DNA of 64,000 bases from Curvularia clavata (lineage: Eukaryota), in contig CP089274.1 of assembly GCA_023920165.1 (NCBI GenBank), forward strand, positions 4,092,001 through 4,156,000. The letters run 5' to 3'. The stretch's first letter is position 1. Each line of letters starts with the position of its first letter. Below are positions 1 to 64,000 of the stretch, piece after piece. Both the position numbers and the translations under genes were made by a program. Under the pieces are notes generated by a model, which was not told the origin of the DNA, made no database searches, and saw only the letters and a program-made list of their open reading frames with translations.

Positions 1-2766
1 CCAGGGGGGCCTCCAGGGGCAAGACAGCCGACCTTCTCTCTCGGAAAGAACCATCGAAAGTCTTTCGCAGATCCCATCCTCCCCGATACCGAAGAAGGGA
101 CCACGAAGATCAAGCTTTTTCAATGGCGACAATAGCATGCCACCACCACTGCGACCAGCTTCCGCTACGTCCAATGGCAGCAGGCCATCGACGAGTGACG
201 ACTCCCAACAGGCAATTCTGGGCACACCAAAGAGATTGGCTGTTCCTCCTAACAGAATGTCCATGACTTCGCCCGCAAGACGGAGTGCCAGTGCTACTGT
301 TGCTTCATCTGCTGTGACGCCTACTAGGCAGGCGTCTATTTCACGATCCGCGTCAACTATCAAGAAGCAGCCCCTATCAGCAGCGCAAAATCTTCAAGAC
401 ACGCCCAAGCCGCGTCTGCTGACCAACAGCAAAAGTCTTGCTCCTCGAACACCAAGAGCTCGAGCATCCCTAGGCAACATGTACGGACAAGCAGTTTCGC
501 CTCCGGGAACTGCCGTGACTTCTCCGATCCAGAACTATGAGGCTCCGGCGAAAAAGACACCAGACACTGTTCGGAGGGTCGCCAGCTCTTCATCAGCCTT
601 GCGGGATCACATCGCGAAAGCCAGGGCAGCGAAGAAGCCAGACGTCGCTCCTGCGCCTGTCGAAGCTTCGCCAAAAGCTGCAAGTTCCTCAAATGCTTTA
701 AGAGAGCAGATCGCAAAGGCTAGGAAGGAGGCTGCTAAGCGAGCAAGAGCTGAGCCCATCAGGAACAGCACGCCACCTTCGGATGTCATCATTCCTGACC
801 CCGCTGAGATTGCAACATTTGACTTCGGACTTAACGATGATCCTTTCAACCAACGCTCCAAAGGCGGCGCTTCTGTACTTCGCCGGCGCATCGACACGGC
901 TCGTGGAGATGGCCGCTTAAACATTGCTGCATTGGGCTTAAAGGAGATACCGGATGACGTACTTTCAATGTACACTTATGATCCCAACGATACAAAGGTG
1001 GCTTGGGGTGAGGTTGTAGACCTCACTTCTATTCTGGCTGCCGACAACGAACTCGAAATCATTTCAGACAGCATGTTTCCTGATGTCACTGTCGAAGATA
1101 TGATCGATTCCGATGAGGCCGGTCCTCAGTTTGGAGGTGTTCAGAACATTGACTTGCATGGTAACATTCTCAGAGAGCTACCAATAGGTCTGAGACGACT
1201 CACACAGTTGTCCAAGTTGAATCTCGTAAGTTCCTCTTTCATTCAACGATGGCGCCCTAGCAGCTCGGTCCATGTGCAGAGTACAGTTCTAACAGAATCT
1301 AGTCAAGGAACAAGCTACCCATGGATGTATTTGACATCATCGCTCAGATACCCACATTGCGCGAATTGAAGCTAGCTGAGAACAGCCTGGATGGTCCTCT
1401 GTCGCCGGCTCTATGCGATCTTACAGCACTAGAAGTCCTCGAGCTTCAATCAAATAAGCTGACTAGCCTTCCTGATGGCTTTGAGCGCTTGACCCAACTC
1501 CGCACGCTCAATGTCTCCGACAATCAGCTTCGTGCTATTCCTAGCGAAGTTTTTTCTTCGGTTCTCATCGAGTTGCACGCATCCAAAAACCGCCTTGAGG
1601 GCGCGCTCTTTACCCGCAACTCTGCATCCCACCTGCAAGAATTGCATGTAGCTCAGAATGCCCTAACGTCGTTATGTCAAGACGACTCTATTGATTTACC
1701 TGCTCTTAGGACCTTGAATGCTTCTGTCAACCGTCTCACTTCCTTGCCTGCGGTATCGAATTGGAGTAGCCTAATCACACTATTGGTAGCAGAGAACAAG
1801 CTTACGGCATTGCCAGAAGGATTCACCGATCTCCAGCAGCTTCGAACTGCAGATTTCACAGGCAATGACATAACCCAGCTTGACGAGAAGATAGCCCTTA
1901 TGGAAAACCTGGATCATCTTACTCTGGCAGCGAACCCATTGCGTGATCGAAAATTCTTGACAATGGGAACCGACGACTTGAAGCGTGACTTGGCTTCCAG
2001 GTTGTCTACCGATGATTTGCCGGCCGACATTGACGAGGGCATTGGCAACGAAACCACTGAAGCCGTTCAATCCAAATGGAGCCTCACTCCTTCTGGAACG
2101 TTAGATCTGGCGGGCAAGGATATGAGCGACCTCGAGATTGACGATGCCACATCAGAGGTCCTTGTTAATGGCTTACGTCAACTCCATCTACAGCGCAATA
2201 CATTTGTTGCAATTCCACCTGTGGTCGGATCCTTCCAGCACCTTACTGTTCTCGACCTTTCCAGGAACGCTATTGCCATCGCATTGTCAGCTCCCCTCGA
2301 ACTCGCTCAACTCCGCGAGCTCCGTCTCGCCAGCAACAAGATGACAGGCTTGACCACACTCACGGCGCATCTCACAGCACCAAATCTCGTCACTTTGGAT
2401 GTTTCAATCAACCGGCTGAGCGGTGCTCTGCCTGCTCTCCATGCCTCATTCCCATCCCTCACCACTCTGCTGGCATCGGACAATAAGATTTCTGAGGTCT
2501 CTGCCGAAAGCCTAACGAACTTGCGAATTGTGAACCTTGGCAACAATGACATCGATCGCCTGGAACCACGCATCGGCCTGCTTCAGGGCACTCTGACTAG
2601 CCTCGAGGTCGAAGGAAACAGGTTCAGGGTGCCCAACCGACAGGTGCTTCAGAAGGGAACAGATGCCGTGCTAACGTGGCTGCGAGACAAGATTCCAAGG
2701 GAAAGTTGGAAGAGCGAAGACAGCGCGGCAACCGAGTTTTTCGATGCCGATGATGGTGGTTTTTAA
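1..2766 (+). CDS. Leucine-rich repeat protein (LRRC40-like) with Ser/Pro-rich N-terminus; 5' end probably upstream of window
   Basis: The frame of ORF 137..1369 is open back to base 2. Intron 1226-1302 (GTAAG...CTAAC...TAG) joins ...LSKLNL to SRNKLPMDVF in ORF 1321..2766. Many LxxLxLxxNxL repeats. Confidence 0.88.
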
Positions 2767-3575
2767 GTTTCTTTTTTTTCGGTTCGTGAATTCTTAGATT
2801 AGGGTGGGCAGGCAGGGTTCAGGAAAATCTGGTGACGGGGAATTACAGGAAAGGTCCTGATTTCTGGCAGTGGCTACTATATCTTAGGATTCTTGTAATA
2901 TTTTCGGTGTATATATTAGTCCAGTTATTCGGAGGTGTGCTGGGCATTATTTCAGTTCAAATCTTGAGTTTTTTTGTCGTGTCCAAGTGTGCTGAAGTTG
3001 AGAATGTGCAACAGGTGTTAAAGATGTTTATCCAAAAGTCAAGAATCGATGATGTAGTCGAAAATCAAAATTATTTTCCATGTCTATTTTCCACTCGTTT
3101 GCGGTTGTTAGTTGATAAGAATTTCGTTGGAACATGGCATGCAGTCCCCAGCCTATGCAGCGCCTGGAAGGGAGAGATTAAAAAACATAAGTTCTCATAT
3201 GAGTTCCCGAGACGGCTTGTTACTGAGCAGACTTCTGATCAATGCGTGGGGCGAACCATTCGTGGTGTTGTTCACAGCTTGGCTTGGCGTTGGTGGATCC
3301 CAGGAACCCGCAGACTAGCGTACTAGCGTCGGCGATACGCTTTTCCGTCTACTCGGCTCGCGCACGCTAAGCGGAACCTCGAAAATTCACAGTTGGTCGA
3401 GATTTCTTTCCTCCGACAGCCGTACGATTAACTAACCACCAGGTCCGCCATCGAGGTACGTTAACCATTCCCGCACCGCAACGAGCGCAATCGCACAATC
3501 CGATTGTCAACGCGACAGCGACACGGTGAAACACAGTTGGGCAAGGGCTGATTTGAGAACAGACAATCCGACACA

Positions 3576-4442
3576 ATGGCGATTAAGCACAACCAGCAGA
3601 TCCAGAAGAACCACTTCCACAAGGACTGGTATGTTTAAAATGTCGAGAGAAACTGGAGCTTGCGCATCGTACTGACTTCGAAACAGGCAACGCTACGTCC
3701 GCGTGCACTTCGACCAGGTAATTCCCCTCTCACTTCGCTGAGAGTAGTGGCGCCTGTGTACAAATTTCTGACATTGCATATAGCCTGGCAAGAAGAAGTC
3801 CAGACGCAATGCCCGTATTGCCAAGGCTGCGAAGGTCGCCCCCAGGCCCGTTGACAAGCTGAGGCCTGTCGTCCGCTGCCCAAGTAATTATCCTCCGCCC
3901 ATCGCGCTATCGCAGTTCGCTAACAGTAGCAGCCATCAAGTACAACCGCCGTGTCCGCCCCGGCCGTGGTTTCTCTCTTGCTGAGTTGAAGGGTGAATAA
4001 ATTCTTCCAGCTGTAGTAAACACTGCTAACACCAGCAGCTGCCGGTATCCCCCGCAAGTTCGCTCGCACCATCGGTATCTCCGTCGACCCTCGCCGCCAG
4101 AACCTCTCCGAGGAGGGCCTCAAGGCCAACGTCGAGCGTCTCCAGGAGTACAGGAAGCGCCTCATTCTCTTCCCCCGCCGCAACGGCAAGACCAAGAGCG
4201 GTGACGCTTCCGCCGAGGAGGTCAAGGCTGCCAAGAGCGGTGACAACCTCGTCAAGAACACCGCCTCCATCTTCCCCATCAAGAACGTCGTTGAGCTTGA
4301 GGAGGGCCCCATCAGCAACTACGAGGCCACCGAGAACGCCTACAGGAAGCTCCGTGACTCCCGCGCCGAGGCTCGTCACGTCGGTGCCCGTGAGAAGCGC
4401 GCCAAGGCTAAGGCTGAGGAGGCTGAGTCCAAGAAGAAATAA
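3576..4442 (+). CDS. RPL13: 60S ribosomal protein L13 (eL13), multi-exon
   Basis: Spliced by hand: [39 protein letters not shown]...[48 protein letters not shown]...ESKKK*. Four short GT-AG introns. Missed by the ORF track. Confidence 0.96.
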
Positions 4443-5099
4443 ACTGATCGCTGAAGCGACTGTGTGGTTCTTTGCGATGGCTTACGACACTATAAAAGTC
4501 AGGGTTACGATACGGCAATGGGTATTCCCAGTGTGGGCAATCCCAGCATGGGCGGCGTCACGGTTAGGTCTGTCTAAAATTGGCAGCATGTGAATGATAC
4601 CTAGTTTTCTAAATGCAAGCCGTGCCTCCCATACATGATGATATTCCAACACGAGGTAATCGTTGTCACGTTGATCGTAATATCTTTGCATTGTACAAAC
4701 GAGATAGATTTCGTACTTAAGACTTTAGAGCGCAGCCGGCTTCTACGCACCGCAGTGTCGACTGTTGCAAAAGACTAATATTCTTAGTCTCGAGAAGCTT
4801 TGGTCTGTCTCATTCTCCCTATCGTATGGTCATAACTGTTAGAAATAGGGAAAGCAGGGTCGCTTACCACTGGAGAAAGAGACATCTACGTCATTAACTT
4901 CTGTGTCAAGGGTGAGAAATGAAGAATCCCCTTTGATCCTCCTGAAGACGTGTGCAAGCAGCTGATCGTCACCCAAGGTCTACTTAAAAAAGTTGATTTT
5001 TTTTTCCCCCAAGTGTATATTTTCTTCTATCATCTAATTTCGTCCCGAATCGTTAACATCGTATACATCGCTCATAAGCAACCCCGTCTCGCATACATG

Positions 5100-8040
5100 C
5101 TAAGACTGCAGATTGAAGTTCCAGACGGTAGACTCGTCGAGATCCAGCGGCGGTTCAAAGGCCAACGCATCACAGTTTGGTGGTAGTGGCAACTGAGTGT
5201 CACCGTCTTGATGATAGCCAGCACCAGCCGGGCCAGCTGGACCAGCATCACCGCCGTCGCCCATGATATCCGCCATGGACCAAGGCTCAAAAAACGACGA
5301 ACCACCTGCTTCTGTTGCGGGTGCAAATTGCGCAGCAGCATTGACATCACCCGGACTCTGTCCTTGATACTCACCACCAGACGCACCCCCATCTTCTCCC
5401 TCCCCCTTCTCACTCACCGACTCCCCCCTCGCCCCTACCGTCTCCGTCTCACTCACCGTCTCATCCAGCATACTTGAAAGACACCTTGCAGCCAGGAACG
5501 CCATATCTGATTTCCGCCCCAAATACCACAGCCCCTCAATGCAATCCGCACACCTCGTCCGTGCCTGACTACGCTCACTAACACTCGAATCTATCGACCC
5601 TGCCAACTGCACAAGGATATACCCGGCCCTACACAGCGAGCGAACAAAGACCACAGTCCAAGGTTCCGTCAGCAACGCCGCCTGATTAAGCGCAAAGTGA
5701 AAATCCGCCTTTGCATGCCCTCCAGCACCAGCATCGTCATTCCCATCTTCGGCTTTCGCACTGTGTATGCTAGCGAGACTTAGGTCCGCGACCGCAAGCG
5801 CGTTCTGTCGTCGTAGTGTGGCGACGAGGTGCGAGGCTAGGCGGCAGGCTCGCTCGTTGGGGAGAGAGAGTCGTACTGTGTCGATGGTGTAGAGGAGGTC
5901 CGAGAGGAGGAAGACGCCGAGATGCCAGTGGCCGGCGAGCAGAATGTACCAGGATTGAATGCGTGTGGGAAGCGTGGCGTGGTGCGTTATGCAGTCGGAG
6001 ATGAAGGGGGCGTAGGTGCGTGACCAGTGGTTGTAGACTTGGAAGGCGGCGTTGATGGAGGCCTGTTGGGCGTCAGTGATGTTTCTAGATCATGGAGAGA
6101 ATGCGTTTTTTTTTTGAAAGATTTCTTACCTCAATCTTGCTCGGCGATGCCTTTCGCGAGACCAGTCTTTGAATCTGAGCCACACGCCTGTAGAGCAGTA
6201 CTTTGACTGGGGCAGCAGAGCTCAGTGTTGAAGCGGCGAGCTTGTAGCTGCATGGCCATCGTGTGGCTTCTGGTTCCTCTTGTGAACTTGGATCGCGCAT
6301 GAAGAGGTTGCCCCAGACTTTGTCGTCTTCGGGGTCTTTGGTTTCCTTCGTGTCTGCGGGGATATCGCTCAGGGGATTGCCGACGTCGCCGGTAGGAGAG
6401 GGTTGGAACGGGTTCATGTACATGTCAGGAATTATGGGCCAGGCAGTAGGATCGGGGAGAGTGCTTGGTTGAATCTCCTCTTCCTGCTGGTTTTCGTGCT
6501 GTGGAAGTTCGCAGTCTTCGTCGTCGACTACGACTGTCCGCTCGGAGATCGCGGCAGAGATGGTGTCGAACATGACGCCTAGCCAGTACAACAGGTTGAA
6601 CGTGTCGCGGTCTTCCTTCCGGAGAGGATCTTGGGGTTCTCCGTTCGGTTTCCGGGGCATTTCTTGTTCTGCGCGCTCGAGTGTGCGTCGTTGAGCCATC
6701 ATCTGACGTAGAGCTAGTTCGAGAAAGATGGGTGCATCGTCGTCTTGGATCAGATTCTTGAAGTATTCGTATTTAGATCTCAGCTTAGACGTCGTGTGTG
6801 GAAACGGGCGTGAAATGTCGAGGGGCCGCTGGGTCAGTGAGAAAATGATCATGGCAAAGACGACGCGGAACGAGTCGATGCCAGCTGCACGGTGCAGTAT
6901 CTGGGATGTTTCATGCCATAACGTCTCTTGCATCGAACGCTCGAAACGGTTTGACTGTGGAAACTCGTCGGTTGTGTAATTGTATCCTGTCGTAGGAGGT
7001 TGGGCACCCCTCTCGCCTGCCTGAGCCCACTGAGACGCGAAAGCCACGACAGCCATGTTGAGTGCTTTGGAAACCGTTCGTTCTTCTTCAGCCGTCAAAT
7101 TTCGTACACGGAGGGCGTTGTACGCTCGATCAAGCTGGATGACACGGTTGTACATTCTGTTGCCCCAAGCTGAGCCCCATTCTCGGTTGGCCTTCCCTGC
7201 TGATAGGACCGAAGGCTTGTACTTCTGCAGTGTGTACGGACAGTTGTGCTCTGTCAGCCAGCATGAAAGAGCATTCTCCATGCTATCGTTGTATATCCGA
7301 AGCAGGCCGTTGGTGACGAAACCCTGTGAGCTCCTCTGACCCAGAAACATCTCTCTTAGCGGAAGTGAACCATCGTTCATTGCCCGCCTACCACCAAATC
7401 TTGCGCTGAATGAAGGTCTTTGGGAGTTTGATGACCGAAATGATCCTCTTCTATAGCCCTGACGTGGTCGTACTGGGACAAGCTCGTCAGAAAACATGCG
7501 TTCGGTTGCGTCGTTGTCTGCATCATCAGTCGGTGTAGTGTTTGAGTCATATTCAGGATCATCGTCTTCCATCAGAGACGATGCCCAGTATTTTCTCCTG
7601 TCTGTCACCTCATAGCGATGGCTGCTGCTGGCAACGGCCTGGAGCTCTGCAGGACCCTCGTATCCATGGTGTTGCGTGCTGGAGCCTTCGGAACTGCCAT
7701 TGCTACTTTGAGTTGAAGATCTTATCCGCTTTCGTTCACGGTCTTGAGCAGAGTCTGGCGTAGGTTTCAACCAGTTGAAGGTACAGGCTTGATTCTTCCG
7801 GAGGCAGTTTGAGCACGGTTGGTCTGTAAAGTCTACGCTCTTCTCTGCATCGCAAGCTCTTTTGCTGCGTCGACACGCATCACAACTGCGTCTTTGGCGG
7901 CGACGAGGGGGCTCGGGCTGTAGACTAGATGAATGGGCCACGTATGCTGGGGGTGCCGCTTGTGGGGGATTGTCTGTGCTGTCTTTGGATGGCCGGTTGG
8001 GGACCTCCTTCATCGTACTGCTGTCAAACGTCCTGAGCAT
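5100..8040 (-). CDS. alcR: Zn(II)2Cys6 transcription factor, AlcR-like (ethanol regulon activator family)
   Basis: CDACRRSKRACDA...PCSNCLRKNQACTFNWL has the long C3-C4 loop typical of AlcR, plus LLRIYNDSMENALSCWLTEHNCPY. Intron 6129-6063 joins SKIE to ASINAAFQVYNHW, in frame to the stop at 5100. Confidence 0.82.
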
Positions 8041-8182
8041 GTTAAGATTTTGAGTCCATAGGCAGACGCAACGATCTGTGGAGATAGACTAGTCAGTATA
8101 TCAGGGAAAAGGACTATAACAGACACTTGAGGAAATCTGGTCGCAAGCATTGGAGAGCACGGTGTTCAGGTCCTTGCAACAA

Positions 8183-8220
8183 CCCCGCTTTTTTTTACAT
8201 TCACTGTACCCGTGGCGGGG
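8183..8220. promoter_or_regulatory. Pair of putative CreA/Mig1 (SYGGRG) carbon-catabolite repression sites upstream of the alcR-like gene
   Basis: CCCCGC at 8183-8188 and GCGGGG at 8215-8220, oppositely oriented, 140-180 bp upstream of the ATG. Confidence 0.4.
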
Positions 8221-11200
8221 GATTATCTGCGAGGATCCCAAGACTATGGATTATTCTAAAACGTCACACCCGAGCCTTAGCTTCACAAATGGTCAATAAG
8301 GATCTTGATTTCCGCTACGTGCCGGTTTAGGTGCGTGGTGTCAGCAGCTTGGACCCAATCTGAAGCGCACTTTTTACTCCGAAATACGCAAAAACAACGA
8401 TATATAAAAATTGGGCACAGGCGCTGGGCTGTGACAAATTGCACGTGAAGTGCATTGGCGTTCGGTCGTTTTCCCCTTTGAATAGCGCCTTCTCGGCCGG
8501 TTTGACCAAATCTTCGATCCCCAGCTGAAGCGAATGGCTTCCGCATCACTATTTCTATCACCCTTAGCCACATAAATGTCCATGAATAATAATTGCATCA
8601 TTTCTGCCGCAATGCCGCGCCTTACTAACGCTAAAAGAGTGCCATGGTGGTTGCAAGCATAGTAGATCCAGTGCTTTTCCAGGTGCCGGTGGCATTATCT
8701 GTGTGGCAACAAGGCTTGCTGCATCTTACTTCTATCGACACAGCCACTAGAAGCCAAGCGGCTTTGCCCAAAACGAAGCGCTCGCCGACGACCTTTCTGT
8801 AATGAGCCATTTGACGTGAACATCGATCAATATGCCTGCGGACCGTTTCTGGCTATAGGGTAGATGTTGGGGATAGCGTTGGTTATGCCCGGCTCTGATA
8901 CCGGGATACCTTGACCACGGAAACTCGGATGTGAGCTTTGATTCTCGAACACCTGTACATGCGATGGCTGGTCCGACATGCTTTGCGCGAAACGCATAAC
9001 GTGTTGTCAGTGAGGAGCTTTGTCGAAAGGCAAGTGTCAGTGATCTATCTGGTCTGTGGATAGATACTAAATAGGACTTATATGCTTACGGAGATACGTA
9101 AAAGACTCCGGACTACTACTCATCGGTCTTCTCCGGGAGCATGGACTGTTGAGACGCGCGCTCTGATCAGTGCCAGGGGGCTTATTCCTACGCCTCTCGT
9201 ACAAACGATCAAGTCACCACGTCAGGAAAGTATATACGACCGACGGTCCTTTACGGGCTCTCTTTCAGAAGATCGTCGGTGGTTGTACGGTTAGTCGAAT
9301 GTTCCAGGTTCTGCAGCATCTCCACACATGGCTCTAACGAGGCACCAATCATTCCAAACAGAGCATGCACAATCGTTGAAACCCCCCCTTCAAACGCATT
9401 GTTCCTTATATCTTGGAGGCTTTGAATATGGCCGAGGGCTGCATATGGAGTCATTGCTTCTGTCAGATGTTGGCTATGCATTGTCATGACACACTCCGCA
9501 CCGCGTTTCCGGCCCAGATAAGACTTGGGAGAGCGATCGCCGAATAAAGACATCGGAGTTGGGGAATATGTCAAATCCAGGGGCCGACTCAAGACCCTCG
9601 TCATCTCATTCGAGAAGGTATCTGCAAGCCCAGCCGTGTAAGCCAGTCGCAGGTAGCGAGGCACGGCTTGACTATTCGGATTGATTGCCCCGTCTATGCC
9701 TCAGGGATATCAATGTCTCTTGACTATAGACAGTTTAGTTCCATCTCTTCCGATTTGTCTGTCGCCTGAGATTGCCTTCATCCGACATGCGTCGCGGCCT
9801 CGTCTACGATGGTTTCGGCACTTGAAATGGCTTGAAACCCGTTGTCGAGGGCCAACGACACGTGATTCTCTGTGCTGTCAGTCCCCGGTTGTGTTGTCAA
9901 AGGTGTTTTGACCATCTTTTGCGACGGGTACAACGGTGCTCCGGCATACCGTCCGCATTCTGTGCGCATCCAACTTCAGTCGCTGGTGATGTATCTCGGT
10001 TGTGTCTTTGCCTACGCAGGTCCTGATGTTTCTCATTTATAAGGTGAGCGGTTGTTCATGGTGAGGGCGTATTCTTTTCTGTGGACAATAGATTGGCAGG
10101 TCATTCTCTTCCAAGTAAACATCAAGGGAACACCTGCGAATTTAATCATAACGCTGCAAGTCGGTCCGCCATTCTGTTTTGGTCGGTGCCGCAGCATCGA
10201 GAGATCGAGATCACAAAACCTGATGCAAATTTCCGCCCCAGTGTTTCGCAAGGGGCTTGTTCTTAAAAAGTACGACTTGTATTCTTTTCCTCGCAAGAGT
10301 GGTCGTGGGTCGACGGACCCACTTCCGCCTAGCTGTAAGCGCGCGATCCTGCGGAAGCGCCTGCGGAAGCGCGCCGAAACCGTCTTGGAAACGCAGCCGT
10401 AAGTATCGGTAACCAGCCCGATACCGTAAACAAAAAGCTCGAACATCGCGGCTTTTTCCTGTGTTCATCGTTTCTTGTTTTTTTGGTGAGCAGAAAACCT
10501 GGAAGCTGTGAACCACTATGGGGGCGCTCGCATTGCTCATGGCTGACGAAACAGGACTTCATCTCGTCTCGTCTGAAGCACAAGACACTTCTTTGGCACC
10601 AGCTGTGGTTTTCTCTCGGGGTTGCGCTTTCGCGATTTCTCAAATGCTAATGAATCGGGTATTCCTAATGATGGCAGTCTAGACTTGGCTAGGTGTACCA
10701 CGGATATCTCTGTCGTCAGCTTCAAATGCCGATTGCCAGCAGTAGGTCAGGCTCGGTCTGATTTCAAGCGAAGGGGATGTCTCAACCCCGTAAAAAGTAT
10801 GGACTATTTTTTACTTTTTGGATGGGTGGAGTTAAGTCAAAAGATATGAGAGTGTTCTCGAGCAACATGTCTCAGTCTGACGAGAGGAAAGAAGGTCGTT
10901 CGGCATTCCTTCTCCATTTTGTTTCCCTATCACTAAGCGCTCCACGCTGACGTTTTAACCAGAGCACTCACCGTATTGGTAATCATACTTTAGCCACCCC
11001 GCGAATATGAAATCCATGAATATGATATGCTCGCATATATATAGAACCTGGCTGTAGGTTTGTTGATGAGATCCCAGCTGCAACGCTATACCGGCTGTGA
11101 CACGTTATGCTACCCACACCACCCGCACGGCTCTGCTTCGTCTAGAGATGTAGTCGAATAGGCGCCACAAAAACGATGCGATCTTAGCCGGTTCAGGTAT

Positions 11201-13061
11201 AGATCCCACAGAAAGCTTATCTCCACTGTCAACGATGAGCTAATCATGGATGGGTCCTGGTTCCATTCCTTAGTATGAAGATCCCCCACTTCCTCTCCGA
11301 TATTGGGCTGACCATGAATCATACGGGAGCATCCAGGTGCCAACTGCAAATTATCTGGCATTCACACGTTATAATGTAGAAGATTACTGCCGAGCAGAGG
11401 TGTTCACGCAGACCCACTGACAGAGTGCCACCGTCCAAGCCAGCGCTACACGCTGGCATGCGCCTATGAATTCCTCCTTCTATAATATCACATCAGCGTC
11501 ATGAAGAGCAGGAAAATACACATACACAGCAAGTGTTGAGACGAGATTCCTGCTAAAGCCACACAAGTCAGGCACTGGCGAACACTCATTGACTCGGATT
11601 ACCTAACCTGGTCTCATCATGGGCTTACTCTTCGCAGTGACAAACAGCACGTGGTCGCTTCATGCTTGGAGAACAGTGGGTCCCGGACCTGGCCGCGGCG
11701 TCATGACCATACAGCCCTGAACGAACCGATCTGCAATAGTGGCCTGATCTGAGTACCACACACCCTCCCAGTAGCAGCGAGTGTCCGTCGGAGTTTTCTG
11801 CTACGAAAAAAGAGCAGATTTAAAACGTGCTGCGCAATCTTACCCAAGATCTCCGGTTCATGAAATCTCTGGCAATGATTAATAAGGGGTTGTTGGTGTG
11901 GGAGCAGAATGGTTTGGCGAGCGTCATATCCAAACCTCTGCGCAAACGTTCTTGCTCCACAGCATTCCAGCCTCAGAACTAAGCCAAAACGCCCAGCCTC
12001 CATTGCTCTGCAAAAGACATTGGATAGTGGAAGCGTGAAAGCCCATTCGTCCACGCGTTGTCTCATTTCAAAAGCACGGACGCCAGGAACTTCGAATTTC
12101 CAGCAATGACGATGTCCTTACGTCCGTAAAGATGGCCCGAAGTTCAAACAGGGTTAATCACGCCATCACGTGAGGATGGCGCATAGGATACGGAGAACTA
12201 CCAGGAGAGGTTTCCAAGACAATCTCCACATGTCGTGTGACGTCGCGTCGAAACTCATGTACGGAGAATAACACCAGGAATTAAAGCCGCCATCACCATT
12301 CAGGAACAACACTATTGGTCTGGAATACCAAGCAACGTATCATGATCGCCCACAACCCTTCAATACCGCGCTCCATCCCATCCCCTGTTCCCGAAGAAGC
12401 ACAGTCCCTACAAGAATCGCATTCCCATTCATCTCTTCCTCTTCCCAAACCCTAATCACCTGCGCCCAACGAAGCAAGATGTCACCTAAAGTCGCACTCC
12501 GCTCGCACTCCCGTCAGACCGCTGCCTCCATCTACGCCTTGATCTTCGCATTCTTGCTTGACTCGTGCGTCCAAGTTACCGCTGGATACTTCCTTCGCAT
12601 GCAGTGCGCTGCTAATGAGATTTGGTTCTCGCGGCGTCGAGCCGTCAGTGACTTGATGGAACAGGGTGGTAACAGAGAAGACACGTTTCTCATGTGGCTT
12701 TGAGGCAAGAGACGTATGTGAGTGTTATCTAAGCTGCTTGGGACAAAGTTCATGTTCTTGATATGCCATGGCAGGGAGGTTTTAAAAAAGCTAAAACGAG
12801 AACAGTTTTCTAAGCGGATGAAGACATGAAAACTTCTGATCATGTGAGAGGGGCATAGCCAGAATGATTATATGAACAGTGTAGGTATCAATTGGCAAAT
12901 CATGACCAAGAATCGATTGTCTTTGTTCCAAATCAAGTCTCGTCACTCGAGTGACACGGCGTACATAGCTCCCAAGTGTTACCCTATTTTCCGCCAAGCT
13001 CTCTATCAAGCCCACATGCATAGCACTTGTCGTGTGCGTAAACCAAACTCCTCAAATAACT

Positions 13062-14711
13062 CTACACCAGCTTCTCGCCAGTGACCTTCAAAAGCATGCT
13101 GCCGCTACCAGGCTCGCTCACCACAATCGCCTGAGCCAACTTCTCATCCGTGATATCCGGGAACCTCTTCTTATAGTACTTCTCTATCCAAGCCTTCTTC
13201 ACAGCTTCGACCTTATCTTTGGGTACTAGGTGTACGCTGCATCCACCCCAACCGGCTCCCGTCAGCCGGCTGCCACAAGAACCAGCAGCGCGTGCCAAGT
13301 CGCAAAGCTCATCTAGCTCGGGGCAACTGCAGTCGTAGATCTCGCGACACGAGTCTTGAGTTGTGTTCATGAGGTCACCAAGCGATTGCAGGTACTCCTT
13401 GTCCTTTGACGGCGGTGATGCGAGCAGCGAGCGGAATTTGATGACACGAAGGGCTTCGGTGAAGACATGTAGAGCGCGCTGGCGAAGCATGAACTTTTCG
13501 GCACGGACTGGGAATTTAGACATGTAACGCTGGTTAAGCTCCTCAACGGAGATGCCAAGCAGACCACTGATCTGTTCCCTTGTGTAGCCTTCCTCTTGTG
13601 GGAGGTAGTCTTCTGTGTGCTGAATCAACTTGGTCAGCTGACTCTCAAACTCTGAGGCGGAGACTTTGGTGTTGTCAGCCACGCCCTCCTTGTCCTCAAA
13701 GTAGGTGTCGTGGAAGCCGCGCAGACTCACTCCTAGTGGTGAGGAGTCTGTTGGAAGCGCCTTCTTGAGGCCAAATGCCTTCGCCAGGAAAACTGCTGCC
13801 AGAGTGCATTCTACTACACGTAGGTTGTAGCAAACTGGGGCGGTGACATGCTTATCGGCTGCGACGAAGCTTTGAGCAGTGACGAATGCGAGCTCAGGGT
13901 CGGTCTGAGGAAATTCAATGTTTGTGCACTTCAGGCTAGGTTTGAAGGAAACGTAGAGGGCGGAGCCGCGCAGTGAGAAAACAGAGGCTGCTTGATCCAT
14001 GCTGGCACGCATTAGTTGCGAATACAATAAAGGCAGGTACCTGCTTACCCTCCTGAGTTCACGCCAACTGAACGCTCAGATACTATCGCAAGCTCACAAA
14101 GTTCAGTCTTGTCAATTTTCTGCTCGCCATTTGCGTTGAGAACAGCCAATGCACTCGTGCATACCACGGACGCCGAACTTGAGAGTCCGCCACCGCTTGG
14201 TACAGTTCCATCGCACACGATATCCATGCCGACTGATGTGAATTTACCTCGCTTCTTCTGGAGGAGTTCTGTTACACCCTTGAGACCGGACTTGAAGTAG
14301 TTGGTCCATTCATGTTCGGTAGCATCGATAGGAATCTCTCCTTCGGGAATGTCGAACTCGCGTGTAGGGAACTTCTCTGAGTTGAGGTTCGCGATTCGTA
14401 CTCGTGGCTTCTCATCAGACGGTCGCACAGCAACTGCCATGATGAAGTCGGCTGTGATAGCCATTGGTAACACCTCATAGAGGGAATAGTCAATGTGCTA
14501 TGCGATATAAGTCATGAATCATACGATGGGTACCCAAGGCGTTTACCTCGCCAATGATGTTGACACGGCCAGGACTTCGGGCGACAAAGTCGGCCTGCTT
14601 GCCATAGAGATCTTTGAACTTGGCTAGCAAGCTGTCCCATCGCTTGGTCTCTGCTGGAATCGCGTCCTCGGGGTAGATGTCGCGTAGCGACAATGCTGTT
14701 GGAACTTCCAT
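13062..14711 (-). CDS. GAL1: Galactokinase (GHMP kinase)
   Basis: Motifs SPGRVNIIGEHIDY, PSGGGLSSSAS, GGMDQAAS and GSRLTGAGWGGC. Introns 14546-14498 and 14048-14002. Confidence 0.96.
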
Positions 14712-15294
14712 GTTGACGGCACTGACTTGACGTGAAGGGCAATGCAGAAAATGGAAGAGAAAAATAAGAGAGCAAGGAGACGAAGAGGAAGAGAGAAAGA
14801 TCAGGGAAACGAAATTGATTTGAACTCGCGGAGAGTCGCAAGATCACAGGTAAAGGCGCGGCGGGGTCCAACTGACGACAAGTGGGGTGCTCGAGCTTAG
14901 CCGTTTTGAGGAGTGCATCCGACAACACCGAATCCGGTCCGTCGTCTGCATCGAGCTGCAGGTACCGTCTTAGTTCCGATGGCGCAAGCTTCTCCAAAGC
15001 ATAAGCCGTAAGGCTGATGCGCTTGTGGAGGAGCCATTGGTAGCCACTGACCAAACGCTAGGCTATAAGTGCAGACCGCCTTCCCAGAGCTCTTCTCAGG
15101 TGTTTTCCAGGGAGCTGAAAAATGTCGAAAAGGCGACAACTCGCCAGTGCTCAATTGGTTGCAAACAGTGGACATTGAGCTGGTTCGGGCGCAGTGTGCT
15201 AGAGCGTTATGCCAACCCAAATAGAATGCTCCTCCAAGGTGCGAGAAGTCCGTGTTCGTGAAATGTCTTTGATTGAATTTTATGCCGTGTCTGT

Positions 15295-16060
15295 TTAGCC
15301 CAAACCTCGTCCTCGGCCACGCAGTCCTCGCCCTATACCACTGCCAGCCCGACCCCGTGTCGAATCGCTGCGGCTAATGCCCCTTCCTCCTTGTCCACCT
15401 ACCCCGACATAGTTTCCCGTAGACGATGTTGAAGCACCGCGTGGTCGGCCACGTCCTCTGCCTCGCGAGCCTGTTTTTGCTGCAGCTTCTGCCTTGCGGC
15501 GGTCTTCTTCTATCTTCATCGCGGCAGCTTCTCTCCGTGCTTGCTCTTCAGCAGCACGCCGTTGTGCAGCCTGCTGGCGGTGTACCTCTTCCTCCTCGAT
15601 ATCGACCAAATCTTGCGACGCACCTTGCCATTGGGGGTTCAGCACGAGACGCTGGTTGTGTTCAGTTTGCGACAGGATACGGGTCCATGTTTGCAGCAGC
15701 GTGGATGCGTTTTGCACAGTGCGAGATACTGTCTAAGAAGCTTGTTAGCTATTTTCATGCTTTGTCTCTTAGACGTGCGCTCCTTACCGACATATTTTCT
15801 TTGGCCTTTTGTAAGCTCTCAATGACACCCTCAATGACCTTGTTCACATTTCGTATGCTTTCTAGCTCCCTACGCAATGTTTCTTCCCTCGCCTCTTCAG
15901 CAGTATAATGAGATTCTTTCGCTCGTGGTCTGGGGCCTGCTACGCCTTCTGCGTCGCTCTCAGCACCTTTTGTCTTGCGCGCTGCGGGGGTATCAAACAA
16001 AGCGTCCCCTTCCATGTCCGAGTCGGAGAGATCGAGTGCTCCCAGGTTAGGCGGATCCAT
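15295..16060 (-). CDS. DUO1: DASH/Dam1 complex subunit Duo1
   Basis: LRRELESIRNVNKVIEGVIESLQKAKENMS/TVSRTVQNASTLLQTWTRILSQTEHNQRLVLNPQWQGA matches the Duo1 core. Intron 15787-15733. RG-rich tail. Confidence 0.85.
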
Positions 16061-16586
16061 TTTTACGCAGTATTCCTTTCAGAAAAAAGCAGCACGCGTG
16101 CGACAAATCAATCTGGCACAAGTCAGGACGATTGACAAGTGTTTGGCGTGTTTGACGTATGCGGTATGGCGGGGCCAGGCGGTTGAGCACAGGCCAGGGT
16201 GGTTGCGCCGGGGGCCTTTGTTGATGTGCGGGTGCACTGACCGCGTTGCCAAGGAACCGCACCCGCCATCTCCCAGCCTCGTCACTTCCTTCATCCTGCA
16301 TCGACCCTTCCCTATCTGAGTGCCCCCATTGTCTCCACCCGCACTTAGGCTGCACCCTCCTATTCACCCTCACAATCCAGCCCTACATCCATATTCACGC
16401 CAATACACTGCACCACACTGTTCTTCATCGCTGCAGCTGACCGCGCATAGTACCATTGGAGCTCCGTTTCGACTTGTTTTGATCTTGCATCTCCACAATT
16501 CATATTCCCATTGCTACAACAACATCGCAGCCGCATACCCCTAAACAAACACACAAACATTCACCCACAAACACTCAACGCTCACC

Positions 16587-17897
16587 ATGGAGCGTACACC
16601 ATCTCCGCCTCGTCGCCTGCGCACTCCACCCGCACCGCACCATGGAGACAATTACGAACCATTCTCGCCGCGTCGGTCTAGCCGAGTGGCCGCCCGACGC
16701 GACGCTCATCTTCACCACGCGCAATCCACCCCACGGGCCAGGCGCGACGTGACCCCCACAGCCATGAGCAAGTCCTCGTCCGCCCGCGCAAACGCCTTCA
16801 CTCTTTCACCGCCCTCGTCACCTCATCAACCCCGCTCTCCACGCTCTACCCGTCGCGCGCCCTTGAATGCCAATCCGCTCGACTCCGACTCCGACTGCGC
16901 TGCACCTTCATCAAGCCGACGCCTGCTGTCAGCAACAATGACTGGCGGCATGCTGCCAACTCCAGCTAAGACGCCTCGCAAGCGCCGAGTCGAGGACATG
17001 AGTTCGACTGCGCGCGTCTTGTTTCCCACTAATCGGCCCTCTACCATTGATGAAGCCATGCCAACCCCGCGCAAACCGCGCAAGACCAAGGACCTCTACA
17101 CTCTGGAAAGCTTTGCGAAGCACATGGACGAGACCACCGAGAAGATTCCTATCTACACCGATTCCAAGGAACGCGTGCCTACACCTGGTGCACAGACTGA
17201 GGAGAACCCGTTCCTTAGCACCAGAGGCAAGGGAAAAGCAAAGAGTGCTCCGGCAAAGCAGAGGAAGACGGTGGACAAGAAGACGGCTAAGATGGAGGAG
17301 GCAGTTAACCGCGACGAAGGCATGGTTTACATCTTCCGTGGTCGCAAAGTGTTCCGCAAGTTTCACGACGATGCCCCGTCTGGCGCTTCAGAAGCAGAGC
17401 AAGACGGCGATCTCTCAGCTGACGATAGACGACTCCGCCGCCACATCGGTCATGAGGCTCGTCGACCGCTTACACGTTCATCTATCAAGCCACGTCTGCT
17501 ATTCCAAGCCGAGATCAAGGAACGTAACCGCGCAAATGGAATCGAAGATGATGATGAAGAAGCGTTGACGGACATTGAACCTTCTGTCGCCACCCCGAGT
17601 CGCAGCAAGGGCAAGAACGTGGTTCAAACGCCTTCTCTAGCCACCACGCCGCCGCCTACCGTTCGCAAGGTCAAGAAAGGTCAGTCTATTCAATCCATAC
17701 TTCCTTGCCCTTCCCGTATTAACATTTTCGTAGAAATCTCATTCGATTCTTGGACGCGCGTCAAGTCGGCTCATGGTTCAAGCAGCTCGGCCAAGGCGTC
17801 TAAGAAGCGCAGTGGTGAGCCGCTTGAACGTGAGGCAGGCGACAAGCGAGCTCGAAGTGAGCAGTCCTCCTTTTCTGTGTCTTTTGACAGCATCTAA
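16587..17897 (+). CDS. Putative Rum1/Sic1-family CDK inhibitor
   Basis: Disordered S/T-P-rich protein with collinear motifs PTPAKTPRK, ENPFLS, EGMVYIFRGRKVFRKF and IKPRLLF, like those of S. pombe Rum1. In-frame 54-nt intron 17680-17733. Confidence 0.7.
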   Translation: MERTPSPPRRLRTPPAPHHGDNYEPFSPRRSSRVAARRDAHLHHAQSTPRARRDVTPTAMSKSSSARANAFTLSPPSSPHQPRSPRSTRRAPLNANPLDSDSDCAAPSSSRRLLSATMTGGMLPTPAKTPRKRRVEDMSSTARVLFPTNRPSTIDEAMPTPRKPRKTKDLYTLESFAKHMDETTEKIPIYTDSKERVPTPGAQTEENPFLSTRGKGKAKSAPAKQRKTVDKKTAKMEEAVNRDEGMVYIFRGRKVFRKFHDDAPSGASEAEQDGDLSADDRRLRRHIGHEARRPLTRSSIKPRLLFQAEIKERNRANGIEDDDEEALTDIEPSVATPSRSKGKNVVQTPSLATTPPPTVRKVKKGQSIQSILPCPSRINIFVEISFDSWTRVKSAHGSSSSAKASKKRSGEPLEREAGDKRARSEQSSFSVSFDSI

Positions 17898-19791
17898 CGG
17901 CGCACACAGCCCGTTCGTCTTAAAGCGTGATGTTTGTGATATGTCGTCTGCGACGGCGCTGTTGCTGCATTTTGCTGAGACGTAGCTGGCATCTTCTTGC
18001 ATGGTCATGTTTGCTTGGCCATTGTTTTCATTACAAGCATTACTTATCTGTTGGCCTTTTTGTGTTTTTTTCGCGCCTGGATTTTCTGTCTGTTTAGAAG
18101 AAGGATACCCACGATTACGAAAACAAAAAGTGCGTGGCACGCTAACGGCCTGAATCGCACTTGGTGTAGCTGTTCGCACTCCCCAGTGGGGTTTTTGTGC
18201 GCGCTCTAATTCTGTAATTTTTGGGGGATGTGAAGGTGGAAATGGGCCCCCGGTGGAGCGGGCGTTTTATCTGGTTGGGATGCTACGGGTTATGTAGCAA
18301 AGTATATAGATCAGAGCCTTGACTTGGCTCATGGGCATATCCTGCTTGACGGGGTTGGCCGTGAACTCTGATTTGCATGCAATTGGCAATTGCAGGTCAA
18401 GGGCGATGATGGGACGGTAGTTTAGATGAACAATGAAAATGTCAGATGAGAGTTTTCTTCGTCTTATTATCCATCGCAATGATCAAAACGCGTCTGAATG
18501 TGAAGAGGATGGTGAAGGTGAAGGTCTTTATGCGACGCTGCGGCTTGTGATATGCACGTGACTTGGAGTGAAAGTCCTTGAAACTATATGACAGTGGGGC
18601 ATTTCCTGGCAGTTGTTGACTTGACTAGCAATGTGCTAAATGCTTCTGTGATTGGTTGATTCAATGAGATAGCAAGTTTTACTGTTTTGTAGTTGTGCAT
18701 TGTGGTGCCATTTTAGTAGACTGCCGGCATATATATGGATCTCTTTCCAGCGTAGCTTGACACCCTCTTCACTTGACTCACTAGTAGGTATCGCTGCTTT
18801 GGCTTCTAATTGTGGCTCATCTTTTGATTTCTTGAGCTGGATCCCGTATTGTGCTGCAGTGTGGTGGGGAGTATGAAGATGTGATATATAAGATCTACAC
18901 ATTGGTAGGAACACGTGTTTAACGATAAGACATCGTTTTGAGTTTTCTCAAGTGAATACTCAAATCAAGTCTGCTAACAGTGTAAGATTGCATGAATGCA
19001 CTCTGCGGAGACCCCACATTGCCTGAATGGGCTCACAGACACAGCCCCTCGGCCTTTCGCTTCGCTACCACGTTCGCTACGTATAGTTAGCTCTGACCGA
19101 TAACGAAAACCAAGTGCAAATTGCGTCTTCTGCAACCTGCTTAGTAGTGTTGGATGATTCCAGTCAGCGATTACCGATAACTTGCTAATGTTAAAAGCTC
19201 AGGAGCATTGGATGTGAAGTAAAACGCTCCACCTGGCATAATGGTGTAGTTGACGCCATTGCCTAATCTACTTGCTCATCACGAAGGTAGTATCATCGAC
19301 GACTCTCGGGGGATTTAGTGGCGTATCATGGCTGGAAAGTGACCAGGCTGGGACAAGGCTGAAACACAATTTGATTGGTTTAGATCAAACAGATGTGCTT
19401 CTGTATCGGCGCAGACCCATAGTTCTAGCCCACGACAATTAAATCTCTGCTGTAGTGGCGGAATGCTGGTGGAATACAGCTCACGTGGGCACATTACTGC
19501 AAACCCCTCGCGGTGCAAACCCTCGGCAAGAAACTTTCCACTTCTGTGATATTGAATTGAGCTCAGGTATTCTTCTACCGTCTCAACCCCACTATCCTAA
19601 CGTTCGGTTGTAATTACCGCCCAACAACAGGCTGACAAGCCCCGCGTGGCCTTTCTAAGCGTTGAGTGCATGCCCATGCATCGCCACTGCCACGAACGCA
19701 TCTATCCTGGATTTCAAAAGGGAGCCTTGTAGCGCATCGCAATTAAGAGACGTGTGACCTTTTGGTTCTCTATTCTGAATAGTCGAGTTCA

Positions 19792-22700
19792 ATGAGCCTC
19801 AGGCAGAATTTGCCGCTCAGGATTAGCTCGTCTGTAGCAAGCCAATCTCAGGCAGAACAACTGGCCCAGGACTTGCGGGATGCTGTTGAACGTACTGTGG
19901 AAAATGTTGCTGAGAACGAAAAACCCTCCCACCGGCTCTTGCCAAGGGCCGAACTTGTTCGGATACTCAACTACCGGTCGTTGCAACTGTTATTCATGGA
20001 ACTTCTTTCTGGTGCGCCCTTACCCGGAGAAACCGAGCGTTTTGTGATACGACGCATTGATGCGACGTTGGGTAGACCATCACGAATGTTACTCCTTGCA
20101 ATGTTCTTATACGAAAACCGCGAGGAATTGCTTTCCCTATACCTGGAATGGCTGGACGCTTTGCTTGATGATAATCCAGCCGATTATGACCATGTCATTC
20201 CTTCAGATGATTCTATACCATTCACGACGGAGACGCTGTACATATCTGGAGTTCCAGAGAGGCACCACAGATACATATTCGAGAATCAAGCAATATTTAA
20301 ACCTGTGACGCTTCAGCAACTGGCGCATCACAGAATTAACAACGGGGAGCGCTTGCCCTTCATTGGTAGACAAGAGCCAATCAAACCAGGCTCTTCAGGT
20401 GATGTTATGAAGGCCAAAATAGCCCATGGTCACTGGGAAATTGAAGCAGATCACGACTTCGTACCTGGTAATCCAAACCACCCAAAGGTTGTGGCTCTCA
20501 AGATCTTCAAGGATGTGGGAACTGTACGCAATATGAATGAAGCCACTCGAGACTTCATAATGGAGCTCAATATTCTCAAAGAACTGCGAAACTCCGAGAT
20601 CAAACATGATACGATCCTGCTGGACCTGGGCAGCATAACTGTACTTGGCGAGAACAAAACCCCAATTAGTCACTGTCTGATTTTCGATCTCGCAAGTTTC
20701 AGTTTGAATGATTACCTCAGGAATCAGGATCTCGCTCAAGGACACGTCAAACAATCTCATTTGCTTCAGAAACTTGTTGACATCGTCGAAGCATTATCAT
20801 TCTTGCATGACAGACTCGACACTTTACATCTCGACATAAAACCTGACAACATCTTGATCTTTGAAAATGGTGGAATTGGAAGTCAGTATGACCAGATCTG
20901 GAAACTCAGCAACTTCGGTCTGGCTCGCAAGATAACTGCAAGGCAAAGGGATACGTCTTCACAGGCTTTGACAGCCACATCGTCAGCACTCGCTAGGCCT
21001 GCGGTAAGACCGGCGGGTATATATCAAGCCCCTGAAATCCACGAGCAGGACACCAGTCAGGCACGTCGACGTACTGATGTCTGGTCTGTGGGTTGTGTTA
21101 CACTCATGGTACTCGCGCTTATGGTCGAAGGATCAAAGGCAGTGATCAGCTTGGAAAGTTCCTTGCTGGTTCACTTCTTGGATGATGATAGCAGACATCC
21201 TTTGTTCTACATAAGAAACGACACGTACAAGTGGAAATACCGAATGGCATACAAATACTGGTATTTACCCAGATTGACCCCCGAGAAAGATTACATTACT
21301 AGTACAGGGAGACAATTTTGGGCTGCTTTGCATCCTAATCTCATCGAGTGGTCTAATTTGCTACTTTTTGAATCGTGCGCTCGGAAAGTTCATCAGCAAT
21401 TCGTACTAAAGATACTTCAAGTTATTTTTGGTAAGGTTCTTCGGATTGACCGTAACAAAAGACTGAAAGCACATGCTCTGCGCAAGAGGCTCGCAGATAT
21501 CCAACAAGACTGGGAAATGTATGAGCTCGTACCTGAAAGCTATTCGTATAACGAGATCTCAACAAATCTGCATCTTGAGAAATCTCCTAAATTCCGGAAA
21601 CCTCAATCTAGCCTCCAAGGACAATCGAAACTACCCTATGCATAACAAGTCGTCGAGAGTCGTTTTCTTCACGCGAAACCGACACCTTATGAGCCTCAGC
21701 AGAATCAGAGAAATCTGATGGACAGACAAGAGAATTTAGTTCCACGAAAACTTCATGGACGAACTGCGCCGGGTCTCGTATATGAGTCAGAAAACCGAAA
21801 CTCAGGTGGCGAAGCCCAAAAACCCTTAGATGATATGTTTGGGGTCAGCAAACCGATATTTTCGACAAACCACAAGAATGCAAGTTCCAAAAAACGCGAT
21901 CTCATTGCAGACGGTCTACCAAGTAGTGACCCTCAGTTCCCAGTTCTGAATTCTGAAGAACATATCAATAAGAAGGAGGAGATTAACAATCCTGAAAGAC
22001 CAAGTTTGCCCTTTTTAGATGAAAGGGAAAAGTTCATTGTCGTATCTGAAGCATACGTACAGCCAAGTGCCAGCCTTCACAACGCCGTCTTCGATCCAGA
22101 GGCAATTACGGACACCAGTCCAATCAACACACCCTATCGGATTCATTGGAGTTGCGTAGGTCACCTCTAAATTATTAATACACATGTTCGCTAATCTACC
22201 TTGAAGAGCTGTGGCCACAGAGATTTCGACGATTTCACAGAAACTGTTCCTGGCGCTGTTGCCAAACTTGCCAAACTCTTACATGCCAACGGAGTTCGGT
22301 CTTACGTGGAGATTCACCCATCTGAGCCTAGGTTCTTTCTATTATATCTTCTACACCTCCTGATTCGTAATGTGGTTGTTTATCATGCCAAGGCCGCTGC
22401 CACACTCTTTCGGAACGTCTCCAGACCAAGTACCCCCAACCCATCTTCTGCAAGATCCGCAGGACGCCCTGATCCAACCAACTTATCTACGACGGCTAGC
22501 AGTGGACAGCAAAGTACACAATCGACCAGCGGTGTGCGTAACATGGGTTCTCACAGCAGCGCTGCAGGGTCCGCTCATATCTTAGTTACGCAACGTCAAC
22601 AGCCTTTGCCGAGCTCCCAAAACGACCACATGCTGTTGTGCGTAGATGAGAAAGGTTGGTTAACTACTTGGGAAGACTTGGACGTATCCCCGATCAAATC

Positions 22701-23333
22701 GGATAGAGAGCTTTTTGACTCGTTCCGTATACGAATCAAAAGGAGGAAACGCTGGATCCATCAACTGACTAGGTTGAAGACTATCCAACGCATTTCTTTC
22801 GTGAAGGTAAACTATCTTCCATAACTCCCCTACAACATAACCATCATCAATGAGGCGCGAAATTGATAAGAACACAGTTTGCGCTCCGTCAAAACCAGGA
22901 AGTCGACCAGCTCCAGCACGACGAAATTCCACCTCCTACAGTGACCCACTACGATTTCCATGAGCGCATCCCAGGCCACATTCCGCCTATTGGCAACCGA
23001 TTTCTCATGCATAGATTCTCTAACAGCGCTCACTGTGGAGACAGCACATACTGCTTACATCAAATTCCAAAGCGTATACGTGGCCGACCGCAATGCGGTT
23101 TTGCGCCGGATCATTTCACTGCATGGGGGCTTTACTTTCATGAGAATTTTGATATCACTAGACTTTGCTTTTGCAGCTTTGTCATGGTTCTGATTAGTTT
23201 GGTATTTGGAATAGTGTGGGCAGCTTGTAAGAAAAGCATCCAGGACGGGTTCACAGTTGCCTCGTATATCTTAGCGCTTGAAGCGTTGATTGTTGGAACT
23301 GTTCAGGTTGGGATCGGCTTGGATTGGATTTGA
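19792..23333 (+). pseudogene. Fungal protein kinase-like domain fused to a C-terminal membrane domain; interrupted by one in-frame TAA
   Basis: Kinase motifs VALK, HLDIKPDNIL, NFG (for DFG), YQAPE, DVWSVGC. After TAA at 21643-21645 the same frame continues (QVVESRF...) into ORF 21718. Introns 22156-22206 (IHWSC/SCGHRDFDDF) and 22807-22877 (FVK/FALRQ) lead to two hydrophobic helices. Confidence 0.7.
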
Positions 23334-23596
23334 ACAACTCTTGAATTGAAGAGACAGCTTGTTCATGTATAAGCGATGTTGTTTGCTGTTAAAAGTCTTC
23401 CCGACGGTACGAACCTCCATGATGGTGGGTAAGACGGCCGCAACAATAAAGATTGTTAACATTGGACCACCGTTTCATGCTCTTACTCTTGCTTGGAAAA
23501 GCATGGAAGTAGATATTATTTTGTGGCTCCATTTCCTATCCAGCCGATTGTATTGTTGTGTAGCTTTTTCAAAAGGAGACATTACCATACGGCGCA

Positions 23597-24730
23597 TTGA
23601 TGTTTCCAACAGTCTTAATGTGGGGAACACCAGTACGTTGGTCCTTGCCTCAGTCGAGCTTAGAAGATGAGGCACCACAGTTCGAACTCAATACGGGACT
23701 TCATCAAGCATCCAAATTTGGGGTGGCTGATTGTGTGCAGCAATTACTTCAAGACCCTGATGTTGATGTCAACGCGGTTGAGAACGAAGATGAAACACTC
23801 CTGACACTGGCCATAATGAATGGTCATGATAAAGTTGTTGAGCTTCGCTTGCGAACAGATACAATTGACTACTGGCTCCGGAACAAGCGATGAGAAACTC
23901 TCTTCCTTTTAGCGGCAAGAGGCACGAACACAGAAGTTGTCAAGCATCTGCTAGCCAAGGGCGTTGAAATCCAAGCACAAGACAAGGGAGGGGGGAACGC
24001 GCTCCACATAGCTGCCGAGTCCCACTGGGATAGTGCTCAGATGGCTGAGTTACTCATCGCTGAAGGTGTTGAGATCAATGCGAAGAACAATAATGATGAG
24101 GTGCCTTTACATAAGGCCATAAGCAGCACCAGCCCCAAGGTTGTTAACATTCTGTTATCTCATGGGGCGGACAGTTCCGCCACTACGAAAGCGGGAATGA
24201 CGCCGCTTCACTATGCAGCTTGTGGGGACCTAGCGATAGCGCAGGCACTGCATTAGGCTGGTGCAGACATAAACGCTAAGGTCGAAGACGGGGAGATTGT
24301 CCTGAAAAGGGCTGTATTCTTCCAAAAACGCGAAATTGTGGAGTAGCTGCTATCTCTTGGTGCAGACGCTACAACGGTTTCCAAAGGTGGATGGACACCG
24401 CTACACTCCGCGGCTTTGGGAAAGGATCTCCTGATAGTACGAGCGCTGCACCAAGTAGGCGCAGACATGCACGCTCGCAACCTGTGGGGGGACACTGTTT
24501 TGAGTTTAGCTATAGAACAAGATCGCGCTGGCATGGTTGAGTGGATTCTCTCAGTAGACATCAGGTCATCAATCCGAGACCTATATAAGCTGCGCATGGC
24601 ATTGGGATTTGGAGCTTTTGACACATTGAAGCTATTAATCAACAAAGGCGTTGGATGCAACGCGCATAGCGGGATTCCTGCGAGCATTCCAGAAGGTGTT
24701 TGTCAAGTAGGCCATAAAGATACTGTCTAG
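23597..24730 (+). pseudogene. Ankyrin-repeat gene broken by three nonsense codons
   Basis: ORFs 23597, 24041 and 24416 share one frame, with stops at 23891, 24254 and 24344. The intervening sequence still encodes ankyrin repeats (ETLFLLAARG..EVVKHLLAKG, GNALHIAA, GWTPLHSAA). Confidence 0.85.
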
Positions 24731-25392
24731 AGTGTCATTGCATTATCACATAGGAAACATCCCTTTCTAAGGTCTTGTTCTGTTTACACTTGTCTTTTGA
24801 TCGCTCTAGCTTGAAATTTATGACAGTCATAAAAGAATTGACAGATATTAGCATAAACGCCAACTTAGGCAGAAAGCGGACAAGTAAGAAAATCTCGCAA
24901 ACGAGATAATGGCTGCAAAAGTCTCAAGGTCGTAGCCACTTTACCATGCTTCGGCACTACTCAACATTGTTTTCAAATCTTGCTACTAAATCATGATAGC
25001 CTACACTGCCTGAGTGAATCTCCATTGGGCACATTGTGATAGATGCGCGACCTAGGACGGATCGGGTAGATATTCTCAAGGCTAGTAAGATATAGTCATA
25101 TGCACCAGTCACTCTAGTTTAGAAACATACACGCTTCAACATAAGCCAAGAGCTAAAAAGAATTAGATCGAGCCCATCAGCTCCAGGGACTTCTCCCACA
25201 GACCATAGAGACTGCAGAGATCTTTTAAGAAATAAGCGAAAGCATGAATGATTTTGCTGGATGAGAAGGCAAAGGCCATCGGTATGTAATATAATCGTGC
25301 TCATCAGCACTGGACAACACACCCGCTCTAGAATTTACTGATACAATCCATGATAACTTGGCAGCACACACCCCTCTTCCTATCTTTCAGCA

Positions 25393-26646
25393 CTACTTCT
25401 TTGTCTTATCCACCTTTGTGAAGAAACTACTCATCTTCCTCATACCGCTTGTATCTACCTTTTTCAGCTGCTTGATTGCCCTACCCTCTAACTTCTTCTT
25501 GCGGTCCTCTTCTTCTTTCTTCCGCTTCTTTTCCTCTCGCTCGGCCATCTTGTCATCGTCTTCGAGGGCTGCGCGTTTCCGCGATACGTTGTCGGTTATG
25601 CTGCGTAGAGCGGCAGCTTCGGCTTTGAGTGAGGCGATGGCCGCGAGATGTGTAGTTAGTGGAGCAAAGAGCGAGGTTAGGAGAGGGGTGAGGAGAGCGG
25701 AGAGAGTCGGCGTCATGTAAGATGATGTTAGGTATGTGATGGATGTGCGGATACGGAGGAGGTGGGGGATTTCCGGGGGTGTTGATAGTGCTTGTGCGGG
25801 TGAATCTTCTGACTCTTGTACTGTTGTCGATATGGTTGTTGTTTCCTCTTTTGTCTCAACCGTCTCTCCATCTGTATTAGAGACAGCGCTGATGGTGCTT
25901 TCCTCTCTCCTGATGTTCATCACCGGCACTTCCAATGCGCTCTTGACAAATTTCTCTTCCATTGACGCCGGTAGACCACGCTTTACCATACGTTCTGCTT
26001 TCGCGACCAACACGTCTCTCAGTTTTGAAAGAGAGATACGGTACATAGTTTCTTCACCAGCGTCTACAGTGTCACAAATGATGCGTATCCGCTTCTCCAG
26101 CATATCCTTCAGTGACAAACATTGTGACAATAGCGCCTTCCAGTGCGGCGAAGAAGTCGAAAGCATCTCGAGATAGTCGTCAAAGGCGAGGAAATGCTGT
26201 TTTGTGTCCTTTGCTGTTTTCGGTGCGAGCGCAGGTAGTATGAGGAAGAGGAGGTCGATGGGTGTTGCGACGAAGAGATCCGCACTTTTATTTACGTAGC
26301 CACTCCCTATCCTTGAGTCGTCTGCGTCTTCTTTCTCTCCTTCTCTTGCATGCTCATCTTCACTAGGCGAACCAGTGATGAGCCAACTCCGGCAATCCCT
26401 TTTAGGTGCAGCGATGCGAGTGAATTCATAGAATCCCTTTTCGGGACAAAAGAAGTATCGTGAGGATGTATCATTTGCAGGATTATCCAGTGTAACTATT
26501 CGCGCATTCTGGGAAGCATCCTTGGGCAAGACGAATAGTTTGGGAGGGTTTGATGCGCTTGCGGGCAGCGACTTTTGTGTCGTTGTGGGTTCTGGTGTTG
26601 ATTCTGTAGGCGTCGCCTTTGCGGGTTTCGAGCGGGTTCGTGCCAT
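25393..26646 (-). CDS. RNH202: Ribonuclease H2 subunit B (Rnh202/Ydr279p family)
   Basis: SWLI...LFVATPIDLLFLILPAL domain and a C-terminal PIP-box-like KVDTSGMRKMSSFF. Likely ATG at 26646 (MARTRSKP). Confidence 0.88.
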   Translation of the reverse strand: MARTRSKPAKATPTESTPEPTTTQKSLPASASNPPKLFVLPKDASQNARIVTLDNPANDTSSRYFFCPEKGFYEFTRIAAPKRDCRSWLITGSPSEDEHAREGEKEDADDSRIGSGYVNKSADLFVATPIDLLFLILPALAPKTAKDTKQHFLAFDDYLEMLSTSSPHWKALLSQCLSLKDMLEKRIRIICDTVDAGEETMYRISLSKLRDVLVAKAERMVKRGLPASMEEKFVKSALEVPVMNIRREESTISAVSNTDGETVETKEETTTISTTVQESEDSPAQALSTPPEIPHLLRIRTSITYLTSSYMTPTLSALLTPLLTSLFAPLTTHLAAIASLKAEAAALRSITDNVSRKRAALEDDDKMAEREEKKRKKEEEDRKKKLEGRAIKQLKKVDTSGMRKMSSFFTKVDKTKK

Positions 26647-26724
26647 GGCAGCGACAATGTCTGATATTATGCTTTGAATCTGGGTCAATTGAGATATGGT
26701 GGTTGTACGACTCTAATGAACGGG

Positions 26725-26762
26725 TCGCGGTTGGTCGCGTCGCGTGCCGGGGGTAGACGCGC
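26725..26762. promoter_or_regulatory. Cluster of MCB-like (ACGCG/CGCG) G1/S elements in the RNH202-MCM10 bidirectional promoter
   Basis: TCGCGG, TCGCGT, CGCGT and ACGCG within 38 bp, between two divergent DNA-replication genes. Confidence 0.55.
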
Positions 26763-27001
26763 CATCCCTGTAAAAACGCCAGTTTCGGGTTAGATTAGAT
26801 TGGATCACGACGGGCGCCGCCATGTCTGGGGTGAACCATACGTTCCGGTGTCAACAAACGCCCACGGCTCTCGGCTACACTCTTGCGCTTGCAATCCGTC
26901 TCTTCAAAGTTTGGCCATCGCCCGCTGTGCGCCTCACTCTCCCCGTGTTGATATGGGCCCTGTTGCGAGAGTAGCGCTCACAACACTCCATCACCACAAC
27001 A

Positions 27002-29385
27002 ATGATTGTGCGCGAGAGCCCCAAGTCCAAAGGTGCGTCATCGGCGCTGAAACAACGTCAAAGCATGTGCTCATTGTGACAGCAGTCAGGGAGAACCAGC
27101 CCAACTGGCCGCCGCAATCGTCCGTGGAAGCCCTGCTCAGCTCGCCGTCTGGACGCAGGAAGTACGAGCGCTCCCGCCAGCGCAATTCTGTCTCACCCTC
27201 CCCTACGAAGCGCCGCCCAATGTCTCGAGACCATGCACAACCCGATAACGATGGCGACGACGATGACGATGACGAAGAGACGCTGCGGCTGCAGCTACAG
27301 GCCATCGAAGCAAAACTGAAACTCAAGGCATTGCAGAAGAAAAAAGCAGAATCTGCGGAGGCTGAACGCAATGGAGCATCGTCAAGGGCAAGTATAGCAA
27401 GCGCCATGCGCAGGACCGAACCGACGCCACTAGAAAGCACGGAAGAAGCGGGTGTACAAGTGCCACGCTCTCCCATTCGAGCGCGAAGACAGCCAGATGA
27501 GCCAAAAAGTCCTGCACGAGTCATGCTGGGCATCGACAAAGGACTGACGGCACGTGATGTTAGTCTCAAGCGCCCATCGAGCGTCCTGGCTGGGCGGACA
27601 AGAGCGGGATCAATCAAAGACAGTGAAACACCAAAAATCAAGTCGTTCAGTGAGCGCATTGCCGAAAGCAGGAACAGAGAGAAGGACCGGGAAGAGAAGG
27701 AAGAAAAAGCAGAGCTGAGAAGAAACAGAGGATTCGGATTGCACACCATTGAAGGCTTGACAGATCGACCTTCACTTTCTAGACAAAGTTCTTCCCAAGG
27801 TTCAGAGACACGTAGTTCGCGCGACATGCCACCACCGACACCGAGACACAGACACCAGAGTCGCTCCGTTGACTTGAGGATCCCTCCCTCCCCTAGACCC
27901 GGCTCTACCTTATCTTTCCGAAATGACATCTCACGCCCACTATCCTCATCATCCAAGGCCTCTTCTAGCGGGTTCGGCTCAACTCCAATTGCCTCCAAGT
28001 ACGCTGAGATGGCATCCCGAGACGACAGCACAGATGGTCCTAGCTTTGAGCCGTTTTCTGGCCTGCACCTGAAGTCCCGAGAAATGCAGCACAACGTCGT
28101 CACGCGTACGCTAGAAGGCAAAACTGTACTTACTATCCCACAGCTGCTCAAAACAGTGAAAGCACCAGAGTACGACCCTCCAGATTGGGAGAATGACTAC
28201 GTCGTCTTGGGCGTCATCTGTTACAAGTCAACACCACATGATTCCAAGAATGCCGCTCGAGATCAGACGAAAAGCAATCAAGATAAAGTGACAGACCCAA
28301 ATGGCAAGTTTATGGTGATTAAGTTGACGGACCTCAAGTGGGAGCTTGACCTTTTCCTGTTTGATACCGGCTTCTCACAATTTTGGAAACTCCCTCTAGG
28401 CACAGTGGTCGCCATCTTAAATCCGGACATCATGCCACCACGCAATCGTGACACGGGCAAGTTTTCCTTGAAACTCAGCAGCTCGGACGATACCATACTG
28501 GAAATCGGGACAGCGCGAGACTTGGACTTTTGCAATGCAAAGAGGAAAGACGGAAAAGATTGTGGTCAGTGGATCGATGGTCGTAAAACAGAGTTTTGCG
28601 AATTCCACATCCAGCTTCAGGTCGACAAGGCTAAGAAAGGTCGCATGCAAGTCAACACCATGACTGGTTTTGGTGGAGGCCCAGGTGGCGGCAAATTTGG
28701 CATGTTTGGTCGAGGAGGCAGCTTCAAAGGTGACGAGCTCAAACGAGAAGGGAAGTACCATGACCGCGAACTTCACGAAACTGTCTACATTGCCCCACGT
28801 CCTGGTGGTGCAGCGCGGCTCATCGATCGAGATCAACAAAACTGGGAAGGAGGTGTCAACCGCGAAGAGCGTTTTCGAAAGCAGCTGGCTGAGAGGGAAA
28901 AGGAGCGAGAGCTTGCTAAGAAGCTTGGAACCATGGGAGATGGCACAACTGGAGCCGACTACTTGAGGCTGAAAGGTGCTGGCACTCCCAGTCTACCCTC
29001 CAGAGCACGTCCATCTTCCCAGATGTCGACGAGTGCAAAAACAGATAAACCGGCCGAGACCGACTTCTCAAGCCTTCTCAATCGTACGTCCAAAGATATC
29101 TCCTTAGCGCCGGTAAAGCGTAAACGAGCAGCTTCAGGTAAATCGACCACGTCCAGCGACCCAGTTGGCTGGGCTTTCAAGTACGGCCGCATCCCATCTC
29201 CCAAGAAAGTGGTACCTTCGGCATTTCGTGGCACACGCGAGGCGAGCCCTGCAAAGAAGAGGGCTCGTCTTCTTTTGGATGGAAAAGGCATCCGTGAGCC
29301 AGGCCGAGAAAGCCTTGGCGGACTCGATGCAGGACTTATCGCCGCTCTCGACGACGACGATGACGATGATTTGGAGGTTGTCTGA
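27002..29385 (+). CDS. MCM10: Minichromosome maintenance protein 10 (Mcm10/Cdc23)
   Basis: OB-fold segment KFMVIKLTDLKWELDLFLF...LGTVVAILNP and CCCH zinc finger CNAKRKDGKDCGQWIDGRKTEFCEFH. Probable start ATG 27002 (MIVRESPKSK) with intron 27033-27085. Confidence 0.9.
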
Positions 29386-29763
29386 TTGATTTTTGTTGTA
29401 CTACTGGCGTTTTAATGTGCAAGAAAACCCGACATATGGAGGACGAAGGTATGGCGTTACATATACAGCTCGCTGATTGGCTGGAGCTAAGCGAAAACCT
29501 GGGCATTTCGACTTTTCTGGACTATGGATATACCTTGGGCTCACCGCGGCCTTGCAGTAACGATTTTCTTTAGTGTACAATATCAATTTTTTGCTACGAA
29601 TTTTTCCACAAGCTACTCGCTCTGACTACTGACGCTCCAGGGGTCGCATCACAGCCCCAGGGTACGCCTCCTTTTTTTCTTGGTCGGTTGCCATAGCGAC
29701 GCATACCAGACGGGAACCAGGTCACGGGAAAAGCAAGACCAGTCCAGGGGTTTGCCAGCTAGT

Positions 29764-31143
29764 ATGGCGTCCGCAGGGTCCACGGCCAGCGAGAAGATCT
29801 ACGCTCTGATTAACTACGAAGACCCTTATGTCCAACCCCTCATACTCTCTGCGCTAGAGAAGCGAATCCCCTCGTCATCCTACGAGCTCATCTCCTCACT
29901 TTCCCAGCTTCCAAGCCCTTCCTCCCGTTTACTTCAATTCGTTCAATATGAGTCGATTGATTTCGATCACCTCATGGACAATGCCTCTACTTCCTTGGCC
30001 AACGCCTACGTAATCCGCAAAGCACTGATTCGGAAACATTATCTCAGCACTACTATTGCGAATTGGATTACCAAGTATCCTGACTCAATACTCAAGAAAC
30101 ATGTCAAACCCAGTGTAGAATTTGAAGTTGACTACGCAGAGTTTCTTGATGATGCACTGGTAGAAGCGTGGGAGCTGAAGGAGAGTTGGGCCCGGAACGA
30201 AGAACTTGGTGATGAGGAAGAGGATCTAAAGAGAAAGGAATGGTGGATTCTGAAACCAGGAATGAGCGATAGAGGGCAAGGCATCCGACTATTCTCCAGT
30301 GAACAAGAACTCACCGAAATCTTCGAAGAATGGGATCCAGAAAGCGACGATGAAAATGAAGACGAAGACGCCCGCAGCGACTCCAACATTCAGGAAGAAA
30401 AGAAGGACGAAGAAGACAACGGAATAATAACCTCTCAACTCCGCCACTTCATCGCTCAACCCTACATCCATCCACCTCTCCTCCTCTCCCCACCAAACAG
30501 CCCAGCCCCAGACAGCCTCCGCAAATTTCATATCCGCACCTACGTCCTCGCCACTGGCGCTCTAAAACTCCACGTCTACCGCCCTATGCTCGCTCTCTTC
30601 GCTGCAAAGCCCTATCTCCCGCCTTGGTCCGCCACCGTCTCGCAAAACAGCCAAGACGCTATGCGCGCCCACCTCACCAACACCTGCCTGCAGGACTCTG
30701 GTGACCGTGAAGGATCCGTCGCCCTATTCTGGGACTTGCCAGACACTCTTCCCGCACAGCCCGACTTCTCCGCTGGAGAGATTCAAGCGAGCGCGGACTG
30801 GAAAACCCAAGTCTTCGACCAGATCTGCGGTATTACGGCGGCTACATTCGAAGCTGCGGCGAGGGGCATGTCGATTCATTTCCAGCCGCTTCCGAATGCA
30901 TTTGAGATCTTTGGACTTGATTTCATGGTTAGTGTGGAAAAGGAGTCGGGAGAGCTGAGGACATGGTTGCTCGAGGTAAATGCGTTCCCAGATTTTAGGC
31001 AGACAGGGGGTGAGTTGCAGGGACTGGTGCAGGGACTGATGGATGGAGTGGTGGACGTGGGTATTAGACCGTTTTTTGGTCTGAAGGAAAACGAGGATGA
31101 GAGTATGGTGAAGGTGCTAGATGTGGATTTGGGCAAGAGATGA
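29764..31143 (+). CDS. Tubulin-tyrosine ligase family ATP-grasp protein (Pby1-like TTL domain)
   Basis: Motifs WILKPGMSDRGQGIRLF, AQPYI, RKFHIRTYVL, HLTNTCLQ, FEIFGLDFM, WLLEVNAFPDF. Confidence 0.88.
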   Translation: MASAGSTASEKIYALINYEDPYVQPLILSALEKRIPSSSYELISSLSQLPSPSSRLLQFVQYESIDFDHLMDNASTSLANAYVIRKALIRKHYLSTTIANWITKYPDSILKKHVKPSVEFEVDYAEFLDDALVEAWELKESWARNEELGDEEEDLKRKEWWILKPGMSDRGQGIRLFSSEQELTEIFEEWDPESDDENEDEDARSDSNIQEEKKDEEDNGIITSQLRHFIAQPYIHPPLLLSPPNSPAPDSLRKFHIRTYVLATGALKLHVYRPMLALFAAKPYLPPWSATVSQNSQDAMRAHLTNTCLQDSGDREGSVALFWDLPDTLPAQPDFSAGEIQASADWKTQVFDQICGITAATFEAAARGMSIHFQPLPNAFEIFGLDFMVSVEKESGELRTWLLEVNAFPDFRQTGGELQGLVQGLMDGVVDVGIRPFFGLKENEDESMVKVLDVDLGKR

Positions 31144-31772
31144 GGAGATGTTGTGGAGGTGGGAGTGATGAAGTGTATTGTGCATTTTGAGCTATATGAT
31201 AGAGATAGAAATGACATTGTACTCCTGCTTGTCAAGGTTACCCAGGTCAAGGATATTTTGCGTTGTGGTGTCTTGGAATTTTATACATCACAATATGTTA
31301 TGAATTTGAGAGACGAAAATTGTTGCGATGGATAAGACCATTTAAGAATTGAGTAAGGTAAAACGCAAAATTAATCATTTTCCTCTATACCTAATATATC
31401 TTATGTATCTATCCATAAAAACGCAGCACATGTACCCGCTTTCATATAATAGAATTAGTCGGGTAAAAGAGTGACATGAAATCGAAACCAATCTTCTACT
31501 TGGAGTACTCAGGTAAAAGGGACGGCAACGCTATGTGAAGAATATTGAAGAAAGATCAAACAGAGAGGAACTTAGGACCTTAAGAAGGCAAAAAATCTGA
31601 AATGAAAGCTGGCTATAATTTTACAAACATAAGGAAAAAGGGGTTTAGACTAAACTCCGTAATGTAACTCTACTAGCAATGCTTATGATCGCCTTTCTTG
31701 CAATCGATACTACTTTTATCAAAGACCTGTAAAATGAAAAAGAGGCCGTCATCCCATATCTACGTAGGCGAC

Positions 31773-33045
31773 TTATTTCTTCGCTTTGCCTCTCGACTTG
31801 CTCCTGGTAACCCTAGCCCGTGGCTGCGAATCATCGTCGATACTGTCAGCCGGAACGTGTACGCCCAAGCCCTCGTCCGCATCCACTACAACACCATCAT
31901 CTTCGGTTTCTCTGTTGTCCGAGTCGATGCCTCCCTCAGGGCTCTGTGTTCGAACATGACTTTGGTTCTTAGCCCTGCGCTCAGCCTCCCAGCCCTGGAC
32001 TAGCCTTGCGACGTTGTCCTCCCGAGGCTTCTCTTTGCCGTTCCACGCACTGCAGCCACCACAACGCCATCGGCCGACGTCCTCCAATGTACGTGCGCCA
32101 GGTGGTGCCTGTCCGTTGACAAGCCTGCACTCTGTGCAAATCAGAGCAAATCGGTTCTTAGCCTGAGTCTCATCTTCCCCTAGCAGAGCGTCGAGAATAC
32201 GGTCGTACCAATGGGTTTCGGGCACTGTAGTTGGTGGAGTTGAGGATTGCTGATTGGTCACATTAATGTCAAAAGCATTGGGTGCAAACTCGGCACCAGG
32301 AGCATTGAGAGGAGGAATCGGCGGGGGCGGAGACGCTACAATCGACGGCACTTGTTGCGGAGTTGTGGGAAGCTGAGGAGGCGGAGGTCGGTGAATGTTC
32401 GCGGTAGGCGGGGGAGCTATGCCAGTGCGTGGACCTGGCGGCGGTACCGGCTTCTGCGGCCCCTGCGACTTCCTGCCGGCAGGAGAATCCTCTTCCTCTT
32501 GTACTGGCTCCTTTGGTTTGGGTGATGCACCGTACTTTTCAAGCAGCTGTTGGGTCGAGTTGTACTTTGTGGCCTCCTTGAGTCGCTCAATGGTATCGTC
32601 GCGCTCCTTGGCCAACTTCTTAAGGTAATTCTCCGTGTTACGAATGCGATAGTCAAAGTAGCTCATGAGCGCGTAGCGCAAGCCGTAGATGCTGCAAGCA
32701 TACCGTTAGACGCGTAAATGGACCAGAGGCGGAACATACAGTAGTGGGCCGCCCGCGACAACAGACCCCTCAATGGGACCCCAATTCTGCCAGCCAGTGA
32801 CAAAGGTAAGGACTACCGCAATCAGAATGTAGGCGAAGCCAGCGTATAACGTCCACATGACGCGCGCGCGCCGCGCCAGCTGCTTCTGATTGTCATTTCG
32901 CGCGGCAGCTCTGTTGATCTTGCCTGTCAGGGCGTTGAGTGTCCTCTCAAAAGACGCGGCATCTTCGCTGCCCTGTTGGTGGTTAGCGTAGCAGCGCGGG
33001 GTGATAGATGAAAGCAATTACCTTCCAAGGCCAGAAGGACACCAT
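31773..33045 (-). CDS. LNP1: Lunapark, ER junction formation protein
   Basis: Starts MVSFWPWK; two TM helices; KEATKYNSTQQLLEKY; WYDRILDALLGEDE; zinc ribbon FALICTECRLVNG...WRCGGCSAWN. Introns about 33021-32974 and 32739-32692. Confidence 0.9.
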
Positions 33046-33283
33046 GATGGCTCAGTGGAAGGTCGAAGCCCAGCGTGGGAGCTCGATTTGTATGGGAGAG
33101 GCCAGCTGTGCGTGCTCGTGTGTGGACCTCAGTGAGGCCTGACATCAGCGCGGGAGCAACTGTTGGATCGACGGCAGGGATCAGCCATACGACAGCGTCA
33201 CGTGCTTTCAACTTTCTTTGCGGACCTCCGAGCCCACCTTACACGCCATCCATTCACTCTCTGCATCCCCAATTTTACCAAAC

Positions 33284-33722
33284 ATGGCATTGGTAGCTTA
33301 CCGAAACCTGCTGCGGTCGGCGCGCATCGCCTTCCAGGGTATACTCGATTCACTATGAGAGGGAAAAACAAAAGCTCATCGCAACAGGGGACACCCACAC
33401 ACTTCTGGCCGCCCGCGCTGAAGTCCGCAAGAACTTCGAGTCGAATCGCGATCTACGTATCGGAAGCGAGGAAATGGAGAAGTCGCTTGTACATGCCGAG
33501 GAGGTCTCCAAGTTCCTGCGAGAAAACGTCGTGCAGGGACAAGCAGACGAGAGCGAGGGAAAATACAGTATGCTACCTATGACATGATTGACATTCGGGC
33601 CAGGCGGCTAACAAACTACAGCGCTACGGATACACGAGCACACTGAGAGAGGGAACAACGAGGACATCAAAAAGGGAAAAGGAAAGAGTACATTAGGCGG
33701 AACTAAGTGCTGTTCGTCTTAG
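33284..33722 (+). CDS. MZM1: Mitochondrial zinc maintenance protein 1 (LYR-motif, LYRM7)
   Basis: Spliced by hand: MALVAYRNLLRSARIAFQG/DTHTLLAARAEVRKNFE...HAEEVSKFLRENVVQG.../LRIHEHTERGNNEDIKK...KCCSS*. Two introns. Not in the ORF track. Confidence 0.88.
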
Positions 33723-33811
33723 GCTTTTTATCCATGACAAATTGAATCGTGATACCCATGCATGCGATCCATGCAAATCAAAACGCCGTCCCAATGCAAA
33801 CAAATGCTAAA

Positions 33812-34948
33812 CTAGTTGCCAGCTAAACTGGCATATTGGACTTCGTCGTCGGCTCCGGGAGGTGGTGCGATGGCCATGCTGTCCAAGTTGTTCTGTGGAG
33901 CAGCCTCAACAGCAGCCTGGGAAGCAGCGGCTCGTCGCGCTGATCCCGCCACTTGACGTCCTTCCTTAGCGTACTGCATCCTTACATTCTGATCCAAGCT
34001 GTCCAGCTGCTTCGGCTTGCCCCAAGTGACTCGCATCGGACAGCCCTTGATGACTACCTTGCCCTTCAGGGCAGCAGCAGCAGTCTCTGCATCCTCTCTC
34101 TTGACGAAGTTGACATATGCACAATGCGCTCGATGTGAGCAGACCAGCGACCTGAGCTGGCCATATTGTGTGAAGTGCTTCCGAATCTCGTGTTCAGGAA
34201 GATCATCCTCGACGCCGGTGACGAAGAGCGACGCAACATTGGGGTCAGAAGGCGGGAGCCAGTCTTGCGGGCTCGGCTCTGCTGATGGACCTCCCATACG
34301 ACCTCCTCTTCCGGGCCGCATGCCTCCCCTTGCAGGTGTGCCACGGGAATCTCGGGTTCTGATGGGTCCTGGGATATGGCTGCTCTCGCGACTCGAACTC
34401 GCACCTCCACTGCCGCCAGGCGCTGGCAAAGCCTTTTGTCCACTTCCATCCTCCGCCTCGGCTTCTAACCGCCGCTGCTTCTTGTAGTAGGGTTCACTCT
34501 GCGCAAGGCGCTTCAAAAGATCTCTCGCCTTCTCGTCTGTCTTCTCGTAGGCTTCCATAGCTCCGCGTCCCTCCTCAATCTCCTTCTCGTGTTCTTGCGC
34601 ATAGTACTGTCGGTTGATGTCGCTCTGCGGACCAGGCGCCACCATCTTCAGCGCCGCATCACGAACTACGATGGGCAGGCCGAATGACAGATCGAGCATG
34701 CAGTGCTGGCAGCAGTTCTTGAGGCGCGCGCATGTTAGGCAGATGTTGGTGCGCTTCTGTCGGGCAGTGCGGTCGGCTTTCCAGCGGAAGATGGTAAAAG
34801 GCCGCGTGCAAATCTTGCACTCGGCACCATAGTCCTCCTTGAGCATCTGCACATAGGGGTTGTCGGGCAGACATTTCTCGCAGACAGATGGAAAGTCGGT
34901 TGTCTCCCAGCCGCTGCGATTCAAGTCGCTCTTGATCTGGGGCGGCAT
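33812..34948 (-). CDS. SLT11: Pre-mRNA splicing factor Slt11/Ecm2 (RBM22/Cwf5)
   Basis: WETTDFPSVCEKCLPDNPYVQM...CKICTRPFT...CLTCARLKNCCQHCMLDL plus a C-terminal RRM. ATG at 34948 (MPPQIK). Confidence 0.93.
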   Translation of the reverse strand: MPPQIKSDLNRSGWETTDFPSVCEKCLPDNPYVQMLKEDYGAECKICTRPFTIFRWKADRTARQKRTNICLTCARLKNCCQHCMLDLSFGLPIVVRDAALKMVAPGPQSDINRQYYAQEHEKEIEEGRGAMEAYEKTDEKARDLLKRLAQSEPYYKKQRRLEAEAEDGSGQKALPAPGGSGGASSSRESSHIPGPIRTRDSRGTPARGGMRPGRGGRMGGPSAEPSPQDWLPPSDPNVASLFVTGVEDDLPEHEIRKHFTQYGQLRSLVCSHRAHCAYVNFVKREDAETAAAALKGKVVIKGCPMRVTWGKPKQLDSLDQNVRMQYAKEGRQVAGSARRAAASQAAVEAAPQNNLDSMAIAPPPGADDEVQYASLAGN

Positions 34949-35402
34949 ACTGGGCAAGGCGCGCGCAGAAGGTCGTGGGTATCTCGAATAGGGCGTTCCA
35001 ATGTACTCTGGTGATGGCAATAAGCGTATTGGCAGTCGTCGAGTACGTGGGAGTGGGGCACGGTGATGATTGCGACGACGGCAAGGCAAGTTGGATTGGT
35101 GAGCAGTGTCAGTGGCGCTAGAAATCTCCAGGCACCGCCAGGCCGGGCTTGGCTTTCACGCGCGTGGAGGGGGCAACCGCTAGTGCCGTTGACCCAGGCC
35201 GCGTACAGAGTGCGACGTGATTGGACGGCGCCAGAATCCCCCCTTTGAATTTGTCCACTTCCCCTACCCATACCGCTCTTTGCTCCCAGGGTCGTCCTCT
35301 TATAAAGTTTCCAGGGTCCTCGCTGCGAAGAATTGCTTCTCTGATATCCCCTTCATCCGTTTCTTCTTCACGCCACACTTTATATCATTTCTAATACTCA
35401 CA

Positions 35403-36646
35403 ATGGCACCAACTGCACTTGAAAAGGAGGACCACGTTCGCGATGCCGAATTCAACAAGGCCATGCACGGCAACTCGGCCAAGGCTCGTGGTGGTATGAC
35501 CGCCATGCTGCAGAAAGACAAGGCTGCCCAGCAGGCTGCTGTCGACGAGTACTTCAAGCACTGGGACAACAAGGCCGCCGCCGAGGAGACCGAGGAGACT
35601 CGCAAGGTACGCGACAGGTGGCACTCGATCACGCGAATGGCTGCTAACAGTGAACTAGCAACGACGAGACGAGTACGCCACCCTGACAAGGCACTACTAC
35701 AACCTTGCTACCGACCTGTATGAGTATGGTTGGGGCCAGTCTTTCCACTTCTGCCGTTACGCCTACGGCGAGTCCTTCTACCAAGCCATTGCTCGCCACG
35801 AGCACTACCTCGCCCACAAGATGAACCTCCAGGACAACATGAACGTGCTGGATGTTGGATGTGGTGTTGGTGGACCTGCACGAGAGATTGTCAAGTTCGC
35901 TGGCGTCAACGTCACTGGCTTGAACAACAACAACTACCAGATTGAGCGTGCGACTGCCTACGCCGAGAAGGAGGGCCTCTCGCACAAGCTCAAGTTTGTC
36001 AAGGGTGACTTCATGGTAAGAACTGCTCGAAATATCCTCGTAAACAATCCAACTAACCTGTGTCAAGCAAATGCCCTTCCCTGACAACTCTTTCGACGCT
36101 GTTTACGCTATCGAAGCCACTGTTCACGCACCATCGCTCGAGGGCATCTACAGCGAGATCTTCCGTGTCCTCAAGCCCGGCGGTGTCTTTGGTGTCTACG
36201 AGTGGCTTATGACGGACAAGTACGACAACGACAACCTCCACCACCGCGAGATCCGTCTTGGTATCGAGATCGGTGACGGTATCTCCAACATGGAGAAGGT
36301 CGAGGTCGCGCTTGCTGCCATGAAGACTGCTGGCTTCCAAATGGAGCACCACGAGGATTTGGCCGACAGGGACGACCCCTACCCCTGGTACTGGCCTCTG
36401 TCTGGCCAGCTCAAGTACATCAGCACCCTTGGCGACATTCCCACCATTCTCCGTATGACCAAGATCGGACGTGGCATCATCCACAAGTTCGTTGGTGGTC
36501 TCGAGATGATCGGCCTTGCCCCCAAGGGTACCCAAAAGACTGCCGACAGTCTTGCCCTTGCCGCCGACTGCCTGGTTGCCGGTGGTCGCGAGAAGCTCTT
36601 CACTCCTATGTACCTCATGGTCGGAAGGAAACCAGCGAATGCTTAA
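35403..36646 (+). CDS. ERG6: Sterol 24-C-methyltransferase
   Basis: [44 protein letters not shown] and [12 protein letters not shown] motifs. Two introns. Confidence 0.97.
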
Positions 36647-37262
36647 GTTTTTAATTACTTTCTTGCTTCGCCTTGCATTAGAATTCTTTTCGCATCTTAG
36701 ACCTCGTCCGTCGCGGGGACTTTTTGTTTATTTTCTACGCAGGAGCGCGATCTCCTAGTATTTGCACCAACGCGCCTTGGAGACGCGGATATAAAGTATA
36801 ATACCTGGTATCAAGGCAAGGTCTAGGGCAGGTGATGGTAACGCGAAACGTGGGGATTATAGAGAAGAATGAAATAAGTAATATGCCTCATGTGGCTGTG
36901 TATTTTGTACGACCTTGTGTACGTGTTCATTGCTGTATCTGGCTTGATGACTATGGTGGCACAGAGATGGGGTGTATTAGAGAGCAGGCAAGTAATGCAG
37001 TAAGTCAAGGCGGTAATGGCACCTGATAGAGAGGACGTCTCAAGCTGTTGAGGCCTCACGGAAGAGTATCGGGTGTTCTCGCTATAGCGCCGGGACCCAC
37101 CCGAAGCTTTGATGACTTAGCGCGTCAGGGCCCCAACGATTCGCATCCCCGACCTCCGAAGAAATTGTCCAGCAGCCCCAGCAACCACAAGAAGCCTCAG
37201 CGGCCATTCCTCGCCCACGGCACACCCTCACTACACCTCCCATCACTCGCACATCATACACA

Positions 37263-38682
37263 ATGGTTGCCTCAAGGCTCCTCCGACCCGCCTCGCGCCT
37301 CATGGCGTCTTCAAGACCGGCGCCCGCCTTCCGACCTGCTTTCCGCGCCGCCGCCATGACACCGTCCATTGCACGGAGAGGATATGCATCTGGCCAGAAG
37401 GAGATGACCGTACGAGAGGCGCTCAACGAGGCCATGGCCGAGGAAATGGAGCGAAACGACAAGGTCTTCGTGCTCGGAGAGGAGGTTGCGCAGTACAATG
37501 GAGCGTATGTACACCCACCATGCCAATGTCCGGAGAATTGAATTCGGCGGCAATCAGCCAAGAGGACTGCAATTGATGGCACAATTCGTCTCGTCTATTT
37601 GCATTGGACTCAAGCCGCAACAGACTGCTGACTGAATCTACAGTTACAAGGTCACCAAGGGCCTTCTCGACCGCTTCGGTGAGAAGAGGGTCATCGACTC
37701 TCCCATCACCGAGTCTGGTTTTGCTGGTCTTACCGTCGGTGCTGCGCTCGCTGGTCTCCACCCCATTGTAAGCTCTTCTCAAATCCTGATCTCACGAAAG
37801 CAATGCTGACCGTGACAACAGTGCGAGTTCATGACCTTCAACTTCGCCATGCAAGCCATTGACCAGATTATCAACTCCGCCGCAAAGACCCACTACATGT
37901 CCGGTGGTATCCAGCCCTGCAACATCACCTTCCGTGGCCCTAACGGTTTCGCTGCCGGTGTCGCTGCCCAGCACTCGCAAGACTATACTGCGTGGTACGG
38001 AAGCATTCCCGGTCTGAAGGTTGTCTCCCCATACAGCGCAGAGGATGCCAAGGGTCTGCTCAAGGCTGCTATCCGTGACCCCAACCCGGTCGTAGTGTTG
38101 GAGAACGAGTACGTTACATTGATGGCTTAGATGGTACGGATGTCGCTAACATGAACAGGCTTCTGTACGGTCTCTCTTTCCCCATGAGCGAGGAGGCCCA
38201 GAGGGACGACTTCGTCATTCCTGTAAGATATTCCACCTTTTCAAACTCGTACCCCTATGCTAACTGAATTCTAGTTCGGAAAGGCCAAGATTGAGCGTCC
38301 AGGAAAGGACCTCACCATCGTCACCCTCTCCCGCTGCGTCGGCCAGTCTCTCGTCGCCGCCGAGCAACTCAAGTCCAAGTACGGCGTTGAGGCCGAGGTC
38401 ATCAACCTGCGCTCCATCAAGCCCCTCGACGTCGAGGCCATTGTCAAGTCCGTCAAGAAGACCGGCCACATGCTCTGCGTTGAGTCTGGTTTCCCCAGCT
38501 TCGGTGTCGCCAGCGAGATCATGGCTCTCACCTGCGAGTATGCCTTTGACTACCTCGAGGCTCCTCCTGCCCGTGTCACTGGTGCTGAGGTCCCCACCCC
38601 CTACGCCCAGAAGCTCGAGGAGATGAGCTTCCCCACCGAGACACTGATTGCCGACTACGCTGCCAAGCTCCTCCGAGTATAA
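37263..38682 (+). CDS. PDB1: Pyruvate dehydrogenase E1 beta subunit, mitochondrial
   Basis: Presequence, then [15 protein letters not shown]...[50 protein letters not shown]. Four introns. Confidence 0.97.
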
Positions 38683-41600
38683 ACCGGGATAATGGTATTT
38701 TGTAGCGAAAAACGAGAATCAAAGCAATCGTGACAGCCGTGCGTGCTCTCTTCTCTTTTTCGTCTGATGCATTTTCGCTAGTCGAGTTTCCACATTGGGA
38801 TAGTGGGTTGTTGGCGTAGGTCAGGGAGATGTAAGGAGCTTTTAGACCGAAAGAGGGATTTCAATTGGGATTTTTGAAATCGCGGCTTTTATTTATTTGT
38901 ATGATCAGATGAGATGAGAAACTGAGAGACTTTACCCCCTACACCTCGCTTATGTTTGGTTGTGCGTGTAATATTTATATGTATGATATTGAATAGGCGA
39001 CCTGTTGGTATTGTGTACGGCTAACTGGGATTTCGGGAGTGTAATTGTATAGCGAAGTTGGACACTACTCAATTTGTATGTCGAATCAGAATGGCGACTA
39101 CAATTTACTATTACCTTTCTCATGTCTTTGGTTTCTACCTCCATCTCCACCATGTCTTACTCGCATTCATAGACTCAACCCATCCGGTCCGTGTATTTTT
39201 TGTATCCTCTCCCTTCCTTCTTTCAAAGGAACATGTAATTTCCATGTTCCTTGGTGCGTTGAAAAATCACACACCATATACTATCACCTTGTTGGAAAAA
39301 AACAGCACTACTCAGAAACCCCTTGACTTCTGAGTGATAGATATCTAACTTTGTTATGTCTTTGTTATCATCTCGAAACTCAGAGTCGCTTCCTTAGATA
39401 TCTAGGCTACGTAGTTGGATCTTTTGTTAAATCTTGCTATCTTGTGCGTCAGGTCTAAGCCAGCAAAGTAAAGACCTTGAAGCAATTTGGTCATTTTGGA
39501 AGTGATTCTGGCCTACACGGAGTAGTGCTACCCTTTTTTTTTCTAAATTAAAAATGTGACTATTTAAACGTAAACATACACGACTGTAATTATCATCGAC
39601 GTTTGGAGGCTTCCATATGGTGCAGAATAAGATCACCGCACAACGGAAAAGCACGGACAAACAGAGAATTAGATGCAATTGTGTGCAATGGTGGAAGAGG
39701 GCGCGAGCAGGACCAGTGTGTGGTAGGTACTTGGTTTACTCACATGTTCAGGTAAGTATCTGGCATGAATCTCAAGCTCGGGTGGAGTAGCTCACAGGTG
39801 GCTCGTCTTGGTCAACGGCGAGATCACGAAAATGCCGAGTGCAGTAGTGTTTAGCTTGACAGTGGCTTGGGAATGAAATAGTTGTATGTCACTCTTATTT
39901 GTGTATGCATGAACTTATACATTTACAATCACGAATTCTTCTCTCCTTGTGGTCTTTTACACGCTCTTCAAACCTGTTTGTTGAAGAATTCTAGTAAGGA
40001 AGTCAAAATTTAATGGCGAATTAACCCGTACTATAAGAATTTACTTTGGGTGATTCTCCATTGTCGAAGGGGTGATGGGAGTTTTTGGCTTGTGTGCGAG
40101 CATGGTGGTTGTGCGGTTGATTACGATCAAGAGGCGGGGTTGTTGGATGATTTCATGAAGATTCAGGACAACAAAATAAGTAGTATGCTGAGAGTTTGAA
40201 TTAGGATTCATGGCTGTTTTGATTGTGGCCACTCCTGGCTTCTGCTTTCAAGACATTCACATTCCATTGTTTTGGAAGTGCATTTACACTTGTCAATAAA
40301 GCTGACTTGTGTAGTGTGACGGTTTTACTCGAGACGGTGCGATGCCATTGTGAGTGGCTTCACGAAGGCTTGGGCTCCTGTCTCTTCAGTAATCATATTT
40401 CGGGGGCGGGGAAGGGCAGTTCGGCGAACAGCAGTTTAGAAGTCAGTGAACACAGGATGTGTGAGATGCCTGTGCATGCTGTGGATAGGAGTTCCTGCGA
40501 TATTCTAGTGGGTGAAGTTCAATGATTACAGTGACTGCATTAACACCGCTGTTATTATATGTGATCTGTATAGAACCAAGAGTAAAGAAGTGGCCCAACA
40601 TGTTATTGACGCCTTCCTCAAGTGCTTGTCCTTTTATAGCCGTCATAGTGGGACTTTATCAGCATCAAGCGCCCTAGAGCTGTGCGCAACCTTATGAAAC
40701 CGGCACAATAGCGAGAATAGCTTGGTGTTTCGAGAATGGCCGAGTAAATGGCCTTCTGTATACACAGGCATTGTGCTATATAAGTATGGGTCTGCAGGAG
40801 CCGACCCCCTTGTGTCATGAGGCTCAGAGAGAAATTTTCCGAAATAATAGCATAACTATTGATGTAACATGGAATGAGGTGACCGTGTGAGCTTGCTGGT
40901 GCATATGTCTCCAAAGCTGCTCACGGGATCGGTGTTCACTGTTCCAGTGTGTACACTATAATCTGGAGTATGTCTGTGTAAATCTCTACCCCAATTGCGG
41001 AAGGTGGAGTTCATTGAGCCTATGGTTCAGATCAGCAGCCTGTATGTCTGATGATGCCAAACCTTGTCCGGCAGACTGCGGTTAGTTGGGAGGGGTGAAC
41101 TGCGCAGACACTGAATCCTCGTCTGCCCAGAGCATCACCCCCTTGCCAGCTTTGCATTCGATCGGAAGGCAGGTTTGAGCCTCAGACGTATGTCTCCACA
41201 TCATCCGACTCCTCTCGCGGAAACTACACTTTGAAGGAGGAATACAGTGCATCCATGATGAACCAGCTCCTCTCAGGCTCGAATATGCTCGACATAATCT
41301 TGCTTCTGCCTTACGCGCACCTGAGGCCTAGACGTGTGGCCTCGGATTTTCTGTTACAAGGCCACATGAATTCGGGCCGCAGACATGTGGCGAATAACAG
41401 GGCCATTGAAGGATGCTTGTTGCGTCTGCATTGGTGGGTATGCTGGGATGGATGGTCACTCTTGGAGAACTAGGATGATTCCAGCCATTGCTATCAGGTG
41501 CTTCAAGCCCAGGTACGGCCGTACTTGTGATGTATGGTGCAATATCGGCCCGGGTAAGCATGGTGTGAGGGTCCTTCCTCTTTGAGTGGCGTGGCGTCTG

Positions 41601-44600
41601 GCACCCGTTTCAACCATTATCAACATCAACATCGTCAGCCTCTCTCCACACCAGCCACCGCCTACTGACCTGCGCACACAAGGAGCGCATAGCTCAGAAC
41701 TGCGATCTACGTCGCGAACGCAAGCGAACATGCCCGTGTCCGTTGGCCCACAAGGCTCATCAGCGGGTACGACTCTATGTACATCGAACCGCACAGGACA
41801 TTTGTACCTCGACAAGTCGGGACAATTGCGGTCCACCCCCAGAACGGGCATGACGCCCGCTGCAGGACGCTCCGGGCCAAAGACAACTGAGAACAGGATA
41901 GCAATCGTATTCTGCTTCCCCAAACCGGATCAACAAGCCAAGATTCACAACCACGCGAGTGTGGTCCAGCCCAGTCAGGGTGTCGTCAACGGTCGTTGCT
42001 GCAGGTGACAGGATCCTTTGCCCCGCCTCCAGAGTGGGTCAAGCCCCAACGGTATCAAGTTGAAGCTCCAGGCTCAAGACTTGATTAACCCCCTTTGATC
42101 TGGATTCCGTTGTGGAGACTTGCGGTCGCTCAGAGTCAGGTCATGCTTTGCGCAATCAACCTCAGCCCAACTTCTTTCAGTCTGGACCCGTTCAATTACA
42201 CCTGCATCGTACCCAACCATTGGATGACCTTTCACGAATATGAAGCCCTTTTACACAATTCTAGTTTCGAGCGGGGTCTCATCCATAGCTGCCGCTTCGG
42301 GAGCTGTTGCAGCTTGGCCAATGCATGTTATCTCCGTCATGGCACATGATACCACGCAGCGAGTATACTACGCAGAGAGGTGTGGTCATGGTTTAGTATC
42401 AACTTGCTTGCATGTATCCGCCGCTACTTGCTCTGCTCACCACACCGCCGCACAATTGCTTCTCAGAATTTTGTTAACCATTTCCAGGCTTATGTCCAGC
42501 CACAATAACATGCCTATTGTGTTTAACGCAACCATTTCACAGGATTTCTCCAGACGAAAGGGAACCCCAGAGAATCAAAGGTATCAATTGATGATGTGTA
42601 ACAGTGCAATGTGTTCGAATGGCTTTTGCTAAACGTGTCGTACTTGACATGTTAAGCTCCACATATACCCAGACGTACAGGAGATTGTCAACTCCGCATG
42701 TTCTGTCGTGCATGACCCTCGGTGTCGCTGTCACAGCAAGAAGCAACTAGCAAAAGCCTGTTCTTGGTCCGTCCACGCGACTTTCTTTACTTGAGATAGG
42801 TATGATCGACCAAGCTACTTCGTTCCAGCCATGTAACAAACCCCCACGAAGCGTTACTTCTGCTGATAGCACAGTCGTCGGTGTACCTACTTCGTATGTT
42901 GATTGTGACACTCTGCGAGCAAGATGCATTGTTCCAGCTTCAGGCTGGTCAGTGAGTACCATTACCGCCCTTGCCATGGATCTCAGCGAAACTCCTCTCG
43001 AGACAAGATACCGAATCGCGATACCCTATATGAAGTAGCATAACTCCTACCAATCTGGGAAAAGGGCTGCAAATCATTGCCAATTGGACTGCAAAGTGCT
43101 ATCGCATCGCAATGCGCTGTTGACTAATGGCGCATAGCTTTCGAGTCTCTTTCCCTTCATGGCAGCAATTCCTCAAGATGAACACTAATGCTGTACTAGG
43201 ATGTCGTACCTTGTTCTCATGGCAGCACCTGCTACCATCTTTCGCACAACCGACACCATGGTGCAGGCGTTTACGAGTGCAGGGATGGGATGCCTACCCA
43301 GTGATGATCAAGCAGCTCCGGACCTCGGCACGATAGCCACAGCTACAATTGACCGAGTTTGAAATTTCCACAAAAAGGGCATCGCTACCGAGCCCTTTTC
43401 TACAAATGGGTGCTGAAGCTAAACGATGTTGAGTTCGACGGACAGCGCTGCTACTGTGTAAGCGACAAAACGTTCTAATCGACCACAATCTGGGGGTCAG
43501 CGGACAACATTTGGTAGCGGCACGAGTGCTGCGCGGGCGTAAATCAATATAAGGCTTGCCAAGGACGCGGGAACATTGCAATTTTGGGTTACGCTACGGG
43601 CCGAGTATTGCACCAGAGTGAACCGTCTCACGTCTGGCTGTATGTAAGGCGCGAAATCCTAGCATTCAGGTGCCGTGTAGATGAAACAGTGCGCTAATCC
43701 TAGTCAATAGCCGACCTTACTATGAGGTACGCTTCCAGAAACTAGCCCAAGCCATACGGCTTTATCTTTGGCACTACTTTCATGACAGGTAAGCGGGCCT
43801 GATTAGCCGATTGACCTTCCAAATCGCGGGCACAGTTGACTGCTTGGCATGTGCGCCTAGACTTGACAGGCACATGGCAAAGTACCGGCCGACTCAACAG
43901 CCGTAACCGAACACCAGGCAGCGAGCACGTACAGCGCACGTTGCTCGCCGACTTGCAGCCGACCTCGATGTTTCATGGTCGAGCATAAGGTTCACCCACA
44001 TTGGGGGAACACTTCCAAGAAGGTGGATCGCCTTGCAAGGATGTTGTCGATTACCAACAAACTCCTGACCTGAATCCTATTAACACCACAATCCATTGGA
44101 AAGAGAGCTGATTGTTTTGCAGACAGAATACAAAGACGTCATCCTCATCAGTCGGACAGAAACAATTTTGTTTTCATCATTGCATAATATACAAACAACA
44201 TGAAAAGTTATGCAGCCATCGCAGTAACGCGACAAGGCGGGGGTGCATGGATCCTACAACGGCTGTGCAGCCACGTGTGGTATCCAGCGATTGAAAGAGC
44301 AGGGGTGTCGATCTGGTCGACTCAATCCGCCTCTTCAGCTGAGGACTAGGATACCCTTTGCTATAGTTCTTGCCGGTGGAAGAATTTGGCTCCTTTCATC
44401 ACCCCCTGGGCCGCACTGCGTGTTTCGTTGAGAGTGGGAAAGTCGAGCTTTCATAGACCAGAAACAGACCGTCGGTAGCCGTCAGCATGTGTTGGTAAGG
44501 CTGCACATCGAGCATGGTTTCTAGCTTGCTAGCAGGGGAAAAGAAAAGGCAGATCCACCCGTCGTTGCACATCAGCTGGCTGGAGGGGGCAAAGCCTGGG

Positions 44601-44900
44601 GTTCGGCAGCTCGACATCGGCCCACGGCCTTGTTTCGAGTAAGTGGCAGTAGCCAAAGTTCCCGCGTCATGCAACGGACATGCCGTAGGTCACCTCGAGA
44701 CAGTTTCAAATTCATGTCAATGGCTGGCTGCACCTACATACCGTGGGGTACATGAGCGTATGCCGGTTATAATACCCGCGGATGCTCCCGAGCCTGCGCC
44801 TCCTTTCTTTTTGATTCCTGGGAGCTGTTTATTATCGTCTGGTTACCTTTGTTCTCCTTTGTCCTCGAGTCAATCCGCCGTGTAGGGCGCGCGCAACCAA

Positions 44901-46487
44901 ATGACTTCGAGATTCCCCACGGCAGAGGAGTTTGCGTCTTTCCCACCACCGAACTATGTAAATCCCACGAACCACCTGCCCATGGCGCTGGGCGTCGTCG
45001 TCCCGATGACCATCATCGTCACTGTATTCATGACATGTCGACTCTATTGCCGGACTGTTCTTGTCAAGACATTGGGATGGGATGATGGGTTGATGTTGAT
45101 CGCAGCTGTGAGTCTGAAAGCGCTTTGTTGAAGTGAACCCGGGGACTAACGTGTGTAGGTACTGTGTGTCGGTAGCAATATCATGTTGATAATATCCATG
45201 CTACCAGAGTACCAGATGGGGTATCACTTATGTACGCGACCCTTTTGCATCACTCAGTGCAATAGCTGACCCTGAGTAGGGGATATCCATCCAGAAAAAC
45301 TCTATGGCGCAAACAAAGCTGCTCAGGTATGTCGTTTCAGATTCCGGGCCCTCTGGTACTAACCGTAATCTAGATGGGCATGGCGACTCAACTGCTTTTT
45401 ACTGCGATCGCGACCTTTATGAAAGTCGCCATTCTTCTGACGTACATCCGTAAGCAAGCGCCAAGCCTGAGACTCTACTGAAGCATGCACTGACCTGCAT
45501 GAATTACACAGGCATCTTTCCGGCCAAGCTCGATAGGTGGTTCTGCCACCTAATGATCTTCTACACGGTGTCGCTGAACACTGCTTGCTTCTTCGTGACC
45601 CTTTTCCAATGCTCGTAAGAAAGGCCCATGACCCGCCTTTGACATGTCATACTGACCTGAGTGTTATAGTCCAGCAAGCACTTACTGGAGGATCTTCGAG
45701 TTTATTGGCACTGCGAAGTGTCTCAACATCAAGGCCATCTACTATTTCCACTCAGGACAAAACACCTTGAGCGACTTCATCATCTTTCTGTGGCCGGCAC
45801 GGAATCTCATCAACGTTCAAGTATCGAAGCGGCAACGATTTACGTTGATCATGATGTTTTCACTGGGTGTAATGTGAGTTTACTCCTTTGCCCAAGCTAG
45901 CAACCCAATCCTAACCTGTGACAGTGTATGCATTGCTGGTATCGTACGACTATACTTCACCCACCGATACCTTGTATCATTTGATGCTTTCTGTAGGTTT
46001 TCTCTTTTCTATTTCCTCGAGAACAGAAACTAAGACAACAACAACAGGGTACGGAGGCTCAACCTTTATCATCATGTCCATCGAAAGCGGCGTCGGCGTC
46101 GCATGTGGATGTCTTCCTGGATGCAAGCCTTTGATGAACAAAATGTTTCCCCGCATCTTTGCCAACTCGTCACATCCATCTTCCTACCCACGCCGATCGG
46201 CACATTTTCGGGCTCGAAAAGGCGTCCAAGAGTTTTCATCGGGCGCGCGTTCGGAGCAAATGTCGTACAACCAAAAGGAAGAAGACCCAAGCGCAATGGA
46301 AAAAGCCATTCGACGAGACACGCCATCAACTCATCAAGCAATGGCCACATCGAAATCGCTGCCCCTGCACCCGGGCATTCGACCCCCTAGTCGAGCTGCA
46401 TTCCCCGGAGGGAGAAGGGAAGGATACAGCGAACTAGACAACGAAAGCGAAGACAGCATAGAGATGTTCCTCTTGCAGCGGAATTAG
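44901..46487 (+). CDS. Pth11-like fungal rhodopsin-domain integral membrane protein (no CFEM), multi-exon
   Basis: FPPPNYVNP N-terminus, RLYCR...LGWDDGLM, KVAILLTYIR/IF, SDFIIFLWP, IESGVGVACGCLP. Several GT-AG introns, boundaries not all resolved. Confidence 0.82.
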
Positions 46488-47465
46488 AAGCTATGCGAGT
46501 ATAATTTTGTTTTGTCCTTTTGCGCAGTGTGCTTAGATACCCAAAAAGCCTTTACCCCGGGCTTGTGATATGATACTCGTAACCACTGCTTTTTTTCGCC
46601 TACTCCAGCTAGTCTACAAGATTACATTGACCCGCAATTGGGCTTAAGTGTCTTGTGGTGATGTCGACGACGACCATACGGACCGATTCTACAGCGACTA
46701 CAAAGACCAATTTGGGCACTAGGCGAGGCGCAACACGTGCCAAGAGGGAGAAAAGGACAAGGGTCCAATCTTCCACACAAACAGTGGGCCAGACCCGGCC
46801 AGGAACCCCTCCTCCCCATCAGTCCATGATCGATCAAATCACATGCATGAATCATTGTTTCGTCCGCTTTTTTTCTCCTTGCTCTAATCTGTTTCTCTTT
46901 TACCCTGGATCAGCGAATTAGCGGTCGCTGGTGCTGTCTCAGCAAAATCAAACGTGACTCTGGATGCAGATGGCGCCATGCACGTCAACTTGACTAGTCC
47001 ATGTCTTCCTGCCATCGCGCGGTGGGTATTGTTCGGGCACGGCTGAGAGGCCCAGAAGCCGTAGCCGAAACAGACCGGTGGTGAAGACATCGATTTGACG
47101 ATTTTGGAACGTGGGCAAAGCCCGCGGCGTTATGGACGGAAGTAAGAAGTAGAGGGCGACGCTTCTTCTTCTGTTCAAGTTTCAGACGGTGCCTCTTCCC
47201 TCCTCTCAATTCTCTATTTATCCACGCTCCTGATAAACTTTGACTACGGCTCGGAATACGAAGAAACGGGAAGAGTCTCGAGAAGCTAGAAATACGCTTG
47301 TCTCTTTTCCTTGGGTCTATATCAAGCGCGGACGGTATCTCACCGACGCCAATACGGTGAACATAAGCCAGTGTCTGTACCCGAAACGACCCGCGGAGAC
47401 GACCAGCAACTTTCTTAAACGTCATTTTTTCTGCCTAATAGTCAATTCACACAAATCTGCTAGTC

Positions 47466-48851
47466 ATGGCGACGACGCCCGTGGAACACGCGACGACGGC
47501 GAGTACATTTCCTACGCGCCAAAAGCCGCTCCCATATGAATTTGTCAACGGGCGGCGAACCCCTCTTTCGTCCATCCTGCCGCCCCTCGTTTTTGGAACC
47601 GCAACTTTCAACCACCAATACAATACCGATCCCTTCGCGCTCGACACAACTGGCCTCGTGACATCGGCGCTCACACATGGCATCCGTGCCTTTGACACGT
47701 CGCCATACTACGGACCCTCTGAGCAATTACTCGGCGATGCGCTCGCTACACCGTTTGTGCGCGAGACGTTTCCGCGGAACTCATACATGATCCTGACAAA
47801 GGTCGGGCGGATAGCAAGCGAGGAGTTTGATTACAGCAAAGAATGGGTGCGACAAAGCGTCCAACGGAGTCTGCAACGTCTACAAACAGAGTACCTGGAC
47901 CTAGTCTACTGCCACGATGTCGAGTTTGTGAGCCCCGCCGAGGTTCTGGAAGCAGTCAAGGAGCTGCGCCGGATAAGAGATGAAGAGGGCACAATCCGGT
48001 ACATTGGCATTTCAGGGTATCCGCTCGACGTCCTGGGCGACATGGCTGAGCTCATCTTGCGCGAGACGGGCGAACCCCTCGATGCGGTGCAGTCGTACGC
48101 CAACTTCACACTTCAGAACCAGCACCTCGCAGGCGCAAGGGGTATTTTGCGCCTCAAGAACGCAGGGGTCGACGTAGTACCTAACGCTTCGATTCTCGGC
48201 ATGGGCCTCCTCCGCCGTGAAGGCATTCCCGTCGGAGCCATGGGCGACTTCCACCCCGCGCCGTCGTCGCTACGCGAAGCCGTGCACAAAGCCAGTGCTT
48301 TTTGCGACAACTACGGCGAGCGCATCGAAGTCATCGCTATGCGCTTTGCCCTTGAGACATGGATCTCTGCCGGCGCACTCTGCGGCTCTCAAGGCGACCC
48401 CGCGTCGGGTCTCCCTTGGCAGCACGAATCCATTGACGACGTCGGCGGCTCCAAGCTCGGCGTCAGCGTTATCGGCGTATCACGTGCCCAGGAACTCGAA
48501 AAGACTATGCTGGTCTGGCGCTCTATTCTCGACGGCCTAGAGGGCGGTGAGGAAACTGCCGTTCAGGCTGGGCGTTGGCGCCGCGCTTGGGAATGGAGTC
48601 GCAATCGTAGGAAGGCAGTGCAGATCCTCGCAGAGGGTGTGCAGGAGGTGCTTGGTGAGGGATTCGGCTTCGAGTGGGCGAGTCCCGGCCCGGGATATGT
48701 TAATAAGAGGGTGAAGAACAATGAGAAGAAGGATGCGCTGCAGAGCGAGCAAGCAGATGCCCCGTGGTTGACACCTGCTGCTAGTCCTGAGGCGTTGCCG
48801 ATAAAGGATGTGAGCGAGGTTGCAGAAGAGAAGGCCCTACCGTTGAGGTAG
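47466..48851 (+). CDS. Aldo-keto reductase, D-arabinose/L-galactose dehydrogenase (Ara2-like)
   Basis: LVFGTATF, FDTSPYYGPSE, LTKVGR, SLQRLQTEYLDLVYCHDVEF, IGISGYPL. Confidence 0.88.
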   Translation: MATTPVEHATTASTFPTRQKPLPYEFVNGRRTPLSSILPPLVFGTATFNHQYNTDPFALDTTGLVTSALTHGIRAFDTSPYYGPSEQLLGDALATPFVRETFPRNSYMILTKVGRIASEEFDYSKEWVRQSVQRSLQRLQTEYLDLVYCHDVEFVSPAEVLEAVKELRRIRDEEGTIRYIGISGYPLDVLGDMAELILRETGEPLDAVQSYANFTLQNQHLAGARGILRLKNAGVDVVPNASILGMGLLRREGIPVGAMGDFHPAPSSLREAVHKASAFCDNYGERIEVIAMRFALETWISAGALCGSQGDPASGLPWQHESIDDVGGSKLGVSVIGVSRAQELEKTMLVWRSILDGLEGGEETAVQAGRWRRAWEWSRNRRKAVQILAEGVQEVLGEGFGFEWASPGPGYVNKRVKNNEKKDALQSEQADAPWLTPAASPEALPIKDVSEVAEEKALPLR

Positions 48852-49441
48852 TCCACGCACGCGTGTGTGTATAGGGGCGTGCGAACTATTGGTATATATA
48901 TTCTTTGTACCTAGAAGCATTCACCAAATCCTGTGAATATGTCCTATTCTTATTCGTTCTTTGGCGATCTTTTGTTTTGGTATACCATGTTTGTACGTAC
49001 AGCACAGACAAAATCAATGACATGTGAATCAGCCCCATTTAAGGACATTCCCTGTATCCTGGGCCGCAGCGTAGTAGTGTACTTGTAGGTTGGCACAAAC
49101 AAAGCGATAGCTGAGGCAGGGCAGAAGGGGATTTGCATAGATACGTATACATTCGACGGATGAAGCAGCTACGGTAATGAAGATGATTTGATACTTCACA
49201 TTTGAGCCACTGCCTAGTAAAAATTACAACTTAGGAAGCAAGAGGAATGATGTAGAAACAGTCTAGAAAAGGTCAAATTTACAGAAACTCACAACATACT
49301 CGAGAAATTCAAAACGAAGGATAATGAATAATTCGTAACATAAACTATGTGATATCATATCAAGACAATCTGCATTCCATCGCTTCATCAATCATATACA
49401 CAAGTAAAGAAAAGGATCTTCCTCAACAATCTTCACGCAAT

Positions 49442-50953
49442 CTACAACTTCGCAAACACCGTCGGCACCACCCCACCCATCTCGACCAATGTACTCTTAT
49501 TCCTCACCCAAGCCTCCAGCCCCTTTTTACCATTCTCCACGCCCACACCACTCTGTTTCCAACCGCCAACACTCATCTCCGCGGGACTCTCACCCCAGGT
49601 GTTAATCCACGTGATGCCGGCCTCCAGCTGCGCAATCACCTTGTGCGCAGTGTTGATATCCTTTGTGAAGATACCGGCAGCCAGGCCGAGCGGTGTGGCG
49701 TTAGCCCGTTGAACGACTTCTTCGATGGACTTGTAGGACAGAATGGACATGACGGGGCCGAAGATTTCTTCTTGGACGATTTTCATGTCGTCGGTACAGT
49801 CTGTGAAGACGGTGGGTTGGACCCAGTAGCCGGCTTGGTAGGATTTGTCAGAGTGGGAGGAGAGCCAGGATGGGGTGGAGGGACCGCCGCAGAGGAGGCG
49901 GGCTTTGTCGGTTTCGATGCCGTGTTTGATGTAAGATAGTACTTTGTCGTAGTGCGGCTTGGAGACAAGAGGGCCAAAGTTGGTGTTCGGGTTGTAGAGG
50001 TCTCCGGGTCGGATGTATTGTATCTTTTCCAGTAGGCGCTTCTCAAATTCAGGCTTCATGCCTTCGGGGACGAAGACGCGGGTGCCATTGGTGCATACTT
50101 GGCCGGTGGAGAAGAAGTTGGCGAGCATGGCGCCGTCGACGGCTTGGTCGACATCGGCATCGGGGAGAATGATGCATGGGGACTTGCCGCCCAGCTCCAT
50201 TGTCACGTATTTCATCTCGCCCGCTGCGCTGCCGGCTACCTTCTTGCCCGTTGACACTTGTCCAGTGAAGCTGACTTTGGCGATACCAGAGTGCTTGGTA
50301 AGGTATGCGCCTACATCGCCGCCGCCCTGGACTACGTTGAAAACACCCGGAGGCACACCGGCCTCTGTGTAGATATCTGCAAGGACAGTTGAGTGGAGAG
50401 GTGTGAACTCTGAAGGCTTGTAGACCATGCAGTTTCCGGCAGCCAGGCAGGGCGCTGATTTCCAAAGAGCGATCTGGATAGGGTAGTTCCACGCTCCGAT
50501 ACCTGCGCAGACACCTAGCGGGCTCTTGGTGGTGTATACCCACGCATCTGGGCGCAACGGAGCCGTCTCGCCATTCATTCCGCCTCCTCCGACCAGGTTT
50601 GCGAAGAATTCCAAGACATCGGCGCCCGTAACTACATCGACTGTGGAAGTCTCGGAAAAGGGCTTGCCTGTATCGCTTGTCTCGATTCTTGCGAGCTCAT
50701 CGTTTCGCGCGCGAAGCAGAGCGGCGGCTCGCTGGAGGATGCGGGCGCGTTCAATGGGGGGCGTGGCGGACCATGATGGAAAGGCCTTGTGGGCGGAGGC
50801 TATGGCCGCATCGATGCCAGCAGGTGTAGTCGCGTGGATGTTTGCGAGAGGCTGGGCGGTCGCGGGATTAATGGTTTGGAAAGTAGAAGCAGAAGAGGAG
50901 GATTGGATCTTGCCGTCGTAGTAGGCGGAGCGAGGCGCATACGGGAGAGACAT
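49442..50953 (-). CDS. betB: Betaine aldehyde dehydrogenase (BetB-type)
   Basis: [61 protein letters not shown]. Lies next to choline oxidase. Ends in AKL. Confidence 0.92.
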
Positions 50954-51996
50954 GATTACGGGCAATGAATGAAGTATGAGATAAGGAAGCAGTAGTGGTC
51001 ACGGCGGAGGTTCACTGGAGATTATGGCTCAAGCACTAATTCTCAACTGCAGAAAGTCAGCCGCGCCCTGGTTGAGTGATGTAACACGCAGCGACGGGGT
51101 TTGATGCCAACATTCGTATATATTATGCAGAGACAGCGCCGGAGAGCTGGCATGCAGCGGTTGCACTCTGTCTACCTGTTTGAGGCTAGCAGTCAATGAC
51201 TCGGGACGTCGCAAACAGCAGGATAAGCTGGCAGCGTTACGTATGCCACGGAATGCTGGACAGGGAGTATTGTCGGTTTTCAGCGGGATGGCGTTACGTC
51301 TGGGAGCTCAGAGTTTCTCGCAGATGGGCAAAAAACGTCTTGCCTGGTGGTTGCGCCACTCACCGCCCTCGGATCAGGCAAAGTGCGGCGTAGTGTGCAG
51401 GGATTAGGCTGTCGGAACCTGCAGCCTGCAGCGGGGTACGCTAGCCCAAATGCGGCCATGGCGTCATCGGACACTTTTACGACGACTTTTTTCTTTCCAC
51501 TATTCTGCCCTATCGTCTGGCGTATAATGGGCACAAAGCATACGGAACAAGCTTTTCACGATGCCCTACAGCAATCTATTAAAGGAATTTCTCGCCTTTC
51601 ATTCGCTAGCGACGAGCATCCCTTTATCCAGCGCAATCTTGTCGTGAACCGTTACAGACTCGTGCATACGTAGCTGAAGACTGTTGACCAAAGCACGTGC
51701 ACAGTTCCGGCCCTATCGTAAACGGCCCTTTTTAGTACGCCCTTATCTTGGAAGGCAAACTACATATCCTGCAGCCGGTCAAAAGACACACCACCCAGCC
51801 TCTCTTCACGACTCACTTTGCTGGCCGGCTTGCTGCCGACCAACCGATTGCGATCCCCGGTCTGTGCTTACTACACTGGCTCTTCGCGCGATCGTCCGCA
51901 TATATATAAACTCGCTGGAACGTGGAAAAACGTCTATCCAGTCCAAGTATCCCCCTCGCCACCTTTTCCATCTTCACCCTCTACCCACACGCGACA

Positions 51997-53679
51997 ATGG
52001 CTTTTGAGACTGTGACGTCCATCCCTCAGGATGCCCAATACGACTTTGTCATTGTCGGAGGTGGCACAGCTGGCTGTGTCATTGCCTCGCGCCTTACTGA
52101 ATACCTCCCCAACAAGAAAGTCCTCCTAGTCGAGGCTGGCCCAAGCGACTTCATGGATGACCGTGTCCTGCTCCTCAAAGACTGGCTCAACCTGCTCGGA
52201 GGAGAGCTCGACTACGACTACGGTACCACCGAACAGCCCAATGGCAACTCACACATCCGACACTCACGTGCAAAGGTCCTTGGTGGTTGCTCTTCACACA
52301 ACACTCTTATCTCTTTCAGGCCGTTTGAGTACGACTGCAAGCGATGGGAGGCTCAAGGCTGCAAGGGCTGGAGCTTCAAGACTTTTATGCGTGTGCTTGA
52401 CAACCTCCGCAACACCGTCCAGCCCGTGCACGAGAGACACCGAAACCAGCTTTGCCTCGACTGGGTCGAGTCGTGCTCCACCGCCATGAACATTCCCGTG
52501 ATCCACGACTTCAACCATGAGATCAAGACCAAGGGTGCTCTCAAGCCTTCCGTCGGCTTCTTCTCCGTTTCATACAACCCTGATGACGGCCGCCGAAGCA
52601 GCGCTAGTGTAGCGTACATTCATCCCATTCTCCGTGGCGAGGAGACTCGCGACAACCTGACTGTGCTCACCAACGCATGGGTTAGCAAGATCAATGTGTC
52701 AGGTAACAAGGTCACTGGTGTCAACCTCACCCTCCAGAGCGGCGAAAAGCGCACCATCAACCCCAAATGCGAAACCATTCTCTGTGCTGGTGCCGTCGAC
52801 ACCCCACGACTGATGCTCTTGTCTGGTATTGGCCCCAAGCAACAACTCTCCGACCTCGGCATCCCCGTTATCAAGGATTTGCCTGGTGTAGGTGAGAACT
52901 TGCTTGATCACCCAGAGAGTATCATCCTCTGGGAGCTCAACAAGCCCGTTCCTGCAAATCAGACCACCCAAGATTCAGATGCCGGTATCTTCCTCCGACG
53001 AGAGGTTCCCAACGCAGCTGGTGATGATGGTGACATTGTTGACATTATGATGCACTGCTACCAAATTCCTTTCTGCCTGAACACTGCTCGGTAAGCGACA
53101 AAGGCTCATTTTGAAAATTGCAAACTCTAACATATGCGCAGTTTGGGTTATGACTCTCCTATTGATGCCTTCTGCATGACCCCCAACATTCCCCGCCCCC
53201 GCTCCCGCGGTCGCCTCTACCTCACCTCCGCTGACCCCAACGTCAAGCCCGCCCTTGACTTTCGCTACTTCACTGACCCCGAAGGCTATGACGCCGCAAC
53301 CATTGTTGCCGGTCTCAAGGCCGCACGAGAAGTCGCCAAGCAAGCCCCATTCTCCAACTGGATCAAGCGTGAGGTCGCCCCTGGCCCCCACATCACCTCT
53401 GATGAGGACCTTTCCGAGTACGGCCGCCGCGTTGCTCATACCGTCTACCACCCTGCCGGTACCACCAAGATGGGCGACGTCACCAAGGACGAAAAGGCCG
53501 TCGTCGACGCTGAACTCAAGGTCAGCGGCCTCAAGGGCATGCGTATTGCCGACGCTGGTGTTTTCCCAGAAATGCCTACTATCAACCCCATGTTGACTGT
53601 CCTTGGCATCGGCGAGCGTGCTGCTGAGCTGATTGCCCAGGAATGGGGCTGGAAGGGTCTGGAGAAGGAGAAGTTGTAA
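51997..53679 (+). CDS. codA: Choline oxidase (GMC oxidoreductase)
   Basis: GGGTAG FAD motif, RAKVLGGCSSHN (His at the flavinylation position, as in Arthrobacter choline oxidase), TVYHPAGT, TINPMLT. Intron 53091-53141. Confidence 0.9.
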
Positions 53680-53976
53680 ATGTGGGTGTGGAGACGAAAA
53701 AGAAGATTTGAGTATTTGATGGGAGCATTTGTGACGATTATATGATGATGATGCTGCTAAGTTTCTTTTCATGTTGTTTATATATATATTGATGGCTGGT
53801 ATCGAACGATCTATCCAATTTGACAATACTTACCCCTTGAGGGATTCATGATTTGCAAAAGAAATACTTGGAATGTAGTGTGTTCTGGGGTCGCGGTGAT
53901 GTTTTTGTTGATGTATTTTTGACCTTGCGGTTTCATCACATCCAGTAAGAAGTTAAATAATCTGGGTTATTAACTA

Positions 53977-54060
53977 ACGTCCGTCCCTATGTGCCGGGAC
54001 GCACGATGTGACGGGACACCGTCTCGTTCGGACGCTCGTACTGCCTGTTACATTCTCAAA
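53977..54060 (+). repeat. Left terminal inverted repeat of the large element
   Basis: Ungapped match to the reverse complement of 63351-63434; preceded by TA at 53975-53976. Confidence 0.88.
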
Positions 54061-55305
54061 TATAGGTAAGTAAGGTGCGCGTCTATTCTGTAACTCTTAT
54101 TCTCTAAGCACATTGGCCTCTGATGCCAAAAATCGCGTTGTTGCCTATACTGTCGCTCGTTCTATTAGTGCCTGCGACCCACTCTCCTCTATTAAACCCC
54201 TGCTTGTTGGCGATAGTATATTAGTAAGGAGTTTAGTGGGCTAAGGGAGAAACTAAGATGTTAGAGTTTAAGACTGTAGCTTTAGAAGTTTAATATAAGG
54301 TGAAGTGTATACATTCCGGCTGTTTCTCCGCGCTGGCGACAACATCGTCAAAACGCGTGCAGCCGGCCGTGCGACTTTAGCGGCATTTGGCAGCGGTAGC
54401 GTGCTGAGATATCTGCGAGGGGTTGCGTGTTGTGTAGCTTGGAGCTGCGGCTCTCACTCATTGCCTGACCTTAGACAGCTCTTATTCCCAGGCCGTATAG
54501 ACAGCCGCCCCCGTTGCATAGTAGAGCCAGGCGAGACGTTACAACGATAATCTTTATAGATTAGTTAGCTGTAATTGCTAGCATCTTACCTACATATACA
54601 CTCTTCTAATATGAGTTTGTAAGGCAAATACTGCCTTAGCGCAAATAGCGAGTTGAGGCAGTGTAGGACGCTGGGCGCTTGATGCAACTAGCAGCATCTT
54701 CAGCCTGGTTGTGTGTTCTGCCTCACTAGGATGCTTTCTCTGTCTTATTGTAAAGATGCCATTCTACTCCCGCTAACGTTCTACTCTCACTCATCTACTA
54801 CAGAATTTGTTCATGCCTCTAGTTCTTTAGACTAAAGTCCGAGCTGCAAGCGCCATGCGGCTCCTCCTGTACGGGGCTGCGCTCCGTGGAGCAATCGCTT
54901 TGGTATACAAGAGATTGTATTCGATAGGGAGCCAAGCTCCCAAGTTGCATAGCTATCCATATACAATACTAGTTGCCTAAGCAACAATCGGGTCGATCTA
55001 GTCCGGCGTTTAAGCGCCGTTTAGACAGTGTAAGCACCCGGAATCTGTAAGACGACCCGAGATCCCGTCGAGGAGTAAGACCAAAGGGCACCAGCCCGTT
55101 ACAGCTTTGTGTTGCTGCGTGCGTAGACCGAAATGACATTCCGCTCGATCTACTCAAGGCAGCTTCGCCTCAGGTCTGTGTAGATGCGATTATGACACAG
55201 GGCTGATCGAAATCGGTTTCCGTATCATGCACTTTGCTTGTTCTCGTCGCACGGTTCTCCAACAAGGCGCTTATCCTAGCTGGAACATATTTCTAAAACA
55301 ACTTA

Positions 55306-57166
55306 ACGTGACGGATAAGCGAGTCGGTCAGGCAAGCGAGTCGGTCACCTCACCAACTTTGCGCACCTCTATAAGCGTGTAGCTCCACCACCATATAGCT
55401 ATCTTAATATGTATTAATATAGGAAGTTAAGTAGTATCTACAGTATCCTTCTTACATGTACGTGAGTTATGGCCAGTCTCTCTACATTTACTACAGCGCG
55501 CCAAAGCCTGGCGGCTCACACCTGATCGCTCCCCTCCTTGACGCTCTTCGTAAGCAATCTGCTGATCAGCCTCGCGTTGAGCGAGTAGATCCTCTCCAGC
55601 TCCCTTTGTAAGGACTCCTCGCTTCTGTATTCGCTTCTTTTTACGCTGTCTACGCTTTGTGGCTGTATCATTAGCCTTTTCAAGGCTGGCGATTCGATCG
55701 CGCATTAGCTCAGCTGAGAGTATCATTATCTCTGCCCCCTTCTTAAGCTGGCCAATCGCCGCAATAATTGAAGCTGGTGATGAGCTTTTGTGCTGTCGAA
55801 CGCGATTACTTATTAATGTTGATTGAGCTTCAAGCTCGCGTACGTTGCTCGGCGTACAGGCCTGCCAGAGAGCTTCTGCGAGAGCTGGTAGAGCTGGCGT
55901 AGTTGGCGTACATAGCTGCACGTCAAGCTTTGATAGAACAGTATCTGGCTGGAGAGGAACAAGGCCTGCACCTCGAAAAGCTGAGCATATATTGGCTGAC
56001 GTGAATGATTGATCAAAGGCTGCCTTAAATGCTGGCAGAAACTCGAGCTTGGTGATGTGGTTGATGTGGTTGCGTATTAGGCTCTCTATCTCACGGCTAT
56101 ACGCGCGCTTCAATGGCGAGAAGCAGCCAACGTCAAGAGGCTGAAGAAGGTGAGACGAGTGAGGCGGCATACAGAGCGTGTAGATATTGTTCTCCTTGCA
56201 GAGCTCTTGGAACTCAAGTGACTGGTGGCTCTCATGGCCGTCAAGAATAAGCAGCCGGCGTGACCCAACAACCTTGCCATCTGTATGCTTGACAAAGTGC
56301 TTCAGCCACTCAACTCCTAGCTCATTGGTCGTCCAGCCATTATCGCTAACTGCGATAGCCCAGTTGCGTGGGATTTCTGCCTCCTCATACCAGGCAGATA
56401 GGTGATACTTGCCAGTAAAGATTAGAAACAGTGGGATAGACCAGCCAGCTGCATTAATCCCAGCGATAAATGTTACCCACTCTCGGCCACCTGGCTGGAC
56501 GGCCTTTGGCCGGCCTCTTCTCTCTGACGCTGTAATGATAAGCTGAGTAGTAATCTTGCCCATTGAGAAGCCAGCTTCGTCAAAGTTGTAGACGTCCTCG
56601 TCACAGATGCCGTACTTGGCCTTTGTCTGCTCCACAAGCTCAAACCAGTTCTTGATTAAGACTGGATCTTCACATAGAGCCCTCTGCCTATCGTACGCCC
56701 GACTAAAACGCGTCGTAAGACTGTCTGTACGCTTGACAAAGTTAGCTGGCCACTTCTGTCCAACCTGGCCAGCGCCGCGCGCAGCTAGCAGCTTATTAGC
56801 CATATCGCGCACAGCAGCGTAGGTAGGCGCAAATTCACGTAAGTCAAGATCAAGTATATGATTAGCTATCACATCTTCCTCTAGCTTAGTAAGTTTCTTT
56901 GAGTTGGGCTGGCAATCGCGTCGCACGCGCTTCCCAGCGCGTCGGTCAATTAGTGTTAATTTTGGAATATTAAAGGCTATAGCAGCGCGCCGGGTACTCT
57001 AGATTTGGTTTCTATTTAAAGAAGAGAGAGCAAGCTGAATATCTACTTCGTGAGAAATTGACTGAGAAGCGTGGCTTAGAGGCATTGTACGCAAAGGTGT
57101 GGTAGGTGATCAAAGTTGGTGGGGTGACCGACTCGCTTGCCTGACCGACTCGCTTATCCGTCACGT
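55306..57166 (-). mobile_element. Fot1/Pot2-like pogo DNA transposon (1861 bp), full length, nested in the large element
   Basis: 56-bp TIRs (55/56 identical) starting ACGTGACGGATAAGCGAGTCGGTCAGGCAAGCGAGTCGGTCACC, each with two AAGCGAGTCGGTCA direct repeats. TA target duplication at 55304-55305 and 57167-57168. Confidence 0.96.
55427..57085 (-). pseudogene. Pogo/Fot1 transposase (HTH, DDE_1, CCHC knuckle) with a premature TAG at codon 29
   Basis: ATG 57085 MPLSHASQ...NRNQI*STRRAA continues in frame into ORF 55427..56926. Catalytic motifs YNFDEAGF, LILDGHESH, QPLDVGCF; C-terminal CSKCRETGHNSRTC. Confidence 0.9.
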
Positions 57167-58183
57167 TAGTTAGTCATCCTGTTTAAGCTAGTTAGTTGTA
57201 AACTGTAGCTATCAACGACAATAGTAAAAAACAAAGCAGGAGATAGAGGGAAAGTGTAGGTGAAAGAGAGAGCGAAGCGTAGGATAGTTCACACAAGTAA
57301 GTTTAAGGTGCTAAACTCTAGGCTACATAGCCATCTATATACCTAGGAGCTGATAGATAGTAAAGGCTGATCGTCCGATCGGTGATTAGGGCAGGCAACA
57401 GAGAAGCACCAAGACCATAGACGAGGATAAGGGAGCAAAAGGCTATTATAGCCTAGTATATAACCAAGCTTACTCCTGCTTTAGTGCACGTCCCAGCTTC
57501 TAATTGGTTGCTTACATGAGTGTAAGACGGTATATAGCTGCATCTAGAGGTTTAAAGATATGCTGCGGAGAACAGTTCCGCGACTGATAATGATTAGGCA
57601 AGCACTTTTAGACGAGGCAGAGTTATTGATTGTTACCGACGCCATGTCCGGAATAGCTGCATATGACTGAGAGTCGTGGAGACTGTGAGTTGAATCTGCA
57701 GCCTATTTGCGTACCTAGCTAATGAGCAGCCAATGATCAAGACGGTGTTGCCGCCCCCACGACTTGCCTGCGTCTGCAGAGGCATCTGCTGACCGTCAAT
57801 TCGACGGCACAGCTCAGCCCGCCCGCTTAAAGCTAACAACATGCATGCAGTAGGGGCTGTGCGAGCTACCAAGCAGGAAGCTAGAAGTTGAGAGCCCAAG
57901 GGGCTGAGGGCTTGTATTACGAGCAGGGCAAGGTTCAAAGTCCTGCCATATAGCTCATCTTGATGAACATACCCAGTACCCAAACCACAATCAGCTTCCG
58001 ATACAGCTATTGTGCAAATTCGAGATGCAGCGCAAGATACGACCATAGCTAAGGCGAAAGATTCTATACTATCTAGACAAACCGTAGCGCCGCCATAAAA
58101 CGCCGCATTCCCGCTATTCATCCCTCATCCGACCCACCGCGTTCTCGTGCTCTCGAGCACATCGCGACTGATATAGTTGCACC

Positions 58184-61100
58184 ATGATTCCGGTTCCATC
58201 AAAAGTGGACAACTCAGAATATACTGTTGGATGGATTGCCGCATTACCACATGAAAGGGCCGCAGCTCAAGCAATGCTAGACCAGAAGCATGCACCGCCC
58301 CAGCAGAAACATGTAAATGACCACAACATCTACAGCCTGGGCTCCATCACCAGTCCGAACGGAGAACATAATGTGGTTATCGCCAGCCTCCCGTTCGGCC
58401 GATACGGAACGACCTCCGCCGCTACGGTAGCGATGCAGATGCTCTCTAGCTTTCCCAATATCAAGTTCGGACTGATGGTTGGGATAGGGGGTGGCATCCC
58501 AAGCGAGGACAATGACATCCGGCTAGGCGATGTTGTGGTGAGCAAACCAGAGGGTACATTTGGAGGCGTCAGGCAGTATAATGTCGGAAAAGCTACTACC
58601 CACGGTTTCGAAGAGCGTGGCCAGCTAAACTCCCCACCACAAGTTCTTCTCAACGCTATGGGGGCGCTTGTAAGCAATCATGAAATGGAAGAGAGCGTCA
58701 TACCTAGTCTTTTAGAAGCTATGCAAAAGCAGTATCCGAATATGCGCAGCCAAGCGAAAGGGCCGGGATATGTCTACCAGGGTGCAAAATACGATCGGCT
58801 ATTCGAAACGGACTATACGCATGATAGTAGCAAGAGAGACTGTGACGAGTGCGACCCCGCGAAGGTGGTGAAGCGCCAAGAAAGATACGATCAAAATCCA
58901 TGGATTCACTATGGCACTATCGCTTCCGGCGACGAGGTTATCAAAGATGCTCGAAAACGGGATTTGCTGTCCAAAAACTGCCTCTGTTTCGAAACGGAAG
59001 CTGCTGGGTTAATGAATAATTTCCCGTGTCTTGTCATCCGTGGAATTTGCGACTATTCTGATAGTCATAAGAATGATCAGTGGCAAAAGTATGCGGCAGC
59101 TACGGCGGCTGCATATACCAAAGAGCTTCTTCAGATTACCGATGTTGCCGAAATCAAAAGCACACCTTGTGCACGCGATGTTATGGATGAGTGTTAGTTA
59201 TAATTCTCTATCTATGTTACAATTTAGCATTGTCATTATAGTTTAAAATGTTGACAATAGCGGCACTTCGATCATAAATTTTGAAGCTTGTGCTAATTTA
59301 AGACGCAGTAAAAGAAATCAAATCTATCGCAAAAGACATTATCCAAGATCAAAAGCGACATGATATTTTCGGATGGCTAACTACACTAAATCCATCTTCT
59401 CGGCATCTCGAGAGTCAAAAGAGGCGTGTTGAAGGTACAGGTAGATGGATGCTTGAGGACCCGAAGTTTGTCCAGTGGTCCTCGACAACGGCAAAATGTA
59501 GGACATTATGCTGTTACGGGGCTGCAGGGGCTGGCAAGACAGTTATATCGTGAGTAAAGAGAGAGTTGACTATTCATTCTGCTAGCTAACAGTCTGGAAC
59601 AGCTCCCTTGTGATTGATCAATTGAAAGAGCGCTTGGCAGCCACGAAGTCAAGCACAGGGCTCGCATACGTGTACTGCGATTACCGTGATCAGAAGGAAC
59701 AATCCATAGAAAACATCCTTGGCGCAGTCTTGAAGCAACTACTGGGGCTTCTACCTGAAATTCCTGAGATTGTTTTGAAAGTATACGACGAGTGGGCTAC
59801 TCATCAGAAACCACTAAGCTCGGCAGATGCGGTGGATCTCCTGCGCGCAACCTGTGCGCAGTTCAGTAGGACCTACGTTTGTCTAGACGCGCTTGATGAA
59901 TTCGGCGATATACGAGGTCTTTTAACCAAGTTGCGCGACAGTCCTTCCTCAATGCAAATATTCTTGACTGGTCGTCAACATATCCAGAATACTGTCCAGG
60001 AGTATTTCAACGAAGAGAACATCATTCCTATCGAAGCTTGCGAAAACGACATTCGACTATTCTGTGAACATGAAATTGGTGGAACTAATGATCTTGAGCC
60101 CGATGCTATGGACGAGAAACTTAGAAAGGCTACTTTGAGAAGAGTCACTGAATCTGCTGAAGGAGTGTTAGTATAGCCACATCCAGCATAACTCCCCGAT
60201 ACTAACAACAAATCATAACTAGCTTTCTACTACCTACCTTGCAAATCCGCGCCGTTCTCCAAGCTACAACAATACGTGATCGTTACAAAGCTCTCGAGAC
60301 GTTGCCGTCAAATCTTGACGAGGCCTTCAACGGAACTATGAGTAGAATTGAGCAGCAGCCCAGCGCTCTATTCAACAAAGCGGCAAGTATTCTTGCTTGG
60401 ATCCATCTAGCAGAACGTCCATTGACTGTCAATGAGCTGTTATGCTCCCTTTCGATCAAGGACGGTGACGAATATCTTGACCCGGACGGCATACCTATCA
60501 GAAAATCTCTACTGAACTGCTGTCAAGGGCTAGCTCTGATTGACGAAGAGACGTCAACTGTCCGTTTAGTCCACTATTCTCTCGAGGAATATCTCACCCG
60601 TCAAGACAGGATATTTGGCTACACCAAACTAGTATGGCAAAGCAGGATCGCACGTACATGTCTTACATTTCTCCAGTTTCCGTCAAGGAGAGCTGAAGCC
60701 ACAATAATGGAGAACGGCGAGACCATTACGCTTTTGTTCTATGCTGCTACACAATGGGGCCACCATCTTCGAAGGGCTGGTGATTTGGGAGATGCTCTAT
60801 TGGAACTTGCTATAGAATATCTCTACCGCGGATTAGCCGATAATCCCAAACACTTGCTCCTCCTGTACGAAACGATGTGTTCATATAGACCTTGGACGAA
60901 CAAACCCAATGATGTCTTGCGTACTCATATCGCAGCTTTCTTTGGCATTTCGGGAACCATGGCTCATCTGCTTTCAACAGATCAGACGAATCTAGACTCC
61001 AAGGACAAGGAAGGTCAGACGCCGCTATCGTGGGCTGCGAGGTGCGGACATAAGGTGGTGGTAAAGCTACTACTCGATACTAGCAAGGTGGACGTCAACT

Positions 61101-62014
61101 CGAAGAACAAGGAAGGTTACACGCCGCTATCGTGGGCTGCGAGGTGCGGATATGAGGCGGTTGTGAAGCTGCTGCTCGATACTAGCAAGGTGGAAATCGA
61201 CTATAAGAACAAGCACGGTCAGACGCCGCTATCGTTGGCTGCGGAGAGAGGACATGAGGCGGTTGTGAAGCTGCTGCTCGATACTAGCAAGGTGGAAATC
61301 GACTATAAGAACAAGCACGGTGAGACGCCGCTATCGTTGGCTGCGGAGAGTGGACATGAGACGGTCGTGAAGCTGCTACTCGATACTAACAAGGTGGACG
61401 TCAACTCCAAGGACGAGGAAGGTTACATACCGCTATCGTTGGCTGCGGAGAATGGACATGAGACGGTCGTGAAGCTGCTACTCGATACTAACAAGGTGGA
61501 CGTCAACTCCAAGGACGAGGAAGGTTACATACCGCTATCGTGGGCTGCGAAGAGGGGACATGAGGCGGTGGTAAAGCTACTACTCGATACTAGCAAGGTG
61601 GACGTTAACTATAAGAACGATTACGGTCAGACGCCGCTATCGTTGGCTGCGGAGAGAGGACATGAGACGGTCGTGAAGCTGCTACTCGATACTAGCAAGA
61701 TAGACGTCAACTCCAAGGACAAGAAAGGCCAGACGCCACTATTGTTGGCTGCGAAGATGGGACACGAGACAGTCATAAAGCTACTACTTGGTGCTAGCAA
61801 GGTGGACGTTAACTCTAAGGACAATTGTTATGGTCGGACACCATTATCATGGGCTGCGCAGAGGGGACACAAGGCGGTAGTAAGGCTGCTACTTAATACT
61901 GGCAAGGTGGACGTCAACTCTAAGGATTGGGATGGTCAGACGCCGCTATCGTTGGCTGCGTGGCGCAGACACGAGGCGGTCGTGAAGCTGCTTCAGTCTT
62001 CTATAGTCACGTAG
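58184..62014 (+). CDS. Fungal NLR: PNP_UDP (nucleoside phosphorylase) - NACHT - ankyrin repeats
   Basis: PNP motifs YTVGWIAALPHE, GLMVGIGGG, CFETEAAG, RGICDYSD. Introns 59193-59308, 59550-59602 and 60167-60222 give an open frame through GTGRW, P-loop CYGAAGAGKTVIS, Walker B CLDALDE, LVHYSLEEYL and 10 ankyrin repeats. Confidence 0.93.
60995..62000 (+). repeat. Ten tandem ~102-bp (34-aa) highly conserved ankyrin repeats
   Basis: Unit consensus [DN][SY]K[DN]xxG[QYER][TI]PLS[WL]AAxxGHE[AT]VVKLLLDT[SN]KV[DE][VI]; near-identical DNA between neighbouring units. Confidence 0.95.
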
Positions 62015-62381
62015 CATTTAACACTTCGCAAGCCGCCATCTCGCTCACTACCTTACTGCTAAAAGTCTCTTGTAGATCTATAGTCCCTTAAATAATTGTG
62101 TACTTTTGAATCCAATGTAGCTTGATCATCAACATCGAGATCATGTTAAAGCGTTTTTTATCTCGGTAGCGACGACATTGTTGTAAGTTCCTTATGATAG
62201 TTACGGAAAACACGGCAACGCTTAGTTTTCTAGAACCTCGAAAGCAAAATAGTCTCCATGGCATAGACTCCTGGTCTTCCTGTACAGCGGCTTTCCGTTT
62301 GCGATGTTAACATAGCTGTATGCTGTGCTGTATTACTGTAACAGGTTAACTATTCAGTTGTTTAGTTAGCGTAGAGAGAAT

Positions 62382-62652
62382 TGTAACGGCACGAGCAAGA
62401 CTAGTCGAATCGGTTCCTGTGGGAAGTGTCACTTAAATGCACATGGAGGTGCGTGGAACAATAGAAACACCTTAGGTTTGGTAGACACTCATAGGCCTGG
62501 TACGAAAGAATATTAAAAATCTACTAAACATCTATGGAAGGTACTAGGTACTTCTACCTTAGTACGGGTCTTCATCGGATCTGTCCCGGTTCTTGGTCGG
62601 ATCTCGATGAGCCGTCTTATCTGGGGTAGGTCTTGGTCAATGTATGGTTACA
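62382..62652. mobile_element. Probable solo LTR (271 bp)
   Basis: Begins TGTAAC and ends GTTACA (6-bp inverted ends, TG...CA), size typical of fungal LTRs. No target-site duplication visible. Confidence 0.4.
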
Positions 62653-63350
62653 ATTAGTATATTTAGTAGCATAGCAGATTTATCTTAGAGTTGGAGTATG
62701 TTATTATACTAAAGTTCTTAGTAGCTTTGCATAATAGGTATTATACGCACTAGAGATTGGGAACTTAAGACTAAACTATGATTACTTGCAGCGCCGGGAA
62801 TAACAGCAGCCCGAAATATCACTCTCAGCGCCACAACCCCAGCCATAGTGCGCAGTAAAAGTTGCAGACATCTCAGCGCGCTAACTACTTCTGCCGGACG
62901 TTGCTTAGGACGCACGACCGATTGCATGCTTTTCGACGATCTAAACTTCCACGTGCCGGGATGCACACTGCTCACTTTAAGTCGACTCTTTGAGTGTACA
63001 GTCTTGATCTTTGCTATCTTAGCTTTCTTTCTAGCCTACCGAGCTATGTTGAAGTTTATGCTGTTGCAAAAAAAAACAAGAATTTATTAGAGGAAAGTTG
63101 ATGAATAGTACCAACGGAACAAGCGATAGTATGGTTAACAACCCGCTTTTTAGCGTTAGAGAGTAATATACTAGAAGAGTTAGAGGTATAGAATAGTGTA
63201 AGCAATTGAGTGTGTAAGAAGTATTGTGTATTCTCTTGTATATGATGCTGAGTACAAGTTTAAATACAGTGGCATTAGTCAGTGGCTAACCACGTGACTA
63301 TACATGGTACTTCTGGGCTTACAGATAGATATATATTGCGTTTATTTATT

Positions 63351-63434
63351 TTTGAGTACGTTACACGTAGCCTGAGCATCCGGAAGAAAAGGTATCCTGT
63401 TACACCGTGCGTCCCGGCACGAAGGGACGGACGT
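63351..63434 (-). repeat. Right terminal inverted repeat of the large element
   Basis: Ungapped match to 53977-54060; followed by TA at 63435-63436. Confidence 0.88.
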
Positions 63435-64000
63435 TACTTATTCAGTGAATGTATCCACCTTTAACACTGCATGCACTAAAAGGTATTCAAACTTGCTCGT
63501 TGAGTTTGCTTCTGCTCTACCTTGTGTCACAATGTGGTTTAATCCTCCATGCGCTACGCAAAGTATGTGTAAAGCTAGTGCTTTTTAGTAGACTGCGTGT
63601 GGATAAGATTTTGGCGCGGCTATCCCGTGGTCGTGACCGTGGCTGTAGTAGTGGCCAAAGATGTTCGAAATGACAGTTTGGGGCCAATAGTATTGCACGA
63701 TTGTTGTAACCCGGCTTCCGTGATGATGCTGACAGAATGCGTATGTCGCTTTGCTTTTTACGGCGAAGAGTGAATGTACATGCACGTGATTGCCGCGACT
63801 GCGAAGATGCTGCTACGAAAGATGGTGTTGTTGTGGCTGCAACTATGTTCACCAGTTGACTAGAAATGACTGAGACATCTCCACCTGAACATGTGGCTTG
63901 AGTCGGTTGCCTAAAGGCAAACATTGCTGTACGTCGCACACTGCGCGATTCCAAGGAGTTAAGGCATTATTAAAGATTGACTTTGTACCCTTCACAGAGC

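What the first reader, a model, noticed from the sequence alone, without database searches (positions are those of the whole stretch)
53977..63434. 9.5-kb TIR-bounded DNA element carrying an intact NLR immune-receptor gene as cargo
Seen: about 84-bp imperfect inverted repeats 9458 bp apart (38/44 identical at the tips), both starting ACGT and both flanked by TA. Between them lie a complete PNP_UDP-NACHT-ANK gene, a nested pogo element with different TIRs, a probable solo LTR and TpA-rich decayed DNA. Known: TA duplication with ACGT-starting TIRs is the Fot1/pogo signature, but those elements are about 1.9 kb and carry only a transposase. Large fungal cargo elements usually described are Starships (tyrosine recombinase) or hAT types. 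Inference: this is a non-autonomous Pack-type DNA transposon moving non-self-recognition genes, mobilised in trans, and possibly an undescribed family.
Basis: partly seen in the sequence, partly recalled or inferred. Interest (0 to 1): 0.92.

Follow-up and report, generated by a model that had tools for sequence, protein, structure and literature searches.

The report
Old transposon ends bracket NLR gene
Two decayed, matching transposon ends in a Pleosporales fungus enclose an intact immune-receptor-like (NLR) gene, but the block sits at the same site in related lineages and shows no sign of having moved as a unit.

Summary
The two ends at 53977 and 63434 are real inverted repeats: 38/44 and 71/93 identical, TA on both sides, 9458 bp apart. 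The inverted similarity runs on for about 440 nt. Between them lie a 1861-bp pogo/Fot1 copy with different TIRs and an apparently intact four-exon PNP_UDP-NACHT-ANK gene of 1201 aa. The "solo LTR" was not confirmed.

No transposase belongs to the outer ends. Both arms carry a RIP-like signature, and related sequence occurs elsewhere in the assembly. The NLR stretch lies at single-copy depth.

The left junction is occupied in two other diverged lineages (about 2% and 6% different). Only the nested pogo is missing there, so only the pogo is demonstrably young. No empty site and no second loaded copy were seen.

A metagenome relative (85% nt) has the NLR without either arm, in a different context. 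By its N-terminal domain the NLR nests among Eurotiomycete sequences, although the host is a Pleosporales fungus.

Best reading (about 0.45): an old, fixed, now immobile Tc1/pogo-type non-autonomous element that acquired an NLR. Two separate insertions remain a serious rival. Gene capture by TIR transposons is already known in Dothideomycetes.

The parts
53975..53976 (.). TA directly outside the left tip (putative target-site duplication)
53977..54069 (+). Left terminal inverted repeat; tip ACGTCCGTCCCT; GGAYRC sub-repeat at TIR positions 21, 38 and 54
53977..54420 (+). Left arm: stretch with extended inverted similarity to the right arm (302/423 identical), RIP-like composition
54421..55303 (.). 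Inner left arm: non-coding DNA with related sequence elsewhere in the assembly (summed depth 2.8-5.4 times the flank in X2); no Pfam hit in its frames
55306..57166 (-). Nested pogo/Fot1-type transposon, 1861 bp, own 65-nt TIRs, TA duplication at 55304-05 and 57167-68, 523-aa DDE_1 + HTH_Tnp_Tc5 frame at 55427-56998 (-); absent from this site in X6 and X3
57169..58183 (.). Single-copy spacer upstream of the NLR; no similarity to the upstream DNA of the NLR homologues in L001 or L002; its 163-aa minus-strand frame has no Pfam or Atlas hit
58184..62014 (+). NLR gene, model of 4 exons (58184-59192, 59309-59549, 59603-60166, 60223-62014), 1201 aa: PNP_UDP - NACHT (NPHP3_N, Walker A) - WHD - ankyrin repeats (102-nt tandem units at 60894-61992)
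62015..62335 (+). 3' flank of the NLR still alignable to metagenome locus L002 (homology ends near 62335)
62336..62859 (.). Repeat-derived DNA between the gene block and the right arm, holding a short very high-depth repeat at about 62410-62612; not shown to be an LTR
62860..63434 (-). Right arm: inverted counterpart of the left arm, with an extra AT-rich block of about 145 nt at 63197-63341; RIP-like
63342..63434 (-). Right terminal inverted repeat
63435..63436 (.). TA directly outside the right tip

Best explanation
[quoted passage not shown] Its interior came to hold a complete NLR gene, that is, gene acquisition inside a TIR element (transduplication). It lies 297 nt after the stop of the GMC-oxidoreductase frame, at the edge of a stretch of core genes. 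It was already there in the common ancestor of at least three lineages.

Since then its repeated arms have been hit by RIP-like C-to-T/G-to-A mutation and by indels. The TIRs have drifted to 76% identity. Only in the window's lineage did a young pogo copy jump into it. The NLR itself has stayed open and single-copy.

Shown:
- the homologous inverted arms, the TA flanks and the intact gene model;
- the absence of a transposase belonging to the outer ends;
- the occupied junction in relatives;
- the recent pogo insertion.

Inferred:
- that the two arms are the two ends of ONE element;
- that the family is pogo-like;
- that the element is now immobile.

Open: whether the NLR arrived with the element (loaded transposition) or was copied into a resident element in situ and never moved. 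I give the two about even odds.
For: - Arms are homologous, inverted and tips-outward. The first 12 and the next 15 conserved nt are identical, and TA lies outside both.
- No inner copy of the TIR was found anywhere between the tips. This was tested by blastn with word 7, by a RIP-degenerate pattern, and by a transition-tolerant local alignment checked against 30 shuffles for each test.
- The inner parts of the arms (54421-55303 and 62336-62859) are unlike each other. Yet the depth bins covering most of each lie above flank depth in X2. That fits a left and a right half of one asymmetric element.
- No Pfam family at E<=0.01 was found in the 17 frames of the arms, spacer and right flank that I scanned.
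- The tip ACGT plus TA is shared with the nested, transposase-bearing pogo copy.
- The left junction is bridged by a 16-kb X6 contig (50000-54403; 88 differences, 21 gaps) and by a 703-nt X3 contig (53723-54425). Flank contigs of X6 and X4 run 23-27 nt into the right TIR.
- The pogo is precisely absent (joint 55302>57166) in X6 and X3.
- The NLR bins have depth 96 against 90 in the flanks in X2.
- Precedent: TIR transposons with sequestered ORFs in Pleosporales and other Dothideomycetes (passages of PMC3538342; abstract of PMC6710886; passages of PMC6737239).
Against: - No full-length reference copy of the family was seen. So it is not shown that an L-type and an R-type arm ever form the two ends of one element.
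- 440 nt of inverted similarity is long for Fot1/pogo elements (tens of nt, recalled). It would also arise if both arms were the same end of two copies.
- A 2-nt TA match has at least a 1-in-16 chance, and it is present at every insertion of this superfamily. It therefore cannot tell one insertion event from two.
- There is no empty site, no second loaded copy and no autonomous partner.
- In metagenome locus L002 the NLR homologue has neither arm within 2462 nt upstream or 1075 nt downstream.
- In L001 a TA-flanked tip of this or a related family lies 0.7 kb upstream of the NLR homologue with its interior pointing away from the gene. This shows that such ends can sit next to this gene without enclosing it.
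- X2 is probably the window's own source or strain and is not independent.
Confidence: 0.45

Rival explanations
1. Two separate insertions. Two copies of the same low-copy TIR family landed on either side of a resident NLR in opposite orientation, and both later lost their inner ends. The 'element' is then a chance bracket and the NLR was never cargo.
For: - The arms share about 440 nt of inverted similarity. That is what two copies of the same end would show.
- TA flanks accompany every insertion of this superfamily, so they do not link the two ends.
- L001 shows a family-like tip beside the NLR homologue in a non-enclosing orientation.
- L002 shows the NLR without arms.
- The region attracts transposons: a nested pogo and a high-depth repeat lie in it.
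Against: - It needs two of only a few related copies within 9.5 kb (arm depth is 2-5 times the flank), both tips outward, and loss of both inner ends with no detectable remnant.
- The similarity of the arms stops at 54416/62864, although the depth bins covering most of the DNA inward of both stay above flank depth. Two truncated copies of one end do not predict this.
Confidence: 0.25
2. Local rearrangement. One resident element end was duplicated in inverted orientation, for example by aberrant or reversed-ends transposition or by inverted-duplication repair. The bracket around the NLR was made in situ without any loaded transposition.
For: - The long inverted similarity and the lack of inner ends.
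- The upstream context of the NLR differs in all three lineages sampled. Homology breaks 2-6 nt (window) and 71 nt (L001 against L002) before the ATG, which points to repeated rearrangement at this gene.
Against: - Each arm has contigs at least 85% alike laid on it, while the arms are only 71% alike to each other. This suggests two older sequence types rather than a local copy.
- No other trace of duplication of flanking DNA was found in the window.
Confidence: 0.15
3. One reading: a currently or recently active Pack-type non-autonomous transposon that shuttles NLR genes, mobilised in trans by an autonomous pogo-like partner.
For: Intact tips, TA flanks and an intact cargo gene. An abundant, recently active pogo family in the same genome shares the ACGT tip.
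Against: - The TIRs are 76% alike with RIP-type changes, and there is a 17-nt deletion in the X6 copy.
- The block is fixed at the same site in lineages about 2% and 6% diverged.
- The NLR is single-copy by depth, and no joint between the flanks is listed.
- The nested pogo's TIRs differ from the outer ones beyond the first four bases.
- The tip pattern was not found in the metagenome collection.
Confidence: 0.07

Closest known systems
Tc1/Mariner-superfamily transduplicating repeat of Pyrenophora tritici-repentis (Manning et al. 2013, PMC3538342; passages read)
   Same: A Pleosporales host, a class II element of the TA-targeting superfamily, and a non-transposase ORF sequestered between the TIRs.
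   Different: That family has 46 members, 31 nearly identical, so amplification is shown, and it carries its own coding regions. Here there is one copy, decayed ends, no transposase, and a complete 3.8-kb multi-exon NLR.
hAT elements that captured histone H3 (P. tritici-repentis, Pseudocercospora fijiensis; PMC3538342 passages, PMC6710886 abstract)
   Same: Capture of a whole cellular gene between TIRs in Dothideomycetes, with RIP shaping the outcome.
   Different: A different superfamily (hAT). Those have tens to hundreds of copies and an autonomous form carrying the transposase. No 8-bp duplication is present here.
ToxhAT (McDonald et al. 2019, PMC6737239; passages read)
   Same: A TIR-bounded cargo block of about 10-14 kb in Pleosporales, with TIRs of similar length (74 bp there) and interruption by nested Tc1-mariner or LTR insertions.
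   Different: ToxhAT has 92%-identical TIRs, an associated hAT-like transposase gene, sits in a large transposon-rich island, and is shared between species by horizontal transfer. This block sits beside core genes, has 76% TIRs, and no transfer of the block is shown.
Starships (tyrosine-recombinase giant elements; search listings only; NLR cargo recalled, not read)
   Same: Fungal mobile elements reported to carry accessory genes, including NLR-type genes.
   Different: No DUF3435-type 'captain' was found among the frames scanned. The block is 9.5 kb, has TIRs with TA flanks, and is not a Starship by any tested feature.
Fot1/pogo elements, represented here by the nested copy at 55306-57166
   Same: TA duplication, an ACGT tip, and TIRs of tens of nt with internal sub-repeats.
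   Different: About 1.9 kb with a DDE_1 transposase. The outer ends share only the first four bases with it and have no transposase of their own.
Pack-MULE / Pack-type elements of plants (recalled, not read here)
   Same: Non-autonomous TIR elements with host DNA between the ends.
   Different: They usually carry gene fragments, are multi-copy, and show target-site duplications typical of their own superfamily. Here a whole gene sits in a single copy.

Membership tests
Tc1/mariner-pogo (Fot1/pogo) superfamily, non-autonomous derivative | TA target-site duplication | tested here: met
   TA at 53975-76 and 63435-36. No 3-, 8- or 9-nt duplication can be read in the flanks. Weak on its own, because two bases match by chance at least 1 time in 16.
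Tc1/mariner-pogo (Fot1/pogo) superfamily, non-autonomous derivative | Terminal inverted repeats | tested here: met
   71/93 identical, E 3e-16. The tip pattern is unique to the two ends.
Tc1/mariner-pogo (Fot1/pogo) superfamily, non-autonomous derivative | An autonomous partner with the same TIRs and a DDE transposase | not testable with these tools
   No whole genome is held. The only transposase in the window belongs to the nested copy, which has different TIRs. The tip pattern gave 0 hits in the metagenome collection.
Tc1/mariner-pogo (Fot1/pogo) superfamily, non-autonomous derivative | Evidence of transposition: empty site or insertion polymorphism | tested here: not met
   The left junction is bridged in X6 and X3. 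Right-flank contigs of X6 and X4 end 23-27 nt inside the TIR. No flank-to-flank joint is among the 15 of 54 joints listed.
Pack-type / transduplicating TIR element | Host gene or gene fragment between the TIRs | tested here: met
   A complete NLR gene model at 58184-62014.
Pack-type / transduplicating TIR element | Several copies carrying the same captured DNA | tested here: not met
   The NLR bins have depth 96 against flank 90 in X2 and 115 against 116 in X6. Depth of contigs is only a rough guide.
Starship | Tyrosine-recombinase 'captain' (DUF3435) at one end; size of tens of kb or more | tested here: not met
   No such family among the frames scanned: 11 of 24 frames of at least 80 aa in 53-64 kb, 17 shorter or repeated frames, and 25 of 76 frames of at least 130 aa in 1-54 kb. 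The block is 9.5 kb.
hAT / ToxhAT-like | 8-bp target-site duplication and a hAT transposase or dimerisation domain | tested here: not met
   The flanks ATTAACTA and TACTTATT differ. No hAT Pfam hit.
Fungal NLR (NACHT class) | N-terminal effector-type domain + NACHT NTPase with Walker A + C-terminal repeats | tested here: met
   PNP_UDP_1, NPHP3_N, GPIID_WHD and 9 ankyrin stretches. Walker A GAAGAGKT is present, and the model is colinear with 1192 of the 1201 aa of P0012.
   3 candidate pairs with a 5-bp duplication, against about 2 expected by my own estimate. The best is crossed by homology to L002. High depth is confined to about 62.41-62.61 kb.

The most novel reading that the evidence does not exclude
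A small TA-targeting, pogo/Tc1-type long-TIR element captured a whole, still functional NLR gene whose nearest relatives are Eurotiomycete. It then carried the gene as a loaded unit into a core-genome intergenic site of a Pleosporaceae ancestor. That would be a DDE-transposon route, independent of Starships, by which fungal immune-receptor genes change locus and perhaps host.
Probability: 0.2. Interest if true: 0.7.

Novelty: new variant of a known kind. Interest (0 to 1): 0.4.

Why it matters
Fungal NLR repertoires are patchy and turn over fast, and how the genes change place is poorly known. Starships are the usual suspects. A whole NLR inside a small cut-and-paste element would be a second, simpler vehicle. 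It would extend the gene capture known for hAT and Tc1/Mariner elements in Dothideomycetes to immune receptors.

As it stands, the locus is one fixed, decayed instance. It is a lead for a genome-wide survey of this TIR family, not evidence that NLRs are being shuttled.

Tried and rejected
- Whole-genome search: no genome is held for this window.
- Earlier findings of the scan: nothing by place or by sequence.
- TIR-tip pattern in the metagenome collection: 0 matches.
- tblastn of the nested pogo transposase against the window: only its own locus, with no decayed transposase in the arms.
- Pfam on 17 frames of the arms, spacer and right flank: only chance-level rows, E 0.06-0.15.
- ESM Atlas on the right-flank 149-aa frame and on the 163-aa frame upstream of the NLR: no usable hit. 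The right neighbour therefore remains unidentified, and I do not use a 'convergent genes' argument.
- Search for inner partner TIRs: nothing above shuffles. The one exception is a 14-nt inverted copy of the TIR core motif at 62953-62966, about 0.03 by my own rough estimate.
- Solo LTR: rejected.
- Arm against L001 upstream beyond the first 26 nt: not above 200 shuffles. Arms against the flanks of L002 and L004: not above shuffles.
- Parts of the stretch without listed contig cover in X3 and X4 are not used as evidence of absence.
- A search for the predicted empty-site sequence was left out, because it would have required typing a joined sequence.
- Full-text searches found no title or abstract describing an NLR inside a Tc1/pogo-type element (listings only). 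That is not proof of absence.


Full report
**1. The observation**

Read from the outside in, the two ends begin TA|ACGTCCGTCCCT. They agree at 12/12, 26/28, 38/44, 65/84 and 71/93 positions.

- A 28-nt tip pattern with two free positions occurs only at 53977 (+) and 63434 (-) in the 64-kb window. None is expected from 100 shuffles.
- blastn gives E 3e-16 for the 93-nt pair.
- Both ends carry a GGAYRC motif at TIR positions 21, 38 and 54. This resembles the doubled internal motif in the TIRs of the nested pogo.
- Flanks of 3, 8 or 9 nt do not match. TA is the only possible duplication.

**2.

After an extra AT-rich block of about 145 nt in the right arm (63197-63341), the inverted similarity resumes. 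L 54083-54416 matches R 63196-62864 at 63% over 344 nt, E 7e-28.

Over the whole arms, 302 of 423 aligned positions are identical. There are 81 transitions and 40 transversions.

Both arms have RIP-like dinucleotide indices: TA/AT 1.45-1.48 and (CA+TG)/(AC+GT) 0.81-0.82. The NLR (0.87 and 1.15) and the nested pogo (1.11 and 1.28) do not.

Inward of 54416 and 62864 the two sides are unrelated to each other.

**3. What lies between the ends**

*(a) A nested pogo.* It spans 55306-57166 (1861 bp). It has TA duplications, 65-nt TIRs that are 95% alike and start ACGTGACGG, and a 523-aa open frame with DDE_1 and HTH_Tnp_Tc5.

*(b) An NLR gene.* tblastn of four full-length relatives is colinear across four frames. 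The three gaps are canonical fungal introns of the form GT(G/T)AGT ... CTAAC/CTAAT ... AG. The spliced model is 3606 nt, or 1201 aa, with one terminal stop and the Walker A motif GAAGAGKT. Its domains are PNP_UDP_1, NPHP3_N, GPIID_WHD and nine ankyrin stretches. The ankyrin region is a 102-nt tandem array whose units are 65-89% alike.

*(c) No transposase for the outer ends.* tblastn of the pogo protein finds only its own locus. The 17 frames I scanned in the arms, spacer and right flank give no Pfam family at E<=0.01.

*(d) No solo LTR.* TG..CA pairs with a 5-nt duplication occur three times, against about two expected by my own estimate. The best pair (62179-62866) is crossed by homology to a relative. 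What does exist is a short stretch at about 62.41-62.61 kb with very high contig depth.

**4. Setting**

The first 53.9 kb of the window holds ordinary core genes: MCM10, RNase H2 subunit B, a sterol methyltransferase, lunapark, an aldo-keto reductase, an aldehyde dehydrogenase and a GMC oxidoreductase. I scanned 25 of the 76 frames of at least 130 aa.

The GMC_oxred_C frame ends at 53679, which is 297 nt before the left tip. The 566 nt to the right of the block could not be assigned.

The aldehyde dehydrogenase is 91% identical to a Bipolaris victoriae protein and 90% to a Stemphylium lycopersici protein. The rest of the list is also Pleosporales. The host is therefore a Pleosporales fungus, probably in the Pleosporaceae.

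**5. Relatives: is there an empty site?**

No whole genome is held. I therefore searched public runs with 53701-63700, and laid four runs on 50000-64000 at 85% likeness or better.

- **X2** (share 0.89) is virtually identical: 1 difference in 4148 nt. It may be the source strain, so it is not independent.
- **X6**, another coded organism, has a 16,094-nt contig covering 50000-54403 (88 differences, 21 gaps). This bridges the left junction by 427 nt.
  - A 4191-nt X6 contig runs 55122-55302, jumps to 57166 (a joint that skips 1863 nt), and continues through the NLR to 61111 (139 differences in 3796 nt).
  - Its right-flank contig ends at 63412, which is 23 nt inside the TIR.
- **X3 and X4**, low-depth runs under a third label, give a 703-nt contig across the left junction (53723-54425, 45 differences). 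They also give the same pogo-less joint (X3) and a right-flank contig ending at 63408 (X4).

By the tool's 31-letter rule, only the left junction counts as bridged. None of the 15 joints listed (of 54 in all) links the two flanks.

The outer block is therefore present at the same site in lineages about 2% and about 6% diverged. The nested pogo is a later insertion, specific to the window's lineage. In X6 the left TIR has lost a further 17 nt at 53989.

**6. Copy number, roughly**

In X2 the flanks have summed word depth 90. The other stretches compare as follows:

| Stretch | Depth in X2 |
|---|---|
| NLR bins, 57472-60740 | 96-104 |
| Left arm | 169, 249, 486 |
| Right arm | 280, 353 |
| 62142-62608 | 3745 |
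| Pogo | 3000-8400 |

The tool warns that depth is not a copy number. I read this only as follows. Sequences at least 85% like each arm exist elsewhere in that assembly, and the NLR has no such second copy.

Several listed joints are what other, rearranged family copies would produce. Examples are 54172/63074 and 54315/63374 on opposite strands, and 63032-63045 > 63335-63387. I could not read those contigs.

**7. The NLR in other contexts**

A protein-guided scan of metagenome contigs found three close relatives.

- **L002** (7342 nt) aligns to the window only from 58178, which is 6 nt before the ATG, to about 62335, which is 320 nt past the stop. Identity is 85%. Its 2462 nt upstream hold an ankyrin-repeat frame. 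Its 1075 nt downstream show no likeness to the arms or the TIR. If L002 had the window's structure without the pogo, both arms would fall within this contig. Here, then, the NLR homologue exists without the TIRs, in another neighbourhood.
- **L001 and L003** overlap at 100% over 1040 nt and are 81-86% like the window. L001 shares only 71 nt of upstream sequence with L002, and none beyond 2 nt with the window.
- **L001 also holds TAACATCCATCCCTATGT at 419-436 (-).** This is two G>A changes from TA plus tip, and none of 200 shuffles matches it. The interior of that element points away from the NLR, whose ATG lies 0.7 kb further on. Only about 26 nt are alike (19 identical, 5 transitions). The rest is 33% GC and RIP-like. 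An end of this or a related family can therefore sit beside this gene without enclosing it.

**8. The NLR tree**

Among the 120 listed proteins of 598-2000 aa that match exon 1, the best are Helicocarpus griseus and Endocarpon pusillum (74%) and Aspergillus section Flavi (69-72%). Rows named for Pleosporales reach only 44-50%.

Over the full model, identity is 60.6% to the Endocarpon protein and 56% to Aspergillus nomiae.

I built a quick IQ-TREE of the exon-1 domain from 42 hand-picked rows out of the 120, plus the window. The other 78 rows were left out. The tree puts the window in a starred clade (SH-aLRT 96) of 19 rows: 16 Eurotiomycetes, one Orbiliomycete, one unnamed row and the window.

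This disagrees with the species tree. That fits either horizontal acquisition or sorting of old paralogues. It covers one domain with a short search in a family rife with paralogy, so I treat it as a hint only.

**9. Weighing the readings**

*For one element.* The tips are intact, face outward and are of one family. No inner ends were found despite three kinds of search. The arms become unlike each other inward, while the depth bins covering most of that DNA stay above flank depth. Two independent insertions of a low-copy family within 9.5 kb are improbable a priori.

*Against, or unresolved.* The 440-nt inverted similarity is also what two copies of the same end would give. TA cannot link the two ends. 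No reference copy, empty site, second loaded copy or autonomous partner was seen. L001 and L002 show the gene beside, or without, such ends.

*My odds.* I put about 0.45 on one old element with an acquired NLR. Within that, I am undecided whether the NLR came with the element or was copied into it in place. I put 0.25 on two insertions, 0.15 on a local rearrangement, and 0.07 on an element that is still shuttling NLRs.

**10. Comparison with what is known**

Capture of cellular genes between the TIRs of class II elements is already described in Dothideomycetes.

- A Tc1/Mariner-superfamily repeat with a sequestered ORF (46 members) and hAT elements with histone H3, both in Pyrenophora tritici-repentis (PMC3538342, passages).
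- hAT with histone H3 amplified to hundreds of copies in Pseudocercospora fijiensis (PMC6710886, abstract).
- The 14.3-kb ToxhAT, with 74-nt TIRs about 92% identical (PMC6737239, passages).

The PMC3538342 and PMC6710886 captures rest on many copies. I did not read on what evidence ToxhAT's transfer between species rests. This locus lacks either kind of evidence.

What would be new, if the one-element reading holds, is the cargo (a whole multi-exon NLR), the long imperfect ends, and the position beside core genes.

Four full-text searches showed no title or abstract describing an NLR inside a Tc1/pogo-type element (listings only). That Starships carry NLR genes is recalled, not read here.

**11. 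Verdict**

This is a real and unusual structure with a sound observation. The claim of a mobile NLR carrier is not supported by the tests that could be run. Interest 0.4, as a new variant of a known kind if the best reading holds.

Noticed in passing
window 55306-57166: The nested pogo copy is precisely absent (joint 55302>57166) from the orthologous site in runs X6 and X3. Its sequence has 30-90 times the flank depth in X2. This marks a recently active, abundant family in this lineage. Loose ends show a second pogo subfamily whose tip also starts TA|ACGT.
   Followed up: partly
window 60894-61992; L002 4491-5987: The ankyrin region is a 102-nt (34-codon) tandem array whose units are 65-89% alike at the DNA level. 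The last-exon frame of the L002 homologue is 104 aa shorter, about three units. This points to repeat-number variation between lineages.
   Followed up: partly
L001 419-436 (-): A TA-flanked 16-nt tip, two G>A changes from the window's TIR tip (0 of 200 shuffles match). It lies 0.7 kb upstream of the NLR homologue with its interior facing away from the gene. The DNA behind it is 33% GC and RIP-like.
   Followed up: yes
window 62953-62966 (+): An inverted copy (13/14) of the TIR core motif GTGCCGGGAYGCAC lies about 470 nt inside the right arm. It may be a subterminal binding-site repeat or chance, about 0.03 by my own rough estimate.
   Followed up: partly
window about 62410-62612: A short stretch with very high contig depth: 3745 in its bin against 90 in the flank, and up to about 9000 at single positions in X2. 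It is a fragment of some high-copy repeat. Its kind was not determined.
   Followed up: partly
window 49442-53679: A betaine-aldehyde-dehydrogenase-like gene (-) and a GMC oxidoreductase (+; GMC_oxred_N and GMC_oxred_C in two frames, so probably one intron) sit head to head. This looks like a choline-to-betaine pair.
   Followed up: no
L002 1-1632 (+): A 543-aa open-ended frame with ankyrin repeats lies upstream of the NLR homologue, on the same strand. It may be the tail of a neighbouring NLR, which would make this an NLR cluster.
   Followed up: no
window 57312-57316 and 54927-57311: In X6, 62 other letters replace 3 nt at 57312-57316. One low-depth X4 contig joins 54927 to 57311 with 4 letters between. 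These are further indel turnover inside the block in relatives.
   Followed up: no
window 1303-2766 (+): A 487-aa frame rich in leucine-rich repeats lies at the far left of the window. It is unrelated to the finding.
   Followed up: no

Follow-up and report, generated by a model that had tools for sequence, protein, structure and literature searches.

The locus described here raises two questions, namely whether the NLR gene that it contains is a working gene, and whether the repeat-derived DNA on either side is what brought the gene to its present place. The window, by which we mean the whole stretch of DNA analysed, comprises 64,000 nucleotides of Curvularia clavata. The answer to the first question is that the gene is a real, intact and functional fungal NLR gene. 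Regarding the second, we favor, at a probability of roughly 55%, the reading that a working PNP_UDP-NACHT-ankyrin NLR was delivered by an old shell without a transposase and has been kept as a host immune gene.

A preliminary description of the locus had proposed four exons in one uninterrupted frame with intact P-loop, Walker B and PNP motifs, and the gene model, the Pfam matches and the motifs confirm this proposal. The exon set (Table 1) was picked by canonical splice signals from the enumerated splice options; joined, the exons give 3606 nt, corresponding to 1201 amino acids and a stop codon, and the reading frame contains no internal stop. The three introns (116, 53 and 56 nt) share GT(T/G)AGT donors, YAG acceptors and a CTAAY branch site placed 16 to 21 nt from the intron end. 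The encoded protein has the domain order PNP_UDP, NACHT, winged helix and ten ankyrin repeats. All three domain types that had been named beforehand were recovered with Pfam profiles: PNP_UDP_1 (PF01048; E 1.4e-6, 28.4 bits against a cut-off of 25.1), the NACHT-type NPHP3_N, and ankyrins; the winged helix is matched by GPIID_WHD. An intron divides the NPHP3_N match, exon 2 encoding profile positions 1-38 and exon 3 continuing directly with positions 39-164. The Walker A motif (GAAGAGKT) is undamaged, as is Walker B (YVCLDALDE). In alignments with full-length homologs, most show no gap at junctions 2 and 3, and junction 1 agrees with P0012.

Table 1. Positions of the NLR gene, the unit that encloses it and the nested transposon, numbered from the first letter of the window.
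Feature	Position	Strand	Evidence
Outer unit, 9,458 bp, ACGT...ACGT ends, TA either side (53975-76, 63435-36)	53977..63434		End motifs
Left arm (TIR and subterminal part); family sequence runs on to ~55300	53977..54630	+	Arm alignment
Nested pogo/Fot1-type transposon, 1,861 bp, TA either side	55306..57166	-	Pfam, TIRs
NLR 5' untranslated region, covered by transcript-type contigs	57974..58183	+	X12 start 57974, X3 start 57988; true start may differ
NLR exon 1: PNP_UDP (MTAN-fold nucleosidase) effector; E24, E272, R286, D290	58184..59192	+	Pfam PF01048, AlphaFold, conservation
NLR exon 2: start of NACHT (NPHP3_N), Walker A	59309..59549	+	Pfam, motif; in X12 transcript-type contig
NLR exon 3: remaining NACHT, Walker B	59603..60166	+	Pfam, motif, X12 contig
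NLR exon 4: winged helix, linker, 10 ankyrin repeats (102-nt period)	60223..62014	+	Pfam, repeat analysis
NLR stop codon	62012-62014	+	
Right arm, inverted, 132-bp extra piece	62664..63434	-	Arm alignment

The predicted junctions are matched by transcript-type contigs, those of exons 1 to 4 in run X12 and the joint between exons 3 and 4 in run X3. We compared the contigs of four public runs (X1, X3, X4 and X12, of 23 listed) with positions 46000-60890 of the window; the RNA status of X12 is a guess, and X3 is unlabelled and carries a different organism code. A single 3210-nt contig from X12 matches 57974-59192 (record positions 1-1219) and 60223-60890 (record positions 2025-2692); the 805 nt in between correspond exactly to exons 2 and 3 together, and a joint into 59603 is also listed. 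From X3, one contig joins 60166 to 60223, a junction present in X12 as well, and another contig ends at 59192. The NLR pieces listed from both runs are free of gaps, and the GT..AG intron of the neighboring oxidase gene is likewise missing from contigs of both. The public Curvularia protein record P0285 equals the 1201-residue model minus exon 2, with loss of the P-loop. The four-exon model of the preliminary description fits the transcripts better than P0285 does, and the P-loop exon of this NLR is missing from the public gene model.

The same description had called the gene a functional receptor under selection, and this too is upheld: the splicing is seen in contigs, the catalytic residues are kept, and dN/dS over the PNP and NACHT regions is 0.13-0.21, far from 1. 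These ratios (Nei-Gojobori, 95% bootstrap intervals) come from comparisons with two metagenome relatives, L001 and L002, which share 85% DNA identity with the window's NLR; dS is 0.3-0.5. The PNP exon gave 0.13 (0.08-0.21) and 0.17 (0.11-0.26) against the two relatives, and the NACHT and winged-helix region gave 0.21 (0.15-0.27) against L002. Because L002 is itself a pseudogene, with a stop in exon 3, the substitution D290Y and a frameshift in the ankyrins, the constraint on the window's NLR is if anything understated. Alignments of 45 and of 106 sequences show the four effector residues listed in Table 1 as either invariant or conserved to 90% or more. The ten ankyrin repeats have 57-94% DNA identity to one another (75-94% within the first eight), and their variability is concentrated at repeat columns 7-10, 18 and 19. 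Compared with the B. maydis protein P0283, 288 of 316 positions are identical in the PNP domain and 312 of 349 in the NACHT and winged-helix region, against 227 of 332 in the ankyrins. Judged by these alignments, the NLR combines, as is usual, a conserved engine with a rapidly changing sensor.

In NLRs generally, the repeats are the sensor, the NACHT domain is the oligomerising switch and the N-terminal enzyme is the effector. The structure, splicing and constraint of the present gene are observed; for its mechanism and substrate we infer that the ankyrin array would sense a non-self or damaged-self ligand, whereupon the NACHT domain would switch on and oligomerise. The N-terminal nucleosidase would then remove adenine from ATP or dATP, and this cleavage would lead to arrest or death of the cell. 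The PNP domain is a predicted ATP nucleosidase, probably able to kill the cell. Its AlphaFold model from the 106-sequence alignment (pLDDT 90.5; pLDDT 31 with a 4-sequence alignment) has the MTAN fold, with MTA/SAH nucleosidases at 12-18% identity as the best structural matches. D290 aligns to the MTAN catalytic Asp region, and E24 is what we take to be the equivalent of MTAN Glu12. Depletion of ATP is the best guess because the PNP domain of a fungal NLR was reported to be toxic in E. coli and to prefer ATP over dATP (Rousset et al., bioRxiv 10.1101/2023.01.24.525353). An alternative explanation is that the domain is a nucleosidase of the MTA/SAH type that acts on signalling or microbial metabolites and is not a lethal ATP nucleosidase. 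A function of this type was proposed by Dyrka et al. (PMC4986451), and the top PDB matches in sequence and fold are all MTA/SAH or futalosine nucleosidases. However, we consider this explanation unlikely, as the structural matches are weak, the NCBIfam MTAN profile gives 48 bits against a cut-off of 169, PADLOC profiles of defence-effector PNP domains match with E 1.2e-17 and 3.4e-16, and the reported preference for ATP speaks against it as well. The NLR is a further candidate for ATP-depleting immunity in fungi.

The gene had further been described as lying amid decayed DNA. This holds locally, since repeat-derived DNA extends for about 4 kb on the left side of the NLR and for 1.1 kb on its right side and the TpA/ApT ratio of these flanks is 1.1-1.5, against 0.69 for positions 1-50 kb, but it does not hold elsewhere in the window, where long ORFs match ordinary housekeeping families. 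The BADH and slt11 proteins of the window cluster with records from Bipolaris, Exserohilum and Stemphylium, and in B. oryzae and B. sorokiniana the accessions of BADH, slt11 and lunapark follow one another almost directly. By its gene content the window belongs to the core chromosomes of a member of the Pleosporaceae, with a BADH-slt11-lunapark block that is conserved in Bipolaris. The three B. maydis records of NLR homologs lie 2444, 1602 and 1233 accession numbers away from slt11; lunapark lies 2 accession numbers from slt11 in the two assemblies that list both. Taking accession order as a guide and assuming the assembly membership of the records, this suggests that the B. maydis homolog is at another locus.

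The NLR is enclosed by a pair of inverted arms. The outer unit starts with ACGTCC directly after a TA and ends in the mirror image directly before a TA, and both ends are intact and face inward. Homology between the arms extends over about 650 bp; the right arm is 78% identical to the left over the terminal 94 bp, and overall 322 of 507 aligned columns are identical (64%). Beyond the terminal repeat the arm homology scores 253, compared to 66 +/- 9 in 200 shuffles (maximum 103.5). Within the unit we find no inner full TIR, no transposase or transposase remnant among the ORFs of the arms, and no second gene or antidote gene besides the NLR; a DUF3435 tyrosine recombinase is encoded by none of 36 long ORFs and none of 30 short ORFs from arms and spacers. 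We had also considered a 9-bp target duplication, in which 6 of 9 letters match, and dropped it in favor of TA, because a further copy has its end at this TA.

The left arm belongs to a dispersed family: separate X4 contigs match it at 79-86% identity, several X1 contigs match at each site, and in X12 a left-arm copy whose flanking sequence differs stops at 53974. Over the NLR, cover in X1 and X4 is flat and comes from a single contig (summed depth is not a copy number). The NLR appears to be single-copy while the arm is a multi-copy family, and the arrangement of a unique middle with repeated ends is seen on the left side (46000-60890). One X4 contig spans the passage from host genes to the left arm, with 164 differences in 8401 letters; as it joins host genes to the arm, the shell predates the split from the X4 organism. 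The nested pogo element has TIRs of 65 bp that are 95% alike, and its DDE_1 transposase has one in-frame stop near the start. Contigs from X4 and X12 skip 1863 nt at this place, that is, the 1861 nt of the element plus TA, and the absence of the element there marks it as a younger, polymorphic insertion. An ACGT terminus after TA is the sole end feature common to this element and the outer unit. Members of the pogo/Fot1 family (Tc1/mariner) are described as duplicating a TA target, and the nested element is a standard member; the outer unit differs from the family in lacking a transposase and has arms of unusual length for it, long TIRs being recorded for Minos and Tec (PMC7325037).

In the reading we favor, the NLR would be enclosed by an old shell of the Tc1/mariner (pogo-like) kind that has no transposase and whose inverted arms are long and imperfect. 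This shell would most likely have brought the gene into the housekeeping block, which is conserved, at a time before the sister strains or species sampled here diverged; the shell would since have decayed and been hit by the younger pogo, while selection keeps the single-copy NLR. Delivery by a single element, taken as a part of this reading, is a little more probable than not. The word cargo, used in the preliminary description, is plausible for an NLR that lies inside a TA-flanked unit with inverted arms, but it stays unproven for arms so unlike one another and relatives that are armless. Neither an empty site nor a second copy loaded with the NLR was seen, with contigs compared over 46000-60890, and no autonomous partner of the unit emerged. 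In favor of cargo are the intact inward-facing ends, the unique middle lying between repeated ends, and the apparently non-syntenic homolog in B. maydis. Against it, the left arm is closer to other family copies than to the right arm, L001 and L002 have no arms in the DNA covered, and a scan of the metagenomes for the TIR pattern returned 0 loci. The TA flanks cannot separate one insertion from two, because every Tc1/mariner insertion has TA on both sides. In another reading, two diverged members of a single repeat family would have inserted independently on either side of a functional NLR that was never cargo, the gene having arrived otherwise (by ectopic recombination, as a Starship remnant or through introgression) and the copies having later lost their inner ends. 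The low similarity of the arms, the single copy of the NLR and the armless relatives would all fit this course of events, as would the report that NLRs with conserved repeats are associated with transposable elements, whose share in the flanks is 23.4% compared to 2.4% for random genes (PMC13449251). However, both outer ends are intact and inward-facing and an inner TIR is absent, and we regard two independent insertions as rather unlikely. If the shell does represent two separate insertions, then the locus is an ordinary NLR.

The suggestion that the NLR might addict the host to the element lacks support. In a selfish module the NLR would act as a toxin against hosts that lose the element; in favor of this, the effector is likely to be toxic once activated, and the NLR has stayed intact inside a decayed shell. 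Yet the unit holds neither an antidote nor another gene, the NLR appears to be single-copy, NLR effectors are expected to be silent until sensing occurs, and relatives outside the shell exist, one of which (L002) is now a pseudogene. We consider such a module very improbable; under the favored delivery by a shell, the NLR would be a benefit to the host. Just as little can be said for a local inversion whose duplicated breakpoints left the arms as scars: long imperfect inverted homology does flank a single gene, but the arms are members of a dispersed family that ends exactly at TA|ACGT, as does the copy with the different flank.

Relatives of the NLR raise the question of horizontal spread. 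The protein scan of metagenomes yielded 4 loci among 500 candidate stretches, none of which shows arms or a pogo transposase (for L001, only 1.1 kb upstream is covered); the homology of L002 covers only 58178-62335. Ten clusters have a PNP identity of at least 86%, and their named members are from B. maydis (3), Paraphoma (2) and Amniculicola (1), together with the Curvularia record; the remaining members are metagenome or run proteins. In this comparison 8000 candidates were scored and cluster representatives hide members, so that absence elsewhere is weak evidence. Between the genera (the window, B. maydis, Paraphoma and Amniculicola) the PNP identity is 81-90%; the BADH of the window is 91% identical to Bipolaris and 85% to Cucurbitaria. 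Relatives that are equally distant in protein sequence show dS short of saturation and introns that can be aligned. A quick tree groups the window with B. maydis (SH-aLRT 91) within a clade of 13 rows (99). Horizontal spread may be taken from this as a lead, and the tree would also fit vertical descent with many losses. A recent transfer from Eurotiomycetes, where the best full-length hits are at 70-74%, was ruled out given the closer relatives in Pleosporales and the grouping with B. maydis.

As a protein, the NLR is of an ordinary type whose architecture is common in fungi. PNP_UDP is reported to make up about 20% of the annotated N-terminal domains of fungal NLRs, and two Podospora PNP/NACHT/ANK genes with hypervariable repeats, e.g., Pa_2_8180 and Pa_3_8560, are described (Dyrka et al. 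2014, PMC4986451); in A. fumigatus, hetA and hetD carry PNP_UDP (PMC11138114). The Podospora proteins share the three-part architecture with the window's NLR, and in both the ankyrin array is conserved while surface positions vary, the clustering of variable positions at certain repeat columns resembling the hypervariable repeats in Podospora; as far as the Podospora genes are described there, there is no difference at the protein level, and the window's NLR differs only by the enclosing shell. With the ATP nucleosidases Cap17, DtcC and NLRN, as these are described, it shares an N-terminal PF01048 domain on an NLR, the retained catalytic Asp region and the PADLOC match, whereas NLRN has TPRs in place of ankyrins (Rousset et al.).

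As a unit, the locus resembles several known carriers of genes. ToxhAT, likewise from Pleosporaceae, is described as a TIR-bounded unit with an NLR (Patatin-TPR) and a nested DNA transposon; its TIRs are 74 bp long and 92% alike, it has no target duplication, contains eight genes and moved between species (McDonald et al., PMC6737239), whereas the outer unit has arms of about 650 bp at 64%, TA flanks, a single gene and a mobility that is putative. The Pack-TYPE elements of plants, including Pack-Mariner, are like the outer unit non-autonomous TIR units with unique host DNA between repeated ends. The plant examples given are multi-copy gene fragments, in contrast to one copy of a whole, spliced and selected gene in a fungus, and units of this type could also arise from two neighboring insertions (Gisby and Catoni, PMC8903248). 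Starships frequently carry NLRs and are described as needing a DUF3435 captain (Gluck-Thaler et al., PMC9156397); the outer unit has no such captain, is 9.5 kb long and is flanked by TA. In a literature search of openly accessible papers, we did not find a TA-flanked, long-armed element with a whole NLR described, and a 2026 Podospora study proposes direct mobilisation of NLRs and does not show it (PMC13449251).

A tentative generalization, which we hold with less than even confidence, is that filamentous fungi have small transposase-free 'Pack' elements of the pogo type that move whole spliced NLRs, with the present locus as a settled example carrying an ATP-nucleosidase NLR. If this were the case, such elements would have arms of several hundred bases and would move within genomes and possibly between families of Pleosporales, and the flat PNP identity of 81-89% across three families, which is comparable to that of a housekeeping dehydrogenase, would reflect transfer. 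The NLR repertoires of fungi turn over fast and cluster near transposons. The novelty of the locus plausibly lies in its packaging, a variant of known cargo elements whose movement is putative, and a small TA-flanked shell with one whole NLR would represent a concrete route in addition to Starships and ToxhAT.

The public Curvularia protein record P0285 lacks the P-loop of the NLR because its gene model skips the second exon (59309-59549), which is present in a transcript-type contig. Records P0121 and P0122, from B. maydis and Zopfia, show an internal gap that spans the catalytic stretch of the PNP domain, possibly a mistake in gene prediction. Within an insertion of the PNP domain, one histidine and two cysteines (H213, C220 and C223) are invariant or almost so among 106 relatives and may form a metal-binding site.

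Features in and around the NLR-bearing unit
Feature	Window positions	Context or evidence
H213, C220, C223	58820-58852	PNP residues 213-223; insertion of PNP domain
Partial TIR-motif copy, internal	62953-62967	Orientation opposite to right TIR
Nested pogo/Fot1 element	55306-57166	Contigs of public runs and sequence
Betaine-aldehyde dehydrogenase and GMC oxidase	49442-53679	Divergent pair

The partial copy of the TIR motif lies about 470 bp into the right arm of the outer unit and is perhaps a subterminal transposase-binding site. The nested pogo/Fot1 element is polymorphic: public sequencing runs X4 and X12 lack it and retain a single TA at the site. Numerous related contigs in runs X1 and X4 align to the element, whose transposase carries one in-frame stop close to its start.

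Spliced contigs cover both the betaine-aldehyde dehydrogenase gene and the GMC oxidase gene, the latter presumably choline-oxidase-like, and this pair probably serves glycine-betaine synthesis. Elsewhere in the window, an ankyrin-like stretch with an in-frame stop (23633-23953) lies 3' of a kinase-domain ORF (19783-21645); together they are possibly a kinase-ankyrin gene, either decayed or split by an intron. Purine/pyrimidine tracts form a 33-nt inverted pair (14755-14787 and 46867-46899, 32 kb apart), which is probably due to chance.

A metagenome relative of the NLR (L002, 1-5990) is 85% identical and is a pseudogene, carrying a stop, a D290Y replacement and a frameshift. It lies immediately 3' of another NLR-like gene, and arms around it were not found in L002 1-5990. 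Horizontal spread among the window, Paraphoma and Amniculicola is possible; the PNP region (58184-59191) is 87-89% identical to the Paraphoma and Amniculicola proteins P0127, P0166 and P0172, which is about the level seen for a housekeeping dehydrogenase between families.
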